Source of the DNA: a bacterium
GTDB lineage: Bacteria; Eisenbacteria; RBG-16-71-46
Assembly: GCA_046076045.1 (NCBI GenBank)
Contig: JBJTRI010000119.1
Location: 1,014-65,013 of the forward strand
DNA: 64,000 nucleotides
Reading direction: 5' to 3'
The notes beneath the pieces were generated by a model. It was not told the DNA's origin. It worked only from the letters and a program-made list of their open reading frames with translations, and did no database searches. The translations under genes were made by a program, and so were the position numbers. Shown here piece after piece: positions 1-64,000 of this stretch; the first letter of the stretch is position 1; the number at the start of each line of letters is the position of its first letter.

Positions 1-610
1 CGTGGTGGACGACCACTCCAGCGACGACACCGCCGCGGAAGCGCGTGCGGCCGGCGCCGAGGTGGTGATCCGGCACGAGACGAACCTCGGGGTCGGGGCC
101 GGCATCCGCACCGGACTGCTCGAGGCCAAGCGCCGCGGCATCGAGTTCGCCGCCATACTGTCGGGCGACGACCAGCACGAGCCCGACGAACTGCCGCGCA
201 TCCTGGTGCCGTTGTTCGCGGGCGAGGCCGACCTCGTGCAGGGCAGCCGCTGGCTCCCGGGTGGGGCCACGCCCGGCATCCCGCCCGATCGCCGCTGGCT
301 CACGCGCCTCTACCCGATCCTGTTCCGCATCGCGAGCGGGTTCCCGGTGACCGACGGCACCAACGGCATGCGGGCGTTCCGGCTGGCCCTGCTCGACGAC
401 CCGCGCATCCGGCTCGAGCAGGACTGGCTCGACCGCTACGAGTTGGAGCCCTACCTGCTGTTCCAGGCCATCCGCGCGCGCTACCGGGTTCAGGAGGCGC
501 CCGTGACCGTCCGATACCACGGACGCGGCACCACCAAGATGCGGTTGTTCCAGGACGGGTGGCGGATCCTGCGCCCCCTCGTCTTCCTGCGCTTCGGCCT
601 GCGGCACTGA
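1..610 (+). CDS. Glycosyltransferase family 2, Dpm1/polyprenol-phosphate mannosyltransferase-like (5' end cut by window edge)
   Basis: ORF 2..610. GT2 Rossmann-like core (HETNLGVGAGIRTG, SGDDQHEPDE) and C-terminal amphipathic region typical of Dpm1-like enzymes. High GC3. Confidence 0.75.
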   Translation, partial: VVDDHSSDDTAAEARAAGAEVVIRHETNLGVGAGIRTGLLEAKRRGIEFAAILSGDDQHEPDELPRILVPLFAGEADLVQGSRWLPGGATPGIPPDRRWLTRLYPILFRIASGFPVTDGTNGMRAFRLALLDDPRIRLEQDWLDRYELEPYLLFQAIRARYRVQEAPVTVRYHGRGTTKMRLFQDGWRILRPLVFLRFGLRH

Positions 611-623
611 CCCCGAGGACCCG

Positions 624-1586
624 ATGATCGAACTCCAGGACGCGCGCGTGCTCGTGACGGGCGGCGCCGGCTTCGTCGGCAGCAATCTCGTGAAGCGCCT
701 CATGCGTGAGGGCGCCCGCGTCACCGTGCTCGACGACCTGTTCACCGGCCGGCTCGACAACCTGCCCGCGACCGGCTTCGAGTTCGTGCACGGCTCGGTG
801 TGCGACGCTGCGCTCGTGGACCGCGTGGTGGCCGAGGCGGAGGTCGTGTTCCACGCAGCGGCGCGCAACATCGTGGTCTCGACGCGCAACCCGCGCGAGG
901 ACTTCGAGACCAACATCGGCGGGACGCTCAACGTGCTCATGGCGGCCCGCGCCGCGCAGAACCGAGTGAAGCGCGTGCTCTACACCTCGTCCACCTCGGT
1001 GTACGGCAACCCGCGCTACCTGCCCATCAACGAGGACGACCACCTCTCGTTGCTCACGCCGTACGCCGTCTCGAAGCTCGGGGGCGAGAACTACTGCATG
1101 GCGTTCTACGAGAGCTACGGCGTGCCCACGGCTGCGGTGCGCTACTCGAACGTCTACGGGCCCGGGCAGGACCCGGCCAACCCGTATTGCGGCGTGGTGG
1201 CCAAGTTCATCGAGTGCCTGTTCGAGGGCAAGGCACCCATGATCCACGGCGACGGCGAGCAGACGCGCGACTTCACGTTCGTGGACGATGCGGTCGAGGC
1301 CACCGTGCTCGCAGCGCGCTCGGATCGCGCGCTCGGCGAGGTCTTCAACGTCGGCACGGGCGTCGAGACGCGCGTGAACGAACTGGCCGCGACGCTCATC
1401 CGCATCCTCGGGGTGGACGTCCGCCCGCAGCACGCGAACCGGCGCGACATCGACAACATCCGGCGGCGCGTGGTGAACATCGAGAAGACCCGCCGCGCGC
1501 TGCGCTGGGTGCCCAGCATGACGTTGGAGAACGGCTTGCGGGCCACGGTGGAGTGGCAGAAGGCCAAGGGCTCCGGGAACTCCTGA
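624..1586 (+). CDS. NAD-dependent epimerase/dehydratase (extended SDR; UDP-sugar 4-epimerase / UDP-glucuronate decarboxylase-like)
   Basis: N-terminal VLVTGGAGFVGSNLVKRL Rossmann motif and YxxxK (YAVSK). 320 aa. Confidence 0.85.
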   Translation: MIELQDARVLVTGGAGFVGSNLVKRLMREGARVTVLDDLFTGRLDNLPATGFEFVHGSVCDAALVDRVVAEAEVVFHAAARNIVVSTRNPREDFETNIGGTLNVLMAARAAQNRVKRVLYTSSTSVYGNPRYLPINEDDHLSLLTPYAVSKLGGENYCMAFYESYGVPTAAVRYSNVYGPGQDPANPYCGVVAKFIECLFEGKAPMIHGDGEQTRDFTFVDDAVEATVLAARSDRALGEVFNVGTGVETRVNELAATLIRILGVDVRPQHANRRDIDNIRRRVVNIEKTRRALRWVPSMTLENGLRATVEWQKAKGSGNS

Positions 1587-2230
1587 CCTTCGGGTCGGTA
1601 GAGGGCCGGGGGCGGGGCCCGCAGGGTCGGTCGGAGCCCGGTCCTGGCAGCGTCTCGGGGCGGACGAAGTCCGGCCATGGGGGGGCCTCGAGGGCCGGCG
1701 CGGGCACCCGTTACAAGGCGTTGTCATGGCGTGGATTGCCGGGCGTCGAGCGGCCGGAGGGTGTCGTCGGGGGGATCGGGGCCGCCGAGAGCGAACGAAC
1801 CCCGGCGGGGAGGGACGGGCATCCTGCACGATGCGGCCCCGTGGGTTTCGCACGACCTCACCCACCCCGTGCTCCGAACGGCACAAGATTCCCCATTCCA
1901 CCGTTGAATCCCGTCCCACCGCGTTGCTAACATGGACTTGTCGGACCGGGTGCGCATTCCTCTACATGGAGAAACCACTGACGAACCTTGGCTAACTGGG
2001 TGTGTAGCACCACGAGCTCTGCCCCCGGACCCTCTCGGGTCGGTGGGACCCGTCGCAAGGCGGGAAAGACATCTCGATACGACATCTTGGTTCCCCCCAG
2101 GCGCTCGTAGGCGATCACTCCAGGGCCCTTCTCACCGAGGACCTTGCTGGACGGAGTGTCGTTCGGGCCACGGGTCGCTTCGCGGACCTGTGGTTCCTCG
2201 TTTCGGGCGACGACAACTGAGAGTGCGCAG

Positions 2231-3142
2231 ATGGAGCCCGAACTCCTCGCGTCGATGTCCGGTCACGGGACCGCTCCCGTGTCGGAGACCGGTGCGAACA
2301 CCGTCCAGTCCGAGGAATCGTCGTCCGTGGAAACCCCGACCGACATCACCAAGCCGCACATCGTGCGACTGCACGCCGTGAGTGCGCACGCCCCCGTGGC
2401 GCCGCGCGCCCGCATCCATGCGGGTGGGTTCACCAACGGCCACGCGCGCCCGCGTCTCGTCGCCACGCCCCGCCTCGCCACCCATCCGGGTGCCGCGTCG
2501 GTCGAGGTGGTGCCGTTCGAGACCCCGGCCCCGCACACCCTCTACCTGCGCTTCGGCAAGCGCGCCTTCGACGTGCTGGCCTCCGCGCTCGCGCTGGTGC
2601 TGCTCGCGCCCGTCATCGCGGTGCTGGCGGTGCTCGTCAAGCTGAGCTCGCCGGGCCCGGTCTTCTACCGCTCGACCCGCGTCGGGCGCGGCGGGCGTCC
2701 GTTCACCTTCTATAAGCTGCGCTCGATGGTGAAGGATGCCGACCTCAAGCGCCGAAACCTCGCGCACATGAACGAGGCCGACGGTCCCGTGTTCAAGATT
2801 GCGCGCGACCCGCGCATCACCGGCATCGGGCGCTTCATGCGCTCGACGAGCCTCGACGAGGTGCCGCAGTTCTGGAACATCCTGAAGGGTGACATGAGCC
2901 TCGTCGGCCCGCGTCCCCCGATCCCCGAGGAGGTCGCGCAGTACGAGCCGTGGCAGTTGCGCCGCCTCGACGTGCTGCCGGGCCTCACCTGCCTGTGGCA
3001 GATCAGCGGCCGTAGCCGGATCGGCTTCCATGAGTGGATGCGCCTCGACCTCGAGTACATCCGCCACCAGTCGTTCCGCCTCGACCTCAAGATCCTCCTG
3101 CGCACGATCCCCGCGGTGCTGTCGCGGGAGGGTGCGTACTGA
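2231..3142 (+). CDS. Polyprenyl-phosphate sugar-1-phosphate transferase (bacterial sugar transferase, WbaP/EpsL-type) with unusual ~90-aa N-terminal extension
   Basis: C-terminal 200 aa match the bacterial sugar transferase domain (FKRAFDVL...TM...GPVFYRSTRVGRGGRPFTFYKLRSM...GDMSLVGPRP). Start uncertain: ATG 2231 has high GC3 downstream; an alternative GTG lies at 2507. Confidence 0.8.
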   Translation: MEPELLASMSGHGTAPVSETGANTVQSEESSSVETPTDITKPHIVRLHAVSAHAPVAPRARIHAGGFTNGHARPRLVATPRLATHPGAASVEVVPFETPAPHTLYLRFGKRAFDVLASALALVLLAPVIAVLAVLVKLSSPGPVFYRSTRVGRGGRPFTFYKLRSMVKDADLKRRNLAHMNEADGPVFKIARDPRITGIGRFMRSTSLDEVPQFWNILKGDMSLVGPRPPIPEEVAQYEPWQLRRLDVLPGLTCLWQISGRSRIGFHEWMRLDLEYIRHQSFRLDLKILLRTIPAVLSREGAY

Positions 3143-3165
3143 CCGAAACGCTCGAGCCCCCACCC

Positions 3166-4764
3166 ATGGCCCCACCCGTTCACACGGGTGCCCGGCCGGC
3201 CGACCCTCCTCGCCCGAGCTCCCTCGCACAGGCCCCGCCGCGCACGCTCCTCGCCGCCACGCTCGTGGCGGCGTTGTTGCGCTTGCCCGGCCTCGGTCGG
3301 CCGAGCCTGTGGATCGACGAGCAGTTCACGCTGCTCGCGGCCGGACTGCCGGGCCCGTTCGACCCGCTCGCGTTGCTGGGCGACGTGCACGGGCCGCTCT
3401 ACACGCTCGCGGTGGCGTTCGCGGCCGCGCTCGGGGGTGACGCCGAGTGGGTGCTGCGTCTGCCGAGCGCGCTCGCGGGCGTGGCGACGGTGCCGGCGAT
3501 GGCGTGGCTCGCCGGGCGTTGGCTCGGCCCGGGCGCGGTCGCACCCGCCGCGTGGCTCGCGGCCGGCTCCCCGTTCCTCGTGTACTACTCGCAGGAGTGC
3601 CGCAACTACTCGTTCGTGCTGCTCGCCACGGTGCTTTCGCTCGGCGCCGCGCTGGGTCTGCGCGACCGCGCCGATGCCCGCCGCGTCGCGGGCTGGCTCG
3701 CCACCGTGGTGGCGGGCGTCCTCAGCAACTTCGCGTTCGTGTTCGTCGCGCCCCTGCAACTCCGCCTGCTGCTCGCGCCGGGCGAGGCGCTCGCGCGTCG
3801 CCGTCGTCTACTCGCGGGTGCGATCGTGGTCGTGGTACTCGCGGCTGCCCCGTGGGTGCCCGCGGTCGTCGGCACGTGGGACTGGGCGCGACTCGTGCCC
3901 GGGCGCGAGGCGCCCGCGACCGAGACGGGACTGCGCGGCGAGCACACCTTCCACCCGGCGGCGATCCCGTTCACGCTCCACACCTTCACGTCGGGGTACG
4001 GGGTGGGGCCGAGCCTGCGCGAGTTGCGGGCCGGACCGGCCGCGGCCGTCCGCGACCATGCCCTCGAACTGGCGCTCGCGGCCGCGCTGTTCGCGGTCCT
4101 GGGCGGGCTCGGGCTGCGGGCGGTGGCGAGGCGGGGGCGACTGGCCGATACCCTCCTCTGGCTCGTCGCACCCATGCTCGTCGTGAGCTATTTTGCGACG
4201 ACCAACTTCAAGGTGTTCCACCCCCGGTACCTCGCGGCCGCGATGCCGTGCGTGTTGCTGGTGGTGGCCGCCGCGTTCGCGGATGCTGCTCCGCGCACCC
4301 GGCGGGTGCTGGCTCTGGCGGTCGCGTTGCTGTGGTCGGTCTCGCTCGCGCGTGGCGCGTTCGACCCGGACTACGGCCGCGAGGACTACCGGACGGCGAT
4401 GGCGCACGTGCGCGCGGGGCTCGTCCCCGGCGAGCGCGTCCTCGCGGTCGGGGCGCCCGAGCCGGTGGAGTGGTACGGACGCGGTCTCGAGGTGCGGCGC
4501 TTCTGGCTCGGCTACGCGAGCGACGAGGCGCGGCTCTCGCGGGCGTGGCGGGACTCGGTGGGCGCACCGCCCCCGGGGCTGTGGGTGGTGGCGAGTCGCA
4601 CCGAGGACCTCGACCCCGAGGGGCGGTTCGCGCGACGACTCGACGGCTGGACGAATGAGCAGGACCGGAGCGCGTTCGCCGGGGTGCGGGTCTGGCACCT
4701 GCGCGAGCGTGTGACGGAGGACGATTCGGCCGGCGTGGTCGGTCCGGCGCAGGGTTCCCGGTAG
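3166..4764 (+). CDS. GT-C fold integral membrane glycosyltransferase (PMT/ArnT family, GT39/GT83-like)
   Basis: About 10 predicted TM helices in the first 400 aa, then a soluble C-terminal domain. The N-terminal loop (RLPGLGRPSLWIDEQF) is typical of dolichyl/undecaprenyl-phosphate-sugar dependent GT-C enzymes. ATG 3166 lies inside longer ORF 3034..4764. Confidence 0.7.
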   Translation: MAPPVHTGARPADPPRPSSLAQAPPRTLLAATLVAALLRLPGLGRPSLWIDEQFTLLAAGLPGPFDPLALLGDVHGPLYTLAVAFAAALGGDAEWVLRLPSALAGVATVPAMAWLAGRWLGPGAVAPAAWLAAGSPFLVYYSQECRNYSFVLLATVLSLGAALGLRDRADARRVAGWLATVVAGVLSNFAFVFVAPLQLRLLLAPGEALARRRRLLAGAIVVVVLAAAPWVPAVVGTWDWARLVPGREAPATETGLRGEHTFHPAAIPFTLHTFTSGYGVGPSLRELRAGPAAAVRDHALELALAAALFAVLGGLGLRAVARRGRLADTLLWLVAPMLVVSYFATTNFKVFHPRYLAAAMPCVLLVVAAAFADAAPRTRRVLALAVALLWSVSLARGAFDPDYGREDYRTAMAHVRAGLVPGERVLAVGAPEPVEWYGRGLEVRRFWLGYASDEARLSRAWRDSVGAPPPGLWVVASRTEDLDPEGRFARRLDGWTNEQDRSAFAGVRVWHLRERVTEDDSAGVVGPAQGSR

Positions 4765-4796
4765 CGGACGCGAGGCGCGTCCCGGAGGTCTCCCCG

Positions 4797-6113
4797 ATGC
4801 GGGTGGTGGTGGTCGGTCTCGGTTACGTGGGTTCCGTGTGCTCGGCGTGCCTCGCCGATCGTGGTCACGACGTCGTCGGTGTGGACACGAGCGAGTTCAA
4901 GGTGGAGTGCATCCGTCGCGGTGAGAGCCCGATCGTCGAGAAGGGGCTGCCCGAGCTCATCGGCAAGGCCGTGCGCGAGGGCCGACTGTCGGCCACCACG
5001 CGCATCGCCGAGGCCATGCCCGGCGCGGACATCGTGCTCGTGTGCGTGGGCACGCCGAGCGCCGAGGACGGTTCGCTCGACCTCGGCCATGTCAAGCGCG
5101 CCTGCGCCGAGGTCGGCTCCGCGCTCGCCGCCATGGGGCGGTTCGTGACCGTGGTCATGCGCAGCACCATGCTGCCGGGCTCGGTGCTCGACGAGCTGCG
5201 GCCGGTGATCGAGCAGTCCTCGGGGCTGCGTGCCGGTGACGGCTTCGGGGTCGCCTACAACCCCGAGTTCCTGCGCGAGGGCACCGCGGTCGAGGACTTC
5301 TTCGGCGCCGACTACACCATCCTGGGCGCGGGTTGCGCGCGCTCGGGCGAGGCGCTGCGCCAGCTCTACCACGGCGTCGGCGGCGAGCTCATCGTGACCG
5401 CCATCCCGACGGCCGAGATGCTCAAGTACGTGAACAACTCGTACCACGCGCTCAAGGTCGCGTTCGCGAACGAGTTCGGGCGGCTGTGCAAGCGCGAGGG
5501 CGTGGACAGCCACGAGGTCATGCGCCTCATGCGGCGCGACACCAAGCTCAACATCTCGGGTGCCTACCTGTCGCCGGGCTTCGCGTTCGGCGGTTCGTGC
5601 CTGCCCAAGGACCTGCGCGCGGTGAACTCGCGGGCGCGGCGCCACGACCTCGACCTGCCGGTGCTCGCCAGCATCATGCGCTCCAACGAGCTGCACGTGT
5701 CCGAGTCGGTCGCGCTCATCGAGCGCTTCAAGAAGCGCCGGCTCGGGTTCCTCGGCCTGTCGTTCAAGGCCGGCACCGACGACCTGCGCGAGAGCCCCAT
5801 CCTGCGCGTCATCGGAACGCTCGTCGGCAAGGGCTACGATGCCCGCCTGCACGACCCGAGCCTCGACGTCGAACGCCTGCTCGGCGCCAACCGCCGGTTC
5901 GTGGAGTCGGAGCTCGCGTACCTGCCCGAGCGCCTGCGTCCCGACCTCGCCGAGGTGCTCGCGCACGCCGAGGTCGTCGTGATCGGCAACCGCTCGGCCG
6001 AGTACCGTACGATCGGTCCGCGCCTGCGCGCGGGTCAGGTGGTGGTGGACCTCGTCGCGGCACTCGACCCGTCCACGGTCGTCGCCGGGGAGTACCATGG
6101 CCTCGCGTGGTAG
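4797..6113 (+). CDS. Nucleotide-sugar 6-dehydrogenase (UDP-glucose / UDP-ManNAc 6-dehydrogenase family)
   Basis: N-terminal VVGLGYVGSV NAD-binding motif and catalytic GFAFGGSCLPKD motif. 438 aa. Confidence 0.85.
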   Translation: MRVVVVGLGYVGSVCSACLADRGHDVVGVDTSEFKVECIRRGESPIVEKGLPELIGKAVREGRLSATTRIAEAMPGADIVLVCVGTPSAEDGSLDLGHVKRACAEVGSALAAMGRFVTVVMRSTMLPGSVLDELRPVIEQSSGLRAGDGFGVAYNPEFLREGTAVEDFFGADYTILGAGCARSGEALRQLYHGVGGELIVTAIPTAEMLKYVNNSYHALKVAFANEFGRLCKREGVDSHEVMRLMRRDTKLNISGAYLSPGFAFGGSCLPKDLRAVNSRARRHDLDLPVLASIMRSNELHVSESVALIERFKKRRLGFLGLSFKAGTDDLRESPILRVIGTLVGKGYDARLHDPSLDVERLLGANRRFVESELAYLPERLRPDLAEVLAHAEVVVIGNRSAEYRTIGPRLRAGQVVVDLVAALDPSTVVAGEYHGLAW

Positions 6114-7302
6114 GGTCCTGCACCTGTCCGAGAACCTCACGCTGCCGTTCGACCGGCGCGTGTGGATGGAGCTGAACGCACTCAAGGGCGCGGGGTGGGA
6201 CGTCGCCGCCATCTGCCCCATGGGCGAGGGCGGGAGCGAGCCCTACGAGGTGTTGAACGGCATCCACCTCTACCGCTACCCGGCGCCGCCCGAGACCAGC
6301 GGGTTCGTGAGCTACGTCTGGGAGTTCCTGTACTGCTGGCTGCGCACGTTCGCCCTCACGCTGCGCGTCTCGGCGCGTCACGGCTTCGACGTCATCCACA
6401 CCGCGAACCCGCCCGACACGTTCTGGGCCATCGCGCTGCCGTTCAAGCTCGCGGGCGTGCGGTTCGTCTTCGACCACCACGACCTGTGTCCCGAGTTGTA
6501 CCTGTCGCGCTTCGGCGAGCAGCGCGCCGGGTCGCTGCCGCACCGCTTGCTGCAGTGGCTCGAGCGCATGCAGTTCGCGTGCGCCGACCTCGTCATCTCG
6601 ACCAACGAGTCGTACCGTCAGGTCGCGATCGAGCGCGGACGCAAGCCCCCCGACCGTGTGCGCGTCGTGCGCAGCGGGCCCAGCCACCAGCGCTTCGCGA
6701 CCGTGCGCGAGCCCGCGCCCGAGCTCAAGCGCGGTCGGCCCTACCTCGTGGCCTACCTCGGCGTCATGGCGCCGCAGGACGGCGTGGACCACCTCGTGCG
6801 CGCCGCACGCATCCTGCTCGACCGCCGCTCCGACGTGGCGTTCACGTTCATCGGCGCGGGCGACTCGTTCGAGGACCTCAAGGCGCTGTCGCGCTCGCTC
6901 GGACTCGAGGACGCCTGCCAGTTCACCGGGCGCATCCCCGACGCCGAGGTCGAGCGCATCCTGGCGACCGCCGACGTGTGCGTGAGCCCCGACCCCAAGA
7001 ACCCGCTCAACGACGTGAGCACCATGAACAAGGTGCTCGAGTACATGGCGTGCGCCAAGCCCGTCGTGTGCTTCGACCTGCGCGAGCACCGCCACAGCGC
7101 GGGCGACGGCGCGGTCTACGCCGAGCCCAACCGTGACGACGACCTCGCCGCGTGCATCGAGCGCCTGATCGAGGACCCCGCGCTGCGCGAGCGACTCGGG
7201 GCCATGAACCGCCGTCGCTTCCTCGACCACCTCGCATGGGAGCACAACGCCGGCGCCTTGGTGTCGGCCTACGAGGAGCTATGCGCGCCGCGGCGCGGGT
7301 GA
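6097..7302 (+). CDS. Glycosyltransferase family 4
   Basis: GT-B fold with a C-terminal EX7E-like region; 401 aa. Overlaps the upstream gene by 17 nt. Confidence 0.8.
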   Translation: MASRGRVLHLSENLTLPFDRRVWMELNALKGAGWDVAAICPMGEGGSEPYEVLNGIHLYRYPAPPETSGFVSYVWEFLYCWLRTFALTLRVSARHGFDVIHTANPPDTFWAIALPFKLAGVRFVFDHHDLCPELYLSRFGEQRAGSLPHRLLQWLERMQFACADLVISTNESYRQVAIERGRKPPDRVRVVRSGPSHQRFATVREPAPELKRGRPYLVAYLGVMAPQDGVDHLVRAARILLDRRSDVAFTFIGAGDSFEDLKALSRSLGLEDACQFTGRIPDAEVERILATADVCVSPDPKNPLNDVSTMNKVLEYMACAKPVVCFDLREHRHSAGDGAVYAEPNRDDDLAACIERLIEDPALRERLGAMNRRRFLDHLAWEHNAGALVSAYEELCAPRRG

Positions 7303-8462
7303 AGGTGCTGCTCGTCGGCAGCGGTCGCGCCTTCGGCGGGACCGAGCGCGTGCTGTGGGAGCTCGCGACCGGGCTGAGCCCGTCGCGCTACGAGGTCCGC
7401 GTCTGGTTGTCGCCCGCCTCCGGCGTGGACGAACTGGCGCAGGCGCTGGAGGCGAGCGGCATCCCGGTGGACCGGGTCGCCGAGGTGGACCGGCGCAGCG
7501 ACCTGCGCGGGATGTGGGACACGTGGTCGCGCCTGCGCGCGCTGCGTCCCGACCTCGTGCATGTGCACCACGTCTGGCCCGCGGCCGATCGCTACCTCGC
7601 CCTGCTCGCGCGCGCCGCCGGCGTGCCGCACCTGGTCGTGACCGAGCACATCACCGGGAGCTCGCACTCGGCCGGTCAGCGCTGGCTCAAGCGCGACGAG
7701 TTGCGTTCGGCGTCCGCGGTGACCGCGGTGACGGGGGCGATCGTGGACACGCTGGTGCGCGACTACGGCATCGAGCGCTCGCTCGTGCGCGTGGTGCCGA
7801 ACGGGGCCGACGTGCCCGACGCCGCGCGCGAGGAACCGCTCGCGCGCCAGTGGCGCGAGCGCTACCTCGCCACCCCGATCAAGCCGTTGTGGGTGATCGC
7901 CGGTCGCATCGAGGAGCAGAAGGGGCACGACGTGCTGTTCCGCGCGCTCGCCCCGATCGTCGCGGCGGGTCTCGACTTCACGCTCGTGGTCGCGGGCGAC
8001 GGCTCGCGTCGGCGCTGGCTCGAGCAGCAGGCGATCTCGAACGGCCTCTCGCCGCGCGTGCAGTTCGTGGGGCAGGTGGACGACATCGGACCGTTGCTCG
8101 CCGCCGCCGACACCGTGCTGCTGCCGTCGCGCTGGGAGGGACTGCCGCTCGTGCTGCTCGAGGCCATGGCGCGCGCACGACCCATCGTGGCGTCCGCGGT
8201 CGGTGGCATCACCGACGTGATCGAGGACGGCGTCACCGGGACGCTCGTGCCGCCCGACGACGTCCCCGCGCTGAGCGCCGCGTTGGAGCTGGCGCACCGC
8301 AAGTCCGACCGCGCCATGCGCATCGGGCGCGCCGCCGCGCAGTGCGTGCGCGAGCGCTACACGTGGGGGGCGGTGGTCTCGGAGTTCGAGGCCGTGTACG
8401 ACGAGGCCGTCGGCGCAGCGAGCGTGACGCCCGAGCGTCCCCCCGCCGGCGGCGCACGATGA
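7281..8462 (+). CDS. Glycosyltransferase family 4/1
   Basis: The internal ATG at 7281 (MRAAARVKVLLVGSG...) gives a typical GT4 N-terminus. It overlaps the previous stop, and the TGA at 8460 overlaps the next start. Confidence 0.75.
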   Translation: MRAAARVKVLLVGSGRAFGGTERVLWELATGLSPSRYEVRVWLSPASGVDELAQALEASGIPVDRVAEVDRRSDLRGMWDTWSRLRALRPDLVHVHHVWPAADRYLALLARAAGVPHLVVTEHITGSSHSAGQRWLKRDELRSASAVTAVTGAIVDTLVRDYGIERSLVRVVPNGADVPDAAREEPLARQWRERYLATPIKPLWVIAGRIEEQKGHDVLFRALAPIVAAGLDFTLVVAGDGSRRRWLEQQAISNGLSPRVQFVGQVDDIGPLLAAADTVLLPSRWEGLPLVLLEAMARARPIVASAVGGITDVIEDGVTGTLVPPDDVPALSAALELAHRKSDRAMRIGRAAAQCVRERYTWGAVVSEFEAVYDEAVGAASVTPERPPAGGAR

Positions 8463-9436
8463 GACTGGGCGTGGTGATCCCCTGCCACCGGCAGGAGCGC
8501 TTCCTGCCGCGCACGCTCGCCGCACTCGAGCACGCGCTCGCCGGTCGCGAGTGGGCGGGCGTGCTGGTGCTCGCCTCGCCGGGGGCCGACGCCGACCTGC
8601 TGCGCGTACCCGCGGGCTGGCGCGTGCTGCGCGCGACCGGGCCCGCCGACGCCGCTCCGCTCACGCCGGGTGCGGCGCGCAACGCCGGGTTCGCGGCGTG
8701 CGGGGGCGACTGGGTGCTGTTCGTGGACGCCGACGTCGAGGTGGAGCGCGCCTGGCTCGAGCGCGCCTGCGACGAGGCGCGACGCGACCCCGAGCTCGCG
8801 GGTTCGTGGGGGCGCATCGAGGAGTGGTTCGTGGACGGGGCGGGGGAGCGGCCGGGCGTGCGCGACCTGTACCGCGTCGGCGACGCCGACGCCGAGGCGC
8901 GCTACACCGCCACGCTGTCGTTCTACCGCCGCGCCGCGCTCGAGGGCGTGGGCGGCTACGACCCGTCGCTCCACAGCGAGGAGGACTTCGAGCTCGGCCT
9001 CCGCCTGCGGCTCGCCGGGCTCCGCATGCGAACGCTCGCACCGCTCGCGGCGCGCCACTGGAGCGGCCCGCGCCCGAGCTTCGCCGAGGTCGGGCGGCGC
9101 TGGCGCACCGGGCTGTGCCTGGGGTCGGGCGAGGCGTTGCGCGCCTACCTCGGGCGTGCGGGCTTCGGTGAACTCGTCGCGCGCAACGCGCACTACGGCG
9201 CCATGCTCGTGCTCGCCCTCGCGGCCCCGGTCGCGGTCGGGCTCGCGGGCGCGCGCGGCCTCGCGGGGTGGGCGCTCGCCCCGCTCGCGCTGCTCGCGCT
9301 CATGACCGTGCGCAAGCGCAGCGCCCGTCTCGCGCTGCACTCGATCGTGACGTGGTCGGTGATGGCCGCGGGTCTGGTCGCGGGGTTCGTGCGCGGCGGG
9401 GCGGCGGCACCCGCGCCCGTCGAGGAGGTCGCGTGA
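8459..9436 (+). CDS. Glycosyltransferase family 2 with C-terminal TM helices
   Basis: Starts MRLGVVIPCHRQERFL (GT2 N-terminal motif) and has DAD and ED-like motifs. Its ATGA overlap joins it to the upstream gene. Confidence 0.75.
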   Translation: MRLGVVIPCHRQERFLPRTLAALEHALAGREWAGVLVLASPGADADLLRVPAGWRVLRATGPADAAPLTPGAARNAGFAACGGDWVLFVDADVEVERAWLERACDEARRDPELAGSWGRIEEWFVDGAGERPGVRDLYRVGDADAEARYTATLSFYRRAALEGVGGYDPSLHSEEDFELGLRLRLAGLRMRTLAPLAARHWSGPRPSFAEVGRRWRTGLCLGSGEALRAYLGRAGFGELVARNAHYGAMLVLALAAPVAVGLAGARGLAGWALAPLALLALMTVRKRSARLALHSIVTWSVMAAGLVAGFVRGGAAAPAPVEEVA

Positions 9437-10605
9437 GGGTGCACCTCGCCTGCGACAACGACATCCACCCGCCGATGTTCGGCGCGACGCAGCGCCTGTT
9501 CGGACTCGCGCGCGGGCTCGCGACGCGGGCCGAGGTGGAGGCGTTGTGCGTCGTGCCCGCCCGCAGCGCTGGCGCGCCCGACGAGCGTGTGGCCGGGGTC
9601 GCGCTGCACCGGCGCAAGGCCCCGCACACGAGCGTGGCGTGGTGGCTGCAGCGCGCCCGCGTCGCGCCGTCGTTCACGAGCGCGTGGGGGCATCGCGCCA
9701 ACGCGGCCGCGTACCGGCGCACGCTCGGTGCGCCCGCCGACGTGCTCGTGTGCGACCTCGCGCTCACCGGCCTGTTCGAGGGCGCGCCCGAGACCGTGCG
9801 CGCCTACCACGCGCACAACGTCGAGGCCCGCCTGTGGCCGCAGACCGCGCCGCCGGTGTGGGGGCGCGCGGCCTGGGCGCGGCGACTCGAGGACCTCGAG
9901 CGCCGTGCGGTCGCCAACAGCGACCTGTGCGTGGCGTGCACCGACGAGGACGCCGAGGCCCTGCGCGCGATCCACGGGGCGCGCGACGTCGAGGTGGTCC
10001 CGAACGGTTACGACGAGACCGCGCTCGCGCCCGCCTCGACCGAGGCCCGCGCGCGCGCCCGCCAGGCGCTCGGCATCGCCCCCGACGCCTATGTGGCGGC
10101 GTTCGTGGGCGGGGACTGGGGCCCCAACCACGATGCCGTGGCGTGGCTCGTGCGCGAGGTGGGGCCGCGGCTGGCCTCCGACGGCGGCGTGCTGCTCGTG
10201 GTCGGCGCGTTCGCGCGCCGGCTCGCGGACCGCCGCGAGCCGTGGCTCGTGACCCGTCCCGAGACGCCCGAGCTCGCCGCCGTGCTCGCCGCCGCCGACG
10301 CCGGGCTGAACCCGGTCGCGAGCGGGGGCGGGAGCAACGTCAAGGTGCCCACCTACCTCGCCTGCGGGCTCGCCGTGGTCTCGACCGCGTTCGGCGTGCG
10401 CGGCTATGCGCCGCTCGCACCCGCGGTCACGGTCGTGCCGCTCGACGGCGTCGCCGACGCGCTGCGCGCGCGTCCGCGCGGTTGGGCGGCCGCCGGCACC
10501 GCAGCGCCGAGCGCGCTCGCGGGCTACGCGTGGGGCGCGCTCGGAGCCGGGCTCGCCGACGCGTTCGCCGCACGCCTCGCCGTGCGCCGACGGGGGGTGG
10601 CGTGA
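9433..10605 (+). CDS. Glycosyltransferase family 4
   Basis: GTG start overlapping the previous stop (GTGA). GT-B fold with conserved C-terminal glycine-rich region. Confidence 0.7.
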   Translation: MRVHLACDNDIHPPMFGATQRLFGLARGLATRAEVEALCVVPARSAGAPDERVAGVALHRRKAPHTSVAWWLQRARVAPSFTSAWGHRANAAAYRRTLGAPADVLVCDLALTGLFEGAPETVRAYHAHNVEARLWPQTAPPVWGRAAWARRLEDLERRAVANSDLCVACTDEDAEALRAIHGARDVEVVPNGYDETALAPASTEARARARQALGIAPDAYVAAFVGGDWGPNHDAVAWLVREVGPRLASDGGVLLVVGAFARRLADRREPWLVTRPETPELAAVLAAADAGLNPVASGGGSNVKVPTYLACGLAVVSTAFGVRGYAPLAPAVTVVPLDGVADALRARPRGWAAAGTAAPSALAGYAWGALGAGLADAFAARLAVRRRGVA

Positions 10606-11711
10606 TGCGCGTCGCGATGATCGGGCAGAAGGGCATCCCCGCGACCTACGGGGGCATCGAGCGGCACGTCGACGAGATCGCACGCCGGCTCGTGGACCTG
10701 GGCATCGACGTGGACGTGTTCTGCCGCCTCTACTACACGCCGCCCGGTACCGAGTACCACAACATCGGTCTGCTCCGTCGGCCGAGCATCCACACCAAGC
10801 ACCTCGACACCGTGACGCACGTGGCGTGGGCGACCGCCGAGGCCATGCTCAAGCGCTACGACGTCGTGCACTTCCACGCCCTCGGGCCCGCGCTGTTCTC
10901 GGGGCTGCCGCGGCTCACGGGGTCGCGCAGCGTGGTGACCGTGCACGGGCTCGACTGGCAGCGCGAGAAGTGGGGGCGGTTCGCGTCGTGGGCGCTGCGG
11001 CGCTGCGAGGGTCCGGCCGCGCACTTCCCCGACCGCACGATCGTGGTGAGCAAGACGCTGCGCGAGCACTTCAAGCACGAGCACGGCGTGGACACCGAGT
11101 ACATCCCGAACGGTACGCACCTGCCGCAGCCGCGCGCCCCGCGCAAGCTGGCCTCGCTCGGACTCGAGCCCGGCAAGTACGTGCTGTTCGTGGGCCGACT
11201 CGTGCCCGAGAAGGGCGTGCACTTCCTGTGCGAGGCGTTCAGCCGCATCGACACCGACCTCAAGCTGGCGCTCGTGGGTGGGCTGTCGTTCTCGCAGGAC
11301 TACGTGAACCTGCTGCGGCGCTACGAGAGCGATCGCATCCGTCTGCTCGACTACGTGTTCGGGGAGTCGCTCGAGGAGCTGTGGAGCAACGCCTACTGCG
11401 TCGTGCAGCCCTCGACCATGGAGGGGCTCTCGATCGCGCTGCTCGAGGCGTTGTCGTACGGCCGCTGCGTGCTCGTCTCGGACATCCCCGAGAACATGGA
11501 GGTGGCCGAGGAGTGCGCGCTGCCGTTCCGCAGCAAGGACGTGGACGACCTGCAGGCGAAGCTCGAGCACCTCATCCGTCATCCCGACGAGGTCGCGGCC
11601 TACGGCGCGCGCGCCCGGGCCCACATCCAGCAGCATTACTCGTGGGACAACGTCGCGGAGTCCACCGCGCTCCTCTACGAGCGCCTGACCGGGAAGTCGC
11701 GACGCGGATGA
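10605..11711 (+). CDS. Glycosyltransferase family 4
   Basis: MRVAMIGQKGIPATYGGIERHV N-terminus and EGLSIALLEALSYGRCVLVSDIPEN C-terminal motif. Its start overlaps the previous stop (TGATG). Confidence 0.85.
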   Translation: MRVAMIGQKGIPATYGGIERHVDEIARRLVDLGIDVDVFCRLYYTPPGTEYHNIGLLRRPSIHTKHLDTVTHVAWATAEAMLKRYDVVHFHALGPALFSGLPRLTGSRSVVTVHGLDWQREKWGRFASWALRRCEGPAAHFPDRTIVVSKTLREHFKHEHGVDTEYIPNGTHLPQPRAPRKLASLGLEPGKYVLFVGRLVPEKGVHFLCEAFSRIDTDLKLALVGGLSFSQDYVNLLRRYESDRIRLLDYVFGESLEELWSNAYCVVQPSTMEGLSIALLEALSYGRCVLVSDIPENMEVAEECALPFRSKDVDDLQAKLEHLIRHPDEVAAYGARARAHIQQHYSWDNVAESTALLYERLTGKSRRG

Positions 11712-11760
11712 CGCCCCGCCGTGGCGCCCCGCGAGGCGCTGTGCTAACCCTTGAGGTCGC

Positions 11761-12822
11761 ATGACGACCCCGACCCGATCGCGTGGTGCGCTCATCCTGG
11801 CCGGTGGCCGGGGCGAGCGATTCTGGCCCTGGAGCACGCCGGAGCGGCCCAAGCAGTTGCTGCCGCTCGCCTCGGGCGGGCGCACGCTGCTCGCGGCCAC
11901 GTTCGCGCGCGCGACCCGGCTGGTGCCCGCCGAGTGCGTGGTCGTCATGACCGCGGCCCCGCTCGTCGAGGCCTGTCGGCGCGAGTGCCCGGGCGCGATC
12001 GTGGTGGGTGAGCCGGTGGGTCGCAACACCGCACCCGCGATCGCCGCGGCCGCCGCGTTCTTCGCCCCCGACACCGCGTTCGCGGTCCTGCCGTCGGACC
12101 ACGCCATCGACGACGAGGCGGCGTTCACCGCCGACCTCGACCGCGCCTTCGAGGTCGCCTCGCGCGACCCGCTGCTCGTGACCTTCGGCATCCGGCCCGC
12201 GACGCCCGACACCGGGTTCGGGTACGTCGAGCGCGGGGCGCCGCTCGCGCCGCGCCTGCACCGCGTCGCGCGCTTCACCGAGAAGCCCGACCTCGAGCGC
12301 GCACAGGCCTACCTCGCCGGCGGCCGACACATGTGGAACAGCGGCATGTTCGTGTGGAAGCGCCGCACCTTCATGAACGCGCTCGCGCAGGGTCGGCCGG
12401 CGATCGCCGACGCGTTCGAGGACTGGGCGTACGGTCCCGGCGACGAGCATGCGTTCGAGGCCGCGCTGGCTGCGCGGTTCGTCGACATGGAGTCGGTGTC
12501 GGTGGACTACGCGGTGCTCGAGGTGGCGTCCAACGTGGTCGTGCTCGAGGCCGCGTTCGACTGGGACGACCTCGGGGGGTGGAACGCCTGGGCGCGCCGC
12601 CAACCGGTGGACGCGCGCGGCAACGTGGCGTGGGGGCAGGCCGTGCCGGTGGACTGCGACCGCTGCGTGATCGTGGGCGACGGGGTGCCGGTGGCCCCCA
12701 TGGGGTTGTCGGACATGGTGGTGGTGACCACGCCCAACGGCACGCTCGTGTGTCGTCGCGAGGACACCGAACGCGTGCGCCGCGTCACCGAGGCGGTGCG
12801 CGCGCGACAGGGGGGAGCATGA
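11761..12822 (+). CDS. manC: Mannose-1-phosphate guanylyltransferase (ManC/CpsB-like nucleotidyltransferase)
   Basis: LILAGGRGERFWPWS...PKQLLPL N-terminal NTP-transferase motif and HMWNSGMFVW region. 353 aa. Confidence 0.75.
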   Translation: MTTPTRSRGALILAGGRGERFWPWSTPERPKQLLPLASGGRTLLAATFARATRLVPAECVVVMTAAPLVEACRRECPGAIVVGEPVGRNTAPAIAAAAAFFAPDTAFAVLPSDHAIDDEAAFTADLDRAFEVASRDPLLVTFGIRPATPDTGFGYVERGAPLAPRLHRVARFTEKPDLERAQAYLAGGRHMWNSGMFVWKRRTFMNALAQGRPAIADAFEDWAYGPGDEHAFEAALAARFVDMESVSVDYAVLEVASNVVVLEAAFDWDDLGGWNAWARRQPVDARGNVAWGQAVPVDCDRCVIVGDGVPVAPMGLSDMVVVTTPNGTLVCRREDTERVRRVTEAVRARQGGA

Positions 12823-13472
12823 GGTCGAACACCGTCCTCGCCGCAGTCGTGCTGGGGTCGTGGCTCGTCGCGTGGCCCGCGGGGGCCGCACCGTCGTCGC
12901 CGGTGGCGGACTCGCTGCCGTCGCCGACCGCGCTGCGCGTGCTCGCGCGCATCCCCGAGCCCGTGCCCGCCGACCGCGTGGTCGCGCCTGCGCCTACGCC
13001 CGCGCGCCGCGCGGCCGCACCCGAGGCCGCCTACGACACGCTGCGCACGGGCGACGTGCCGGTGCCGTCCCCGACGACGCCGTTCACCCCGCCGCCGCCG
13101 CCCGTCGTGCTGCCGCCCGAGCCCGCCGCGCCCGTGGCCCCGACCGCACCCGCCGCGCCGGCCGCACCCGCCGACGGTTCGTGCTGGCGCGTGCAGTTCG
13201 CCGCGCCCGCCGACTCGACGCTGGCCGCGTCGCGTCGCGAGGCCGCGCAGTCGTTGCTGCTCGTGGCGGCGTCGGTGGAGTTCGAGCGCGGGCTGTACAA
13301 GGTGCGCTCGCGCGACTGCATGACGCGCGAGGCCGCCGACGCGGTCAAGCGCCGTGCGACCGAGTCCGGCTTCGAGGGCGTGTTCCTGCTCGACGCCTCG
13401 GTCCGTGCGAGCGAGCCCCCGGCGACGAAGCCCGCGCCCAAGCGCAAGACGCGGCGCGGCACGAGCCGATGA
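12819..13472 (+). CDS. SPOR domain-containing protein (signal peptide, Pro/Ala-rich linker, C-terminal SPOR)
   Basis: ATGA overlap with manC. N-terminal hydrophobic signal, a long PAPT-rich linker, and a C-terminal CWRVQFAAPAD...YKVRSRDCMTREAADAVKRR segment typical of SPOR domains. Confidence 0.7.
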   Translation: MRSNTVLAAVVLGSWLVAWPAGAAPSSPVADSLPSPTALRVLARIPEPVPADRVVAPAPTPARRAAAPEAAYDTLRTGDVPVPSPTTPFTPPPPPVVLPPEPAAPVAPTAPAAPAAPADGSCWRVQFAAPADSTLAASRREAAQSLLLVAASVEFERGLYKVRSRDCMTREAADAVKRRATESGFEGVFLLDASVRASEPPATKPAPKRKTRRGTSR

Positions 13473-14713
13473 GCACGCGCCGTCTCATCCTGCACGAGGA
13501 CCGCTTCTGGCGGTCGTTGCGCCCGCTCACCGACCTGCTGCCCGTGCCCGCGCTCGCGTTCGGCGCCTCGGACCTGGCGCGTCGCTGGATCGCGTACGCG
13601 GGCCTGCCGTTGTTCGCGATCGAGGCGCGCGCCGCCGCCATGGCCGGCTGGGCCGCGGCCCCGGTGCCCGACACCGCGGCCATCGCGGCCGACGACGAGG
13701 CGCTGGTGGTGAACGCCGCCGCACTCCCGGGACCGTGGTTCGATGCCGTGCGCGCCGGGCGCGCGCCGGGCCTGTTCCTCGCGGGCGGGCGCGTCGCCGC
13801 CGCTCGCCTGCCGCTCGCGCTGTTGCGCGGCGGGATCGGACGCGGCGAGGACTTCGAGACCGTGCTGCTCGGGCTCGCGCTGCCCACCGCCCCGGTGGAC
13901 GCCGCGTTCCTCGACTGGCCGTGGGACCTCATGGCGCGCAACCCCGACGCGATCGCCGCCGACCTCGCGGGCTGCGCGCCGCGGCGTGACGGCCGCGTGC
14001 ACGCGAGCGCGGTGCTCGAGTCCCCGGAGCGCATCGCGATCGAGGACGGTGCGGTCGTGGGCCCGTTCGTGGTGCTCGACGCCAGCGACGGCCCCATCCG
14101 CATCGCGCGTGGCGCGCGCGTCGAGGCGCACTCGGTGGTGCGCGGGCCGTGCGTCGTCGGCCCCGGCACGCAGTTGCTCGGCGGCTCGTTCACCGCGTGC
14201 ACGTTCGGGCCCGAGTGCCGCGTCGCGGGCGAGGTCGAGTGGACCGTGTGGCAGGGATACGCCAACAAGCGCCACCACGGGTTCGTGGGGCACAGCGTGA
14301 TCGGGGAGTGGGTGAACCTCGGTGCGCTCACCACCACGAGCGACCTCAAGAACAACTACGGGCGCGTGCGGGTGTGGGTGGACGGCCACGAGACCGACAC
14401 CGGCAGCCCGAAGGTGGGTGCGTTCCTCGGGGCGCACGTCAAGACCGGCATCGGCACGCTGCTGCCCACCGGGGCCGCGGTCGGCAGTGCCGCCAACCTG
14501 TTCGGCGGGGGGCGCTTCGTGCCCAAGCGCGTCGCCCCGTTCGCGTGGTGGGACGGTGAGCGCTGGGCCGAGCACGACCTCGAACGCATGCTCGCGACCG
14601 CGCGTCTCGTCGCCTCGCGCCGCGGGCGCACGCTCACGCCGGCGGCCGAGGACGCGATCCGCGCGCTCCATTCGGCAACCGCCGCCGAGCGCGCCACGGT
14701 CACGGGCGCTTGA
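13469..14713 (+). CDS. Left-handed beta-helix (hexapeptide-repeat) protein with degenerate N-terminal nucleotidyltransferase-like domain
   Basis: ATGA overlap with the SPOR gene. The C-terminal half has hexapeptide repeats (IGEWVNLGALTTTSDLKNNYGRVRVWV...GAFLGAHVKTGIG); the N-terminal half lacks a GxGxR motif. Confidence 0.6.
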   Translation: MSTRRLILHEDRFWRSLRPLTDLLPVPALAFGASDLARRWIAYAGLPLFAIEARAAAMAGWAAAPVPDTAAIAADDEALVVNAAALPGPWFDAVRAGRAPGLFLAGGRVAAARLPLALLRGGIGRGEDFETVLLGLALPTAPVDAAFLDWPWDLMARNPDAIAADLAGCAPRRDGRVHASAVLESPERIAIEDGAVVGPFVVLDASDGPIRIARGARVEAHSVVRGPCVVGPGTQLLGGSFTACTFGPECRVAGEVEWTVWQGYANKRHHGFVGHSVIGEWVNLGALTTTSDLKNNYGRVRVWVDGHETDTGSPKVGAFLGAHVKTGIGTLLPTGAAVGSAANLFGGGRFVPKRVAPFAWWDGERWAEHDLERMLATARLVASRRGRTLTPAAEDAIRALHSATAAERATVTGA

Positions 14714-14790
14714 CCCTGCTCGCGCCCCGTTCCTAGACTCGCGCGGTTCGCACCCGTGGGTGCGGACCTCCATCCCTTCCCGAGGACCCG

Positions 14791-15804
14791 ATGCCCGAAC
14801 TGCGCAAGGACCCCGTCGTTGGCCGCTGGGTGATCATCTCCACCGAGCGCAGCCGCCGCCCCGGACACTTCACGCCCGAGACCGGTACGGACGCCCACGC
14901 GTTCTCCCCGTTCGCCGAGGGGCGCGAGGACATGACCCCGCCCGAGGTGTGGTCCGACCGGCCGGCCGGCAAGCCCGCGAACTCGCCGGGTTGGACGGTG
15001 CGCGTGGTCCCCAACAAGTTCCCGGCGCTCGAGATCGAGGGCTCGCTCGACCGGCGCGGCGAGGGCCTGTACGACAGGATGAACGGCGTCGGCGCGCACG
15101 AGGTCGTGATCGAGACGCCCGACCCCGGCGTGCAGTTCGCCGACCTGCCCGTGGAGCCCATGCAGCAGGTGCTCATCGCGTGGCGCGAGCGCATGCGCGA
15201 CCTGCGCAAGGACCCGCGGTTGCGCTACGTGCTCGTGTTCAAGAACCACGGCGCGGGCGCCGGGGCGACGCTCGAGCACTCGCACAGCCAGATCATCGCC
15301 ACGCCCATCATCCCGCGCATGGTGCAGGAGGAGCTCGACGGCGCGCGCCGCTACTTCGAGCTCAAGGAGCGTCCGGTGTTCTCGGACATCATCGACCAGG
15401 AGACCGGCGAGGCGCAGGGCAAGCGCGTGATCTCGCGCACCGGTCGGTTCATCGCGCTCGCACCGTTCGCGCCGCGGTTCCCGTTCGAGACCTGGGTGAT
15501 GCCGCTCGCGCACCGGCCGTCGTACCACATGATCGACGACGACGGGGAGCTGCTCGAGCTCGCCGGCCTGCTCAAGGACACGCTCGCGCGCCTCAACGCC
15601 GCGCTCGACTCGCCGCCCTACAACCTCGTGCTGCACACCGCGCCGCTGGCCGACCCGGACCATCCGCACTACCACTGGCACATCGAGATCATGCCCAAGC
15701 TCACGCGGGTCGCCGGGTTCGAGATCGGATCGGGTTTCTACATCAACCCGACGCCGCCCGAGGACGCGGCCCGCTACCTGCGCGACGTCGTCGTCGGCGC
15801 CTGA
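14791..15804 (+). CDS. GalT-family (HIT superfamily) hexose-1-phosphate nucleotidyltransferase, galactose-1-phosphate uridylyltransferase-like
   Basis: KDPVVGRWVIISTERSRRP N-terminus, Cys/His zinc site region and the HSHSQ active-site motif with catalytic His. 337 aa. Confidence 0.75.
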   Translation: MPELRKDPVVGRWVIISTERSRRPGHFTPETGTDAHAFSPFAEGREDMTPPEVWSDRPAGKPANSPGWTVRVVPNKFPALEIEGSLDRRGEGLYDRMNGVGAHEVVIETPDPGVQFADLPVEPMQQVLIAWRERMRDLRKDPRLRYVLVFKNHGAGAGATLEHSHSQIIATPIIPRMVQEELDGARRYFELKERPVFSDIIDQETGEAQGKRVISRTGRFIALAPFAPRFPFETWVMPLAHRPSYHMIDDDGELLELAGLLKDTLARLNAALDSPPYNLVLHTAPLADPDHPHYHWHIEIMPKLTRVAGFEIGSGFYINPTPPEDAARYLRDVVVGA

Positions 15805-15823
15805 GCGGAGTCCCGACCCGGTC

Positions 15824-17356
15824 ATGGGTTCGCCCCTGTCCATCGTCCACCTCGCGAGCGAGATGGCCCCGTTCGCCAAGGTGGGCGGGCTCGGTGACGT
15901 CGTCGCCGCGCTCGCGCGCGAGCAGGTCCGGCGCGGGCATCGCGTGGTGGTCGCACTGCCGCGCTACCGCGACCTCGTGCTGCCCGCCGGGTGGCGGCTC
16001 ACCGAGCTCGACGGCACGCTCGTGCCGTGGGGTGTGGGGCACGAGCCGGCCCGGTTCGCGATCGCCGAGGGCCCGCTCGACCAGCCCACCGTGCTGCTCG
16101 TCGAGCACGCCGGTGACCGCCGGTTCTTCGCGCGCGCGGGCTTCTACGACGACCCGGTGACGCACGAGGGCTACCCCGACAACCCCGAGCGCTTCCTGTT
16201 CTTCACGCGCGCCGCGCTCGAGGCGGTGAAGGCGTTCGGGGAGCGCTTCCACGTCCTGCACGCGCATGACCAGCAGGCGGCGTGGGCGCCGTGCTTCGTG
16301 CGCACGCACGATGCCGACGACGACGCGTTCCTCGGCACCGCGACCGTGTTCACGATCCACAACCTCGGCTACCAGGGCATCGTGGACCCGTGGGTGCTCG
16401 GGCTCGCCGGCTTCCCGCGCGGTGAGTTCCACCCGCGCAGCCCGTTCGAGTACCACGGCCGCGTGAACTTCATGAAGGTCGGCATCCTGTTCGCCGACCT
16501 CGTCTCGACCGTGAGCCCCACCTACGCGCGCGAGATCCAGACCACGGGCGAGTACGGGTTCGGGCTCGAGGGCGTGCTGCGTCGCCGCACGGGCGACGTG
16601 CGGGGCATCCTGAACGGCATCGACGACCACGACTGGGACCCGGCGCACGACCGTTGGCTGCCGGCGCACTACGACCGCGACCGACTCGACGGCAAGCGCG
16701 TCTGTCGTCGGGCGCTCGCGCTCGAGTCGGGCTTCCCGCTCGAGCCCGACTGGCCCATCGTGGGCATCGTGTCGAGGCTCGTCGAGCAGAAGGGCTTCGA
16801 CCTCATCGAAGCCGCCGAGCATGCGCTGTGCGACCTGCAGGCGCGCTTCGTCGTGCTGGGTATGGGTTCGCCGCGCTACGTGGAGCGGTTCCGCCGGCTG
16901 GCGGCCGAACGCCCGTGGCAGTGGCGGTTCGAGGGGGCGCACGACGAGGGACTGGCGCACCGCATCGAGGCCGGCGCCGACCTGTTCCTCATGCCGTCGC
17001 GCTACGAGCCGTGCGGGCTCAACCAGCTCTACTCGCTGCGCTACGGCACCGTGCCGGTGGTGCGCGCGACCGGGGGGTTGGCCGACACGGTGCGCGAGTT
17101 CGACCCGATCACGCGCGAGGGCAACGGGTTCGTGTTCGAGGGCTTCGCGCCGGACGAGATGGTCATGGCCCTGCGGCGCGCACTCGCGACGCACGGCGAG
17201 CCCGAGGCGTGGCGCGCGCTCCAGCGCAACGGCATGGCGCGCGACTCGAGTTGGCGGGCCGCGGCCGACGGCTACGACCGCCTGTACGCCGAGGCCATGG
17301 AGCGAGTGGCGCAGGGCCGCGTGCCGAGCCTCGAGAGCGTGCTCGACACCTTCTGA
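15824..17356 (+). CDS. glgA: Glycogen (starch) synthase, ADP-glucose type (GT5)
   Basis: The KVGGLGDVV motif near the N-terminus is the hallmark of GlgA. GT-B fold, 510 aa. Confidence 0.85.
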   Translation: MGSPLSIVHLASEMAPFAKVGGLGDVVAALAREQVRRGHRVVVALPRYRDLVLPAGWRLTELDGTLVPWGVGHEPARFAIAEGPLDQPTVLLVEHAGDRRFFARAGFYDDPVTHEGYPDNPERFLFFTRAALEAVKAFGERFHVLHAHDQQAAWAPCFVRTHDADDDAFLGTATVFTIHNLGYQGIVDPWVLGLAGFPRGEFHPRSPFEYHGRVNFMKVGILFADLVSTVSPTYAREIQTTGEYGFGLEGVLRRRTGDVRGILNGIDDHDWDPAHDRWLPAHYDRDRLDGKRVCRRALALESGFPLEPDWPIVGIVSRLVEQKGFDLIEAAEHALCDLQARFVVLGMGSPRYVERFRRLAAERPWQWRFEGAHDEGLAHRIEAGADLFLMPSRYEPCGLNQLYSLRYGTVPVVRATGGLADTVREFDPITREGNGFVFEGFAPDEMVMALRRALATHGEPEAWRALQRNGMARDSSWRAAADGYDRLYAEAMERVAQGRVPSLESVLDTF

Positions 17357-17384
17357 GCCCGCGACCCCGCGCGGTTCGCGATCG

Positions 17385-18592
17385 TCAGTTCGCGGACTCG
17401 AGGAACCGCGCGTGCAGCGCACGCACCGCGTCCTCGATGCGGTCGCCCGGCACGCGCAGGATGAGCGCGGCCGGCGTGGTGCGCAGCGCGATGAGCGGCA
17501 CCCCGACGCGCTCGAGGGCGCGCTCGGCGAGTGCCGCTTCGCGGGCCCCGAGCCCCAGCCCCACGAGCGAGACGAACGCCGCGTCGTGCACCGCGTCGAG
17601 CCGCCACTCGCCGCCCGGGCCGCGCAGTTCGCGGAACGTGCGCTGCAACTCCTCGACGTCGTGACGCTCGCCCATCCACACCAGTGCGCCGTGCGTGGGC
17701 GTGGCCTGCTCGTGCGCGACGAGTTCGAGCGCGGGGAAGCGCTCGTGCACCGACTCGAGGATGCCACGGGCCTCGCCGACGCCGCCGGCGTTGCCCTCGG
17801 CGAGCGCGAGCGAGACGTGGGCGCGATGGGTGACGGCTTCGACTCGAGGGGCTTCCACGGTGTCCTCCGCGATCTCGGTGCCCGGGGCGTCCCGGAACGA
17901 CGAACGAACGGTGAGCGGCACGCGCTCGCGCGCGGCCAGGTCCACGCAGCGCGCGTGCAGCACGCGGCCGCCGAGGTGGGCGAGGGCCGAGCACGCGCGA
18001 TAGCCGAGCCGCGGCACGAGGCGCGCGGCCGGCACCAGTCGCGGGTCGGCGGTGAACACGCCGTCCACGTCGGTGAGGATCTCGCAGCGCGCACGGCCGA
18101 GGGCGGCGGCGAGCGCGACCGCGGTCGTGTCGCTGCCCCCGCGGCCGAGCGTGGTGATCTCCTTGGTGACCGGCGAGACACCCTGGAAGCCGGCCACGAT
18201 CACGACGTCGTCGTTCGCGAGCGCCGCCTGCAGCCGGTCGGGCCGCACCCCCACGATGCGCGCGTTCGAGTGCGCCTCGTCGGTGAGGATGCCGCTCTGC
18301 GAGCCCGTGAACGAGATCGCGCGCACCCCGAGGTCGTGCAGGGCCATGGCGAGCAGCGCCATCGAGACGCGCTCGCCGGTCGAGAGCAGCATGTCCATCT
18401 CGCGGCGCGACGGGCTGGGGGAGACCTCGCGCGCGAGCGCGATGAGGTCGTCGGTGGTGTCGCCCATGGCGCTCACCACCACCACCATGGAGTTCCCCTG
18501 CTCGCGCGCCGCGGCGATGCGCCGGGCCACGGCCCGGATGCGATCGGGGCCGTTCACCGAGGTGCCGCCGTACTTGTGGACGAGGATGCTCA
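17385..18592 (-). CDS. lysC: Aspartate kinase
   Basis: Minus-strand ORF. I placed the start at GTG ([13 protein letters not shown], the KFGGTS kinase motif) so the gene does not run through the tRNA. Kinase domain plus two C-terminal ACT-like regions. Confidence 0.8.
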
Positions 18593-18799
18593 CTGGGCGA
18601 GGGATAGACGGTCGGGGCGGTCCGTGCAACCCGCGCCCGCGGCCCCGTCCGGGCGGGGACGGCTCCGGGGCCGGCCCGGCTCCGAGGGGGCCCGTGCGGG
18701 GCTGCCGGGGGCCTTCCCGGCGAGCTCCCCGGCGGGGCGAGCGGGGGCGGGCTTGACGGTCACGCCTCCGGCCGGATATGGTTGCCGCCGCTCTTGTTC

Positions 18800-18876
18800 G
18801 CGGAAGTAGCTCAGCCCGGTAGAGCATCACCTTGCCAAGGTGAGGGTCGGGGGTTCGAATCCCCTCTTCCGCTCCA
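18800..18876 (+). tRNA. tRNA-Gly (anticodon GCC)
   Basis: Hand-folded cloverleaf: acceptor GCGGAAG/CTTCCGC, D-arm GCTC..GAGC, anticodon stem TCACC/GGTGA with loop TTGCCAA, T-arm GGGGG-TTCGAAT-CCCCT, discriminator T, encoded CCA. Confidence 0.85.
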
Positions 18877-18932
18877 TGTCCGCACGGGCCGGCCTTCCAG
18901 GTCGGCCCGTCGCGCTTTCCGGGGGTGTTCCC

Positions 18933-19499
18933 ATGAGCGGTCCCGTTCGCGACCTGGCCGCCGTCGAGCGCGCCGTCGCCGACCTGCTCCGGGCCCTGGG
19001 GCTGTCCGCCGTCTCCGAGCCCGAACTGGCCCAGACCCCCGCGCGGGTCTCCGAGCTCTACCGCGAGGTGCTCTCGGGGCTCGACCCGGCCACGCACCCC
19101 GACCTCGCCACCTTCCCGCACGCCGGTCAGGGCGACCTCGTCGTGGTCCGCGACCTCGAGTTCCACTCGTTGTGCGTGCACCACATGGTGCCGTTCTTCG
19201 GTCGCGCGCTCGTGGCCTACCTGCCGGGCGACACGCTCGTCGGGATCAGCGCCGCCGCTCGCTTGCTCGAGACCTACTCGCGCCGTCCGCAGTTGCAGGA
19301 GCGACTCGGCCAGCAGATCGCCGACCACCTCGACCGCCTCATCCGTCCGCGCGGCGTCGCGGTGGTGCTCGAGGCGCGCCACCTGTGCATGGAGATGCGC
19401 GGGATCCGCCGGCGGGGCATGGTCGAGACGCGCGCGGTGCGCGGTGAACTCGCCGACCCGCGGTGGGCCGAGGCGTTGCGCTTCGGGCCCGGGGCCTGA
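18933..19499 (+). CDS. folE: GTP cyclohydrolase I
   Basis: Conserved FolE core ([27 protein letters not shown]). The internal ATG at 18933 avoids overlap with the tRNA. Confidence 0.85.
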
Positions 19500-19513
19500 G
19501 CCGGGGGGCAGCG

Positions 19514-20266
19514 ATGAGCGGTGTGCCGTCGGTCAGCGTCGTGCTCGTGACCCGCGACCGGCGTGCGCTGCTCGCCGACGCGCTCGCGAGCGTGGTCGCG
19601 CAGTCGCCCGCGCCGTGCGAGGTGCGCATCGGCGACGACGGCACCACGCCCGCCGTGCTGCCCGACGACCTGCCCCTGCTCGAGGTCACGGTGGTGCCGG
19701 GGGGGCACGGGTCCGCCGCGGCCGCGCGCAATGCCGCCGCTGCCGGGGCGCGCGGTGAGGTGCTGGCGTTCCTCGACGACGACGACCGCTGGCGTCCGGG
19801 GCACCTCGCCGCGCTCGCCGAGGCGTTCCGCGACCCCACGGTGGGCTTCGCCTGGCGCGACAGCGAGGTGGTGCGCGAGCGCGTGGCCCCCTCGGGCGAG
19901 CGCATCGCCTACGACCGTCGCACGCTCGCGCGCGACTGGGACGACGCGCTCATGCGCTCCGACGACTACCTGCCGCCGAGCGCGTGGGGCGTGCGTCGCT
20001 CGTGCTTCGAGGCGCTGGGCGGGTTCGACGCCTCGCTGCGCTACAGCGAGGACTGGGACTTCGTGCTGCGGGCCGCCGCCCGCACCGGCGTGCGCCGCGT
20101 GCCCGGTGTTTCGGTCGAGGTCCGGCTGCGCGAGAGCGGCAACAGCTCGGCGGAGTTCACGCCCGAGCGTCTCGAGTGCCTGCGGCGCGTGGCCGAGCGC
20201 CACGGGTTCGCGACCCCGGGCCCCAAGACGTTCTGGGAGGTGGCGCTCGCGGTGGGGGCGTCGTGA
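19514..20266 (+). CDS. Glycosyltransferase family 2
   Basis: [21 protein letters not shown]...DDGT and FLDDDD (DXD) motifs. 250 aa. Confidence 0.7.
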
Positions 20267-21177
20267 CGGGACGCGAACTGGTCATCGTGGGCGCGGGCCC
20301 GGCCGGGGTCTCGGCCGCGTTGTGGGCGCGCCTGCTCGACCTCGACGTGCTGTTGCTCGAGGCGGGCGAGGGGCCGGGCGGCCAGTTGCACCACATCCAC
20401 TTCCAACCGCGCGAGATCCCGGGGTGGACGGCGGGGGACGGTGCGGCCATGGCCGCGACCTACGAGCGCCAGCTCGCCGAGTCCGGCATCCCCGTGCGCT
20501 ACGGTGCGGTCGCGGCGGCCCTCACGCCCGGCGAGCCCCCGTCTCTGACGCTCGCCGACGGCGGCACGGTGGCCGCGCGTGCGCTGCTCGTCGCCACCGG
20601 CGCGCGGCGCCGTCGTCTCGGCGTGCCGGGCGAGGAGGATTTCACCGACCGCGGCCTGTCGTACTCCGCGACCCGCGACCTGTCGCGCCTCACCGGGCGC
20701 CGCCTGGTGGTGGTGGGCGGGGGCGATGCGGCCTACGAGAACGCGCTCATCCTGGCGGCCGCGGGCCGCGACGTGACGCTGCTCGTGCGCGGGGTGTCGC
20801 GGGCGCGTGCCGAGTTCCGCGAGCGCGTGGCGGCCGATGCCCGCATCCGCGTGCGCACCGGTGCCACGGTGCGCGCGGTGCTCGGCGACGATCGCGTGCG
20901 GGCGCTGCGCGTCGCGGAGCCCGACGGCGAGCGCGAGTTGCCGTGCGACGGCGTGGTGGTGAAGGTCGGCGTGGTGCCCAACACCGAGTGGTGCCGTGGT
21001 GCGCTCGCGCACGACGCCGACGGCTGGCTCACGGTGGACGCGTCGTTCGCGACCTCGGGTGCGGGCGTGTGGGCCGCGGGCGACGTGACGCGCCCGCTGC
21101 TGCCGGGCATCCCGGTCGCGCACGGCCACGGTGCCCTCGTGGTCGCCGCCATCCGGCACGCGCTGCGCGGCGACTGA
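20263..21177 (+). CDS. Thioredoxin-reductase-like FAD/NAD(P)-binding oxidoreductase lacking the CxxC redox centre (TrxR-type FNR-like)
   Basis: GTGA overlap with upstream GT2. It has LVIVGAGPAGVSAA (FAD) and VVVGGGDAAYENAL (NADPH) motifs. The position of the TrxB CATC motif reads SYSATRDL, so both cysteines are missing. Confidence 0.75.
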   Translation: MTGRELVIVGAGPAGVSAALWARLLDLDVLLLEAGEGPGGQLHHIHFQPREIPGWTAGDGAAMAATYERQLAESGIPVRYGAVAAALTPGEPPSLTLADGGTVAARALLVATGARRRRLGVPGEEDFTDRGLSYSATRDLSRLTGRRLVVVGGGDAAYENALILAAAGRDVTLLVRGVSRARAEFRERVAADARIRVRTGATVRAVLGDDRVRALRVAEPDGERELPCDGVVVKVGVVPNTEWCRGALAHDADGWLTVDASFATSGAGVWAAGDVTRPLLPGIPVAHGHGALVVAAIRHALRGD

Positions 21178-21256
21178 CGCCGCGCTCTGGCGCCGCGGCC
21201 ACGGCGCGGTTAGCGTGCCGTGCATCCACCGACCGTCCCCGAACCCGGAGCCCCCG

Positions 21257-22786
21257 ATGAGCGCTTTCACCGACCCGCGCGACCTCGCCCAACTCGCCGA
21301 GCGTGGCATCTCGCCCGCCGAGGCCGAGCGCCAACTCGAGGTCATGGGCCGCCCCGCGGCGTGGGCCGTGCTCGAGCGCCCGTGCACGCCGGGCGACGGG
21401 ATCGAGCGGCTCGACGAGGCGCGGATCGAGGGGCTGCTCGCGGAGCACGCCCGCGCCGCCCGCGCCGGGCGCGTGAGCGCGTTCGTGCCCGCCTCGGGCG
21501 CGGCGACGCGCATGTTCAAGGACCTGCTCGCGGCCCGCGACCTGCCGGGGGCCCTCGAGCCCGCGGTGGTCCGCGCCACCGCGGGCCCGGCGGCCGCCGG
21601 TCTCGTGCGGTTCGTGGACGAGTTGCCGCGCTTCGCGTTCGCCGACGCGCTGGCCGCCGTGCTGGCGCGTGACGGTCACGACCTCGCCACGCTCCGCTCG
21701 CAGGGCCCGTGGCGCCCGCTGCTCGAGGGCTTCCTGGCCCCGAGCGGACTCGATGCGGCGCGCGCCCCCAAGGGCCTGCTCGCGTTCCACCGCGAGGGCG
21801 GGCAGGCGCGCACCGCGTTCGAGGAGCACCTGCTCGAGGCGGTGCCGCTCGCGAGCGACGCCACCGGCGTGCGAGCCCTCGACGTGACCGTGTCGCCCGA
21901 GCATCGCGCCGGGTTCGAGGCCGTGCTCGCGACGCGCGCCCCCGCGCTCGCCGAGTGCTTCGAGGGCCGCTGGGAGGTGGCCTTCAGCGAGCAGCACCCG
22001 GCCACCGACACGATCGCGGGCGACCCCGCGGGCGGGGCGTTCCGCGACGAGCACGGTCGGCTGCTGTTCCGGCCCGCCGGGCACGGCGCGCTGCTCCACA
22101 ACCTCGGGGTCTCGGGGCGCGACCTCGTGTTCCTGAAGAACATCGACAACGTGGCGGTGTGGCGCATGAAGGGCGAGACCGTGCGCTGGGCGCGCGCACT
22201 CGTCGGGTTGGCGGCCGAGACCTCGGCGCACGCGAGCGCGCTCGTGCGCCGCCTGCGCGCCGGGGACGCGGCGGCCCCCGCCGAGGCCCGCGCGTGGGCG
22301 GCGATGGAACTGGGTCTGGTGCTGCCCCCCGCGCTCGATGCGGCCGCTCTGGCTGACGCGCTCGACCGTCCGGTGCGCGTGTGCGGCATGGTGGCCAACA
22401 CCGGCGAGCCCGGGGGCGGACCGTTCTGGGTGCGCGGCGCGCACGGCCTGACGCGCCAGATCGTGGAGTCCGCGCAGGTCGATCCGGCCTCGGCCGCGCA
22501 GCAGGCGGTGCTGCGCTCGGCCACGCACTTCAACCCGGTGTTCCTCGCCTGCGCCCTGCGCGCCGCCGACGGACGACCGCACGACCTCGACCGGTTCGTG
22601 GACCCCGCCGCGGTCATCGTCACGCGCAAGTCGCACGGGGGCCGCGACCTGTTGGCGCTCGAGCGGCCGGGGTTGTGGAACGGTGCGATGGCGCACTGGC
22701 TCACGCGCTTCGTCGAGGTGCCGCTCGCGGTCTTCAATCCCGTCAAGACGGTCTTCGACCTGTTGCGCCCCGAGCACCAGGGCTAG
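21257..22786 (+). CDS. Conserved hypothetical protein, DUF4301-like (possible nucleotidyltransferase-like fold)
   Basis: 509-aa ORF with uniformly high GC3. Motifs VPASGAATRMF and LFRPAGHGALL..FLKNIDNV recall sugar-nucleotide pyrophosphorylase folds. The family name is from memory, not a search. Confidence 0.55.
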   Translation: MSAFTDPRDLAQLAERGISPAEAERQLEVMGRPAAWAVLERPCTPGDGIERLDEARIEGLLAEHARAARAGRVSAFVPASGAATRMFKDLLAARDLPGALEPAVVRATAGPAAAGLVRFVDELPRFAFADALAAVLARDGHDLATLRSQGPWRPLLEGFLAPSGLDAARAPKGLLAFHREGGQARTAFEEHLLEAVPLASDATGVRALDVTVSPEHRAGFEAVLATRAPALAECFEGRWEVAFSEQHPATDTIAGDPAGGAFRDEHGRLLFRPAGHGALLHNLGVSGRDLVFLKNIDNVAVWRMKGETVRWARALVGLAAETSAHASALVRRLRAGDAAAPAEARAWAAMELGLVLPPALDAAALADALDRPVRVCGMVANTGEPGGGPFWVRGAHGLTRQIVESAQVDPASAAQQAVLRSATHFNPVFLACALRAADGRPHDLDRFVDPAAVIVTRKSHGGRDLLALERPGLWNGAMAHWLTRFVEVPLAVFNPVKTVFDLLRPEHQG

Positions 22787-22802
22787 GCGGGCGCCCGCGC
22801 CC

Positions 22803-24859
22803 TCAGTGCGTGGCGAGCACGCGCAGCGAGCGCGGCGCGAGCCGGTCGTGCATCGGGTCGGGCAGCGGACGCGACTGCTCGATCGGCGTGAAGTCCTCGG
22901 GCGCGGCACTCGCGGTGTCGGCGATGAGGTGCCAGTGGCCGCCGCGCCCGGGCTCGGGCGTGGTGAAGTGCTGCGGTTGGGCCGTCCCGTTCACCTGCAG
23001 CAGGAAGTCCGGGTCGCCGTCGCCGTGCACGTGCATCTGCAGCATGAGGCCACCCGCGTCCCAGTCGGGCGGGCCGAGGATCGGACCGTGCCAGCTCACG
23101 CCGTCGGCGCCGGTCGAGCGGTACCAGCCCTCGCCGCGCAGCACCTTGTACTCGCGCCGCAGTCGCATGAGGCCCGCCACGAAGCGCTGGAACGCGGCCT
23201 CGTCGGGGCTGGCGTCCCAGTCGAGCCACCACGCCGGGCCGTCGTGGCACCACGCGTTGTTGTTGCCGCGCTGCGAGCGCAGGCGATCGTCGCCCCACAG
23301 CCAGAGCACCGCGCCGCGCGACAGCAGGGTGAGGGCGGCGGCGTTGCGCGCCTGACGCAGGCGCACGCCGAGCACCGCCGGGTCGTGCGTCGGGCCCTCG
23401 GCGCCCCCGTTCCAACTGCGGTGGTGGTCGCTGCCGTCGCGTTCCTGCTCGCCGTTCGCGAGGTTGTGCTTGCGCTCGTGGCTCACGAGGTCGGCGAGCG
23501 TGAAGCCGTCGTGGCAGGTCACGAAGTTCACCGAGTGCCCCGGGCGCCGGTCGGGCGCGAACCGGTCGGAGGAGCCGCCGAGCCGGGTGGCGAGCGCGCC
23601 GGGGCACCGCCGTGCCCGCGCAGCCAGTCGCGCACGTCGTCGCGGAAGTGGTCGTTCAACTCGGCCCACCGGCCGTGGTGCGGGAAGCGGCCGCCGTGGT
23701 ACACGCCGGTGTCCCACGGCTCGGCGATGAGCTTGCAGTGCGCGAGCAGCGGGTCCTCGGCGATCGCGCGCACGAGCGGCGGGTCGGCGAGCGGGGTGCC
23801 GTCGGGGCCGCGCGTGAGCGTCGAGGCGAGGTCGAAGCGGAACCCGTCCACGTGCATCTCGTGCGCCCAGAACCGCAGCGCGTCGAGCACCATGCGCGAG
23901 CCGTGCTCCGAGGCGCACGCGAACGTGTTGCCGCAGCCGGTGTGGTCGCGGTCGCGCCCGTCGGCGTCGAGCAGGTAGTAGCTCGCGCGGTCGAGCCCGC
24001 GCCAACTGCGCGGCGGTTCGGTGCGTGAGCCCTCGCCAGTGTGGTTGAACACCACGTCCAGGATGACCTCGAGCCCGACGCGGTGCAGCGCGCGCACCAT
24101 GTCGCGGAACTCCCGCAACGCCCCGGCCGCGGTGGCGTCGGCGGCGTACGCGGTGCGCGGCGCCATGAACGCGAGCGGCGCGTAGCCCCAGACGTTGAGC
24201 AGCGGCTCGCCCGTGAGCGGGTTCGTGCGCGGGTTGTCGGTCTCGTCGAACTCGGCGACCGGCATGAGCTGCACCGCCGTGAAGCCCATCGCGGCCAGCC
24301 ACCCGGCCTTCTCCGCGAGGCCCGCGAACGTGCCGGGGTGCGCGACGCGCGAGCTCGGGTGCGCGGTGAACGCACGCACGTGCGTCTCGTGGATCACGGT
24401 GTCGCCGAGCGGCGTGCGCGGCGCGCGGTCGTCGCCCCAGTCGTAGGCCAGGTCCACCACGACCGAGCGCAGCACGCGCGGGCCGCCGCGCTCGGGTCGC
24501 TCGCCCCAGCGCTCGGAGCCCGCCACGCCGTGCGCGTACGGGTCGAGCAGGAGGGCGTCGGGGTCGAACGCGTGCTCGGGACCGCGCACGTCGGAGTCGG
24601 AGCGCCACGCGTACTCGGCGCCTGCGGCGAGCCCGGGTACGAACGCGTGCCAGACGTCGCCGGTGCGGTGGCGCGCCGGGGCGAGCTCGAACTCGCGTAC
24701 CGCGCGGCCGCCGGGTGCGAACAACGCGAGCGTCAGACGCGTGGCGTGGCGCGAGACGACCGCGAAGTTCACGCCAGCCCGCGTGAGCGTGGAGCCGAGC
24801 GGCTCGGCGGAGCCGGGCTCGACGCTCAGCGCACTCGGGGGCGGGACGGGATCGGCCAT
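22803..24859 (-). CDS. glgX: Glycogen debranching enzyme GlgX / isoamylase (GH13), reading frame interrupted by an apparent 1-nt frameshift near 23590-23600
   Basis: Two overlapping minus-strand ORFs (23528..24859 and 22803..24608) together give a colinear GlgX: N-terminal CBM48-like region, catalytic GH13 motifs (GFRFDLAS, EPWD) and C-terminal domain. The shift sits in a CCCC/GGGG run inside GHGGAP/PGALATRLGGSSD. Confidence 0.7.
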
Positions 24860-24934
24860 GCGGGACGGGACCTCGGGGAGTGGGGGACGCCGCAGGTTAG
24901 CGCGTCCTGCGCCCGACGCCCAAGCCGGCCGCGC

Positions 24935-25444
24935 TCAGCGCGCGGGCTTGAACGTGAGCGACACCGAGTTGATGCAGTAGCGCAGCCCGCTGGGCTCGGG
25001 GCCGTCCTCGAACACGTGCCCGAGGTGCCCGCCGCAACGCCCGCAGTCCACCGCGACGCGCACCATGCCCCACGAGGTGTCGGACTTCTCGTGCACGACG
25101 TTGTCGAACGCCGGGCGCCAGAAGCTCGGCCAGCCCGTGCCCGAGTCGAACTTGGTGTCGGACCCGAACAGCGTGAGCCCGCAACCCGCGCACGCGAACG
25201 TGCCCTTGCGCGACTCCTTCCACAGCGCGCCCGTGAACGCGCGCTCGGTCCCCTCCTCGCGCAGGACGTGGAACTGCTCGGGGGTGAGGCGCGCGCGCCA
25301 CTCGGCCGCGGTGCGCACCACCTTCTCGTAGCGCGGGCCCGCGGGTGCGCGTGCCGGGGTGCGCGCGTCGCGCGCAGGGGCGGCGAGGGCCGGGGCGGCG
25401 GACAGCGCGAGCACGAGGGCGAGGGCGCGGAGCGGGCTGGGCAT
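24935..25444 (-). CDS. msrB: Peptide-methionine (R)-S-oxide reductase MsrB with N-terminal signal peptide
   Basis: Conserved MsrB zinc CxxC pairs ([17 protein letters not shown]) and catalytic RYCINS motif. Start ATG ([12 protein letters not shown]...) is preceded by GGAGG. Confidence 0.85.
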
Positions 25445-25539
25445 CGGGGGCCTCCGAGGGTGGGTCATGGCGCGACGGTCTCGCAGCGTTCGATGGTGCG
25501 CAGGGCACGGGCGTTGCAGGCGGCGGGGTCCGGGCGGGG

Positions 25540-26175
25540 TCAAATCCCGCCTGCGCGCCCGGCGAGTGCCGCGCGCGCGGTCGGCAGCAGGGTGTCGGCC
25601 CACTCGGCGTAGGCGCGGCCGCCGGGATGGAGCAGGTCCTCGGCCAGGTAGGCGGGGTCGCCGCCGTGGCGGCGCGAGTGCGCCGTGACGTCCACCCAGT
25701 GCGCGCCGATCGCGCGCACGCGCTCGTGCTGCGCGGCGTTGAGCGCGTCGATCTCGCGTGCGATGCGCGCCCGGTCGCGGCCGGCCGCGTACGGCGTCGC
25801 ACCCCAGTCGGGGATGGAGACCGCGACGACGCGCGCCGGCTGGTCCCCCGCGAGCGCGACGGCGCGCGCGAGGGCGCGGACGTGGTCGGCGAGGGTGTTC
25901 GCGGGGTCGAGCCCGCGGTACTGGTCGTTGACGCCGATGAGCAGGGTCACGAGCGCGTGCCGACCGCCATCGGGCCACACGCCCTCGCGCTCCATCGCGC
26001 CCAGCATCTCGGCCACGGTCCAGCCGGTGCGCGCGACGATGCGCGGCTCGGCGACCGGCATGCCGCCCGCGGTGAGCGCGCGCGCGAGGCGCACGGGCCA
26101 GCGCTCGGCCGGGGTGACGCCCTCGCCGATCGTGTACGAGTCGCCGAGGGCCAGGAACGGGGCGGGTTCGCTCAT
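25540..26175 (-). CDS. SGNH/GDSL-family hydrolase
   Basis: N-terminal LALGDSYT (GDS block I), GVNDQ (block III) and a C-terminal DxxH-like block. 211 aa. Confidence 0.7.
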
Positions 26176-26218
26176 GCGGCGAGCGTAGCGTGCGCGCCGC
26201 CCGCCCGCATCCGCGCCC

Positions 26219-26833
26219 TCAGGCCGCGCGCGCGTCGAGCCCCGGGTTGCCGTGGCCCTCGAGCTGGCCCGTCTCGCGCAGACGGATGAAGGCGTCCACC
26301 ACCTCGGGGAAGAACTGCGTGCCGCGGTGGCGCTGCAACTCGGCGCACGCCTCGTCGGCGGGCAGGCCATGGCGGTAGGGGCGCTCCTCGGTCATCGCGT
26401 CGTAGGCCGCGCACACCATCACGATGCGCGCCCCCATGGGGATCGCCTCGCCCGTGAGCCCGCGCGGGTAGCCGCGCCCGTCGGGGCGTTCGTGGTGCGC
26501 GTGCACGATCGCCGCGACCTCGCCGAGTCCGGGGACACCGCACAGCATCTCCCAGCCCACGGTGGGATGTGTGCGCACCGCCGCGACCTCGTCGGGGTCG
26601 AGCGGGCGCGGACTCTGCACGACGTCGTTGAGGAGCGCGTGCCGCCCGAGGTCGTGCAGACGCGCGCCCATCTCGATCGCCCACAGGTCGGTGGCGGGCA
26701 CGCCGAGCTCGCGCGCGATCGCGAGCGACCAGCGCGCGATGCGCGCCGAGCGACCGCGCGTGTGCGGGTCCGCGGCGTCGATGACGTGCGTGAGCGCACG
26801 CACGAGCGGGAGTAGCGCGGGATCGGGTCTCAT
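26219..26833 (-). CDS. Stand-alone HD-GYP domain protein (putative c-di-GMP phosphodiesterase)
   Basis: HD motif (ARLHDLGR) and HHERPDGRGYPRGL (HD-GYP signature). GGAGG lies 6 nt upstream of the ATG. 204 aa. Confidence 0.75.
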   Translation of the reverse strand: MRPDPALLPLVRALTHVIDAADPHTRGRSARIARWSLAIARELGVPATDLWAIEMGARLHDLGRHALLNDVVQSPRPLDPDEVAAVRTHPTVGWEMLCGVPGLGEVAAIVHAHHERPDGRGYPRGLTGEAIPMGARIVMVCAAYDAMTEERPYRHGLPADEACAELQRHRGTQFFPEVVDAFIRLRETGQLEGHGNPGLDARAA

Positions 26834-26867
26834 CGGGGGCCTCCGGTCGGGTGGTGGAGGGCGGGCG

Positions 26868-27926
26868 TCATGCCGCCTCCGAGGTCGCGCGCGCGGCGAG
26901 CGCGCCCGGGTCCAGTGCATGGCGGAACGCCTCGGCGCGGTGGATCGCGCCGGTGCGTACGAGTTCGAGCAGGGCCGCGTCGAGCGAGGCCAGCGTGGTG
27001 GCCGGGGTCGCGAGTGCGAGGCCGCGCGTGCCGGCGCCGACCGTGCTCGTCGTAGGCGGGGCGAGCGCGGCGTCGGCCACCAGTCGTCGGCCGCTGCCGT
27101 CGGCGTGCCGCACGAGGCGCTGGGTCACGACCATGCGCAGGTGGCTCGCCAATCGTGCGCGTGCCGCATCGCGGCGCGCGGGCGCATGCGCGCTCACGAG
27201 GCGATCGACCGCGTGCGTGGCATCGGGTGCGTCGAGCGCGCCCAGCACGAGCGTGCCGGCGGCCGCGAGTTCGAGTGCGGCCGCCGCGGCAGCCGGCTCG
27301 TGCAGGTCGGCGAGCAGCACCACGTCGGCGTCGGCGCGCATGGCGTCGCGCACCGCGTCCTCGAGGCTCGGCGCGTGCGTGCCCACCTCGCGCTGACCCA
27401 TCGCGCACTGCAGCGGGACATGGCGGTGCTCGATCGGGTCCTCGATCGTCACGATGCGCCCGCGCCGCGTCTGGTTGAGGTGGCGCACCAGCGCCGCGAG
27501 CGTCGTCGAGCGTCCCGAGCCGTGCGGTCCGGTCACCACCACCAGACCCGAGTCGAGCGCGAGCACGGCGGGCACGAGTGCGGGCAGGGACAGCGCGGCG
27601 AGCGTCGGCGGTTCGGCCGGGAGCGGGCGGAGTGTCGCGGCGACACCCGCGGCGTGCCGCACCACCGTCACGCGGAACCGGCCCGCGGTCGAGTCGTCGA
27701 ACGCACCCACCGCACGCACGCCGGCATGGGCGCGCTCGAGCAGGGCGTCGGGCAGGCGCGCGGCGAGCCACGCCACGACCTCGCCCGCGATCACGGGGTC
27801 CGAGCCCCACGCCACCGCACGACCGTGCTGGCGCACGCGCGGCAGGTCGCCGTCGCTCAGGTGCAGGTCGGAGACGCCCTCGGTCGCGGCGCGTGCGAGC
27901 AGCGCGTCGAGGCGGTGCGTGCTCAT
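26868..27926 (-). CDS. PilT-like type IV pilus retraction ATPase family protein (Walker A intact, catalytic Glu and His-box residues substituted)
   Basis: ASDLHL N-terminal motif, Walker A GPHGSGRSTT, Asp box IEDPIE. The Walker B/catalytic region is DVVLLADLHE where PilT has DVILVGEMRD, and the His box GTLHT is replaced by GALDA. ATGA overlap with the upstream paralog. Confidence 0.8.
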   Translation of the reverse strand: MSTHRLDALLARAATEGVSDLHLSDGDLPRVRQHGRAVAWGSDPVIAGEVVAWLAARLPDALLERAHAGVRAVGAFDDSTAGRFRVTVVRHAAGVAATLRPLPAEPPTLAALSLPALVPAVLALDSGLVVVTGPHGSGRSTTLAALVRHLNQTRRGRIVTIEDPIEHRHVPLQCAMGQREVGTHAPSLEDAVRDAMRADADVVLLADLHEPAAAAAALELAAAGTLVLGALDAPDATHAVDRLVSAHAPARRDAARARLASHLRMVVTQRLVRHADGSGRRLVADAALAPPTTSTVGAGTRGLALATPATTLASLDAALLELVRTGAIHRAEAFRHALDPGALAARATSEAA

Positions 27927-29017
27927 GCGGCCCTCCGCTCGTCCTGCGCCAGCGCGAGTAGGGCGGGGCGCGTGACGAACGGCGCGAGGCTGCCGCGGTC
28001 GTCCGCACGCAGGAACGCGTCGTCGGGGTCGGCGTCGCCCGCGCGCACGAGTGCGACGAGCGCGTGGTCCATGAGCTGCATGCCGAGCCGACGCCCGGCG
28101 GCGATCGCCCCCGGCAGTTGCGCGCTGCGGCCCTCGAGCACGAGCGCGCGCACGGTGGGCGTGCCGATCAGCACCTCGTGCACCGCGACGCGTCCGCGGC
28201 CATCGGCGCGACGCACGAGTTGCTGCGACACGACGAGGCGCAACGACTCGGCGAGCGCCCGTCGCGTGCTGGGCGAGTCGGCGCCGAGGTCGGTGAGGCG
28301 TTCGAGCGTGGCCACCGCGCCGCGCGTGGGCAGCGTGGCGATGACGCGGCGTCCCGAGGTCGCGGCCGCGAGCACGGCGGCAAACATGGCGGCGTCGGGG
28401 ATGTCGTCGAGTGCAACCACGTCGTGGTCGCCGTCGCGTGCCGCGTTCAGACCGTGCACGCGCGAGGGCACGTGCGTGCCGAGCTCGCGCTGGACCACGG
28501 GGGCGACACCGGGCGCATGCAGGCACTCGATCGGGTCCTCGAGCGTGAGCACCGCGGCGCCCTCGCGATCGAGCGCGTCGCGCACCAGTGCCGCCATGGT
28601 CGTGGAGCGTCCGCTGCCGGCCGGGCCGGTCACCAGCACGAGCCCGTGGCGCGGACCGCCGGGGTCGGTGATGACGCGCGGCAGTCCGAGGTCGGCGGGG
28701 CGCGGCGGCAGCAGCGGCACGAGGCGCGACGTGCACGCGAGACCGGCCTGTTCGAGGTGCACCGAGAGCCGTGCCCGCGTGCCGTCGGCGCCGACGTGCG
28801 CGAGCCGCACCGCACCGTGCGCGGCCAGCGCGTCGCGCGCGGAGGGGGGCAGCGCCTCGCGCACCAGGTCCTCGAGCGCGGTGGCGTCGAGCGCGCGGAA
28901 CGGCACCGGCACCAGCACGCCGTCCACGCGCGCGAGCGGCGGCTGGCCGACCGTGAGGTGCAGGTCGGACGCGCCGAGCTGTCGTGCGGCGTCGTGGAAG
29001 GCGTCGATCCGGGCCAT
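27923..29017 (-). CDS. PilT-like ATPase family protein, second tandem paralog (also degenerate at catalytic Glu/His box)
   Basis: SDLHL, Walker A GPAGSGRSTT, LEDPIE. The Walker B region is DVVALDDIPD and the His-box position is ATLPT. 364 aa. Confidence 0.8.
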   Translation of the reverse strand: MARIDAFHDAARQLGASDLHLTVGQPPLARVDGVLVPVPFRALDATALEDLVREALPPSARDALAAHGAVRLAHVGADGTRARLSVHLEQAGLACTSRLVPLLPPRPADLGLPRVITDPGGPRHGLVLVTGPAGSGRSTTMAALVRDALDREGAAVLTLEDPIECLHAPGVAPVVQRELGTHVPSRVHGLNAARDGDHDVVALDDIPDAAMFAAVLAAATSGRRVIATLPTRGAVATLERLTDLGADSPSTRRALAESLRLVVSQQLVRRADGRGRVAVHEVLIGTPTVRALVLEGRSAQLPGAIAAGRRLGMQLMDHALVALVRAGDADPDDAFLRADDRGSLAPFVTRPALLALAQDERRAA

Positions 29018-29032
29018 GGCGTCGTCCGCGCG

Positions 29033-30784
29033 CTAGGGCAGCGCGCGGAACCTCTCCAGCAAGGTCGTGGCGCTGTCGGGCCGGTCCTCGGGGTGGCGGG
29101 CCATGGTGGACGCGATGAGTCGCGACAGCTCGATCGGCACGCCGGGCACCGATTCGTGCACGGGCGGCACCGCGCCCTCGAGCACGCGGAACAGCACGTT
29201 GGCGGGGTTCGTGCCCTCGAACGCGGGGCGTCCGGTGAGGGCTTCGTGCAGCACGACGCCGAGCGAGTAGAGGTCGGAGCGCCCGTCGAGTGGCAGGCCC
29301 TCGATCTGCTCGGGCGAGATGTACTCCGGGGTGCCCACCATCATGCCGCTGCGCGTCAGGCGAGACAGGCCGTCGAGGTGCGCCGAGGCGAGCCCGAAGT
29401 CCACGATGCGGACCGCATCGCCCTCGCCCACGAGCAGGTTCCCGGGCTTGAGGTCGCGGTGCAGCACGCCGGCCTCGTGCGCGGCGGCCAGTCCCTCGAG
29501 CGCCTGTTCGGCGATGCGGCGCACGCGTGCCGGCGACAGCGGACCGTCCTCGTGCAGGACGCGGCCGAGGTCGCGGCCGTCGAACCACTCCATCGAGATG
29601 GCGTGCGAGTCGCCGAGGTCGAGCAGGTCGTGGATGCGGATCACGTTCGGGTGCACGATGCGGCGCGCGAGCTTCATCTCGCGCACGAACCGGCGCAGCG
29701 TCTCGGGGTCGCGCGAGAGTTGCGGCGCGAGCACCTTGAGCACGACCTCCTCGTGCACGAGCAGGTCCTCGGCGCGGTACACCGTGCCGAAGCCGCCCGA
29801 GCCGATGCGGCTCACGACCCGGAACCGGCTCGCGAGCACGGTGCCGGGAGAGAGCCGCGCGAGGTCGAGGCCACGCGGGCCCTCGGCGGCGGCGGGCGCA
29901 CCCGCCCCGGTCCCGGACGGGCGCAGGCGCTCCCACTCCCGGGCCGGGGTGGGCGAGGCGGGCGAAGCGGGGCGCGTCACGCCGGCCGTGGCCAGCGCGC
30001 GCGCGATCGCGTCGCGCGTCGTGGCGGGCAGGTCGCGCGCGGCGAGCGCGTGCAGTGCGTCGGCGGCGCGCTCGCGCACCCACCAGTCCTCGTCGCGGAG
30101 CGCTCCGGCGAGGGCCGGCACCGCGCGCTCGTCGGGCGAGGCGTTGAGGATCTCGGTCGCGTAGCGGCGCGTGAACGGGTCGGGGTCGTGCAGCAGTTCG
30201 AGCACCGCGTCGGTGACGCCGGGGCCGCCGAGCGCACCGAGCGCCTCGGCGGCGCGGGCGCGCAGTCGGCCGTCGGCCAGACGCAGCGCCTCGGCGAGTT
30301 CGCGCACGCGTTCGGGAGAGCGCACGCCGACGAGCGCGTGCACCGCGGCCTCGCGCACCGCCTCGGACTCGTCCTCGAGCGCACGCAACCACTCGGCGGC
30401 GGGCACGCGCGCGGCCTGCGCGGTGAGCGCGAGGTCGAGCCGGGCACGCGCGACGCGTTCGTCGCGGTAGAGCGGGAGCAGCGCGCGCGGGTCCCAGGTC
30501 GCGCTCGAGGCGAGCGCGCGTGCGGCCGCATCGGCGACCGGGGCGACCGGGGAGCGGAGCGCGTCGGCGAAGTCGCCGAACGTCTCCGGTCGCACGAGGC
30601 CCGAGAGCGTGGCGAGCATCGCGGGGGTGGCGGGCCGCGCCGCGACCGCGTCGAGGAGCGCACGCGCCGCGGGCGCTCCAGCGGCGAGCAGGTCGGCCTG
30701 CGCCTCGGCGAGCGCATCCGGGCCGGCGCCCGACTGCAGCAGTCGGACGTGGTGCTCGGTGCGGAGGCGGTTCGCGTCGCTCAT
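29033..30784 (-). CDS. Ser/Thr protein kinase with N-terminal HEAT/PBS-lyase-type repeats
   Basis: The C-terminal Hanks kinase domain has FGTVYRA, VLK, HRDLKPGNLL, DFGLA and GTPEYISPE motifs. The N-terminal 300 aa carry repeated HEAT-like motifs (VREAAVHALVG...RARAAEALGALG...WVRERAADAL). Confidence 0.8.
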   Translation of the reverse strand: MSDANRLRTEHHVRLLQSGAGPDALAEAQADLLAAGAPAARALLDAVAARPATPAMLATLSGLVRPETFGDFADALRSPVAPVADAAARALASSATWDPRALLPLYRDERVARARLDLALTAQAARVPAAEWLRALEDESEAVREAAVHALVGVRSPERVRELAEALRLADGRLRARAAEALGALGGPGVTDAVLELLHDPDPFTRRYATEILNASPDERAVPALAGALRDEDWWVRERAADALHALAARDLPATTRDAIARALATAGVTRPASPASPTPAREWERLRPSGTGAGAPAAAEGPRGLDLARLSPGTVLASRFRVVSRIGSGGFGTVYRAEDLLVHEEVVLKVLAPQLSRDPETLRRFVREMKLARRIVHPNVIRIHDLLDLGDSHAISMEWFDGRDLGRVLHEDGPLSPARVRRIAEQALEGLAAAHEAGVLHRDLKPGNLLVGEGDAVRIVDFGLASAHLDGLSRLTRSGMMVGTPEYISPEQIEGLPLDGRSDLYSLGVVLHEALTGRPAFEGTNPANVLFRVLEGAVPPVHESVPGVPIELSRLIASTMARHPEDRPDSATTLLERFRALP

Positions 30785-30827
30785 CGCTCGGTCCCGTGGC
30801 CGGCGCGCACGGGCGCGCCGGGCGAGG

Positions 30828-31391
30828 TCAGGGGCGCAGCCACAGGCGCACGGCGAACCACGCGAGCGTGGCGCCGAGCAGCATGCCCACGATCGTCTCG
30901 CGCACGGCCCAACGCCGCGGCGGCGGGATCTCGACCGCACCCTCGGGCGTCACGGGCGGCAGCGGGCGGCCCTTGGCCGGAGCGGTCATGCCACTCAACT
31001 CGGCGCGCGACAGCACCACCGTGTGACGCGCCGCATCGCTCGTGGTCGCGGGCGGTGCGCTCGCGCGCGGGCGGGCGCGGCGGTCGGTCTCGACCCCGAC
31101 CCACAGCGTGTACTTGCCGAACCGCACCACGTCGTTGTCGCGCACGAACGAGGCGTTGACCATCTGGTCGTTCACGAACGTGCCGTTCGCGCTGCCGAGG
31201 TCGGTGATGCGGTACTCACCCGGCGCGGTGCGCTCGATGCGGAAGTGGTCGCGCGACACGCCCGGGTTGTCCACGAACACGTCGGCCTCGGGATCGCGCC
31301 CCACGCTCACGACGTCCTGGTCGAACGTGTAGTTGCGAACCGGTCGTCCCATGAGGGACAGGCGGAGCTTGAGGATCTGCCCATCGGCCAT
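30828..31391 (-). CDS. FHA domain protein with C-terminal transmembrane anchor
   Basis: FHA core (VSVGRDPEADVFVDNPGVSRDHFRI...GSANGTFVN) followed by a Pro-rich linker and a C-terminal TM helix (IVGMLLGATLAWFAVRLWL). GGAGG lies upstream of the ATG. Confidence 0.75.
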   Translation of the reverse strand: MADGQILKLRLSLMGRPVRNYTFDQDVVSVGRDPEADVFVDNPGVSRDHFRIERTAPGEYRITDLGSANGTFVNDQMVNASFVRDNDVVRFGKYTLWVGVETDRRARPRASAPPATTSDAARHTVVLSRAELSGMTAPAKGRPLPPVTPEGAVEIPPPRRWAVRETIVGMLLGATLAWFAVRLWLRP

Positions 31392-31625
31392 GCGGGGTTC
31401 CTCCACGGCGGCCGTCCTGGCCGCCCGAGGGTGGAAGGGGGGCGTGCCCCCGGATCACTCGGACTCCCCGGGGTCATCGGCCCGTCGGCGCCCCGGCTTG
31501 AGGATTCCCCGCGTCCGGGGCGGGCGCGGGCGGCGCCGGCCGTGATACCGTCGGACGGCTCCGTGCCCCGCGCCCCCCGGCTCCGGGCCCGTACCCCACC
31601 GCCCGCACCCCGGAGACCCGCCCCC

Positions 31626-34121
31626 ATGCGGTTCCCTCGCCCGTTCGCGCGTCCCGTCCTCGCCAGCCTCGTCCTCGCCGCCCTCGCCGCCGCCCCGGCC
31701 GTGGCCGACCCCCGGCCACGTGAGCCCATGGACGCGGGCGGTATCGCCCACGAACTCCGGCGCCTGCGCTCCACCGCCACGGTGCTGCACGTGGCCGCGC
31801 ATCCCGACGACGAGAACACCGCGCTGCTCGCGTGGCTCACGCACGCGAAGGGGGCGCGCGCCGCGTACCTCTCGCTCACGCGCGGGGACGGTGGCCAGAA
31901 CCTGATCGGGCCCGAGCTCGGGCCGCCGCTCGGGGTGATCCGCACGCAAGAACTGCTCGCCGCGCGCCGCACCGACGGCGCCGAGCAGTGGTTCACGCGC
32001 GCGCTCGACTTCGGCTTCAGCAAGAACTCCGACGAGACCCTGCGACTGTGGGGTCGCGACTCGGTGCTCGCCGACGTCGTGTGGGTGATCCGCAACCTGC
32101 GTCCCGACGTCATCGTGACGCGCTTCCCGCCCGACTCCACCGCGGGCCACGGGCACCACAGCGCGTCGGCCATCCTCGCCGAGGACGCGTTCGAGGCCGC
32201 GGCCGACCCGGCACGCTTCCCCGAGCAACTGGCGTGGGTGCGGCCGTGGCGCGCGAAGCGGCTGGTGTGGAACGTGTTCTCGTTCGGGCGCGTGACGATC
32301 GACTCGGCCTGGGTGGCGGTGGACGTGGGCGCCTACGAGCCGCTGCTCGGCCGCTCCATGAACGAGGTGGCCGCGACCTCGCGCAGCCACCACCGCAGCC
32401 AGGGCTTCGGTTCGGCCGAGCGCCGTGGCACCTCCCTGCAGTACCTGCGACCGCGTCTGGGCGAGCCCGCGCGGCGCGACCCGTTCGACGGGGTGGAGAC
32501 CGGCTGGCGGCGCTTCCCGGGTGGCGAGGCCGTGACCGCGGCCCTCGACCAGGCCGAGCGCGCCTACGACCCGAGGCATCCCGAGCGCGTCCTGCCGTGG
32601 CTCGCGCGCGCGCACGCCGCGCTCGCCAAGCTCCCGGACGAGCCCATCGTGCGGCACCGCCGCGCCGAACTCGAGCACGTCATGGCCTCGTGCGCCGGAC
32701 TGTGGGCCGAGGCCACCTCGACGCGTCCCGCGGTGGTGCCCGGCGACCGCGTGACGGTGGCGACCTCGATCCTCGCGCGCACCGCCGCCGACGTCGTACT
32801 CGAGTCGATCGTGGTCGCGGGCGAGGCGCGCGACTCGGTCCGCACGCTCGTCACGAACCGCGCACTCGCCGACACGTTCGTGGTCGCGATCGCGCGCGAC
32901 CTCGCGGTGACGCAACCCTACTGGCTGCGCCAGCCGCCCACGCGCGGGTTGTCGCACGTGGCCGAGCGCGCCGACCTCGGAGCGCCCGAGGACCGTCCGG
33001 TGCTCACGGCCGAGTTCCGTCTGCGCATCGCGGGCACCCCGGTGCGGATCGTGCGCACGGTGGCGTACCGCTGGATCGACCGCGTCGAGGGGGAGCGCTG
33101 GCGGCGGCTCGAGGTGACGCCGCCGGCCTCGCTCGCGTTCGACGCCCCGTTCCGCTGGTTCGGCGGGGCCGCGTCGCGCCCGGTGCGCGTGACCGTGCGG
33201 GCCGAGCGCGACGGCGCCCAGGGCGTGTTGCGCCTCGAGGTGCCCGCCGGGTGGACGGTCACGCCCGACACGGTCGCGGTCGCGATCCCGCGCGAGGCCG
33301 GCGAGCGCGCGTTCGAGTTCCGCGTCACGCCGGGGCCCGGCGGGGGTGAGGCGCGCGCGGTGTTCCGCGACGCCGAGGGGCGCGACTGGTCGCACGCCGT
33401 GCAGCGCCTCGATCATACGCACATCCCGCTGCAGACGCTGCACCCCGCGGCCACGCTCACGCTCGTGCGCGGCGAGCCGCTGCCGCGTGCGCCGCGCATC
33501 GGCTGGGTGGCGGGCTCCGGCGACCCGCTCGACGAGGCACTGCGCCAGATGGGGGCCGCGGTCACCGCGCTCTCCGACGACGACCTCGCGGCGGGCGACC
33601 TGTCGCGCTTCGACGTCATCGTGACGGGAGTCCGCGCTTACAACACGCGTCCGCGCCTGCGCGCGCTGCAGCCGCGACTGCACGAGTGGGTGGCGGCGGG
33701 CGGGCGTCTGGTGATGCAGTACGTCACCAGCACGGACGGCGTGGGCGAGGGGCTGGGACCGCGCCCGTTCCGCGTCTCGCGCGAGCGCGTCACGGTGGAG
33801 GACGCGCCGGTCACGTTCCGTCTGCCCGCGCACCCGCTGCTGCGCACGCCGTACGCGCTCGGGGCCGCCGACTTCGACGGTTGGGTGCAGGAGCGCGGTC
33901 TGTACTTCGCGAGTCCGTTCGACGCGGGCTACGACGCGCCGCTGTCGTCGAACGACCCCGGCGAGCCGGCGCGCGACGGCGGTCTGCTGTACGCGCGGCA
34001 TGGGCGCGGGGAGTTCGTGTACTGCGCCTACGCGCTGTTCCGCCAGATCCCGGCCGGGGTGCCCGGCGCGTGGCGACTGCTCGGCAACCTCGCGAGCCCC
34101 GCTGCGGCGGCGCGTCCGTGA
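31626..34121 (+). CDS. Secreted large PIG-L/LmbE-family N-acetylglucosaminyl deacetylase with C-terminal ThuA/GATase1-like domain
   Basis: Signal peptide, then the LmbE motif (AHPDDE, HHSAS) in the first 200 aa. The C-terminal 250 aa resemble a ThuA/class-I glutamine-amidotransferase-like fold (DVIVTGVRAYNTRP). 831 aa. Confidence 0.75.
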   Translation: MRFPRPFARPVLASLVLAALAAAPAVADPRPREPMDAGGIAHELRRLRSTATVLHVAAHPDDENTALLAWLTHAKGARAAYLSLTRGDGGQNLIGPELGPPLGVIRTQELLAARRTDGAEQWFTRALDFGFSKNSDETLRLWGRDSVLADVVWVIRNLRPDVIVTRFPPDSTAGHGHHSASAILAEDAFEAAADPARFPEQLAWVRPWRAKRLVWNVFSFGRVTIDSAWVAVDVGAYEPLLGRSMNEVAATSRSHHRSQGFGSAERRGTSLQYLRPRLGEPARRDPFDGVETGWRRFPGGEAVTAALDQAERAYDPRHPERVLPWLARAHAALAKLPDEPIVRHRRAELEHVMASCAGLWAEATSTRPAVVPGDRVTVATSILARTAADVVLESIVVAGEARDSVRTLVTNRALADTFVVAIARDLAVTQPYWLRQPPTRGLSHVAERADLGAPEDRPVLTAEFRLRIAGTPVRIVRTVAYRWIDRVEGERWRRLEVTPPASLAFDAPFRWFGGAASRPVRVTVRAERDGAQGVLRLEVPAGWTVTPDTVAVAIPREAGERAFEFRVTPGPGGGEARAVFRDAEGRDWSHAVQRLDHTHIPLQTLHPAATLTLVRGEPLPRAPRIGWVAGSGDPLDEALRQMGAAVTALSDDDLAAGDLSRFDVIVTGVRAYNTRPRLRALQPRLHEWVAAGGRLVMQYVTSTDGVGEGLGPRPFRVSRERVTVEDAPVTFRLPAHPLLRTPYALGAADFDGWVQERGLYFASPFDAGYDAPLSSNDPGEPARDGGLLYARHGRGEFVYCAYALFRQIPAGVPGAWRLLGNLASPAAAARP

Positions 34122-34222
34122 GCGCCCCCGAGCCCCGCTGGGGCCGGCTGCACGCCGCCGTGATCGGCGCGCTCGTGGTCGAGGTCGTGCTGCTCGCGGC
34201 GCTCTCGGCGCGGACATGGTGA
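34118..34222 (+). CDS. Possible 34-aa single-TM peptide upstream of the SSF symporter
   Basis: GTG overlapping the PIG-L stop (GTGA). It encodes VSAPEPRWGRLHAAVIGALVVEVVLLAALSARTW and ends 26 nt before the symporter ATG. Small subunits are known to accompany SSF transporters, but this is weakly supported. Confidence 0.2.
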   Translation: MSAPEPRWGRLHAAVIGALVVEVVLLAALSARTW

Positions 34223-34247
34223 GCGCGCCGCGCGCGCGGGGGCGCGC

Positions 34248-35951
34248 ATGATCCGTCCGCTCGATGCGTTCGTCATGGTGGCCGCGCTCGTGGGCTTCGT
34301 GCTCTACGGGTTGTGGCGCGCCCGCGGCACGCGCGACCTCGACGGCTACCTGGTGGCGGGCCGCAGCCTGCCGTGGCCCATGGTGGCGCTCTCGGTCATG
34401 GCCACGCAGGCGAGCGCGGTGACGTTCATGGCCACGCCCGGTCAGGGCTACGTCGCGGGCCTGTCGTTCGTGCAGTTCTACTTCGGCCTGCCCATCGCCA
34501 TGGTGGTGCTGTGCGCGACGCTCGTGCCGCTCTACCAGCGCCTGCGCGTCTCGACCGCGTACGAGTACCTGGAGCGGCGCTTCGACGGCAAGACGCGCAC
34601 GCTCGCCGCCGGTCTGTTCCTCGTTCAGCGCGGGCTCGCGGCCGGCATCACGATCTACGCCCCGGCGCTCGTGCTGAGCGTGCTGCTGGGGCTCGACACG
34701 GGCACGACCGCCATGGGCATCGGGGCGCTCGTCGTGGGCACGATCGTGCTCGGGGGCTCGCGCGCGGTCGCGCACGCGCACGCGCTGCAGTTCGTGGTCA
34801 TCATGGGTTCGATGGCGCTGGCGTTCGCGCTCGTGCTGCGCACGCTCCCCGACGGCGTGGGCTTCGGCGACGCGCTCGCGGTCGCGGGGGCGGCCGGCCG
34901 GCTCGAGGCGGTGGACCTGAGCTTCGATCCCACGAGCCGCTACAACCTGTGGGCCGGGCTGCTCGGCGGCTTCTTCCTGCAGCTCGCGTACTTCGGGACC
35001 GACCAGTCGCAGGTGGGCCGCATCCTCACCGCGGGCTCCGAGCGCGAGAGCCGGCTGGGACTGCTGTTCAACGGGTTGTTCAAGGTGCCCATGCAGTTCC
35101 TCATCCTGCTGCTCGGCGTGCTCGTGTTCGCGGCCTACCGCTTCGAGCCGCCCCCCGTGTTCTTCGACCCCTCGGCCGCGACGCGCGTCGCGGCCGGACC
35201 GCACGCCGCGCAGTGGCGTGCTGCCGAGCGCGAATGGGGTAGCGCCCGCCGCGCGCTCTCCGACGCGTTGGTGGTCGAGCGCCGTGCCGCGCGTGCGGGC
35301 GACGAGGCGGCGGTGGCGCGGGCGCACGCCGACGCGGCCGCGGCCGAGGTCGTCGCCGAGGCCGCGCGCGCGCGGGCGGTCGCCGCGCTGCGCGCCACCG
35401 ACCCGACGGCCAACACCAACGACACGAACCACATCTTCCTGCACTTCGTGCTCACCCACCTGCCGGTCGGGGTGGTGGGGTTGCTGCTCGCGGCCATCAT
35501 CGCCGCGGCCATGAACGCCACCATGAGCGAGCTCAACGCGCTCGCCTCGACCACGGTGGTGGATGTGGTCGAGCGCATGCCGTGGCGTCCGGACGAGCGC
35601 ACGCTGCTCGCGGTCTCCCGCGGCGCGACGTTGCTGTGGACGTTGTTCGCGGTCGGCTTCGCGCAGTACGCCGGGCGGCTGGGGTCGCTGGTCGAGGCCG
35701 TGAACATCATGGGGTCGCTGTTCTACGGCACCATCCTGGGCATCTTCATGACCGGCTTCCTCGTGAAGCGCGCCGGTGGTCACGCGGTGTTCGTGGCCGC
35801 GCTCGTGGCCGAGGGCGTGGTGATCGCGTGTTGGAAGGGGACCGAACTGTCGTTCCTGTGGTGGAACCTGATCGGCTGCGTGGTGACCGTGGGGTTGGCC
35901 GCGACGTTCGCGGCCTTCGGGCCACGGCGCACCGACCGGGTCACGGCCTGA
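34248..35951 (+). CDS. Sodium:solute symporter family (SSF/SLC5) transporter
   Basis: 13-14 TM helices and an SSF N-terminal signature (ATQASAVTFMATPGQGY). It has a 60-aa hydrophilic Ala/Arg-rich insertion. 567 aa. Confidence 0.85.
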   Translation: MIRPLDAFVMVAALVGFVLYGLWRARGTRDLDGYLVAGRSLPWPMVALSVMATQASAVTFMATPGQGYVAGLSFVQFYFGLPIAMVVLCATLVPLYQRLRVSTAYEYLERRFDGKTRTLAAGLFLVQRGLAAGITIYAPALVLSVLLGLDTGTTAMGIGALVVGTIVLGGSRAVAHAHALQFVVIMGSMALAFALVLRTLPDGVGFGDALAVAGAAGRLEAVDLSFDPTSRYNLWAGLLGGFFLQLAYFGTDQSQVGRILTAGSERESRLGLLFNGLFKVPMQFLILLLGVLVFAAYRFEPPPVFFDPSAATRVAAGPHAAQWRAAEREWGSARRALSDALVVERRAARAGDEAAVARAHADAAAAEVVAEAARARAVAALRATDPTANTNDTNHIFLHFVLTHLPVGVVGLLLAAIIAAAMNATMSELNALASTTVVDVVERMPWRPDERTLLAVSRGATLLWTLFAVGFAQYAGRLGSLVEAVNIMGSLFYGTILGIFMTGFLVKRAGGHAVFVAALVAEGVVIACWKGTELSFLWWNLIGCVVTVGLAATFAAFGPRRTDRVTA

Positions 35952-36041
35952 CGGTCGCTGGAAGTGGAACGGACGAGGCCCCGACGGACCGGGTCCGTCG
36001 GGGCCTTGCGTCGCCTCGGCGCGCAGGACGCGCCCGTCACC

Positions 36042-36908
36042 TCACTTGCGCTTGGTCGTCCACTCCGCGAGCAGCTTCTCGCTGTCCGCGACCGCCTGCG
36101 CCATGTTGGGGTCGGCCTTGCCGAGGTCGATGGCCTTGCGCATGAGCGTGACCGCGGTCGCGGTGTCGCCCTTCTTCGCGGCCATCTTGGCGAGCAGCTG
36201 CTGCGTCTGCCAGTTCTCCTTCACCTTGCCGGCCGCCGCCGCCCACGTCGCGGCCTCATCGGCGGCGAGCCCGGCGTCGAACGCCCACGAGGCGGCGCGG
36301 TACGGCGTGCGCCAGTCGTCGGGCTTGGCGGCCGCGATCGCGGCGCGTGCGGCGACCAGCGCCTGCGCGTTCGTGTCCATGGTGATGCGCACGCGCACGG
36401 CCACCTTCTCCCAGCGCAACTGGAGCGTGGTCGCGTCCATGCCCGGGTCGTCGAACGTGAACGACAGGCGCTCGGTGAGCTCGGCCGCGGCCGGCTTCAC
36501 GGTGACGCGCAACACGTCGTTCTTGGGGTCGTAGCCCATCGCGCCCCACATGTCCTTCTGGCTCGAGAACACCACCACCCAAGAGTCCTGCCCGGGGATG
36601 GTCACGAGCGCATAGTCGCCGGCTGCGAGCTTCTGGCCCTCGACCATGATGTCGGTGCTGTTCGTGAAGCGCGTCGCCTCGTTCGCGCCGGTGCGCCACG
36701 GCTCGCCGTAGGGCACGAGACCGCCCCAGATGGTGCGCCCCTTCACGCCGGGGCGGGAGTAGGCGACCGAGAGCTCGGTGAGGCCGACGGTCTGCGTGAC
36801 CTTGGCCTTGGGGCTCGCGGCCGGCGCGGCGAACTGGGCGCGGGCCGAGGGCGCGAGGACGAGCAGCAGGGCGCAGAGCGGGAGACGGAGCAGGTACGGG
36901 ATCCGCAT
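36042..36908 (-). CDS. Secreted DUF2911-like protein with C-terminal TPR-like helical region
   Basis: Signal peptide (MRIPYLLRLPLCALLLVLAPSARA) and the conserved GEPWRTGANEAT motif that I associate with DUF2911; the family assignment is from memory. Confidence 0.6.
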   Translation of the reverse strand: MRIPYLLRLPLCALLLVLAPSARAQFAAPAASPKAKVTQTVGLTELSVAYSRPGVKGRTIWGGLVPYGEPWRTGANEATRFTNSTDIMVEGQKLAAGDYALVTIPGQDSWVVVFSSQKDMWGAMGYDPKNDVLRVTVKPAAAELTERLSFTFDDPGMDATTLQLRWEKVAVRVRITMDTNAQALVAARAAIAAAKPDDWRTPYRAASWAFDAGLAADEAATWAAAAGKVKENWQTQQLLAKMAAKKGDTATAVTLMRKAIDLGKADPNMAQAVADSEKLLAEWTTKRK

Positions 36909-37183
36909 GGGAGAGGTCTCCGTGGAGTTCGGGTTCGTCGGGTGGTCCACCGCCGATCGGCGGGGGGGCCCGTGGGGCGGCGGGGGACGCTACCAGAAGG
37001 CCCGGAGGGGTGCGAGACGGGGCGAGTCCCGGGACCCGATGCGGCATCGAAGGGTAGTGAGAACGGGAATTCCCATGCTCCCGCTCGGCCGCGCACGCTA
37101 CTATCCCCACGCTTCCCGGCGCCTCCCCCCGGCGCCATCCCGACGACCTGCCTTGCCCACCCACGACCCTCCCGGGAGGCCCC

Positions 37184-37693
37184 ATGTCCTTTCGCAGCAT
37201 CCTGCCCGCGGCCGTGTTCCTGGCCCTGATCGTCCCCGTAGCGGTGTCCGCCTGTTCGGACCCCGCGGCCCATGCTGCCGGCGCCTCGGCGCCCCACCTG
37301 AGCCTCGCGGCGAACCACCCGCTGCTCGCCCTGCGCCCGCGTGCGTGGATGCCCGCCTCGCACCGTGTCGCGGTTCAGCGCGCCGCGGCCGGCCTGCGCG
37401 TCGCCGTGGACCCGGTGGACGGCACGCTCGGCATGCCGGCGCCCGAGCCCGCGGCGGAGTTCGTGCAGGTGGACGACGGCGAGCCCATCGTGGTGCGGAC
37501 GCGGCGCGACGGTTCGCGCTGGGCGGTGCTCGACGAGCGCTTCGCCGAGTTCTCGGTCGCCACGATCGGCCCCGACGGCAAGTTGTCGTGGACCTGCGTC
37601 TCGGGGCCGCGCAACGCCGCGCGCTTCCTCGCGAACCCGGTCGTGACCCCGGATCGCGCCCCGGCCCCCGGCACCGTGTGGGAGGACCGCTGA
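37184..37693 (+). CDS. Hypothetical lipoprotein/secreted protein
   Basis: Signal peptide with a possible lipobox (VAVSAC). 169 aa, high GC3, and immediately followed (2-nt gap) by the protease gene. No recognisable domain. Confidence 0.5.
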   Translation: MSFRSILPAAVFLALIVPVAVSACSDPAAHAAGASAPHLSLAANHPLLALRPRAWMPASHRVAVQRAAAGLRVAVDPVDGTLGMPAPEPAAEFVQVDDGEPIVVRTRRDGSRWAVLDERFAEFSVATIGPDGKLSWTCVSGPRNAARFLANPVVTPDRAPAPGTVWEDR

Positions 37694-37695
37694 CC

Positions 37696-39384
37696 ATGCG
37701 CACGATCCTCCGCCGACTCGCCCCGGCCGCCCTGCTCGCGCTGCTCGCCGCACCCGTGCACGCCGCGGCCACCATCACCATCGTGAACATGGACGGCGCG
37801 CTCGAGGGGTTCAACGACCCGACGATCGTCGCGCCCGTCGGGGGCAACCCCGGCACCACGCTGGGCCAGCAGCGCCTGAACGCGTTCCAGCGCGCCGCCG
37901 ACATCTGGGCCACGTACATCGACTCGCCGGTGCCCATCCTCATCCAGGCCGCGTTCAACCCGCTCACCTGCACCGCGACCTCGGCCACGCTCGGCTCCGC
38001 CGGGCCGCGCTTCGCCGAGATCAACCACCCGAACGCCGAGTTCCCCAACTACTGGTACCACGAGGCGTTGGCCAACAAGCAGGCGGGTGTGGACCTCACG
38101 CTCCCCGGTGAGGCCAGCCCGACCGACAACGGCAGCGACATCAACGCGCAGTTCAACTCCAACATCGGCACCACCGGTTGCCTCGAGGGCCGGGGCTGGT
38201 ACTACGGCTACGACGGCAACGAGGGCAACAACATCGACCTCGTCGTGGTGCTGCTGCACGAGTTCGCGCACGGGCTCGGGTTCAGCAACCTCACGAGCGG
38301 TTCGTCGGGCAACTTCTTCAACGGCAGCCCGGCGGTGTTCGACAAGTTCCTCTACGACGAGACCACCGGCCTGCACTGGGACCAGATGGCGCTCGCCTCA
38401 CAGCGCCAGACCTCGGCCATCAACACCAACAACCTCGTGTGGGACGGCATCCACACCTCGGTGGCGGGCAACCAGACGCTCGCGGCGTCCCCCGAGATGG
38501 TGGCGCCCTACGGCACCGTGCTCGGCAACGCCGCCGCCTTCGGGCCGGCGTTCACGAACACCGGTGTGATCGGGCAGGCGGTGCTCGCGGTGGACGCCGT
38601 CGCGCCCACCGGGGACGCGTGCTCGTTGCCGGCCTCGCTCGCGGGTCAGATCGCGGTCGTCGACCGTGGGACCTGCAGCTTCAACATCAAGGTGAAGTTC
38701 GCGCAGGACGCCGGTGCGATCGCGGTCATCCTGGTGAACAACGTCGCCGGCACGTTCTCGCCGGGCGGCACCGACCCGACCATCACCATCCCGACCATCG
38801 CCATCACGCAGGCCGACGGCAACACGCTCAAGGCGGCGATCGCGGCCGGACCGGTCACCGTCACGCTGCGCCGCAGCCCCACCGCGCGCGCCGGCGTGCA
38901 CCCGAGCGGGCGTGTGCGCATGTACGCGCCGAACCCGTTCCAGTCGGGCTCGAGCGTCTCGCACTTCGACGTCTCGCTCACGCCCAACGCGCTCATGGAG
39001 CCGAGCATCAACGCCGACCTCGGTAGCGGGATCGACCTCACGCAGGCGCTGTTCCGCGACATCGGCTGGATCCCCAGCCTGCTCGACGCTCCCGGTCGCA
39101 CGCCGTCGGGCACGGTCGCGCTCGCGAGCCGGCCCAACCCGGCGCGCGGTGGGGCGAGCGTGCGCTTCGAGCTGCCGTCCGAGGAGTCGCTCACGCTCGT
39201 GCTCCACGACGTCGCGGGGCGCGAGGTCCGCACGCTCGCGAACGGGCGGTTCGAGGCCGGAGCGCACGACGTGCGCTGGGACGGGCTCGACGCCGCCGGC
39301 CGCCCGGCCGCGCCGGGGGTCTACATGGCGCGCCTGAAGGGCAGCCGCACGCAGGTCACGCGCGCGATCGTGCTGGTGCAGTAG
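37696..39384 (+). CDS. Secreted zinc metallopeptidase-like protein (HExxH) with PA domain and C-terminal FlgD-Ig/T9SS-type sorting domain
   Basis: Signal peptide; HEFAHGLGF zinc-binding motif (resembling the leishmanolysin/M8-type HExxHxLGF); PA domain (QIAVVDRGTCSFNIKVKFAQDAGAIAVILVNN); C-terminal roughly 80-aa beta-sandwich ending GVYMARLKGSRTQVTRAIVLVQ. GGAGGA SD. Confidence 0.7.
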   Translation: MRTILRRLAPAALLALLAAPVHAAATITIVNMDGALEGFNDPTIVAPVGGNPGTTLGQQRLNAFQRAADIWATYIDSPVPILIQAAFNPLTCTATSATLGSAGPRFAEINHPNAEFPNYWYHEALANKQAGVDLTLPGEASPTDNGSDINAQFNSNIGTTGCLEGRGWYYGYDGNEGNNIDLVVVLLHEFAHGLGFSNLTSGSSGNFFNGSPAVFDKFLYDETTGLHWDQMALASQRQTSAINTNNLVWDGIHTSVAGNQTLAASPEMVAPYGTVLGNAAAFGPAFTNTGVIGQAVLAVDAVAPTGDACSLPASLAGQIAVVDRGTCSFNIKVKFAQDAGAIAVILVNNVAGTFSPGGTDPTITIPTIAITQADGNTLKAAIAAGPVTVTLRRSPTARAGVHPSGRVRMYAPNPFQSGSSVSHFDVSLTPNALMEPSINADLGSGIDLTQALFRDIGWIPSLLDAPGRTPSGTVALASRPNPARGGASVRFELPSEESLTLVLHDVAGREVRTLANGRFEAGAHDVRWDGLDAAGRPAAPGVYMARLKGSRTQVTRAIVLVQ

Positions 39385-39460
39385 TCGCACGCGGCGGAAC
39401 GAACGAGCCCCCGGTGGTCACCCACCGGGGGCTCGTCGCCTTCGGGACCGCGCACCGGCG

Positions 39461-42340
<2,880 letters not shown>

Positions 42341-42717
42341 CGAGGGTTCTCCGGGGGGCGGTCGCGAGCAGGTCCGTGTGGCCACTCGCGAACGGGGCCG
42401 TTCCACGGCGCCGGGTGAGCGACCGCGGGGGACGGGTGTGGACCGGACGCCGGGGGCGCCGGGGTGGACCGGACCGCGACCCGAGCGCGGTCGGGCACGC
42501 ACGGCCCACCGCTCCCCGGGACGCGGGGATACCCCGAGGTCTTCGGCACGCGAGGGGCAGCGCTTGAGCACCGAGGGGTCCTCGTGCATGGTGGGGGCGT
42601 AGGAGGGCCCCCAGACCCGGTCGGACCGGGTCTGGCCCGCCCCTCCGCGCGGTCCCTCCACCCGGGATGGGCCGCCCCGGACCGTCCCGGTCCGTCCCAG
42701 CCCCCCTCGGAGTCCCG

Positions 42718-44013
42718 ATGCCCTTCGCCTCACTGGGTCTGCCCGCCGCCCTGCTGCGCGGCGTCCGCGCCGCCGGTTACCAGACCCCCACCCCGGTCCA
42801 GGCCCGGGCCATCCCGCTCGTGCTCGAGGGGGGAGACGTGGTCGCCGCCGCCCAGACCGGCAGCGGCAAGACCGCCGCCTTCGTGCTGCCCATCCTCGCC
42901 CAGTTGCTCGACCGCCCGCGCGCGCTGCGGGCGCTGGTGCTCGCGCCCACCCGCGAGCTCGCCGCCCAGATCGAGACCGCGGCCCGTGACCTCGCGCGCT
43001 TCACCAAGCTCAAGGTGGGAGTGGTGCACGGTGGCGTGAACATCGGCCCGCACGAGCGCATGCTGCGCGGCGAGGGCGTGGACATGCTGGTCGCCACGCC
43101 GGGCCGCCTGCTCGACCTGTATGGTCGGCAGAGCGTGGTGTTCGACGACATCGAGGTGCTCGTGCTCGACGAGGCCGACCGCATGGTGGACATGGGGTTC
43201 GCGCCCGACCTGAAGCGCATCCTGTCGCTGCTGCCCGACGACCGGCAGACGCTGCTGTTCTCGGCCACCATGCCGCCGGCGCTCAACGACGTGGCCAAGC
43301 AGGCGCTCTACGATCCGGTGCGCGTGGACCTGGCCCCGCAGACGCGGCCCGCGGCCGGCATCACGCAGGCCGTCTACCCCGTGTCGCGACCGCTCAAGAC
43401 CGACCTGCTCGACACCCTGTTGCGGCGCACCCCGACCGACGGCGTCATCGTGTTCGCACGCACCAAGCGCGGTGCCGAGCGACTCGCGCGACAGCTCGAG
43501 AAGCGCGGGCACGCGGTGGCCGCGCTGCACGGGGACCGCTCGCAGTCGCAGCGCGAGCGCGCGCTGCGCGACCTCAAGCGCGGGCGCGTCGAGGTGCTGG
43601 TCGCCACCGACATCGCCTCGCGCGGCATCGACGTCGAGGACCTCACGCACGTCATCAACTACGACGTGCCGGTGACGCCCGAGGACTACGTGCACCGCAT
43701 CGGTCGTACCGGGCGCGCGGATGCCACCGGTGACGCGTTCACGCTCATGTCGCCCGAGGAGGACCGCGACATGAAGGCGATCGAGCGCTTCATCGGTCGC
43801 AGCATCGCGCGCGTCACCCTGCCCGACTTCGACTACCGCAAGGCCCCGACGCCGCAGGGTGGCGAGGACCGCGGTGGGCGCGGGGGGAGCGGTGCGCGCG
43901 AGCACGGCTCGGTGTCGCGTCCGGCCGCCCCGGCAACGCCCGCGGCGCCCTCGGGTCCGGTGCACGGTCGGCGCCCGAAGCGCGAGGCTCCCGGCGGCCG
44001 TCGTCGTCGCTGA
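42718..44013 (+). CDS. DEAD-box ATP-dependent RNA helicase (RhlE-like)
   Basis: Q-motif ([13 protein letters not shown]), [18 protein letters not shown] and HRIGRTGR motifs, plus an Arg/Gly-rich C-terminal tail. Confidence 0.85.
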
Positions 44014-44025
44014 CGACGGTCGCCG

Positions 44026-45375
44026 CTAGTCGCGACCGCCCGGGAAGCGCATGCCCCGCAGCTCGCGGTAGAGCCGCACCGCGTAGGGGTCGGTCATGCC
44101 CGCGATGTGGTCGGTGATGCGCACGAGCTGCTCGTAGCGCGTGCCGCCGTCGGCGATCACCGCCGAGCGCAGTTGGCGCTGGTGGTCGCCGCGCAGCGAG
44201 CCCGGGGTGAGCAGCGCGGTGACGAAGCAGTCGAGCAGGCCCTGGATGGCTTCCGCGCCCGCCAGCTCCATCTTGAGCACGTCGCGCGCCTCGTAGCACT
44301 GCGCGGCGCACACCCGCTCGACCTCGCGCAACTCGCCGGCGTGCGGGATGTGGCGGCGCAACTCCTCGTCGAACGTGCCCGCGAGGATGCCGTCCATGTG
44401 GGCGATGAACGCGTCGGCCAGCTCGTGCACGAGCGTGTCGATCGCGCGCGCGCGCAACCAGTCCGCGCGGTCGAGCCGGTCGTTGCGCGCGGTGAGCGGC
44501 TCGTGGGCCTCGGCCGACGAGCCGCTCGGACCGGCGAGCGGGCGCACGAGGCGCAGGTACTCGTCCTCGCTCACGTGACGCAGGCGGAAGCCGTCCTCGA
44601 GGTCGAGCAGCAGGTAGGCGACGTCGTCGGCGGCCTCGGTGAGGAACGCGAGCGGATGCCGCGGCCAGTGGTCCACGCCCGCGGTGCGGCGCTCGAGCCC
44701 GAGCGCCTCGGCGGTGCGCTCCCAGGCGGCGAGTTCGTGCGCCATGATGCCGTGCTTCTTGGCGCTTCGGCCGCGGTCGCGCTGCCCGCCGACCTCGGCG
44801 GTGCACGGGTACTTCATGAAGGCACCGAGGGTGGCGTGCGTGAGCCCGAGTCCGCCGCGGCGCGGCGGTTCGAGGCGCGTGAGGATGCGGAACGCCTGCG
44901 CGTTGCCCTCGAAGCGCAGCAGGTCGGCGCGCTCGCGCGCGTCGAGCCCGTCGAGCAGGCCGGCCGGGGCGTGCCGCTCGAAGTACTCCTGGATGGCGCG
45001 CTCGCCGACGTGCCCGAACGGCGGGTTGCCGAGGTCGTGGGCCAGACAGGCGGCCGCGACGCAGTCGCCCACGTCGCGCGGGTCGCGGCCGGTGGGCAGG
45101 GCCACGCCGTGCTCGACCAGTCGGTGGCCGACCAGCGTGCCGAGCGAGCGCCCGATCGTGGCGACCTCGAGGCTGTGCGTGAGTCGCGAGTGGACGTGGT
45201 CGTCCTGCGGCATGGGGAACACCTGCGTCTTGTCGGCGAGCCGGCGGAACGGGCCCGAGAACAGGATGCGGTCATGGTCGCGCTGGAACGGCGAGCGGCC
45301 CATGGACTCCGCACCGGTCGTGGGACCGGAGCGGGTGGCCGGCAGCAGGTGACGCCATTGGAGGGGGACGGGCAT
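44026..45375 (-). CDS. dgt: dGTP triphosphohydrolase-like HD-domain protein
   Basis: SPFQRDHDRILFSGPFRRLADKTQV N-terminal motif and HSLEVA...HDLGNPPFGH HD motif. 450 aa. Confidence 0.75.
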   Translation of the reverse strand: MPVPLQWRHLLPATRSGPTTGAESMGRSPFQRDHDRILFSGPFRRLADKTQVFPMPQDDHVHSRLTHSLEVATIGRSLGTLVGHRLVEHGVALPTGRDPRDVGDCVAAACLAHDLGNPPFGHVGERAIQEYFERHAPAGLLDGLDARERADLLRFEGNAQAFRILTRLEPPRRGGLGLTHATLGAFMKYPCTAEVGGQRDRGRSAKKHGIMAHELAAWERTAEALGLERRTAGVDHWPRHPLAFLTEAADDVAYLLLDLEDGFRLRHVSEDEYLRLVRPLAGPSGSSAEAHEPLTARNDRLDRADWLRARAIDTLVHELADAFIAHMDGILAGTFDEELRRHIPHAGELREVERVCAAQCYEARDVLKMELAGAEAIQGLLDCFVTALLTPGSLRGDHQRQLRSAVIADGGTRYEQLVRITDHIAGMTDPYAVRLYRELRGMRFPGGRD

Positions 45376-45534
45376 GGGTACTCCCAAGGTCTACTCGCGG
45401 AACGAGTTGCAGGTGCGGGGTTTGCCGCCCGTGCGGCGCGGGACTAGACTCGCCGGAACGCACATCGTCGATCCTCGGCGGTCCCCCACGGGGGAGCCGC
45501 CGCACACCATAGTGGAAGACCGACCGGAGAATCC

Positions 45535-47337
45535 ATGAGCGCCAATCCGAAGCTCCAGGCCTGGGTCGAGGACCTGCGGGCCATGTGTGGCCCCGAACGG
45601 GTCGTGTGGTGCGACGGCTCGCCCGCCGAGTACCGCGAGATGCTGCGCCTGTTGGTGCAGGCGGGCACCGCCATCCCGCTCGATCCCGAGAAGCGCCCCG
45701 GCAGCGTGTTCGTGCGCTCCGACCCTGCCGACGTGGCACGGGTCGAGGAGTTCACGTTCATCTGCTCGGAGAACGAGGACGACGCCGGTCCCACGAACCA
45801 CTGGCGGGACCCGGCCGAGACCAAGCGCATGCTGACCGGGTTGTTCACCGGGGCCATGCAGGGCCGCACCATGTACGTGATCCCTTACAGCATGGGGCCC
45901 ATCGGCTCGGGGATCTCGCGCATCGGCGTCGAGATCACCGACTCGCCCTACGTGGTCGCGAGCATGCACATCATGGCGCGCGTGGGCACGCCGGTGCTCG
46001 AGGCGCTCGGTGCCAGCGAGGACTTCGTGCGCGGGCTGCACTCGGTCGGCGCCCCGCTGGCCTCGCCGACCGCGCCGGACTCGCCGTGGCCGTGCAACGC
46101 CACCACCAAGTACATCACGCACTTCCCCGAGACTCGCGAGATCTGGTCGTACGGTTCGGGCTACGGCGGCAACGCGCTGCTCGGCAAGAAGTGCCACGCG
46201 CTTCGCATCGCCTCGGTGCAGGCGCGCGACGAGGGCTGGCTGGCCGAGCACATGCTCGTGCTCAAGCTCACCGACCCGAAGGGCGTCGTCACCTACGTGG
46301 CGGCCGCGTTCCCGTCGGCGTGCGGCAAGACCAACCTCGCCATGCTGACGCCGACCATCCCCGGCTGGAAGGTCGAGACGATCGGCGACGACATCGCGTG
46401 GATGAAGTTCGGGGCCGACGGCCGCCTGTACGCCATCAACCCCGAGGCGGGGTTCTTCGGTGTGGCGCCCGGCACCAGCATGAAGTCGAACCCCAACGCG
46501 ATGCGCACCATCACGCGCGACACCCTGTTCACGAACTGCGCGCTCACGCCCGACGGTGACGTGTGGTGGGAGGAGATGGGCCCGCCCCCGGCGCACCTCA
46601 CGGACTGGCTGCGCCGACCGTGGACGCCGCAGAGCGGTCGCAAGGCGGCGCACCCGAACGCGCGCTTCTGCGTGCCGGCACGGCAGTGCCCGGTCGTCGC
46701 GCCCGAGTGGGAGGACCCGAAGGGCGTGCCGATCTCGGCGATCCTGTTCGGTGGCCGCCGCGCCACCACGGTGCCGCTCGTGAACGAGGCGCTGTCGTGG
46801 CAGCACGGGACGTTCCTGGGTTCCATCATGAGCAGCGAGACCACGGCGGCCGCGGCCGGCGCGGTCGGCGCGCTGCGTCACGACCCCATGGCGATGCTGC
46901 CGTTCTGCGGCTACCACATGGGTGACTACTTCGCGCACTGGCTCAAGCTGGGGGCGACCGCCGATGCCCTCAAGCTGCCGCGCATCTTCTACGTGAACTG
47001 GTTCCGCAAGGACGCCGAGGGCCGCTTCCTGTGGCCGGGCTACGGCGAGAACAGTCGCGTGCTCAAGTGGGTCGTCGAGCGCGTGCAGGGCACGGCGAAG
47101 GCGGTGGACACGCCGATCGGGCGTCTGCCCGCCGCGGGTGCGCTCGACCTCTCGGGGCTCGACGTGAGCCCGGCGGCGCTCGAGGAGCTGATGCGCGTGG
47201 ACGTCGAGGGTTGGCTCAGCGAGGTGCCGTCCATGCGGGCGCACTTCGACAAGTTCGGCGCCAAGCTGCCGCAGGGGCTGCGCGACGAGCTCGAGGCCCT
47301 GGAGTCGCGCCTGCTCTCGGCCAACGTCGCACGCTGA
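45535..47337 (+). CDS. pckG: Phosphoenolpyruvate carboxykinase (GTP)
   Basis: 600 aa with PEPCK-GTP signatures (FPSACGKTN kinase-1a; [11 protein letters not shown]; the FGGRRA GTP-binding loop). Confidence 0.9.
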
Positions 47338-47409
47338 TCCGCATCACCCGGAACACCGACGGCGGGGCTCGCAAGGAGTCCCGCCGTCCGGTCGTTCCGG
47401 GGCACGTGC

Positions 47410-48672
47410 TCAGGGGATCGCGGCGGTGAGCACCTCGGGTGCCCCGGTGGTGACGAGCACGTCGTCCTCGATGCGGATGCCACCGAAGCCGAGCAGCGCG
47501 TCCACGCGGTCCCAGCGCACCGCGTCGCGGTGCCGCTGGCGCAGTTCGGCATCCTGCAGCAGCGCCGGGATGAAGTAGATGCCCGGCTCGACCGTCATCA
47601 CGTAGCCGGGCTCGAGCGGCAGGTCGGTGCGCAGCATGCCGAGCCCCGGGCGCGTGCTGCGCGTGCGCCCGGGCAGGTAGCCGCTCGCGTCGCGCACGCC
47701 GAGCCCCACCATGTGGCCGAGCCCGTGCGGGAAGAAGAGCGCGTGCGTGTCGCGCTCCACGAGCGAGTCGGGTGAGCCCGTGAGGATCCCGAGCTCGACG
47801 AGGCCCTCGGCGATGGTGCGTGCGGCGCCCATGTGCAGGTCGCGCCACTCGGCGCCCGGGACGCAGCCGGCGATGGCCTCGCGTTCGGCACGCAGCACGA
47901 GGGCGTGCAGGTCGCGGAAGAACGCGTCGTCGCCCCCGCCGGGCAGGCGGTAGGTGCGCGTGACGTCGGCGGTGTAGCGCGCCACCTCGGCGCCCGCGTC
48001 CACCAGCACCACGTCGCCCGGCTCGGCGCGGCGATCGCCGGGTGTGAAGTGCAGCACGCCCGCGTCGCTGCCCACGCCCACGATGGAGCCGTAGCCGGTG
48101 CGGTCGGCGCCGGCGCGGAAGAACGCCGACTCCAACTCGACCTGCAGTTCGCGCTCGCTCACCCCCGGGCGCAGCGCCTGCACGAGCGCCTTGAAGCCGG
48201 TGGCCGTCGCCTCGCAGGCGCGGCGCAACAGCGCCAGTTCGGCCTCGTCCTTGGGACGGCGTGCGTGCAGCAGGCGCTCGCGGAGTGCGGCCGTGAGGTC
48301 GGGGTCCGCGGTCACGCCGCCCACCGCGCAGCCCAGCATGGCGATCGGGCGTCCGCGACGCGCGGCGAGCCAGCCCTCGAGTTCGGGGCGCGGCGTGCCG
48401 CGGGACTCGGTGCGCCCTTCCCAGACGCGCTCGGCCTGCGTCACCGGCGGCACGAAGTCGGTCCAGCCCGCGCGCGGGTCGAACGCCAGCACGCTCTCGG
48501 GCGTCTCGTGGCCCGCGAGCCACAGGTACTCGCTGTGCGCGAGGAACGGGTAGGTCTGGTCGGCGCCCCCGGGGACGGGGACGGGGGAGCCCGCGCCCAC
48601 GAGCACGATGGCGTCGCTCTGGGCCCAGGCCGCAGCGGCGCGTTCGCGCCGTGGGGCGAAGGGGTCGGTCAT
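47410..48672 (-). CDS. Xaa-Pro aminopeptidase (M24B family)
   Basis: N-terminal creatinase/prolidase domain plus pita-bread fold with metal ligands (HGLGHMVGLGVRD, VMTVEPGIY). 420 aa. Confidence 0.8.
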   Translation of the reverse strand: MTDPFAPRRERAAAAWAQSDAIVLVGAGSPVPVPGGADQTYPFLAHSEYLWLAGHETPESVLAFDPRAGWTDFVPPVTQAERVWEGRTESRGTPRPELEGWLAARRGRPIAMLGCAVGGVTADPDLTAALRERLLHARRPKDEAELALLRRACEATATGFKALVQALRPGVSERELQVELESAFFRAGADRTGYGSIVGVGSDAGVLHFTPGDRRAEPGDVVLVDAGAEVARYTADVTRTYRLPGGGDDAFFRDLHALVLRAEREAIAGCVPGAEWRDLHMGAARTIAEGLVELGILTGSPDSLVERDTHALFFPHGLGHMVGLGVRDASGYLPGRTRSTRPGLGMLRTDLPLEPGYVMTVEPGIYFIPALLQDAELRQRHRDAVRWDRVDALLGFGGIRIEDDVLVTTGAPEVLTAAIP

Positions 48673-48715
48673 GCCGGCACTCTAGCATCGGGGCGCGGGG
48701 GCGCGCCCGGACCCT

Positions 48716-49348
48716 TCACCAGCGCCAGCGCACCTCGGAAGCGCCGCGGCGCGGGACCTCGACGGTGCGGGTGAGGACGCGCCCCCCGGGCCGCCACGCG
48801 CGCAGCGCGTAGCGCCCGGCGGGCAGTTCGGGCAGGCGCCAGCGCCCGGTGCTGTCGGCGATCGCGTAGGCGCGCGACGGCGTCACCACCCACCACGACG
48901 ACTCGTCCGCGTGCAGGTCGCAGCGCAGCTGCACCCGACCCGCGTGGGTCGCACGCAGCGTGTCGAGCGCGCCCGGCGGGCGCTTGCCACGGTCGAGCAT
49001 GTGGCCCGCGGTCATGCTGAAGACGCCGTGCCAGAGCCGGTCCTCGTTCGCGATCACGACCTCGCTCCCCACGGGCGTGACCTGCAGGGCGGGGCGGAAG
49101 CGACCGCCGCGGATCGTGATGCGGGGCAGCGGGGGCTCGGGTGGGCGGCGTTGCCAGAACCAGCGTCGCGGCCCGCGTTCGAGCCGCGCGGCGACCGCGG
49201 TCGGGAGCGAGTCCACCCACACCACGCCGGGGGCGCGCCGCCCCGGGCCCGGGCCCTCGATCACGCCCGCCTGCGCGGGCACCGCCAGACTCGCGAGCAG
49301 CCCCACGCCCGTCAGGGCGTTCCGGACCCACCGCGTTCGGGACGTCAT
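48716..49348 (-). CDS. Hypothetical secreted protein
   Basis: Signal peptide ([11 protein letters not shown]). 210 aa, Arg/Trp-rich, no recognised domain. Its start overlaps the upstream VOC gene stop (ATGA). Confidence 0.45.
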
Positions 49349-49740
49349 GCCGGGCGCGCGACCTCGCTCTGGAGCGCGAGCACGTTGTCCTCGGGGTCGC
49401 GCAGGAACGCCATCCACAGGTCGGCATGCGGCATGCGAGCCACGAATGCGGGGTCGCGCTCGAACACCGCGCCGCGCGCGCGCAGTTCGGCGTGTGCGGC
49501 GGCGAGGTCGGCGACGTCGAGGTACAGGATGGAGGACGGATGGTCGAAGCGCGGCTCGCTCGGACGCGTGATCATGAGCCGCACGCCGGCGAGGTCGAGG
49601 AACGACAGGTCGGGCCCGGCCGTGAACAGGAGCGGGAGTCCGAGTACGTCGCGGTACCACACGGTCGCGCGCGCGACGTCGTGGGCGCGCACCGCGATCT
49701 GGGCGAGTCGGCGAACGGGGGTGGGCATGACGACCTCCAC
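49345..49740 (-). CDS. VOC (glyoxalase/bleomycin-resistance/dioxygenase) family protein
   Basis: 131 aa with a paired beta-alpha-beta-beta-beta pattern and conserved motifs ([21 protein letters not shown]...FLRDPEDN). Confidence 0.65.
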
Positions 49741-49839
49741 GGTGGAGCGCGAGCATACACGCGCGCCGGTGCGTCACGTGCATCCCGGCGCGGATGGCGT
49801 AATATCCGCGGACCGTCACCACTTCCGAAGGAGAACCCC

Positions 49840-50394
49840 ATGCCCGCAGCCATGACCGAGGTCGCGACCCTCGCCGGCGGATGCTTCTGGTGCCTCGAGG
49901 CCGTGTTCGAGCGCCTGCAGGGCGTCGAGCGCGTGGTCTCGGGCTACTCGGGGGGCGGCACCGACGCGCCGAGCTATCGCGAGGTGTGCAGCGGACGCAC
50001 CGGTCACGCCGAGGTGGTACAGGTCACGTTCGACCCCGCGGTGCTGTCGTATCGCGACGTGCTGGGGTTCTTCTTCGCGTTCCACGACCCCACGACGCTC
50101 GATCGACAGGGGGCGGACGTGGGCACGCAGTACCGCTCGGCCATCTTCCACCACTCGCCCGAGCAGGAGCGCGTGGCGCGCGAGGTGATCGCCGAGCTCG
50201 AGTCGTCCGCCGTGTTCCGCGCGCGCATCGTCACCACGGTGGGACCGTTCGACCGGTTCTTCCCCGCCGAGGCGGAGCATCAGGGTTACTACTCGCGCAA
50301 CGCCGCGCAGCCCTACTGTCGCGCGGTCATCGCGCCCAAGGTCGCCAAGCTGCGTGCGCAGTTCGCCCGCCGGCTGCGGCCCGAGCGCGCCTGA
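49840..50394 (+). CDS. msrA: Peptide-methionine (S)-S-oxide reductase
   Basis: GCFWC active-site motif. AAGGAGA SD 8 nt upstream. 184 aa. Confidence 0.85.
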
Positions 50395-50404
50395 GCGGCG
50401 CCGC

Positions 50405-51349
50405 GTGATCGTCCCGACCGCACCCGGACGCGACCTGCGGCGCTTCGCGTTGCTCTCGGTGGCCGCTGCGGTGGCCACCATCGCACTCAAGACGCTGGCC
50501 TGGGTGTTCACCGGTTCGGTGGGCCTGCTCTCGGACGCGGTCGAGTCGTTGGTCAACCTCGCCGGTGCCATGCTGGCGCTCGCCATGTTGGCGGTGGCCG
50601 CACGCCCCGAGGACGAGGCGCACCCCTACGGTCACGACAAGGCCGAGTACTTCTCGAGCGCGGTCGAGGGCGTGCTCATCCTGCTCGCGGGGCTTGCGAT
50701 CGCGGTGACCGCGGTCCGACGTCTGTGGGCGCCGCGCGAGCTCGAGCAGGTCGGGCTCGGACTCGTGCTGTCGGTGGGGGCCTCGGTCGTGAACCTCGTG
50801 GTCGCGCTCGTGCTGCTGCGCGCCGCGCGCCGTCACCACTCGGTCTCGCTCGAGGCCAACGCACACCACCTGCTCACCGACGTCTGGACCTCGGTCGGCG
50901 TGTTGGCCGGGGTGTGCGCGGTCCTGCTCACGGGCTGGCGCTGGCTCGACCCGGTCGCGGCCCTCGTGGTGGCGCTCATGATCGTGCGCACGGCCGTGGA
51001 CATCATGCGGCGTTCCGTGCACGGGCTCATGGACACGGCGCTCTCGAGCGAGGACCAGGAGCGCCTGCGCCGCGCGCTCGAACCGCACCTCGTCGCGCCG
51101 GTGCAGGTGCACGCGCTGCGGTCGCGACAGGCCGGGGCGCGGCGGTTCGTGTCGATGCACGTGCTCGTGCCCGGGGACTGGACCGTGCACCGCGGGCACG
51201 CGCTGCTCGAGGCGATCGAGGCCGACATCCGGGTCGCGATCCCCAATGCGGCCGTGCTCACGCACCTCGAGTCGCTCGACGACCCGGCATCGTGGGACGA
51301 CGTCACGCTGGACCGTCCGGCGCCGCGGCGCGACGAGGTGGAGCGCTAG
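50405..51349 (+). CDS. Cation diffusion facilitator (CDF) family divalent-metal efflux transporter
   Basis: Six TM helices with metal-site motifs (LLSDAVESLVN, HLLTDV) and a C-terminal cytoplasmic domain. Start is a GTG chosen to avoid overlap with msrA; an ATG at 50354 is the alternative. Confidence 0.75.
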   Translation: MIVPTAPGRDLRRFALLSVAAAVATIALKTLAWVFTGSVGLLSDAVESLVNLAGAMLALAMLAVAARPEDEAHPYGHDKAEYFSSAVEGVLILLAGLAIAVTAVRRLWAPRELEQVGLGLVLSVGASVVNLVVALVLLRAARRHHSVSLEANAHHLLTDVWTSVGVLAGVCAVLLTGWRWLDPVAALVVALMIVRTAVDIMRRSVHGLMDTALSSEDQERLRRALEPHLVAPVQVHALRSRQAGARRFVSMHVLVPGDWTVHRGHALLEAIEADIRVAIPNAAVLTHLESLDDPASWDDVTLDRPAPRRDEVER

Positions 51350-51710
51350 CCCAACGAGGACGCGGCCAGCTGGGCGACGGCGAATGTCGAGAGCCGCGGC
51401 TGAGGGTGAGGGGGCTTGCCGCTGGGCCGGCCCGACCGCATCGCGATGGGTTGCGAGCGTGCTCCGCGTGACGATCCCTAGCGGGGTGTCCGTCGAGGCC
51501 CAGGGCCGCGCGTCCCCGCCCTGAAGTCCCGGACCGACCAGCCCAGAGGTTGCACGCCTCAGGGCTCCGCACCCCGGGGGCGATGTGGCTCGGACCGCGG
51601 GGCGGTGCTCGGGCGCCGAACCGTTCGCGCCTGATGCTCGCGGATTCGTGCGGACCCCTGAACCCTGCGCACCGCAGGATGGAGGTGCCTGCGCCCGCCA
51701 CCGCGACCCC

Positions 51711-51751
51711 ATGAAACGCGAAACCCGGCGCCGAGGGGACTCGGCGCCGGG
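51711..51751 (-). terminator. Rho-independent terminator-like hairpin for the minus-strand gene 51771..52451
   Basis: 12-bp perfect GC-rich stem (CCCGGCGCCGAG/CTCGGCGCCGGG) with a 4-nt loop, followed on the minus strand by TTTCGCGTTTC, 20 nt after the stop. Confidence 0.45.
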
Positions 51752-51770
51752 TTCGTGGTGAGGCTTGATA

Positions 51771-52451
51771 TCAGCGGAAGCGCGCCTTCAGCGAGCCCCA
51801 GCTCGACTTCGAGACCGGCGTCGGGTTGACGGACTCGAGGAACAGGACCGCGTCGTCGAAGTCCTGATCGCCACCGACCTGCTCCTCGAAGCAGAGGAAC
51901 CACTGGCCGGCGTTCAGCCCGGTACCCGCGTAGGTCAGCGCCTGGGCGTTGCCCGAGTTGCGCGAGTCCTGCGTGTAGTACGTGCCGTTCGTGCCGTTGA
52001 TGTAGAAGCCGAAGTTGTTGCGATCGGCGCCCAGGTACGTGGTCGTGCCCTGGAGGGCCGCCGTGTCGTCGAACAGGTTCACGACGACGCGGGTCGGCAG
52101 GTTGCGGAACGAGGCGACTGCGAACCAGCCGGTCGTGGCCGCACCCGGGAACACCAGGTACAGCGACGGCGCCGCGGCGCCGGCGTTGTAGAGACCGAGC
52201 GCGTTGCCGGCGGCGTTGCCCGAGAGCTCGACCTGGATCGTGAACGTCGAGTTGTTCGAGACCGTCGCCGCCCAGCTCTGCACGGCGTTCTGGTCGGTCG
52301 CGACGTTGATGCCGCCATCAGCGGAGTTCAGGTAGCCCTGGAGACCGCCACCGAGCACGGTGATCTGCGGCGAACGCAGCGCGGCCGACGCGGTGGTGGC
52401 CGCGAGGGCCAGCACGGCGAGGCCGGCGAAGAGAGTAGCGAAACGCTTCAT
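51771..52451 (-). CDS. Secreted Ser/Thr/Gly/Asn-rich hypothetical protein with conserved-looking C-terminal SWGSLKARFR motif
   Basis: Signal peptide (MKRFATLFAGLAVLALAATTASA). 226 aa, compositionally biased toward predicted beta-strands. Confidence 0.55.
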   Translation of the reverse strand: MKRFATLFAGLAVLALAATTASAALRSPQITVLGGGLQGYLNSADGGINVATDQNAVQSWAATVSNNSTFTIQVELSGNAAGNALGLYNAGAAAPSLYLVFPGAATTGWFAVASFRNLPTRVVVNLFDDTAALQGTTTYLGADRNNFGFYINGTNGTYYTQDSRNSGNAQALTYAGTGLNAGQWFLCFEEQVGGDQDFDDAVLFLESVNPTPVSKSSWGSLKARFR

Positions 52452-52825
52452 GGAGCATCCCTCCTAAGGAGAACTGTCGAACTGGGTGTTCCCGGAACGG
52501 GTCGTCATCCTGGATGTGTGCCGGATCCCGGGGGAGATCCAGCCCTTCGAACCGGGCACAGCCGGCTGACTAGGGGGGGGGACCGGGGGTCCCGCTGTCA
52601 GACCAAGGTGTGCACAGATACAGGAATAACATACCAGTCGCCCCGGTTCCTGGGAAGGGAATTCGACACGAAGTGGCACCAGTGTGTTGGAAAATGCCCA
52701 CTTGCATCATGTTTCGCAGTAACGGGATGCCTTGAATTCCTTGGATTACCGGCGATGCCGGGAAGTGGTACCTGTCGAATCGGCATAATTCCCATCCGAC
52801 CCGCCCACTTGCCCGACCCTTGTGA

Positions 52826-52948
52826 GGCGAAGATTGTTGAGATTCCCGGGGCAACGACTTAGCCACGCCGAGGCGGCGTGCCCTCGACGGGATCGCAATG
52901 GGTTACGAGCGCAGGTCGAGCGCCGTGCCACTCCTCAACAATCTTCGC
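52826..52948 (+). promoter_or_regulatory. Leader structure upstream of the S1-like gene: perfect 16-bp inverted repeat enclosing a 91-nt segment that carries a motif repeated at 51441-51467
   Basis: GGCGAAGATTGTTGAG (52826-52841) pairs with CTCAACAATCTTCGCC (52933-52948). The enclosed sequence contains CGACGGGATCGCAATGGGTTACGAGCG and an inner CTCGAC/GTCGAG stem. The element ends 27 nt before ATG 52975. Confidence 0.3.
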
Positions 52949-52974
52949 CGCACTACCTTCCCCATAACGAGCCC

Positions 52975-54312
52975 ATGCTTCAGGATGCGGCCATGACCCG
53001 TGACCTAATCCTCCCGCCCGACGATGACGACCTCACCGACGCCGCTTCCGCCGCCGAGTTCGGGGCCATGCTCGAGGACTTCGAGCGCTCCCGTCCCACA
53101 CCCGGGGCCACCGCCCCGACCGGTAAGCGGGCCCCCACCGCCGAACCCCGGGTCGGAGCCCGCGTCCAGGCCCGGGTGGTCTCGGTCTCGGGCGACAGCC
53201 TGCTCCTCGACATCGGCGGGCGGAGCGAGGCCGTGGCCGACGCCCGCGAGTTCCGCCGGGACGACGGGACGCTCACCGTCGAGGTGGGGCAGGTGCTCGA
53301 CCTCGCCATCGTCGAACTGGGGGAGTCCCCGGTCCTGTCGCGCATCGCGCGCCCGAGCGGCCGCGGTCGCGTCTCGCTCGAGGCCGTGCGTCAGGCTCGC
53401 GAAGCCGGACTCGCGGTGCGGGGCCGCGTCACCGCGCTGAACACCGGCGGGCTCGCGGTGGACGTGGACGGAGTGCGTGCGTTCTGTCCGATCTCCCAGG
53501 TGGACTCGGGATTCGTCGAGGACGCCTCGACGTTCGTGGGGCGCACGCTCGAGTTCCTCGTCACCGAGGTGGACGAGGCGCGCCGCAACGTGGTGCTCTC
53601 GCGTCGCAAGTGGCTGCAGCGCGAACAGGCCGCTGCAGCCGAGGCGCGCCTCGCGACGCTCGCCCCCGGGCAGGACCTCGAGGGCACGGTGACGCGACTC
53701 GAGCCCTTCGGTGCGTTCGTGGATCTCGGTGGACTCGACGGGCTCGTGCACGTCTCGGAGGTCTCGCACGCACGCGTCGCGCACCCGCGCGAAGTGGTCG
53801 CGGTCGGGGACCGCGTGCAGGTGCGCGTGCTCAAGGTCGAACCGGGACGCGAAGGACGCGCGCGCATCGCGTTGAGCCTCAAGGCGGCCGCCCCCGACCC
53901 GTGGCACGACGCGGTGCGCGCGTTCCCGTCGGGTGCGCGCGTCTCGGGCGTGGTCGTGCGACTCGCCGACTTCGGGGCGTTCGTGAACCTCGCCCCGGGC
54001 GTGGACGGGCTCGTGCACGTCTCGCACCTCTCGTCGCGCCGCATCACGCACCCGCGCGAGGTGGTCTCGCCCGGGCAGGCCGTCGAGGCGGTGGTGCTCG
54101 CGGTCGAACCCGAACGTCGGCGCGTGTCGTTGTCCATGCGCGAGGCCGCCGCGGAGGCTCCGCCGCCCTCGCGCATGCGGCGCACCGAGGAGCCGGACGA
54201 CGAGCCGGTCGCCCCGCGCCCGCCGGTCGCGGACGAGGGCCCCACCCCCATGCAGTTGGCGTTCCGCCGCGCCCGCGAGGAAGCCGAGCGGCGTACCCGC
54301 GGCGAGTCGTGA
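52975..54312 (+). CDS. rpsA: Ribosomal protein S1-like protein with four S1 RNA-binding domains
   Basis: Four S1 repeats with the G..V.G.V......GAFV.L..G..GL.H.S pattern (three shown: GRVTALNTGGLAVDV, GTVTRLEPFGAFVDLGGLDGLVHVSE, GVVVRLADFGAFVNLAPGVDGLVHVSH). Acidic/basic C-terminal tail. 445 aa. Confidence 0.65.
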   Translation: MLQDAAMTRDLILPPDDDDLTDAASAAEFGAMLEDFERSRPTPGATAPTGKRAPTAEPRVGARVQARVVSVSGDSLLLDIGGRSEAVADAREFRRDDGTLTVEVGQVLDLAIVELGESPVLSRIARPSGRGRVSLEAVRQAREAGLAVRGRVTALNTGGLAVDVDGVRAFCPISQVDSGFVEDASTFVGRTLEFLVTEVDEARRNVVLSRRKWLQREQAAAAEARLATLAPGQDLEGTVTRLEPFGAFVDLGGLDGLVHVSEVSHARVAHPREVVAVGDRVQVRVLKVEPGREGRARIALSLKAAAPDPWHDAVRAFPSGARVSGVVVRLADFGAFVNLAPGVDGLVHVSHLSSRRITHPREVVSPGQAVEAVVLAVEPERRRVSLSMREAAAEAPPPSRMRRTEEPDDEPVAPRPPVADEGPTPMQLAFRRAREEAERRTRGES

Positions 54313-54370
54313 GACACCCCGGCGGCGCACGTGAACGGTGCGCCGCCGCGGTCCCACCCCCGGAGGACCG

Positions 54371-55807
54371 ATGTCCCGTTCCTTGATCCTCGCGCTCCTG
54401 CTGTTCGCGGCCATGCCCGCGGTCGCCGCCGGTCCGTCGTCGGGGCCGCCCCCCGCGTCGCCGTTCACCACCGCGCAACTCGACCACGCGCGCGCGTTGC
54501 GCGAGCGCGCCCTCGAGGACGACACGGCCTACGAACTGCTGCGCTCGCTCACGAGTCGCGTCGGCCCTCGCTTCGCGGGTAGCCCGGGGGACTCGGCCGC
54601 GGTGGCGTGGGCGGTCGCGACGTTGCGCGGCCTCGGGTTCAGCGCGGTGCGCACCGAACCCGTGCGCGTCCCGCGCTGGGTACGAGGCGACTGCCGCGTC
54701 GAGACCGTGTCGCCGTGGCCGCAGCGACTCGTCGCCGAGGCGCTCGGCGGCAGCGTGGCCACGCCCGAGGGTGGGATCGAGGCCGAGGTGGTGGGCGTGC
54801 GCGACCTCGACGAGCTCATGCGCGGGGACAGCACGCGATTCGCGGGGCGCATCGTGTTCGTGCAGCGCCGCATGGAGCGCAGCGCGGACGCCTCGGGCTA
54901 CGGGCCCGCCGTGGCCGGACGCACGCGCGGTGCGGCCGAGGCCGCGCGCCGCGGGGCGGTCGCGGTCGTCATCCGCTCGATCGGCACCGACGACGACCGC
55001 GTCGCGCACACGGGCGCGATGCGCTATGAGCCCGGCGTGCCGCGCATCCCGGCGCTCGCGCTCTCGAACCCCGACGCCGACCTGCTCGGTGAGCAACTCG
55101 CCTCGGGCGCCCCGGTCCGCATGCGGCTGCGCGACTCGTCGAGGTGGGCCGACAGCACGTGGTCGGCGAACGTCATCGGCGAGATCCCGGGGCGCGAACG
55201 TCCGAACGAGGTGGTGGTGCTGGGCGCGCACCTCGACTCGTGGGACCTGGGGACCGGCGCACACGACGACGGCGCCGGCGTCTGCATCATGACCGGTGCC
55301 GCGCGGCTCATCGCGCAGGCTCCGCTGCGCCCGCGCCGCACCGTGCGCGTGGTGCTGTTCGCCAACGAGGAGTTCGGGCTGAGCGGCGCGCGCGACTATG
55401 CCCGCACCCATGCCAGCGAGGCCGCGCTGCACGTGCTCGGCATGGAGTCCGACCTCGGCGCGTTCCGCCCGCTCGGCTTCCGCTCCCGCGTCGCCGACGA
55501 GTACCTGCCCGCGATGCGCGCCATCCACTCGCTGCTGTCGCCGCTCGGCGTCGAGTATCGCGGCAACGATGCGACCGGGGACGCCGACGTGGGGCAGCTG
55601 GTGCCGCTCGGCATCCCGGTGTGCGACCTCGACACCGATGCGAGCACGTACTTCGACCTGCACCACACCGCCAACGACACGTTCGACAAGGTGGACCCCG
55701 AACTCGTGCGCCGGAACGTGGCGTGCTACGCGGTCATCGCGTGGTTGGCCGCCGACCTGTCCGGCGGTCTGGGGCGACTCCCGGTCAGTCCTTCGCCCGC
55801 TCGCTGA
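54371..55807 (+). CDS. Secreted M28-family zinc aminopeptidase with PA-like insert
   Basis: Signal peptide. M28 metal-ligand motifs (LGAHLDSWDLGTGAHDDGAGV; FANEEFGLSGA). Confidence 0.75.
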   Translation: MSRSLILALLLFAAMPAVAAGPSSGPPPASPFTTAQLDHARALRERALEDDTAYELLRSLTSRVGPRFAGSPGDSAAVAWAVATLRGLGFSAVRTEPVRVPRWVRGDCRVETVSPWPQRLVAEALGGSVATPEGGIEAEVVGVRDLDELMRGDSTRFAGRIVFVQRRMERSADASGYGPAVAGRTRGAAEAARRGAVAVVIRSIGTDDDRVAHTGAMRYEPGVPRIPALALSNPDADLLGEQLASGAPVRMRLRDSSRWADSTWSANVIGEIPGRERPNEVVVLGAHLDSWDLGTGAHDDGAGVCIMTGAARLIAQAPLRPRRTVRVVLFANEEFGLSGARDYARTHASEAALHVLGMESDLGAFRPLGFRSRVADEYLPAMRAIHSLLSPLGVEYRGNDATGDADVGQLVPLGIPVCDLDTDASTYFDLHHTANDTFDKVDPELVRRNVACYAVIAWLAADLSGGLGRLPVSPSPAR

Positions 55808-56696
55808 GCGTGCGCGAGGCCCCGCGCGTGATGGCCTGCACGGCGGGATGGTGCACGCGCCGCTCGGTCGTGATGGCGTAGAACGACTCGCGGCAGTCGC
55901 CGGCTCGTCCGAGAGCGCGCAGTCCCCAGCGCTCGCGGGCCTCGCGGAGCGTGGCGGCGGGCAGCGGCAGGAACCCGAGCCCGTCGGCCGCGGCCATCTT
56001 CATGAGTGCGCGGTCGTCGTACTCGGCCACCACGCGCGGGGTCACCCCACGGTCGCGGAACCACGGTTCGAGCGTGCGCCGCAGTGCGGAGCCGGCTGCG
56101 GGCAGGAGCGCGGGGGCGTCCTCGAGCGAGCGGGGGAAGCGGGGCTTGAGCCGGGCCGCCAGTCGCGCGGTGGCGCAGAACACGATGGCGGACGACCCGA
56201 GCAGGTGGTGTTGCGTGCGCACGGGGGACGAGCTGGGTGCGGGCTCGTCGGCGAGCACGAGGTCGAGCCGGAACGCCGCGAGTTCGCCGAGCAGGTCGGC
56301 GACCGGGCCCTCGTGGCACACGAGCTGGACCTGCGCGGCGGCGGTGAACGCGGGTCGCAGCAGATCGTGGCACAGGCTCTTCGGGAGTGAGTCGGTGATC
56401 CCGACCGCGAGTCGCAGCGGGGCGTCCCCGGTCGGGGTGCGGAGGGTCGCCTGCAACTCGTCCCCGAGCGCGAAGATCTCGTCCCCGTAGCGGCACACCC
56501 GAGCGCCCGCTTCGGTGAGCGCGAGCCCGCGGCCCGCGCGCCGGAACAGCTTCTCGCCGAGGGCGTCCTCGAGCGCCCGGACCTGGGCGGACACGGTGGG
56601 CTGGGAGACGTGCAGTCGCTCGGCGGCGGCCCGCACGCTGCCCGTCCGGGCGACCGTCCAGAAGTAGCGCAGGTGATGGAAGTTGAGGGGCTGCAT
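55785..56696 (-). CDS. LysR-family transcriptional regulator
   Basis: N-terminal wHTH (LRYFWTVARTGSVRAAAERLHVSQPTVSAQVRALE) and a C-terminal LysR substrate-binding domain. Its 3' end overlaps the M28 gene's 3' end by 23 nt. Confidence 0.85.
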   Translation of the reverse strand: MQPLNFHHLRYFWTVARTGSVRAAAERLHVSQPTVSAQVRALEDALGEKLFRRAGRGLALTEAGARVCRYGDEIFALGDELQATLRTPTGDAPLRLAVGITDSLPKSLCHDLLRPAFTAAAQVQLVCHEGPVADLLGELAAFRLDLVLADEPAPSSSPVRTQHHLLGSSAIVFCATARLAARLKPRFPRSLEDAPALLPAAGSALRRTLEPWFRDRGVTPRVVAEYDDRALMKMAAADGLGFLPLPAATLREARERWGLRALGRAGDCRESFYAITTERRVHHPAVQAITRGASRTLSERAKD

Positions 56697-57214
56697 AGGG
56701 GGGCAGCCTAGACCAGAGCCCGCCCTGCCGCACTCCCGGGTCCGGCCTGCGTCCACCATGCGTTCCGCAACGGGTCGTGCGGTTCGACGGGCACCCCGGA
56801 CCCGGGAGGGAGGGGGCCGGGCGGCGCGGGTTGGCAATGCCATGAAACCGCTTGGGAGCGCGCCTCGGCGAGGGCTATCCTTTCGAGCGTGTGGTGTTCC
56901 GACCGGAGCCCGCACGGATTCCACATATACATACACCCGACCGGCCGTCACCCCCCTCCGCCACGGCCCGGTTCGAAGTGAACCATGCGTGCGCCTCACC
57001 GCGCCGCCGGGGTCACCCTGCCATGCACCTGCGCCGATCCCACGACCTCGTGTCGGTCCGCGCCATCGCCCGGAGGGGCGCGATGGCGTGTCTCGTGTGT
57101 GCCCTCCGCGAGACCCGCCCGCTCCGCGCCGCGCGATCCCTTTCGCAACTGCGATCCGTTGCCGCCCCCTGCATCACTCCCGCCCACTCGCGTCACCACT
57201 CCCCTGGAGCATCC

Positions 57215-58024
57215 ATGCGTAACCTCACCCTGACCCTCGCGATCGCAGCGTTGTCGTGGCTCGCCGTTCCGGCGCAGGCCGCCGTCACCGCCGCACTGGT
57301 CCCCGCCAACCAGACGGTGACGCCGGGCAGCGACTTCGACGTCTTCTTCGACGTCACGGCGGCCGGCTCGAGCTTCAACGGTATCGACCTGGTCGTGTCC
57401 TGGGATCCGGCTCGGCTCACGCTGCTTCCGACCTCGCCCACGACGGCGCAGCAGGGCTGCCTCATGACCGGCACCTGCAGCGCATCGTGCGGCAGCACGT
57501 TCCATCGCTTCTCCACCGCGGCCGACAGCGCGGTGGCGACGAGCGTGATGCTCTGCAACGGCGTCTCGCTCACCGGCCCCGGGCGGCTCTACAAGCTCCG
57601 GTTCCGCGCCGCCAACGTGGTCGCGGCCACCGCCATCACGGTCCGTCGCGCCAGCTTCTACAACGCCGGTCTCACCGTGAGCCCGGTCAGCTCCGCGGGC
57701 TGCAACGTCGGGATCGGTGTCACGACCGGCGTCGAGGACGGGGTGCGCCCCGGCCTGCGCCTCCTGCGCGTCGAGCCCAACCCTGCGCATGGCCGCGTGC
57801 AGTTCCGCTCCGAGGACGACCACGCCGGGCTCGTCGCGGCCGAGGTGCTCGACCTCCAGGGCCGCGTGCGCCATCGCATGGCACCGGTCTGGGTGGGAGC
57901 GCGTGGTGGGTTCACGTGGGACGGCCGCGACCTCGACGGCGGCCGCCTGCCCGCCGGGCTCTACCTCGTGCGCATCCGCCGCGGCGGCAGCGATCAGACC
58001 CATCGGGTGACGCTGCTCCCGTGA
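57215..58024 (+). CDS. Secreted cohesin-like domain protein with C-terminal FlgD-Ig/T9SS-type sorting domain
   Basis: Signal peptide. A roughly 150-aa beta-sandwich region fits the cohesin pattern (TVTPGSDFDVFFDVTAAGSSFNGIDLVVSWDPARLTLL...RLYKLRFRAANVVAATAITV). The C-terminal tail reads LRVEPNPAHGRVQFR...VLDLQGRV...WDGRDLDGGRLPAGLYLVRIRRGG...RVTLLP. Its stop overlaps the next start (GTGA). Confidence 0.6.
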   Translation: MRNLTLTLAIAALSWLAVPAQAAVTAALVPANQTVTPGSDFDVFFDVTAAGSSFNGIDLVVSWDPARLTLLPTSPTTAQQGCLMTGTCSASCGSTFHRFSTAADSAVATSVMLCNGVSLTGPGRLYKLRFRAANVVAATAITVRRASFYNAGLTVSPVSSAGCNVGIGVTTGVEDGVRPGLRLLRVEPNPAHGRVQFRSEDDHAGLVAAEVLDLQGRVRHRMAPVWVGARGGFTWDGRDLDGGRLPAGLYLVRIRRGGSDQTHRVTLLP

Positions 58025-58077
58025 CGAACACCCTCGTGCATCGGCTCCGCGACGCGCAGCGCGCGATCCGCGAGTGG

Positions 58078-61000
58078 GTGGCCCCGCGGCCGCTCACTCG
58101 GGCTCGTGCGTGCGCGGCGGTGCTCGCGTGCACGATGGTCGCCAGCGCTGCGCACGCGCAGACGCTGCGTCCCGACTTCCAGATCACGAACGGGCAGGTG
58201 AACGCGCAGGTGCTGCGCGGCGACACGCTCTACGTGGGTGGCAGCTTCTCCTTCGTCGGTCCCGTCACGGGCGCGGGTGTGCCGGTGGACACGGCGACCG
58301 CACAGCCCCTCGTGGGCTTCCCTGCGGTGAACGGTTCGGTGTTCGCGGCCGTCTCGGACGGTGCGGGCGGGTGGTACCTCGGCGGCCAGTTCACCGCGGT
58401 CGGCAGCAGCCCTCGCAGCAACCTCGCCTACGTGCTCGCCGACGGCAGCGTGTCGTCGTGGAACCCGGGTGCGAACGGCGCGGTGCGTGCCCTGGCGCTG
58501 CGCTCGGGCGTGCTCCACTGCGGTGGCGACTTCCTCTCGCTCGGCGGCGTGCTGCGCAATCGCATCGGTGCGGTGAGCGCCTCGACGGGCGCGGTGCAGG
58601 CTTGGAACCCGAACGCCAACGCCACCGTGCGTGCGCTCGTCGAGGGCGCGACCGGGGTCTACGTGGGCGGCCAATTCACCTCGATCGGTGGTCAGGTGCG
58701 CAATCGAGTGGCGCTGCTCTCGTTCGCCACCGGTGCCGCGGACGCGACCTGGAACCCGAACGCGAACAGCACGGTGAATGCGCTCCACCTCCATGCGGCC
58801 TCGGGTACGGTCTACGCGGGTGGTCAGTTCACCGCGATCGGTGGCCAGCTCCGCAATCGTGCCGCGGCGCTCGATGCCGTCACCGGTGTCGCCCGTGGCT
58901 GGAATCCCAACGTGGCCGCGACCGTCAACGCGATCGCGGCCGACGCCGCCACCGTGTACCTGGGTGGTTCGTTCACCTCGGTGGGCGGGCAGGCGCGCAG
59001 CCGCATCGTCGCGATCGACGCTTCGACCGGCCTGCCGACCGCATGGAACCCGAACGCCGGCAACACGGTCCAGACGATTCTCCTGAGCGGCGCGACCCTC
59101 TACGTGGGCGGCGACTTCCTCGCGGTGGGCGGCGAGGCGCGCAGCCGCCTCGCCGCACTCTCCACCGCGACCGGGCTTGCGACCGCGTGGAACCCGAGCG
59201 CGTTCGGCACCGTGTCCGTGCTGCAGTTCGACGGATCGCGTCTGTTCGTGGGCGGTTCGTTCAACGGGCTCGGCGGTGTGGCGCGCAACAACCTCGCCGC
59301 CTTCGACGTCACGACCGGCCAGGTCACCGCGTGGAACCCCGACGCCAACAACCAGGTCCAGGCGCTCGCGCTCTCGGGCGACACGCTCGTCGTGGGCGGT
59401 AACTTCACCTCCGTCGCGGGCCAGGTGCGTAACGGTGCTGCGGCCGTGCATGCGATCACCGGTGCGCTGCACGCGTTCGACCCCAACGTGGGCGGTCAGG
59501 TCAGCGCCATCGCGGTGGCGCTCCCGCGCGTCTACCTGGGAGGGCTGTTCGGGACGGTCGGGGGGCAGGTGCGCGTCAACCTCGCCGCGGTGAACTCGGC
59601 CACCGGTGCGGTCGAATCGTGGACCGCCGACACGGACGACCAGGTGTTCGCGATCGAGCCCACCGCGCAAGGCGTGCTCGTGGGTGGCAACTTCACCTTG
59701 TTGTCGGGCGTCGTGCGCGGGTTCATCGGCGCGCTCGACCCCGTCTCGGGGGCCGCGACCGCGTGGATCCCCGACGCGAACGGCACCGTGCGCACGATCG
59801 CCGCCGGATGCGACCGCATCTACGCCGGCGGCTTCTTCACGAGCATCGGTGGGCAGTCCCGCAACCGCGCAGCGGCGCTCAACCGCAGCAACGGCCAGGC
59901 GTTGTCGTGGGATCCCAACCTGAACGGTCCGGTATTCGCGCTCATGCCGCGTCCGGGCACGGTCTACCTGGGTGGCGTCTTCAGCACGGTGGGTTCGACC
60001 GCGCGCAATCGCATCGCTGCCGTGGACCCGGTGAGTGCCGCGGTCACGGCATGGAACCCCAACTCGAACGGCACGGTGCGCAGTGTCGTGGTGGGGAATA
60101 GCGAGGCTTACGCGGGCGGACTGTTCTCCACCATGTCGGGCGCACCGTCGGGTAACCTCGCGGCCTTCCCCTCGGATGCGAGCCTGCCCTGTGCCACCAT
60201 CGGCCTACCTTCGGGCCCGATCTCGACCGCGGTGGTCGGGGGTGCGGTCGCACACTCGTTCCCGGCCAGCGGTGGCACGTCACCCTATTGCTATCGCGTC
60301 TCGTCGGGGACATTGCCGACCGGGCTCTCGCTCGACCCCTCGACCGGTTCGGTCACGGGCACGCCGCTCACCTCCGGCACGTTCTCGTTCTCGATCACCG
60401 CGACCGACGTGCGCGGCTGCACGGGCACCGTGGCGCTGACGTGGGCGGTGGCGCCCACGCCGGCTTCGAACGGTGTGGCGCCCGTCACCACCGGGTTGTG
60501 CCTGAACCCCGAGGTGTCGGTGGTGCAGGTGCCGTTCTCGCTCGTGCGCGGGGACACGCTCGCGCTGCGCTCGGTGAGCGTGACGTTCCAGGTCGACACC
60601 ACGCGCCTTCGGCTGCCGACGGCGGGCCCCGCATCGGCGCACGTCAGCGCCGGGGCGTGGGGAGCGGCGTTCCCGAACCGCACGCTGCAGGTCACCGAAC
60701 TCGGCGGCGGCCGCTACACGGTCGAGGTCGCACTCACCGGTGCGCCGTGCGGGGTCACGACGGGCGGCACGCTGTTCTCGGTCGCGCTCGCAGCTCAGGG
60801 CCCGAGCGGGGTCGCCGCGGTGAGCCTGGTCGCGATCGGAGCCCAGGACTGCGCTGGCGTGCCGGTCGGGCTCAACATGGGGGCGGCGGGTGGCGTGAAC
60901 GTTTCCACGTCGCCGATCGCGGTCTCGCCGGACTCGCTGCCGGTCGCGATCGCTGGCGGGGCCTACGCCGTCTCGTTCTCCGCGACCGGTGCCAGTGGGC

Positions 61001-64000
61001 CGCTCACCTGGACGGTCGCATCCGGTGCGCTTCCCGCAGGCCTGACGCTGTCCTCGGCCGGCGTGCTCGCGGGCACGCCGACGGCCTCGGGCACGTTCCC
61101 GCTGGTGATTCGCGCCACCGAGGCCGCGGGTTGCCGGGGCTCGCTCGCCTGCACGCTCACCGTGGCCTGCCCGACCATCGCGCTCACGCCCGCGTTGCTG
61201 CCGGACGGCTCCGTGGGCGCGGCCTACTCCGCCACGCTCGGTGCGGTCGGGGGCGTCGCCCCGTTCACGTATGCGGTGACCGCGGGCTCGCTGCCCGCGG
61301 GACTCACGCTGTCGGAGGCAGGTGCGATCTCGGGCACCCCGAGCGCGGTCGGCACGTCCATCCTGACCATCACCGCGACCGATGCGGCCGGTTGCACCGC
61401 GACGATCGAGCACCTCGTGGACGTGTACGCCACGGTGCCGCTCTCGACGGTGCGGGCCGTGTCGCTGGGGCAGGCCCTCACCAGCGCGCGCTCGCGCGTG
61501 ACGGTGCCCTTCACCTACACGCGCGGCGAGAGCGACAGCGTGCGCGGCGTGACGGTGTCGTTCCAGACCGACCCCACGCGGGTCGCCTTGAACGACACGA
61601 TGACCGCGGCGATCCGACTCGGCGACTGGACCGCGGGGTACCCGAACACGAACCTGCAGGTGGTCCAGGACGGCCCTGACGCGTGGACGGTGGACGTCAT
61701 CCTGCTCGGCGGGTCGTGCGGCATCACGACCGGGGGCACGTTGTTCACCGTGGACCTGCGTTCGGTGGGGCCGGACGGCCCCGCGCCGATCGTAGTGACG
61801 CGCGTGAAGGCCCGTGACTGCGGCAACCTGCCGGTGCCGGTGCGCGCCGGTGCGATCGACACGCTGCGTGTGCAGAACACGGACCTCGCGCTCACGCCGG
61901 CGACGCTGCCCAACGGCGAGGTCGGCGCGGCCTACTCGGTCGCACTGGGTGCGTCGAACGCGCGCACGCCGCTGACGTTCGCGCTCGTCTCGGGTGCGTT
62001 GCCGCCGGGGCTCGCGCTGTCCTCGTCGGGTGTGCTCACCGGGCTGCCCACGACGAGTGGGGCCTACTCGTTCACGGTCTCGGCAGCGGATGCCGACAGT
62101 GTGCCGGGCCAGCGCGTCTTCGTGCTCACGGTCGCGTGCCCGGTGCTGGTGCTCGACCCGGCGCTGCTCGCCGACGCTCGTGTGGGCGCGTCGTACTCGG
62201 ACTCGATCGCGGTGCTCAACGGCATCGGCCCGTTCGCGTTCACGCTCGTCGAGGGTGTGTTGCCCAGCGGCCTCGCGTTGTCCCCGACCGGCGCGATCTC
62301 GGGCGTGCCGACCGCTCCGGGCTTCCACATCTTCACGCTCGGTGCCACGGGCGGGTCGGGTTGCACGGGGCAGGAGACCTACACGATCAACGTGTTCGCC
62401 GACTCGGCCGTCTCGCGCATCGTGGCCCGCACGCAGGGGCTCTGTCTCACGCCCTCGAACCCGTGCGTCACCGTGCCGTTCGTCTACGAGCGAGCGGACA
62501 CCATGCCCGCACGACTCGTGCACGTCGAGTTCGAGCTCGACGCCCGCTTCGCGCTGTGCACGCCGGCCGCGCCGTACTCGAGCATCCGCGAGGGGACATG
62601 GGCGGGGGGCGCGAGCACCGTGTTCCAGGTGATGTCGCTCGGCGCCAACCGCTACGGGGTGGACCTGGCGATCCTCGGTGAGCCGTGCGGCCCCGACTCG
62701 ACCGTCGTGTTGTTCACGGTGGACGTCGCCGCGGTCGGCGGGGACGGCGTGGGCGACCTGGTCGTGACCGATGCGCGTGTGCGCGACTGCGACAATCAGC
62801 CGATCCCGGTCGAGTCCGGTTCGACCGCGGCGCTGGTGGTGACCAGCACGCTGCCGCCCGCGATCGCGGATCTATCGGTGACGCGCGTGACCTCGGGGAA
62901 TGGCACCTCGGGCCGCATCGGGTTGTTGGTGTCGTGGACGCCGCCGCTCGAGGGCGTGGTGTCCCTCTACCGTGCGCCATTCGGAAGCTATCCCGAGTAC
63001 GACGATGCCGGTGGCGTGACGCCCGACTCCGCACTCGCCCCCGGCGCGCCGTGGACGCTGGTCTCGGCCGCGGCGAGCCCGGGCTTGGTGGACCTGCCGC
63101 CGGTGCGTGGCGTGTGGCACTACCTCGCATTCGTGACGGACTCGTGCCAGATGCGCTCCGCGCCCTCGAACCTCACGCCCGGTCGGCCGAACTACCAACT
63201 CGGTGACGTGAGCGACGGCGCCGTGCGCGGCCAGGGCGACAACCTCATCCGGGTCGAGGACGTGTCATTGCTCGGCGCGCACTACGGGCGCACGGGGGCT
63301 GCGATCGCGGCCGCGAACGTGGCGTACCTCGACGTGGGCCCGACGGTGGACGGGACGCCGGACAGTCGTCCGGTCACGGACGACGTGATCGGGTTCGACG
63401 ACCTGATGCTGTTCTCGCTCGGCTTCGAGTCGGTGTCGTCGCCCGCGATGCGCGCGCGTCCCGCCGCGAGCCCCGAGCGTGCGGAGGCCACCGAGTCGTT
63501 CGAGGTGTTCGCGCCTTCGCGGGTCGCCGCCGGCGACGAGGTGGTGGCCGAACTGCGACTCGACGCCCGCGGCGGCCTGCAGGGCTTCGCCGTGCAGCTG
63601 GCGTGGGACGAGGGCGTGCTGGAGCCGCTCGGGTCCGAGTCCGGCGGGCTGGCCGAGTCCCAGGGCGGCGTGGCCTACCTGCCGCGCCCCGGCGCCGCCG
63701 ATGCGGCACTGCTGGGCGTGAGCGACGTCGGCTTCACCGGTACGGGCGTGGTGGCACGCTACCGCTTCCGTGCGCGCCGAGACGGCGACCCCGCCGTCCG
63801 CATCGCGACGATCGAGGCGCGCGACGCCGCGAACCACTCCGTCCCCGCATCGCGACTGGGCGCGACGCGAGTGCCCGCACCTCCGACGACCACCGTGCTC
63901 CTGTCCCCGGCCCCCAACCCCGCCCGCGGTGCCGCGAACCTGGCGTTCGGACTGGCGCGCCGCGGTCCGGTGGAGTTGACGGTGCTCTCGGTGGACGGCC
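58078..64000 (+). CDS. Giant secreted multidomain surface protein, 3'-truncated by window end (>1,970 aa): signal peptide, about 14 beta-propeller-type repeats, 5 He_PIG Ig domains interleaved with 3 Cys-containing beta-sandwich modules, a dockerin-like segment, a cohesin-like module and the start of a FlgD-Ig/T9SS-type tail
   Basis: Hand translation of the frame starting at GTG 58021 shows no stop codon through 64000 and uniformly high GC3. The ORF is missing from the supplied track because it has no in-window stop. I chose GTG 58078 as the start because it gives a canonical signal peptide (..APRPLTRARACAAVLACTMVASAAHA|QT). Minus-strand ORFs 57994..59670 and 60280..62523 are its antisense shadows. 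Confidence 0.7.
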   Translation, partial: MAPRPLTRARACAAVLACTMVASAAHAQTLRPDFQITNGQVNAQVLRGDTLYVGGSFSFVGPVTGAGVPVDTATAQPLVGFPAVNGSVFAAVSDGAGGWYLGGQFTAVGSSPRSNLAYVLADGSVSSWNPGANGAVRALALRSGVLHCGGDFLSLGGVLRNRIGAVSASTGAVQAWNPNANATVRALVEGATGVYVGGQFTSIGGQVRNRVALLSFATGAADATWNPNANSTVNALHLHAASGTVYAGGQFTAIGGQLRNRAAALDAVTGVARGWNPNVAATVNAIAADAATVYLGGSFTSVGGQARSRIVAIDASTGLPTAWNPNAGNTVQTILLSGATLYVGGDFLAVGGEARSRLAALSTATGLATAWNPSAFGTVSVLQFDGSRLFVGGSFNGLGGVARNNLAAFDVTTGQVTAWNPDANNQVQALALSGDTLVVGGNFTSVAGQVRNGAAAVHAITGALHAFDPNVGGQVSAIAVALPRVYLGGLFGTVGGQVRVNLAAVNSATGAVESWTADTDDQVFAIEPTAQGVLVGGNFTLLSGVVRGFIGALDPVSGAATAWIPDANGTVRTIAAGCDRIYAGGFFTSIGGQSRNRAAALNRSNGQALSWDPNLNGPVFALMPRPGTVYLGGVFSTVGSTARNRIAAVDPVSAAVTAWNPNSNGTVRSVVVGNSEAYAGGLFSTMSGAPSGNLAAFPSDASLPCATIGLPSGPISTAVVGGAVAHSFPASGGTSPYCYRVSSGTLPTGLSLDPSTGSVTGTPLTSGTFSFSITATDVRGCTGTVALTWAVAPTPASNGVAPVTTGLCLNPEVSVVQVPFSLVRGDTLALRSVSVTFQVDTTRLRLPTAGPASAHVSAGAWGAAFPNRTLQVTELGGGRYTVEVALTGAPCGVTTGGTLFSVALAAQGPSGVAAVSLVAIGAQDCAGVPVGLNMGAAGGVNVSTSPIAVSPDSLPVAIAGGAYAVSFSATGASGPLTWTVASGALPAGLTLSSAGVLAGTPTASGTFPLVIRATEAAGCRGSLACTLTVACPTIALTPALLPDGSVGAAYSATLGAVGGVAPFTYAVTAGSLPAGLTLSEAGAISGTPSAVGTSILTITATDAAGCTATIEHLVDVYATVPLSTVRAVSLGQALTSARSRVTVPFTYTRGESDSVRGVTVSFQTDPTRVALNDTMTAAIRLGDWTAGYPNTNLQVVQDGPDAWTVDVILLGGSCGITTGGTLFTVDLRSVGPDGPAPIVVTRVKARDCGNLPVPVRAGAIDTLRVQNTDLALTPATLPNGEVGAAYSVALGASNARTPLTFALVSGALPPGLALSSSGVLTGLPTTSGAYSFTVSAADADSVPGQRVFVLTVACPVLVLDPALLADARVGASYSDSIAVLNGIGPFAFTLVEGVLPSGLALSPTGAISGVPTAPGFHIFTLGATGGSGCTGQETYTINVFADSAVSRIVARTQGLCLTPSNPCVTVPFVYERADTMPARLVHVEFELDARFALCTPAAPYSSIREGTWAGGASTVFQVMSLGANRYGVDLAILGEPCGPDSTVVLFTVDVAAVGGDGVGDLVVTDARVRDCDNQPIPVESGSTAALVVTSTLPPAIADLSVTRVTSGNGTSGRIGLLVSWTPPLEGVVSLYRAPFGSYPEYDDAGGVTPDSALAPGAPWTLVSAAASPGLVDLPPVRGVWHYLAFVTDSCQMRSAPSNLTPGRPNYQLGDVSDGAVRGQGDNLIRVEDVSLLGAHYGRTGAAIAAANVAYLDVGPTVDGTPDSRPVTDDVIGFDDLMLFSLGFESVSSPAMRARPAASPERAEATESFEVFAPSRVAAGDEVVAELRLDARGGLQGFAVQLAWDEGVLEPLGSESGGLAESQGGVAYLPRPGAADAALLGVSDVGFTGTGVVARYRFRARRDGDPAVRIATIEARDAANHSVPASRLGATRVPAPPTTTVLLSPAPNPARGAANLAFGLARRGPVELTVLSVDG
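58180..60180 (+). repeat. About 14 tandem 47-48-aa coding repeats (beta-propeller/delta-60-like blades) within the giant ORF
   Basis: Period about 144 nt. Each unit is roughly WNPNANGTV.AL...G.TVYVGGQFTSIGGQ.RNR.AALDA.TG. DNA-level repeats are also visible (tggaacccgaacgcsaac recurs). Confidence 0.7.

Follow-up and report, generated by a model that had tools for sequence, protein, structure and literature searches.

A divergent dockerin-like module and a cohesin in the C-terminal cassette of a giant protein of Candidatus Eisenbacteria: a possible intramolecular clasp

Where a dockerin-like segment and a cohesin-like module follow each other in a single open reading frame (ORF), two questions arise: whether the segment is truly related to dockerins, and which cohesin it would meet. 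A sequence-only reading had proposed such a pair near the end of the 64-kb window (the whole stretch of DNA that was analysed). In this study, we confirmed that both lie in one ORF and that the dockerin-like segment is conserved as a module, found in 1,023 cluster representatives which come almost all from Candidatus Eisenbacteria. On a tentative reading, which includes the intramolecular clasp discussed below, the ORF would encode a secreted, adhesin-like protein of this lineage, with the paired modules as its C-terminal surface-display cassette.

Results

The peptides on which the proposal was built all fall within a single long ORF in + frame 0, with candidate starts at 58021, 58036 or 58078. 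This ORF and the small gene upstream of it are laid out as follows.

57215..58024, + strand: small cohesin gene, 269 aa, with signal peptide, single cohesin and FlgD-Ig/T9SS-CTD-like tail
58021..63999, + strand: giant secreted protein of 1993 aa or more, continuing past the window end
60433..60915, + strand: internal type-B cohesin-like module (Cys-containing), copy 1 (type-B HMM iE 2.6e-32)
61429..61887, + strand: internal type-B cohesin-like module, copy 2 (type-B HMM iE 1.7e-35; profile A3 iE 1.7e-4)
62347..62862, + strand: internal type-B cohesin-like module, copy 3 (type-B HMM iE 5.7e-50)
62842..63162, + strand: Fn3/Ig-like beta-sandwich fused to the dockerin-like module (AlphaFold strands)
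63190..63429, + strand: divergent dockerin-like module, two units with a short helix between them
63430..63498, + strand: Ala/Pro/Ser-rich flexible linker (low pLDDT, model residues 197-215)
63493..63876, + strand: terminal cohesin module, type A (AlphaFold, Foldseek, profile, Pfam in homologues)
63886..63999, + strand: C-terminal domain of FlgD-Ig/T9SS type, first part (…LLSPAPNPARG…), continuing past the window end

According to translation and Pfam, the giant protein begins with a signal peptide ending ...AAHA/Q, followed by a beta-propeller (Rax2 and DUF5122) and then by five He_PIG Ig domains (6.9e-58) that alternate with the three internal cohesin-like modules before the C-terminal cassette. 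Its homologues, P0001 (99% identity) and P0002-P0037, share 38-99% identity with it. The type-B profile is related to the terminal cohesin profile (HHalign P=6.5e-5, 90 columns), and the place of copy 3, immediately upstream of the Fn3-like domain, is kept family-wide in the consensus of 47 full-length members. In total, the window holds five cohesin-like modules versus one dockerin-like module.

The two Asp-rich loop-helix units that had been proposed correspond to GDVSDG...LLGAHYG (63202-63288) and LDVGPT...FSLGF (63328-63426), and AlphaFold bears them out as a three-helix arrangement of loop-helix, short helix and loop-helix (helical at residues 138-146, 152-157 and 185-193 of the model), with single-residue bridges at both position-8 residues in the context model. 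When the segment was modelled alone, the helices were the same and pLDDT went down to 65. The acidic loop positions 1, 5 and 12 are invariantly D in both units (D/N at loop-1 position 5; 97-100% conserved), position 8 is V/I, position 9 is variable, and position 3 carries S/T in the first loop and G in the second. D15, D33, D57, G59, P60, T61, P70 and D73 are invariant in 171/171 aligned copies, and D80 is conserved in 99%. Neither loop fits the canonical 12-residue calcium loop DxNxDGxxxxxD, as positions 1 to 12 span 19 and 24 residues with insertions of about 7 residues in loop 1 and 12-13 residues in loop 2. Since positions 3 and 9 are non-canonical, calcium binding is putative only, and the acidic residues at positions 1, 5 and 12 are the putative calcium ligands.

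An 89-aa profile of the module matched the 1,023 cluster representatives at E<=1e-3, 481 of them at E<=1e-10, which together with the strict residue conservation places the segment far beyond chance. The Pfam dockerin family PF00404, named earlier as a check, gave no match in any member tested: it was absent from the window sequence and 31 homologues at E<=1 and from P0071 at E<=0.1, nor was it among the 25 most-matched of the 64 families listed for the 47 full-length members. Dockerin membership therefore rests on remote homology. The profile had no match among PDB sequences at E<=10, and a Foldseek search of PDB with the isolated module returned three matches only, of which the best two are dockerins, 2y3n_B and 4u3s_B, at non-significant values (E 1.5 and 6.2). 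In HHalign comparisons with a 68-sequence dockerin profile, the window subfamily (171 sequences) reached P=0.0027 (11% probability), and P=3.6e-4 (37% probability) after the P0071 copies were added, a single unit being aligned at a time in both cases; none of 100 permuted nulls reached either score. P0071 is a less-inserted family member whose copies each match the family at 1e-15 to 1e-18. Its copies alone aligned with the dockerin profile over 48 columns across both repeats, at 84.8% probability and P=6.6e-6 (0/150 nulls). This transitive link, the modelled loop-helix pair, the conserved acidic positions and the two non-significant Foldseek dockerins support the likeness to a non-canonical dockerin as it had been worded. 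From these profiles and models, we read the segment at 63190-63429 as a divergent dockerin, with what would be a pair of F-hand loop-helix units.

The module that follows is firmly supported by profile and model as a bona fide cohesin (63493-63876), in agreement with the beta-sandwich that had been suggested. Its first quoted peptide, FEVFAPSRV, begins at 63499, so that the spacer from ...SLGF to FEVF is 24 residues (63427-63498) rather than 17; the peptide ARYRF...ANHSV lies at 63754-63843. The Pfam cohesin family PF00963, also named as a check, answered in part. It had no match at E<=1 on the window's own sequence, either in 63163-63999 or in the whole ORF, but was found in 15/31 close homologues (best 3.5e-10) and in 24/47 full-length members (best 8.1e-13). 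A precomputed PF00963 annotation is present on P0015, P0017, P0021, P0023 and P0031, and P0007 is named 'cohesin domain-containing protein' by NCBI. The cohesin family profile A3 matched solved cohesins, led by 3l8q_A (ScaB cohesins; 2.9e-5) and including 5g5d_A (1.4e-3) and further cohesins. In the AlphaFold model (pLDDT 89.4), which combines the loop-helix pair with a confident cohesin, the cohesin strands occupy model residues 218-345, mostly at pLDDT 92-98. The best 50 Foldseek PDB matches of the cohesin model were all cohesins with probability 1.0, among them 1g1k (8.2e-7), Coh-OlpC (4dh2; second-best) and 2xdh (2.2e-6; rank eighth), and the target-normalised TM for single-cohesin chains was mostly 0.5-0.67. 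As for the L.V.WDP..L motif thought to be shared with the upstream gene, DLVVSWDPARL of that gene fits it, whereas QLAWDEGVL of the downstream module is similar but not identical.

On the other side of the dockerin-like module, the Fn3-like strands span residues 12-99 of the model, where pLDDT is mostly high apart from one 10-residue block at 62, and an HMM of this domain matches 169 collected family proteins. In 144/150 family members, no more than 0-2 residues separate the Fn3-like domain from the dockerin-like module, and the coupling between these two is the strongest inter-domain coupling. Across the family, the linker is 10-38 aa long (median 16; A 27%, P 13%, S 10%). In homologues, the sequence goes on for about 95 aa, with matches to FlgD_ig in 47/47, Por_Secre_tail in 20/47 (3.1e-6) and CHU_C in 7/47. 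Of the ORFs of the 64-kb window that were scanned with Pfam, none proved to be a T9SS gene.

The order of the cassette is constant: Fn3-like domain, dockerin-like module, linker, cohesin and FlgD-Ig/T9SS-like C-terminal domain. Several copies occur per genome, with varied cargo (He_PIG, beta-helix, FG-GAP, NHL and Big_1). Complete family proteins stop 228-263 aa past the dockerin-like module with two exceptions (277 and 315), shorter distances being those of truncated fragments. In P0071, the Fn3-like domain, the dockerin-like module and a weak cohesin-like unit are repeated four times over in 1:1 order. A fixed Fn3-dockerin-cohesin-tail architecture in Eisenbacteria is absent from the searchable literature.

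The small upstream gene resembles an anchoring scaffoldin. Its window copy matches FlgD_ig and Por_Secre_tail, both sub-threshold, as well as TIGR04183 (E 5e-4, 20 bits versus a cut-off of 23), and its orthologues match PF00963 in 14/22 (best 6.8e-7) and FlgD_ig in 22/22. The small-protein profile A8 matched PorU (6za2_A, residues 1047-1135; 4.4e-6) and PorZ/PG93 (5m11_A, residues 662-746; 5.6e-6) in their C-terminal domains, and matched FlgD more strongly (2e-10). Its cohesin aligned with the terminal cohesin profile at HHalign P=0.002 over 87 columns. The stop codon of the small gene and the earliest candidate start of the giant ORF overlap (GTGA, 58021-58024). Orthologues of the small gene directly follow cassette genes at 31/67 Eisenbacteria loci, and at least 8 loci have them between a cassette gene and an orthologue of the giant gene.

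Discussion

Among the closest parallels are the type II X-module-dockerin dyads, namely CipA XDoc of C. thermocellum with SdbA/ScaC and ScaA XDoc of A. cellulolyticus with ScaB (PDB 4u3s, 2b59, 5g5d). Shared features are an Ig-like sandwich fused N-terminally to a dockerin of roughly 60-90 aa with two loop-helix units, and a cohesin, in Eisenbacteria a putative partner, beside the cell-surface anchor; 4u3s_B, though not significant, is also among the three Foldseek matches, and the cohesin profile finds its best sequence matches in type II cohesins. The Fn3-like domain is likened to the X-module by position. Unlike in these dyads, a single polypeptide of Eisenbacteria holds both the dockerin-like module and the cohesin, with 10-38 residues between them; the loops carry insertions, PF00404 has no match, and there are no cellulolytic enzymes. 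The lineage is Gram-negative, and its putative anchor is a C-terminal domain of T9SS-like type rather than SLH or sortase. The small protein shares a signal peptide, one cohesin and a surface anchor module with OlpA/OlpC of C. thermocellum and ScaE of R. flavefaciens, but its anchor is a FlgD-Ig/T9SS-CTD-like domain. Cohesin- and dockerin-like modules outside cellulosomes, sometimes in one protein, were reportedly found with standard profiles by Peer and colleagues in 2009; the Eisenbacteria dockerin variant differs from these in escaping Pfam. Like the Archaeoglobus fulgidus cohesin (2xdh), the present module is a cohesin fold outside cellulose degradation.

Amy4 of Ruminococcus bromii combines a cohesin with a dockerin in a single protein, with mutual recognition and proposed multimers or self-association (PMC4611034). 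A putative self-complementary pair in one secreted protein is shared with the cassette, judging from sequence, whereas Amy4 is a single Firmicute enzyme with canonical modules and the cassette is a fixed feature of over 1,000 protein clusters whose cargo is non-enzymatic and adhesin-like. Cloacimonadota and Eisenbacteria are both Gram-negative lineages of the FCB group. In 'Ca. Stygibacter' of the Cloacimonadota, a cellulosome-like system of dockerin enzymes and a tandem-cohesin scaffoldin with a T9SS C-terminal domain has been proposed (PMC8542988). Both lineages have cohesin proteins ending in a T9SS-type domain that would attach them to the cell's own surface, but in place of the split seen in Stygibacter, each Eisenbacteria protein has one dockerin-like module and one terminal cohesin with non-catalytic cargo.

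We tentatively favour a self-complementary cohesin-dockerin pair within one polypeptide, located at the surface anchor and closing as a compact intramolecular clasp. The protein would be exported, probably via a T9SS-like route recognising the tail, and the cohesin would then sit beside the outer-membrane anchor point. The Fn3-like domain would stabilise the dockerin-like module, as the X-module does the type II dockerin, the dockerin-like module would bind the cohesin encoded just downstream, and the clasp would stiffen the base of the stalk on which the varied cargo is borne. Being self-complementary, such a pair could also open its contact and exchange partners from one molecule to the next, and may be either a cis clasp or a trans link between neighbours. 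Pairing in cis is favoured by the constant distance from module to protein end, the 0-2 aa Fn3 gap and the median 16-aa linker, as well as by the 1:1 fourfold repeat in P0071 and the low pLDDT of the dockerin-like segment modelled alone. In addition, the three-domain AlphaFold model has a pTM of 0.84 despite the low-confidence linker, which would imply a defined arrangement between the domains; it is from the pTM alone that a cis contact of the dockerin-like module and the cohesin is suggested. However, the dockerin-cohesin coupling is no stronger than the cohesin-tail coupling (0.23%) and only modestly above background, which counts against this reading, as do the weak direct HHalign probabilities of the window subfamily, the missing PF00404 and PDB sequence matches, the non-significant Foldseek values and the non-canonical loop positions 3 and 9.

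Assembly in trans, which we consider rather unlikely, would have the dockerin-like module bind cohesins on other molecules (the neighbouring single-cohesin protein, internal type-B modules or terminal cohesins of paralogous cassette proteins) and form a surface network, cellulosome-like without enzymes. The three internal modules and the neighbour gene are surplus cohesins which, with the conserved synteny of the small gene, fit binding in trans better, and the GTGA overlap would couple both genes if 58021 is the true start. The cognate partner that had been proposed in the adjacent ORF has no more than indirect support, from the single cohesin and anchor-like tail of the small gene and from its place beside cassette genes. 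The small protein is laid out like the anchoring scaffoldins OlpC or SdbA, with Coh-OlpC close to the terminal cohesin in structure, and self-recognition of Amy4 leads to multimerisation (PMC4611034). Nevertheless, the cohesin next to every dockerin-like module would compete with a trans partner, cassette proteins have their own sorting/anchor tail and no need of an anchor protein, and the synteny may reflect one orthologous locus rather than a general rule.

A purely structural role is improbable in our view. The dockerin-like segment would then belong to the Fn3-like domain as a helical sub-domain that calcium may stabilise, and the cohesin would be a beta-sandwich spacer before the sorting domain. 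In keeping with this, the segment is always Fn3-fused and poorly predicted alone, it is not recognised as a dockerin in sequence searches of Pfam and PDB, and several cohesin-like modules of this protein lack any dockerin counterpart; Peer and colleagues (2009) are said to have described cohesin-like folds outside cellulosomes without known dockerin partners. What speaks against it is the strict dockerin-like/cohesin pairing kept in P0071, the conservation of the putative calcium ligands in both loops, the likeness to true dockerins across both repeats and the high multi-domain pTM. Chance resemblance or a non-coding artefact might be suspected in a window of 73% GC with many spurious long ORFs, but this is refuted by the identity of the homologues, the breadth of the family and the confident structure prediction, and we give it practically no weight.

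In the picture that emerges from the sequences, the family is a fixed cassette in one polypeptide, unlike the enzymes and scaffoldins that are found on separate proteins, and the cassette probably organises surface proteins in Eisenbacteria.

Results

Layout of the giant ORF and its C-terminal cassette

The window has a GC content of ~73%, and + strand frame 0 contains no stop from 57223 up to the window end. The true start of the giant ORF in this frame lies within 58021-58078; the first candidate is GTG at 58021, and the alternatives are 58036 and 58078, the latter giving a more typical 28-aa signal peptide. The GTG candidate and the TGA that ends the small cohesin gene (58022-58024) share the sequence GTGA, which suggests translational coupling of the two genes. 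The product, cut by the window end at 63999 after at least 1993 aa, has a signal peptide ending ...AAHA/Q, and Pfam assigns to it a DUF5122/Rax2-type beta-propeller and five He_PIG Ig domains. Every peptide quoted in the sequence-only reading was located in it: the two units of the dockerin-like segment occupy 63202-63288 and 63328-63426, and the cohesin-like module extends from 63499 to 63843 or beyond. The spacer, given there as 17 residues, is in fact 24 residues long.

Modules of the small cohesin gene and giant ORF (+ strand)
57215-58024: small gene; signal peptide, cohesin, and the same tail as the giant ORF family
60433-60915: Cys-containing cohesin-like module (type B), among the He_PIG Ig domains
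61429-61887: type B module, among the He_PIG Ig domains
62347-62862: type B module, among the He_PIG Ig domains
62842-63162: Fn3-like sandwich
63190-63429: dockerin-like module
between 63429 and 63493: A/P/S-rich linker
63493-63876: cohesin
after the cohesin: first part of a FlgD-Ig-type tail, the rest lying beyond the window end

The type B modules and the terminal cohesin-like module are distant relatives (HHalign P=6.5e-5). One of them is kept family-wide directly before the Fn3-like domain, and thus the conserved cassette may consist of five modules rather than four.

The terminal module is a cohesin

Direct Pfam and NCBIfam scanning of the window segment returned neither dockerin nor cohesin. 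For PF00963 (cohesin), the window sequence itself gave no match at E<=1, whereas 15 of 31 homologous modules and 24 of 47 full-length members did match (best 8.1e-13). Furthermore, a profile built from the 31 homologous modules matches cohesins of known structure (2.9e-5 for 3l8q, 1.4e-3 for 5g5d), and the AlphaFold2 model of 62842-63999 (51-sequence alignment; mean pLDDT 89.4, pTM 0.84) finds cohesins, with probability 1.0, in all of its best 50 Foldseek PDB matches, including 2xdh, a non-cellulosomal cohesin of A. fulgidus. These homologue, profile and structural matches bear out the cohesin assignment made from the sequence alone, and we regard it as settled.

The dockerin-like module is distant from canonical dockerins

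No PF00404 (dockerin) match was reported for the window sequence, the 31 homologues, the 47 full-length members, or P0071, a family protein with less-inserted dockerin-like copies. The module profile had zero matches among PDB sequences at E<=10, a word-indexed profile search with the module returned nothing beyond short fragments of the same family, and six-frame searches of the window found neither a second dockerin-like module nor the canonical DxNxDGxxD motif. The sole phmmer match of the segment in PDB, to light-harvesting proteins (E 0.12), was dismissed as chance.

The predicted structure does contain the expected pair of loop-helix units: a loop, a helix (model residues 138-146), a short helix (152-157), a long loop, and a helix (185-193), with single-residue beta-bridges at I26 and I73 (module numbering, P=1 at 63163), the residues mapping to position 8 of the F-hand calcium loop. 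Across 171 module copies, position 8 is V/I, and positions 1, 5, and 12 are Asp (100%), Asp/Asn (97%), and Asp (100%) in unit 1 and Asp (100%), Asp (100%), and Asp (99%) in unit 2. The isolated model, with a pLDDT of only 65, had just three Foldseek matches among 350,542 PDB chains; the two best were the dockerin 2y3n_B at E 1.5 and a dockerin in the X-Doc chain 4u3s_B at E 6.2, and taken singly neither value is significant.

A dockerin reference profile was assembled from two PDB-verified sequences and 66 natural dockerins out of a metagenome scan. In the window subfamily, QGDNLIRVEDVSLLGAHYGRTG aligned to dockerin positions 4-25 (P=0.0027; 0 of 100 column-permuted nulls reached the score), and the second unit aligned in the same register. 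The four copies of P0071, which has a shorter first loop (…GDFAGFGDGVVDSTDAAVLAGDYG…), aligned over both repeats, covering 48 columns at 84.8% probability (P=6.6e-6; score 28.2 versus a maximum of 18.1 in 150 nulls), with one 12-residue insertion required in loop 2. That P0071 belongs to the family is beyond doubt (1e-15 to 1e-18 per copy, same domain context), and its copies align in register with the window module. The P0071 copies appear much closer to canonical dockerins and supplied the bridge to the dockerin family.

The calcium loops of the module are ~19 and ~24 residues long, whereas the canonical length is 12. Topology, conservation, and the profile link via P0071 favour the proposal of a non-canonical dockerin. 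In our view the module is probably a dockerin that has diverged and whose calcium loops have expanded; because it fails the canonical motif and Pfam tests, we name it a dockerin homologue or variant rather than a standard member.

Family size, architecture, and distribution

Searched in full with HMMER, the module profile yielded 1,023 cluster representatives at E<=1e-3, of which the best 150 were listed. The clusters, drawn at 50% identity, thus number no fewer than 1,023 in this family, and together with the homologues they rule out a spurious ORF in GC-rich DNA. In 144 of 150 members, the Fn3-like domain is separated from the module by 0-2 aa. The linker between module and cohesin measures 10-38 aa (median 16), and complete proteins reach their C-terminus 228-263 aa past the module, with two exceptions (277 and 315). 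All 47 full-length members match FlgD_ig in the tail, 20 of them Por_Secre_tail and 7 CHU_C. As cargo, the members carry a range of adhesin-like domains (He_PIG, beta-helix, FG-GAP, NHL, Big_1, cadherin-like); P0071 (2234 aa) has FG-GAP repeats, then four tandem units, each made of Big_9/cadherin-like, Fn3-like, dockerin-like, and weak cohesin-like modules, and then FlgD_ig.

Confirmed loci in the species genomes of GTDB number 223; almost all lie in MAGs of Candidatus Eisenbacteria, and one genome often has several. The locus L001 shares 91% protein identity with the query module and 87% DNA identity up to the window end, which places the window in that phylum. Four cassette loci (L011, L044, L062, and L065) come from a single MAG, DATLUU, labelled Verrucomicrobiia; this bin is probably mislabelled or mixed, horizontal transfer being less likely.

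A single-cohesin gene accompanies the cassette

Among 22 orthologues of the 57215-58024 protein, PF00963 was matched in 14 (6.8e-7) and FlgD_ig in every one, and the family profile matches FlgD at 2e-10 and, at ~5e-6, the C-terminal domains of two T9SS proteins, PorU and PorZ. Orthologues begin ~815-1090 nt past the dockerin-like module, just beyond the expected end of the cassette gene, in 31 of 67 loci. In at least eight Eisenbacteria loci (L020, L030, L032, L035, L038, L047, L051, and L067), a first cassette gene (gene A), the small cohesin-plus-tail gene, and an orthologue of the giant propeller gene (62-68% identity) follow in that order. Gene A is absent from the window, where a divergent LysR-like regulator stands instead.

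55785-56999, - strand: LysR-type regulator (…NFHHLRYFWTVARTGSVRAAAERLHVSQPTVSAQVRALE…), called by eye on the translation; divergent from the small cohesin gene, with an intergenic region of ~500 nt

The rest of the window is housekeeping, the neighbouring genes encoding ribosomal protein S1, an M28 peptidase, PEPCK, transporters, and polysaccharide synthesis; a cellulosome-type operon is ruled out by these neighbours.

Other genes of the window
507-12822, + strand: surface-polysaccharide synthesis cluster (epimerase/dehydratase, Bac_transf sugar transferase, PMT_2-like, UDP-glucose dehydrogenase, three GT4 glycosyltransferases, mannose-1-P guanylyltransferase-like)
14737-17356 and 23531-24934: glycogen/alpha-glucan metabolism (GalT-like, starch/glycogen synthase of Glyco_transf_5, CBM48 plus alpha-amylase protein)
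21089-22786: DUF4301 protein (2e-150)
36763-39384, + strand: secreted protein with PA domain and FlgD_ig tail (9.5e-12), lacking the Fn3-dockerin-cohesin cassette
39464-43000, - strand: large hybrid histidine kinase (CHASE8 sensor, HisKA, HATPase, two receiver domains, Hpt)

Since the 36763-39384 protein carries the tail and not the cassette, the tail seems to be a general sorting module and the cassette an optional addition. The polysaccharide cluster might be relevant to T9SS-type anchoring on a glycan.

Discussion

Cohesin and dockerin modules beyond cellulosomes, including both in one protein, were reportedly described by Peer et al. in 2009. Amy4 of R. bromii contains a cohesin and a dockerin and recognises its own cohesin (PMC4611034), and for Cloacimonadota, cohesin proteins that end in a T9SS C-terminal domain have been suggested (PMC8542988). 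In the searchable literature, no paper was found that connects Eisenbacteria to cohesins, dockerins, or type IX secretion. New here are the dockerin subtype missed by Pfam, the fixed Fn3-dockerin-linker-cohesin-tail fusion, the large number of family members, and a single-cohesin neighbour that is conserved.

Our analysis identifies the domains of the cassette, the dockerin as a probable one, and shows that their order does not vary. The T9SS-like tail would direct export, and the dockerin-like module, perhaps braced by the Fn3-like domain by analogy with X-Doc dyads, would bind a cohesin. That it does so in trans is a serious rival to recognition within the cassette: it could pair with the syntenic single-cohesin protein, with one of the surplus cohesin-like modules, or with a paralogue. 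Amy4, with its self-recognition, is the precedent. Reduced-alphabet direct-coupling analysis does not separate contact from no contact between the dockerin-like and cohesin modules. More ambitious, and in our estimation unlikely, is an unrecognised cohesin-dockerin system across the whole Eisenbacteria phylum, based on a new, Pfam-invisible dockerin subtype with expanded calcium loops and an Fn3-like helper. Dozens of T9SS-exported adhesin-like proteins per cell and dedicated single-cohesin anchor proteins would then interlock by way of self-complementary cassettes and assemble themselves into a protein lattice on the outer membrane, which would be the Gram-negative equivalent of a cellulosome, without its enzymes.

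Few known protein-protein connectors are as strong as cohesin-dockerin pairs, which are widely used in synthetic biology and single-molecule force work. Here, a natural family of at least 1,023 clusters has the pair built into a single polypeptide beside a T9SS-type anchor. If confirmed, this would widen dockerin sequence space, with calcium loops tolerating insertions of 7-13 residues, and would justify a new profile HMM for proteins that genome annotation now labels only 'FlgD Ig-like domain containing'. It would also provide a natural test case for cohesin-dockerin binding in one chain versus between chains, and a first clue to how the cell surface works in the uncultured phylum Eisenbacteria.
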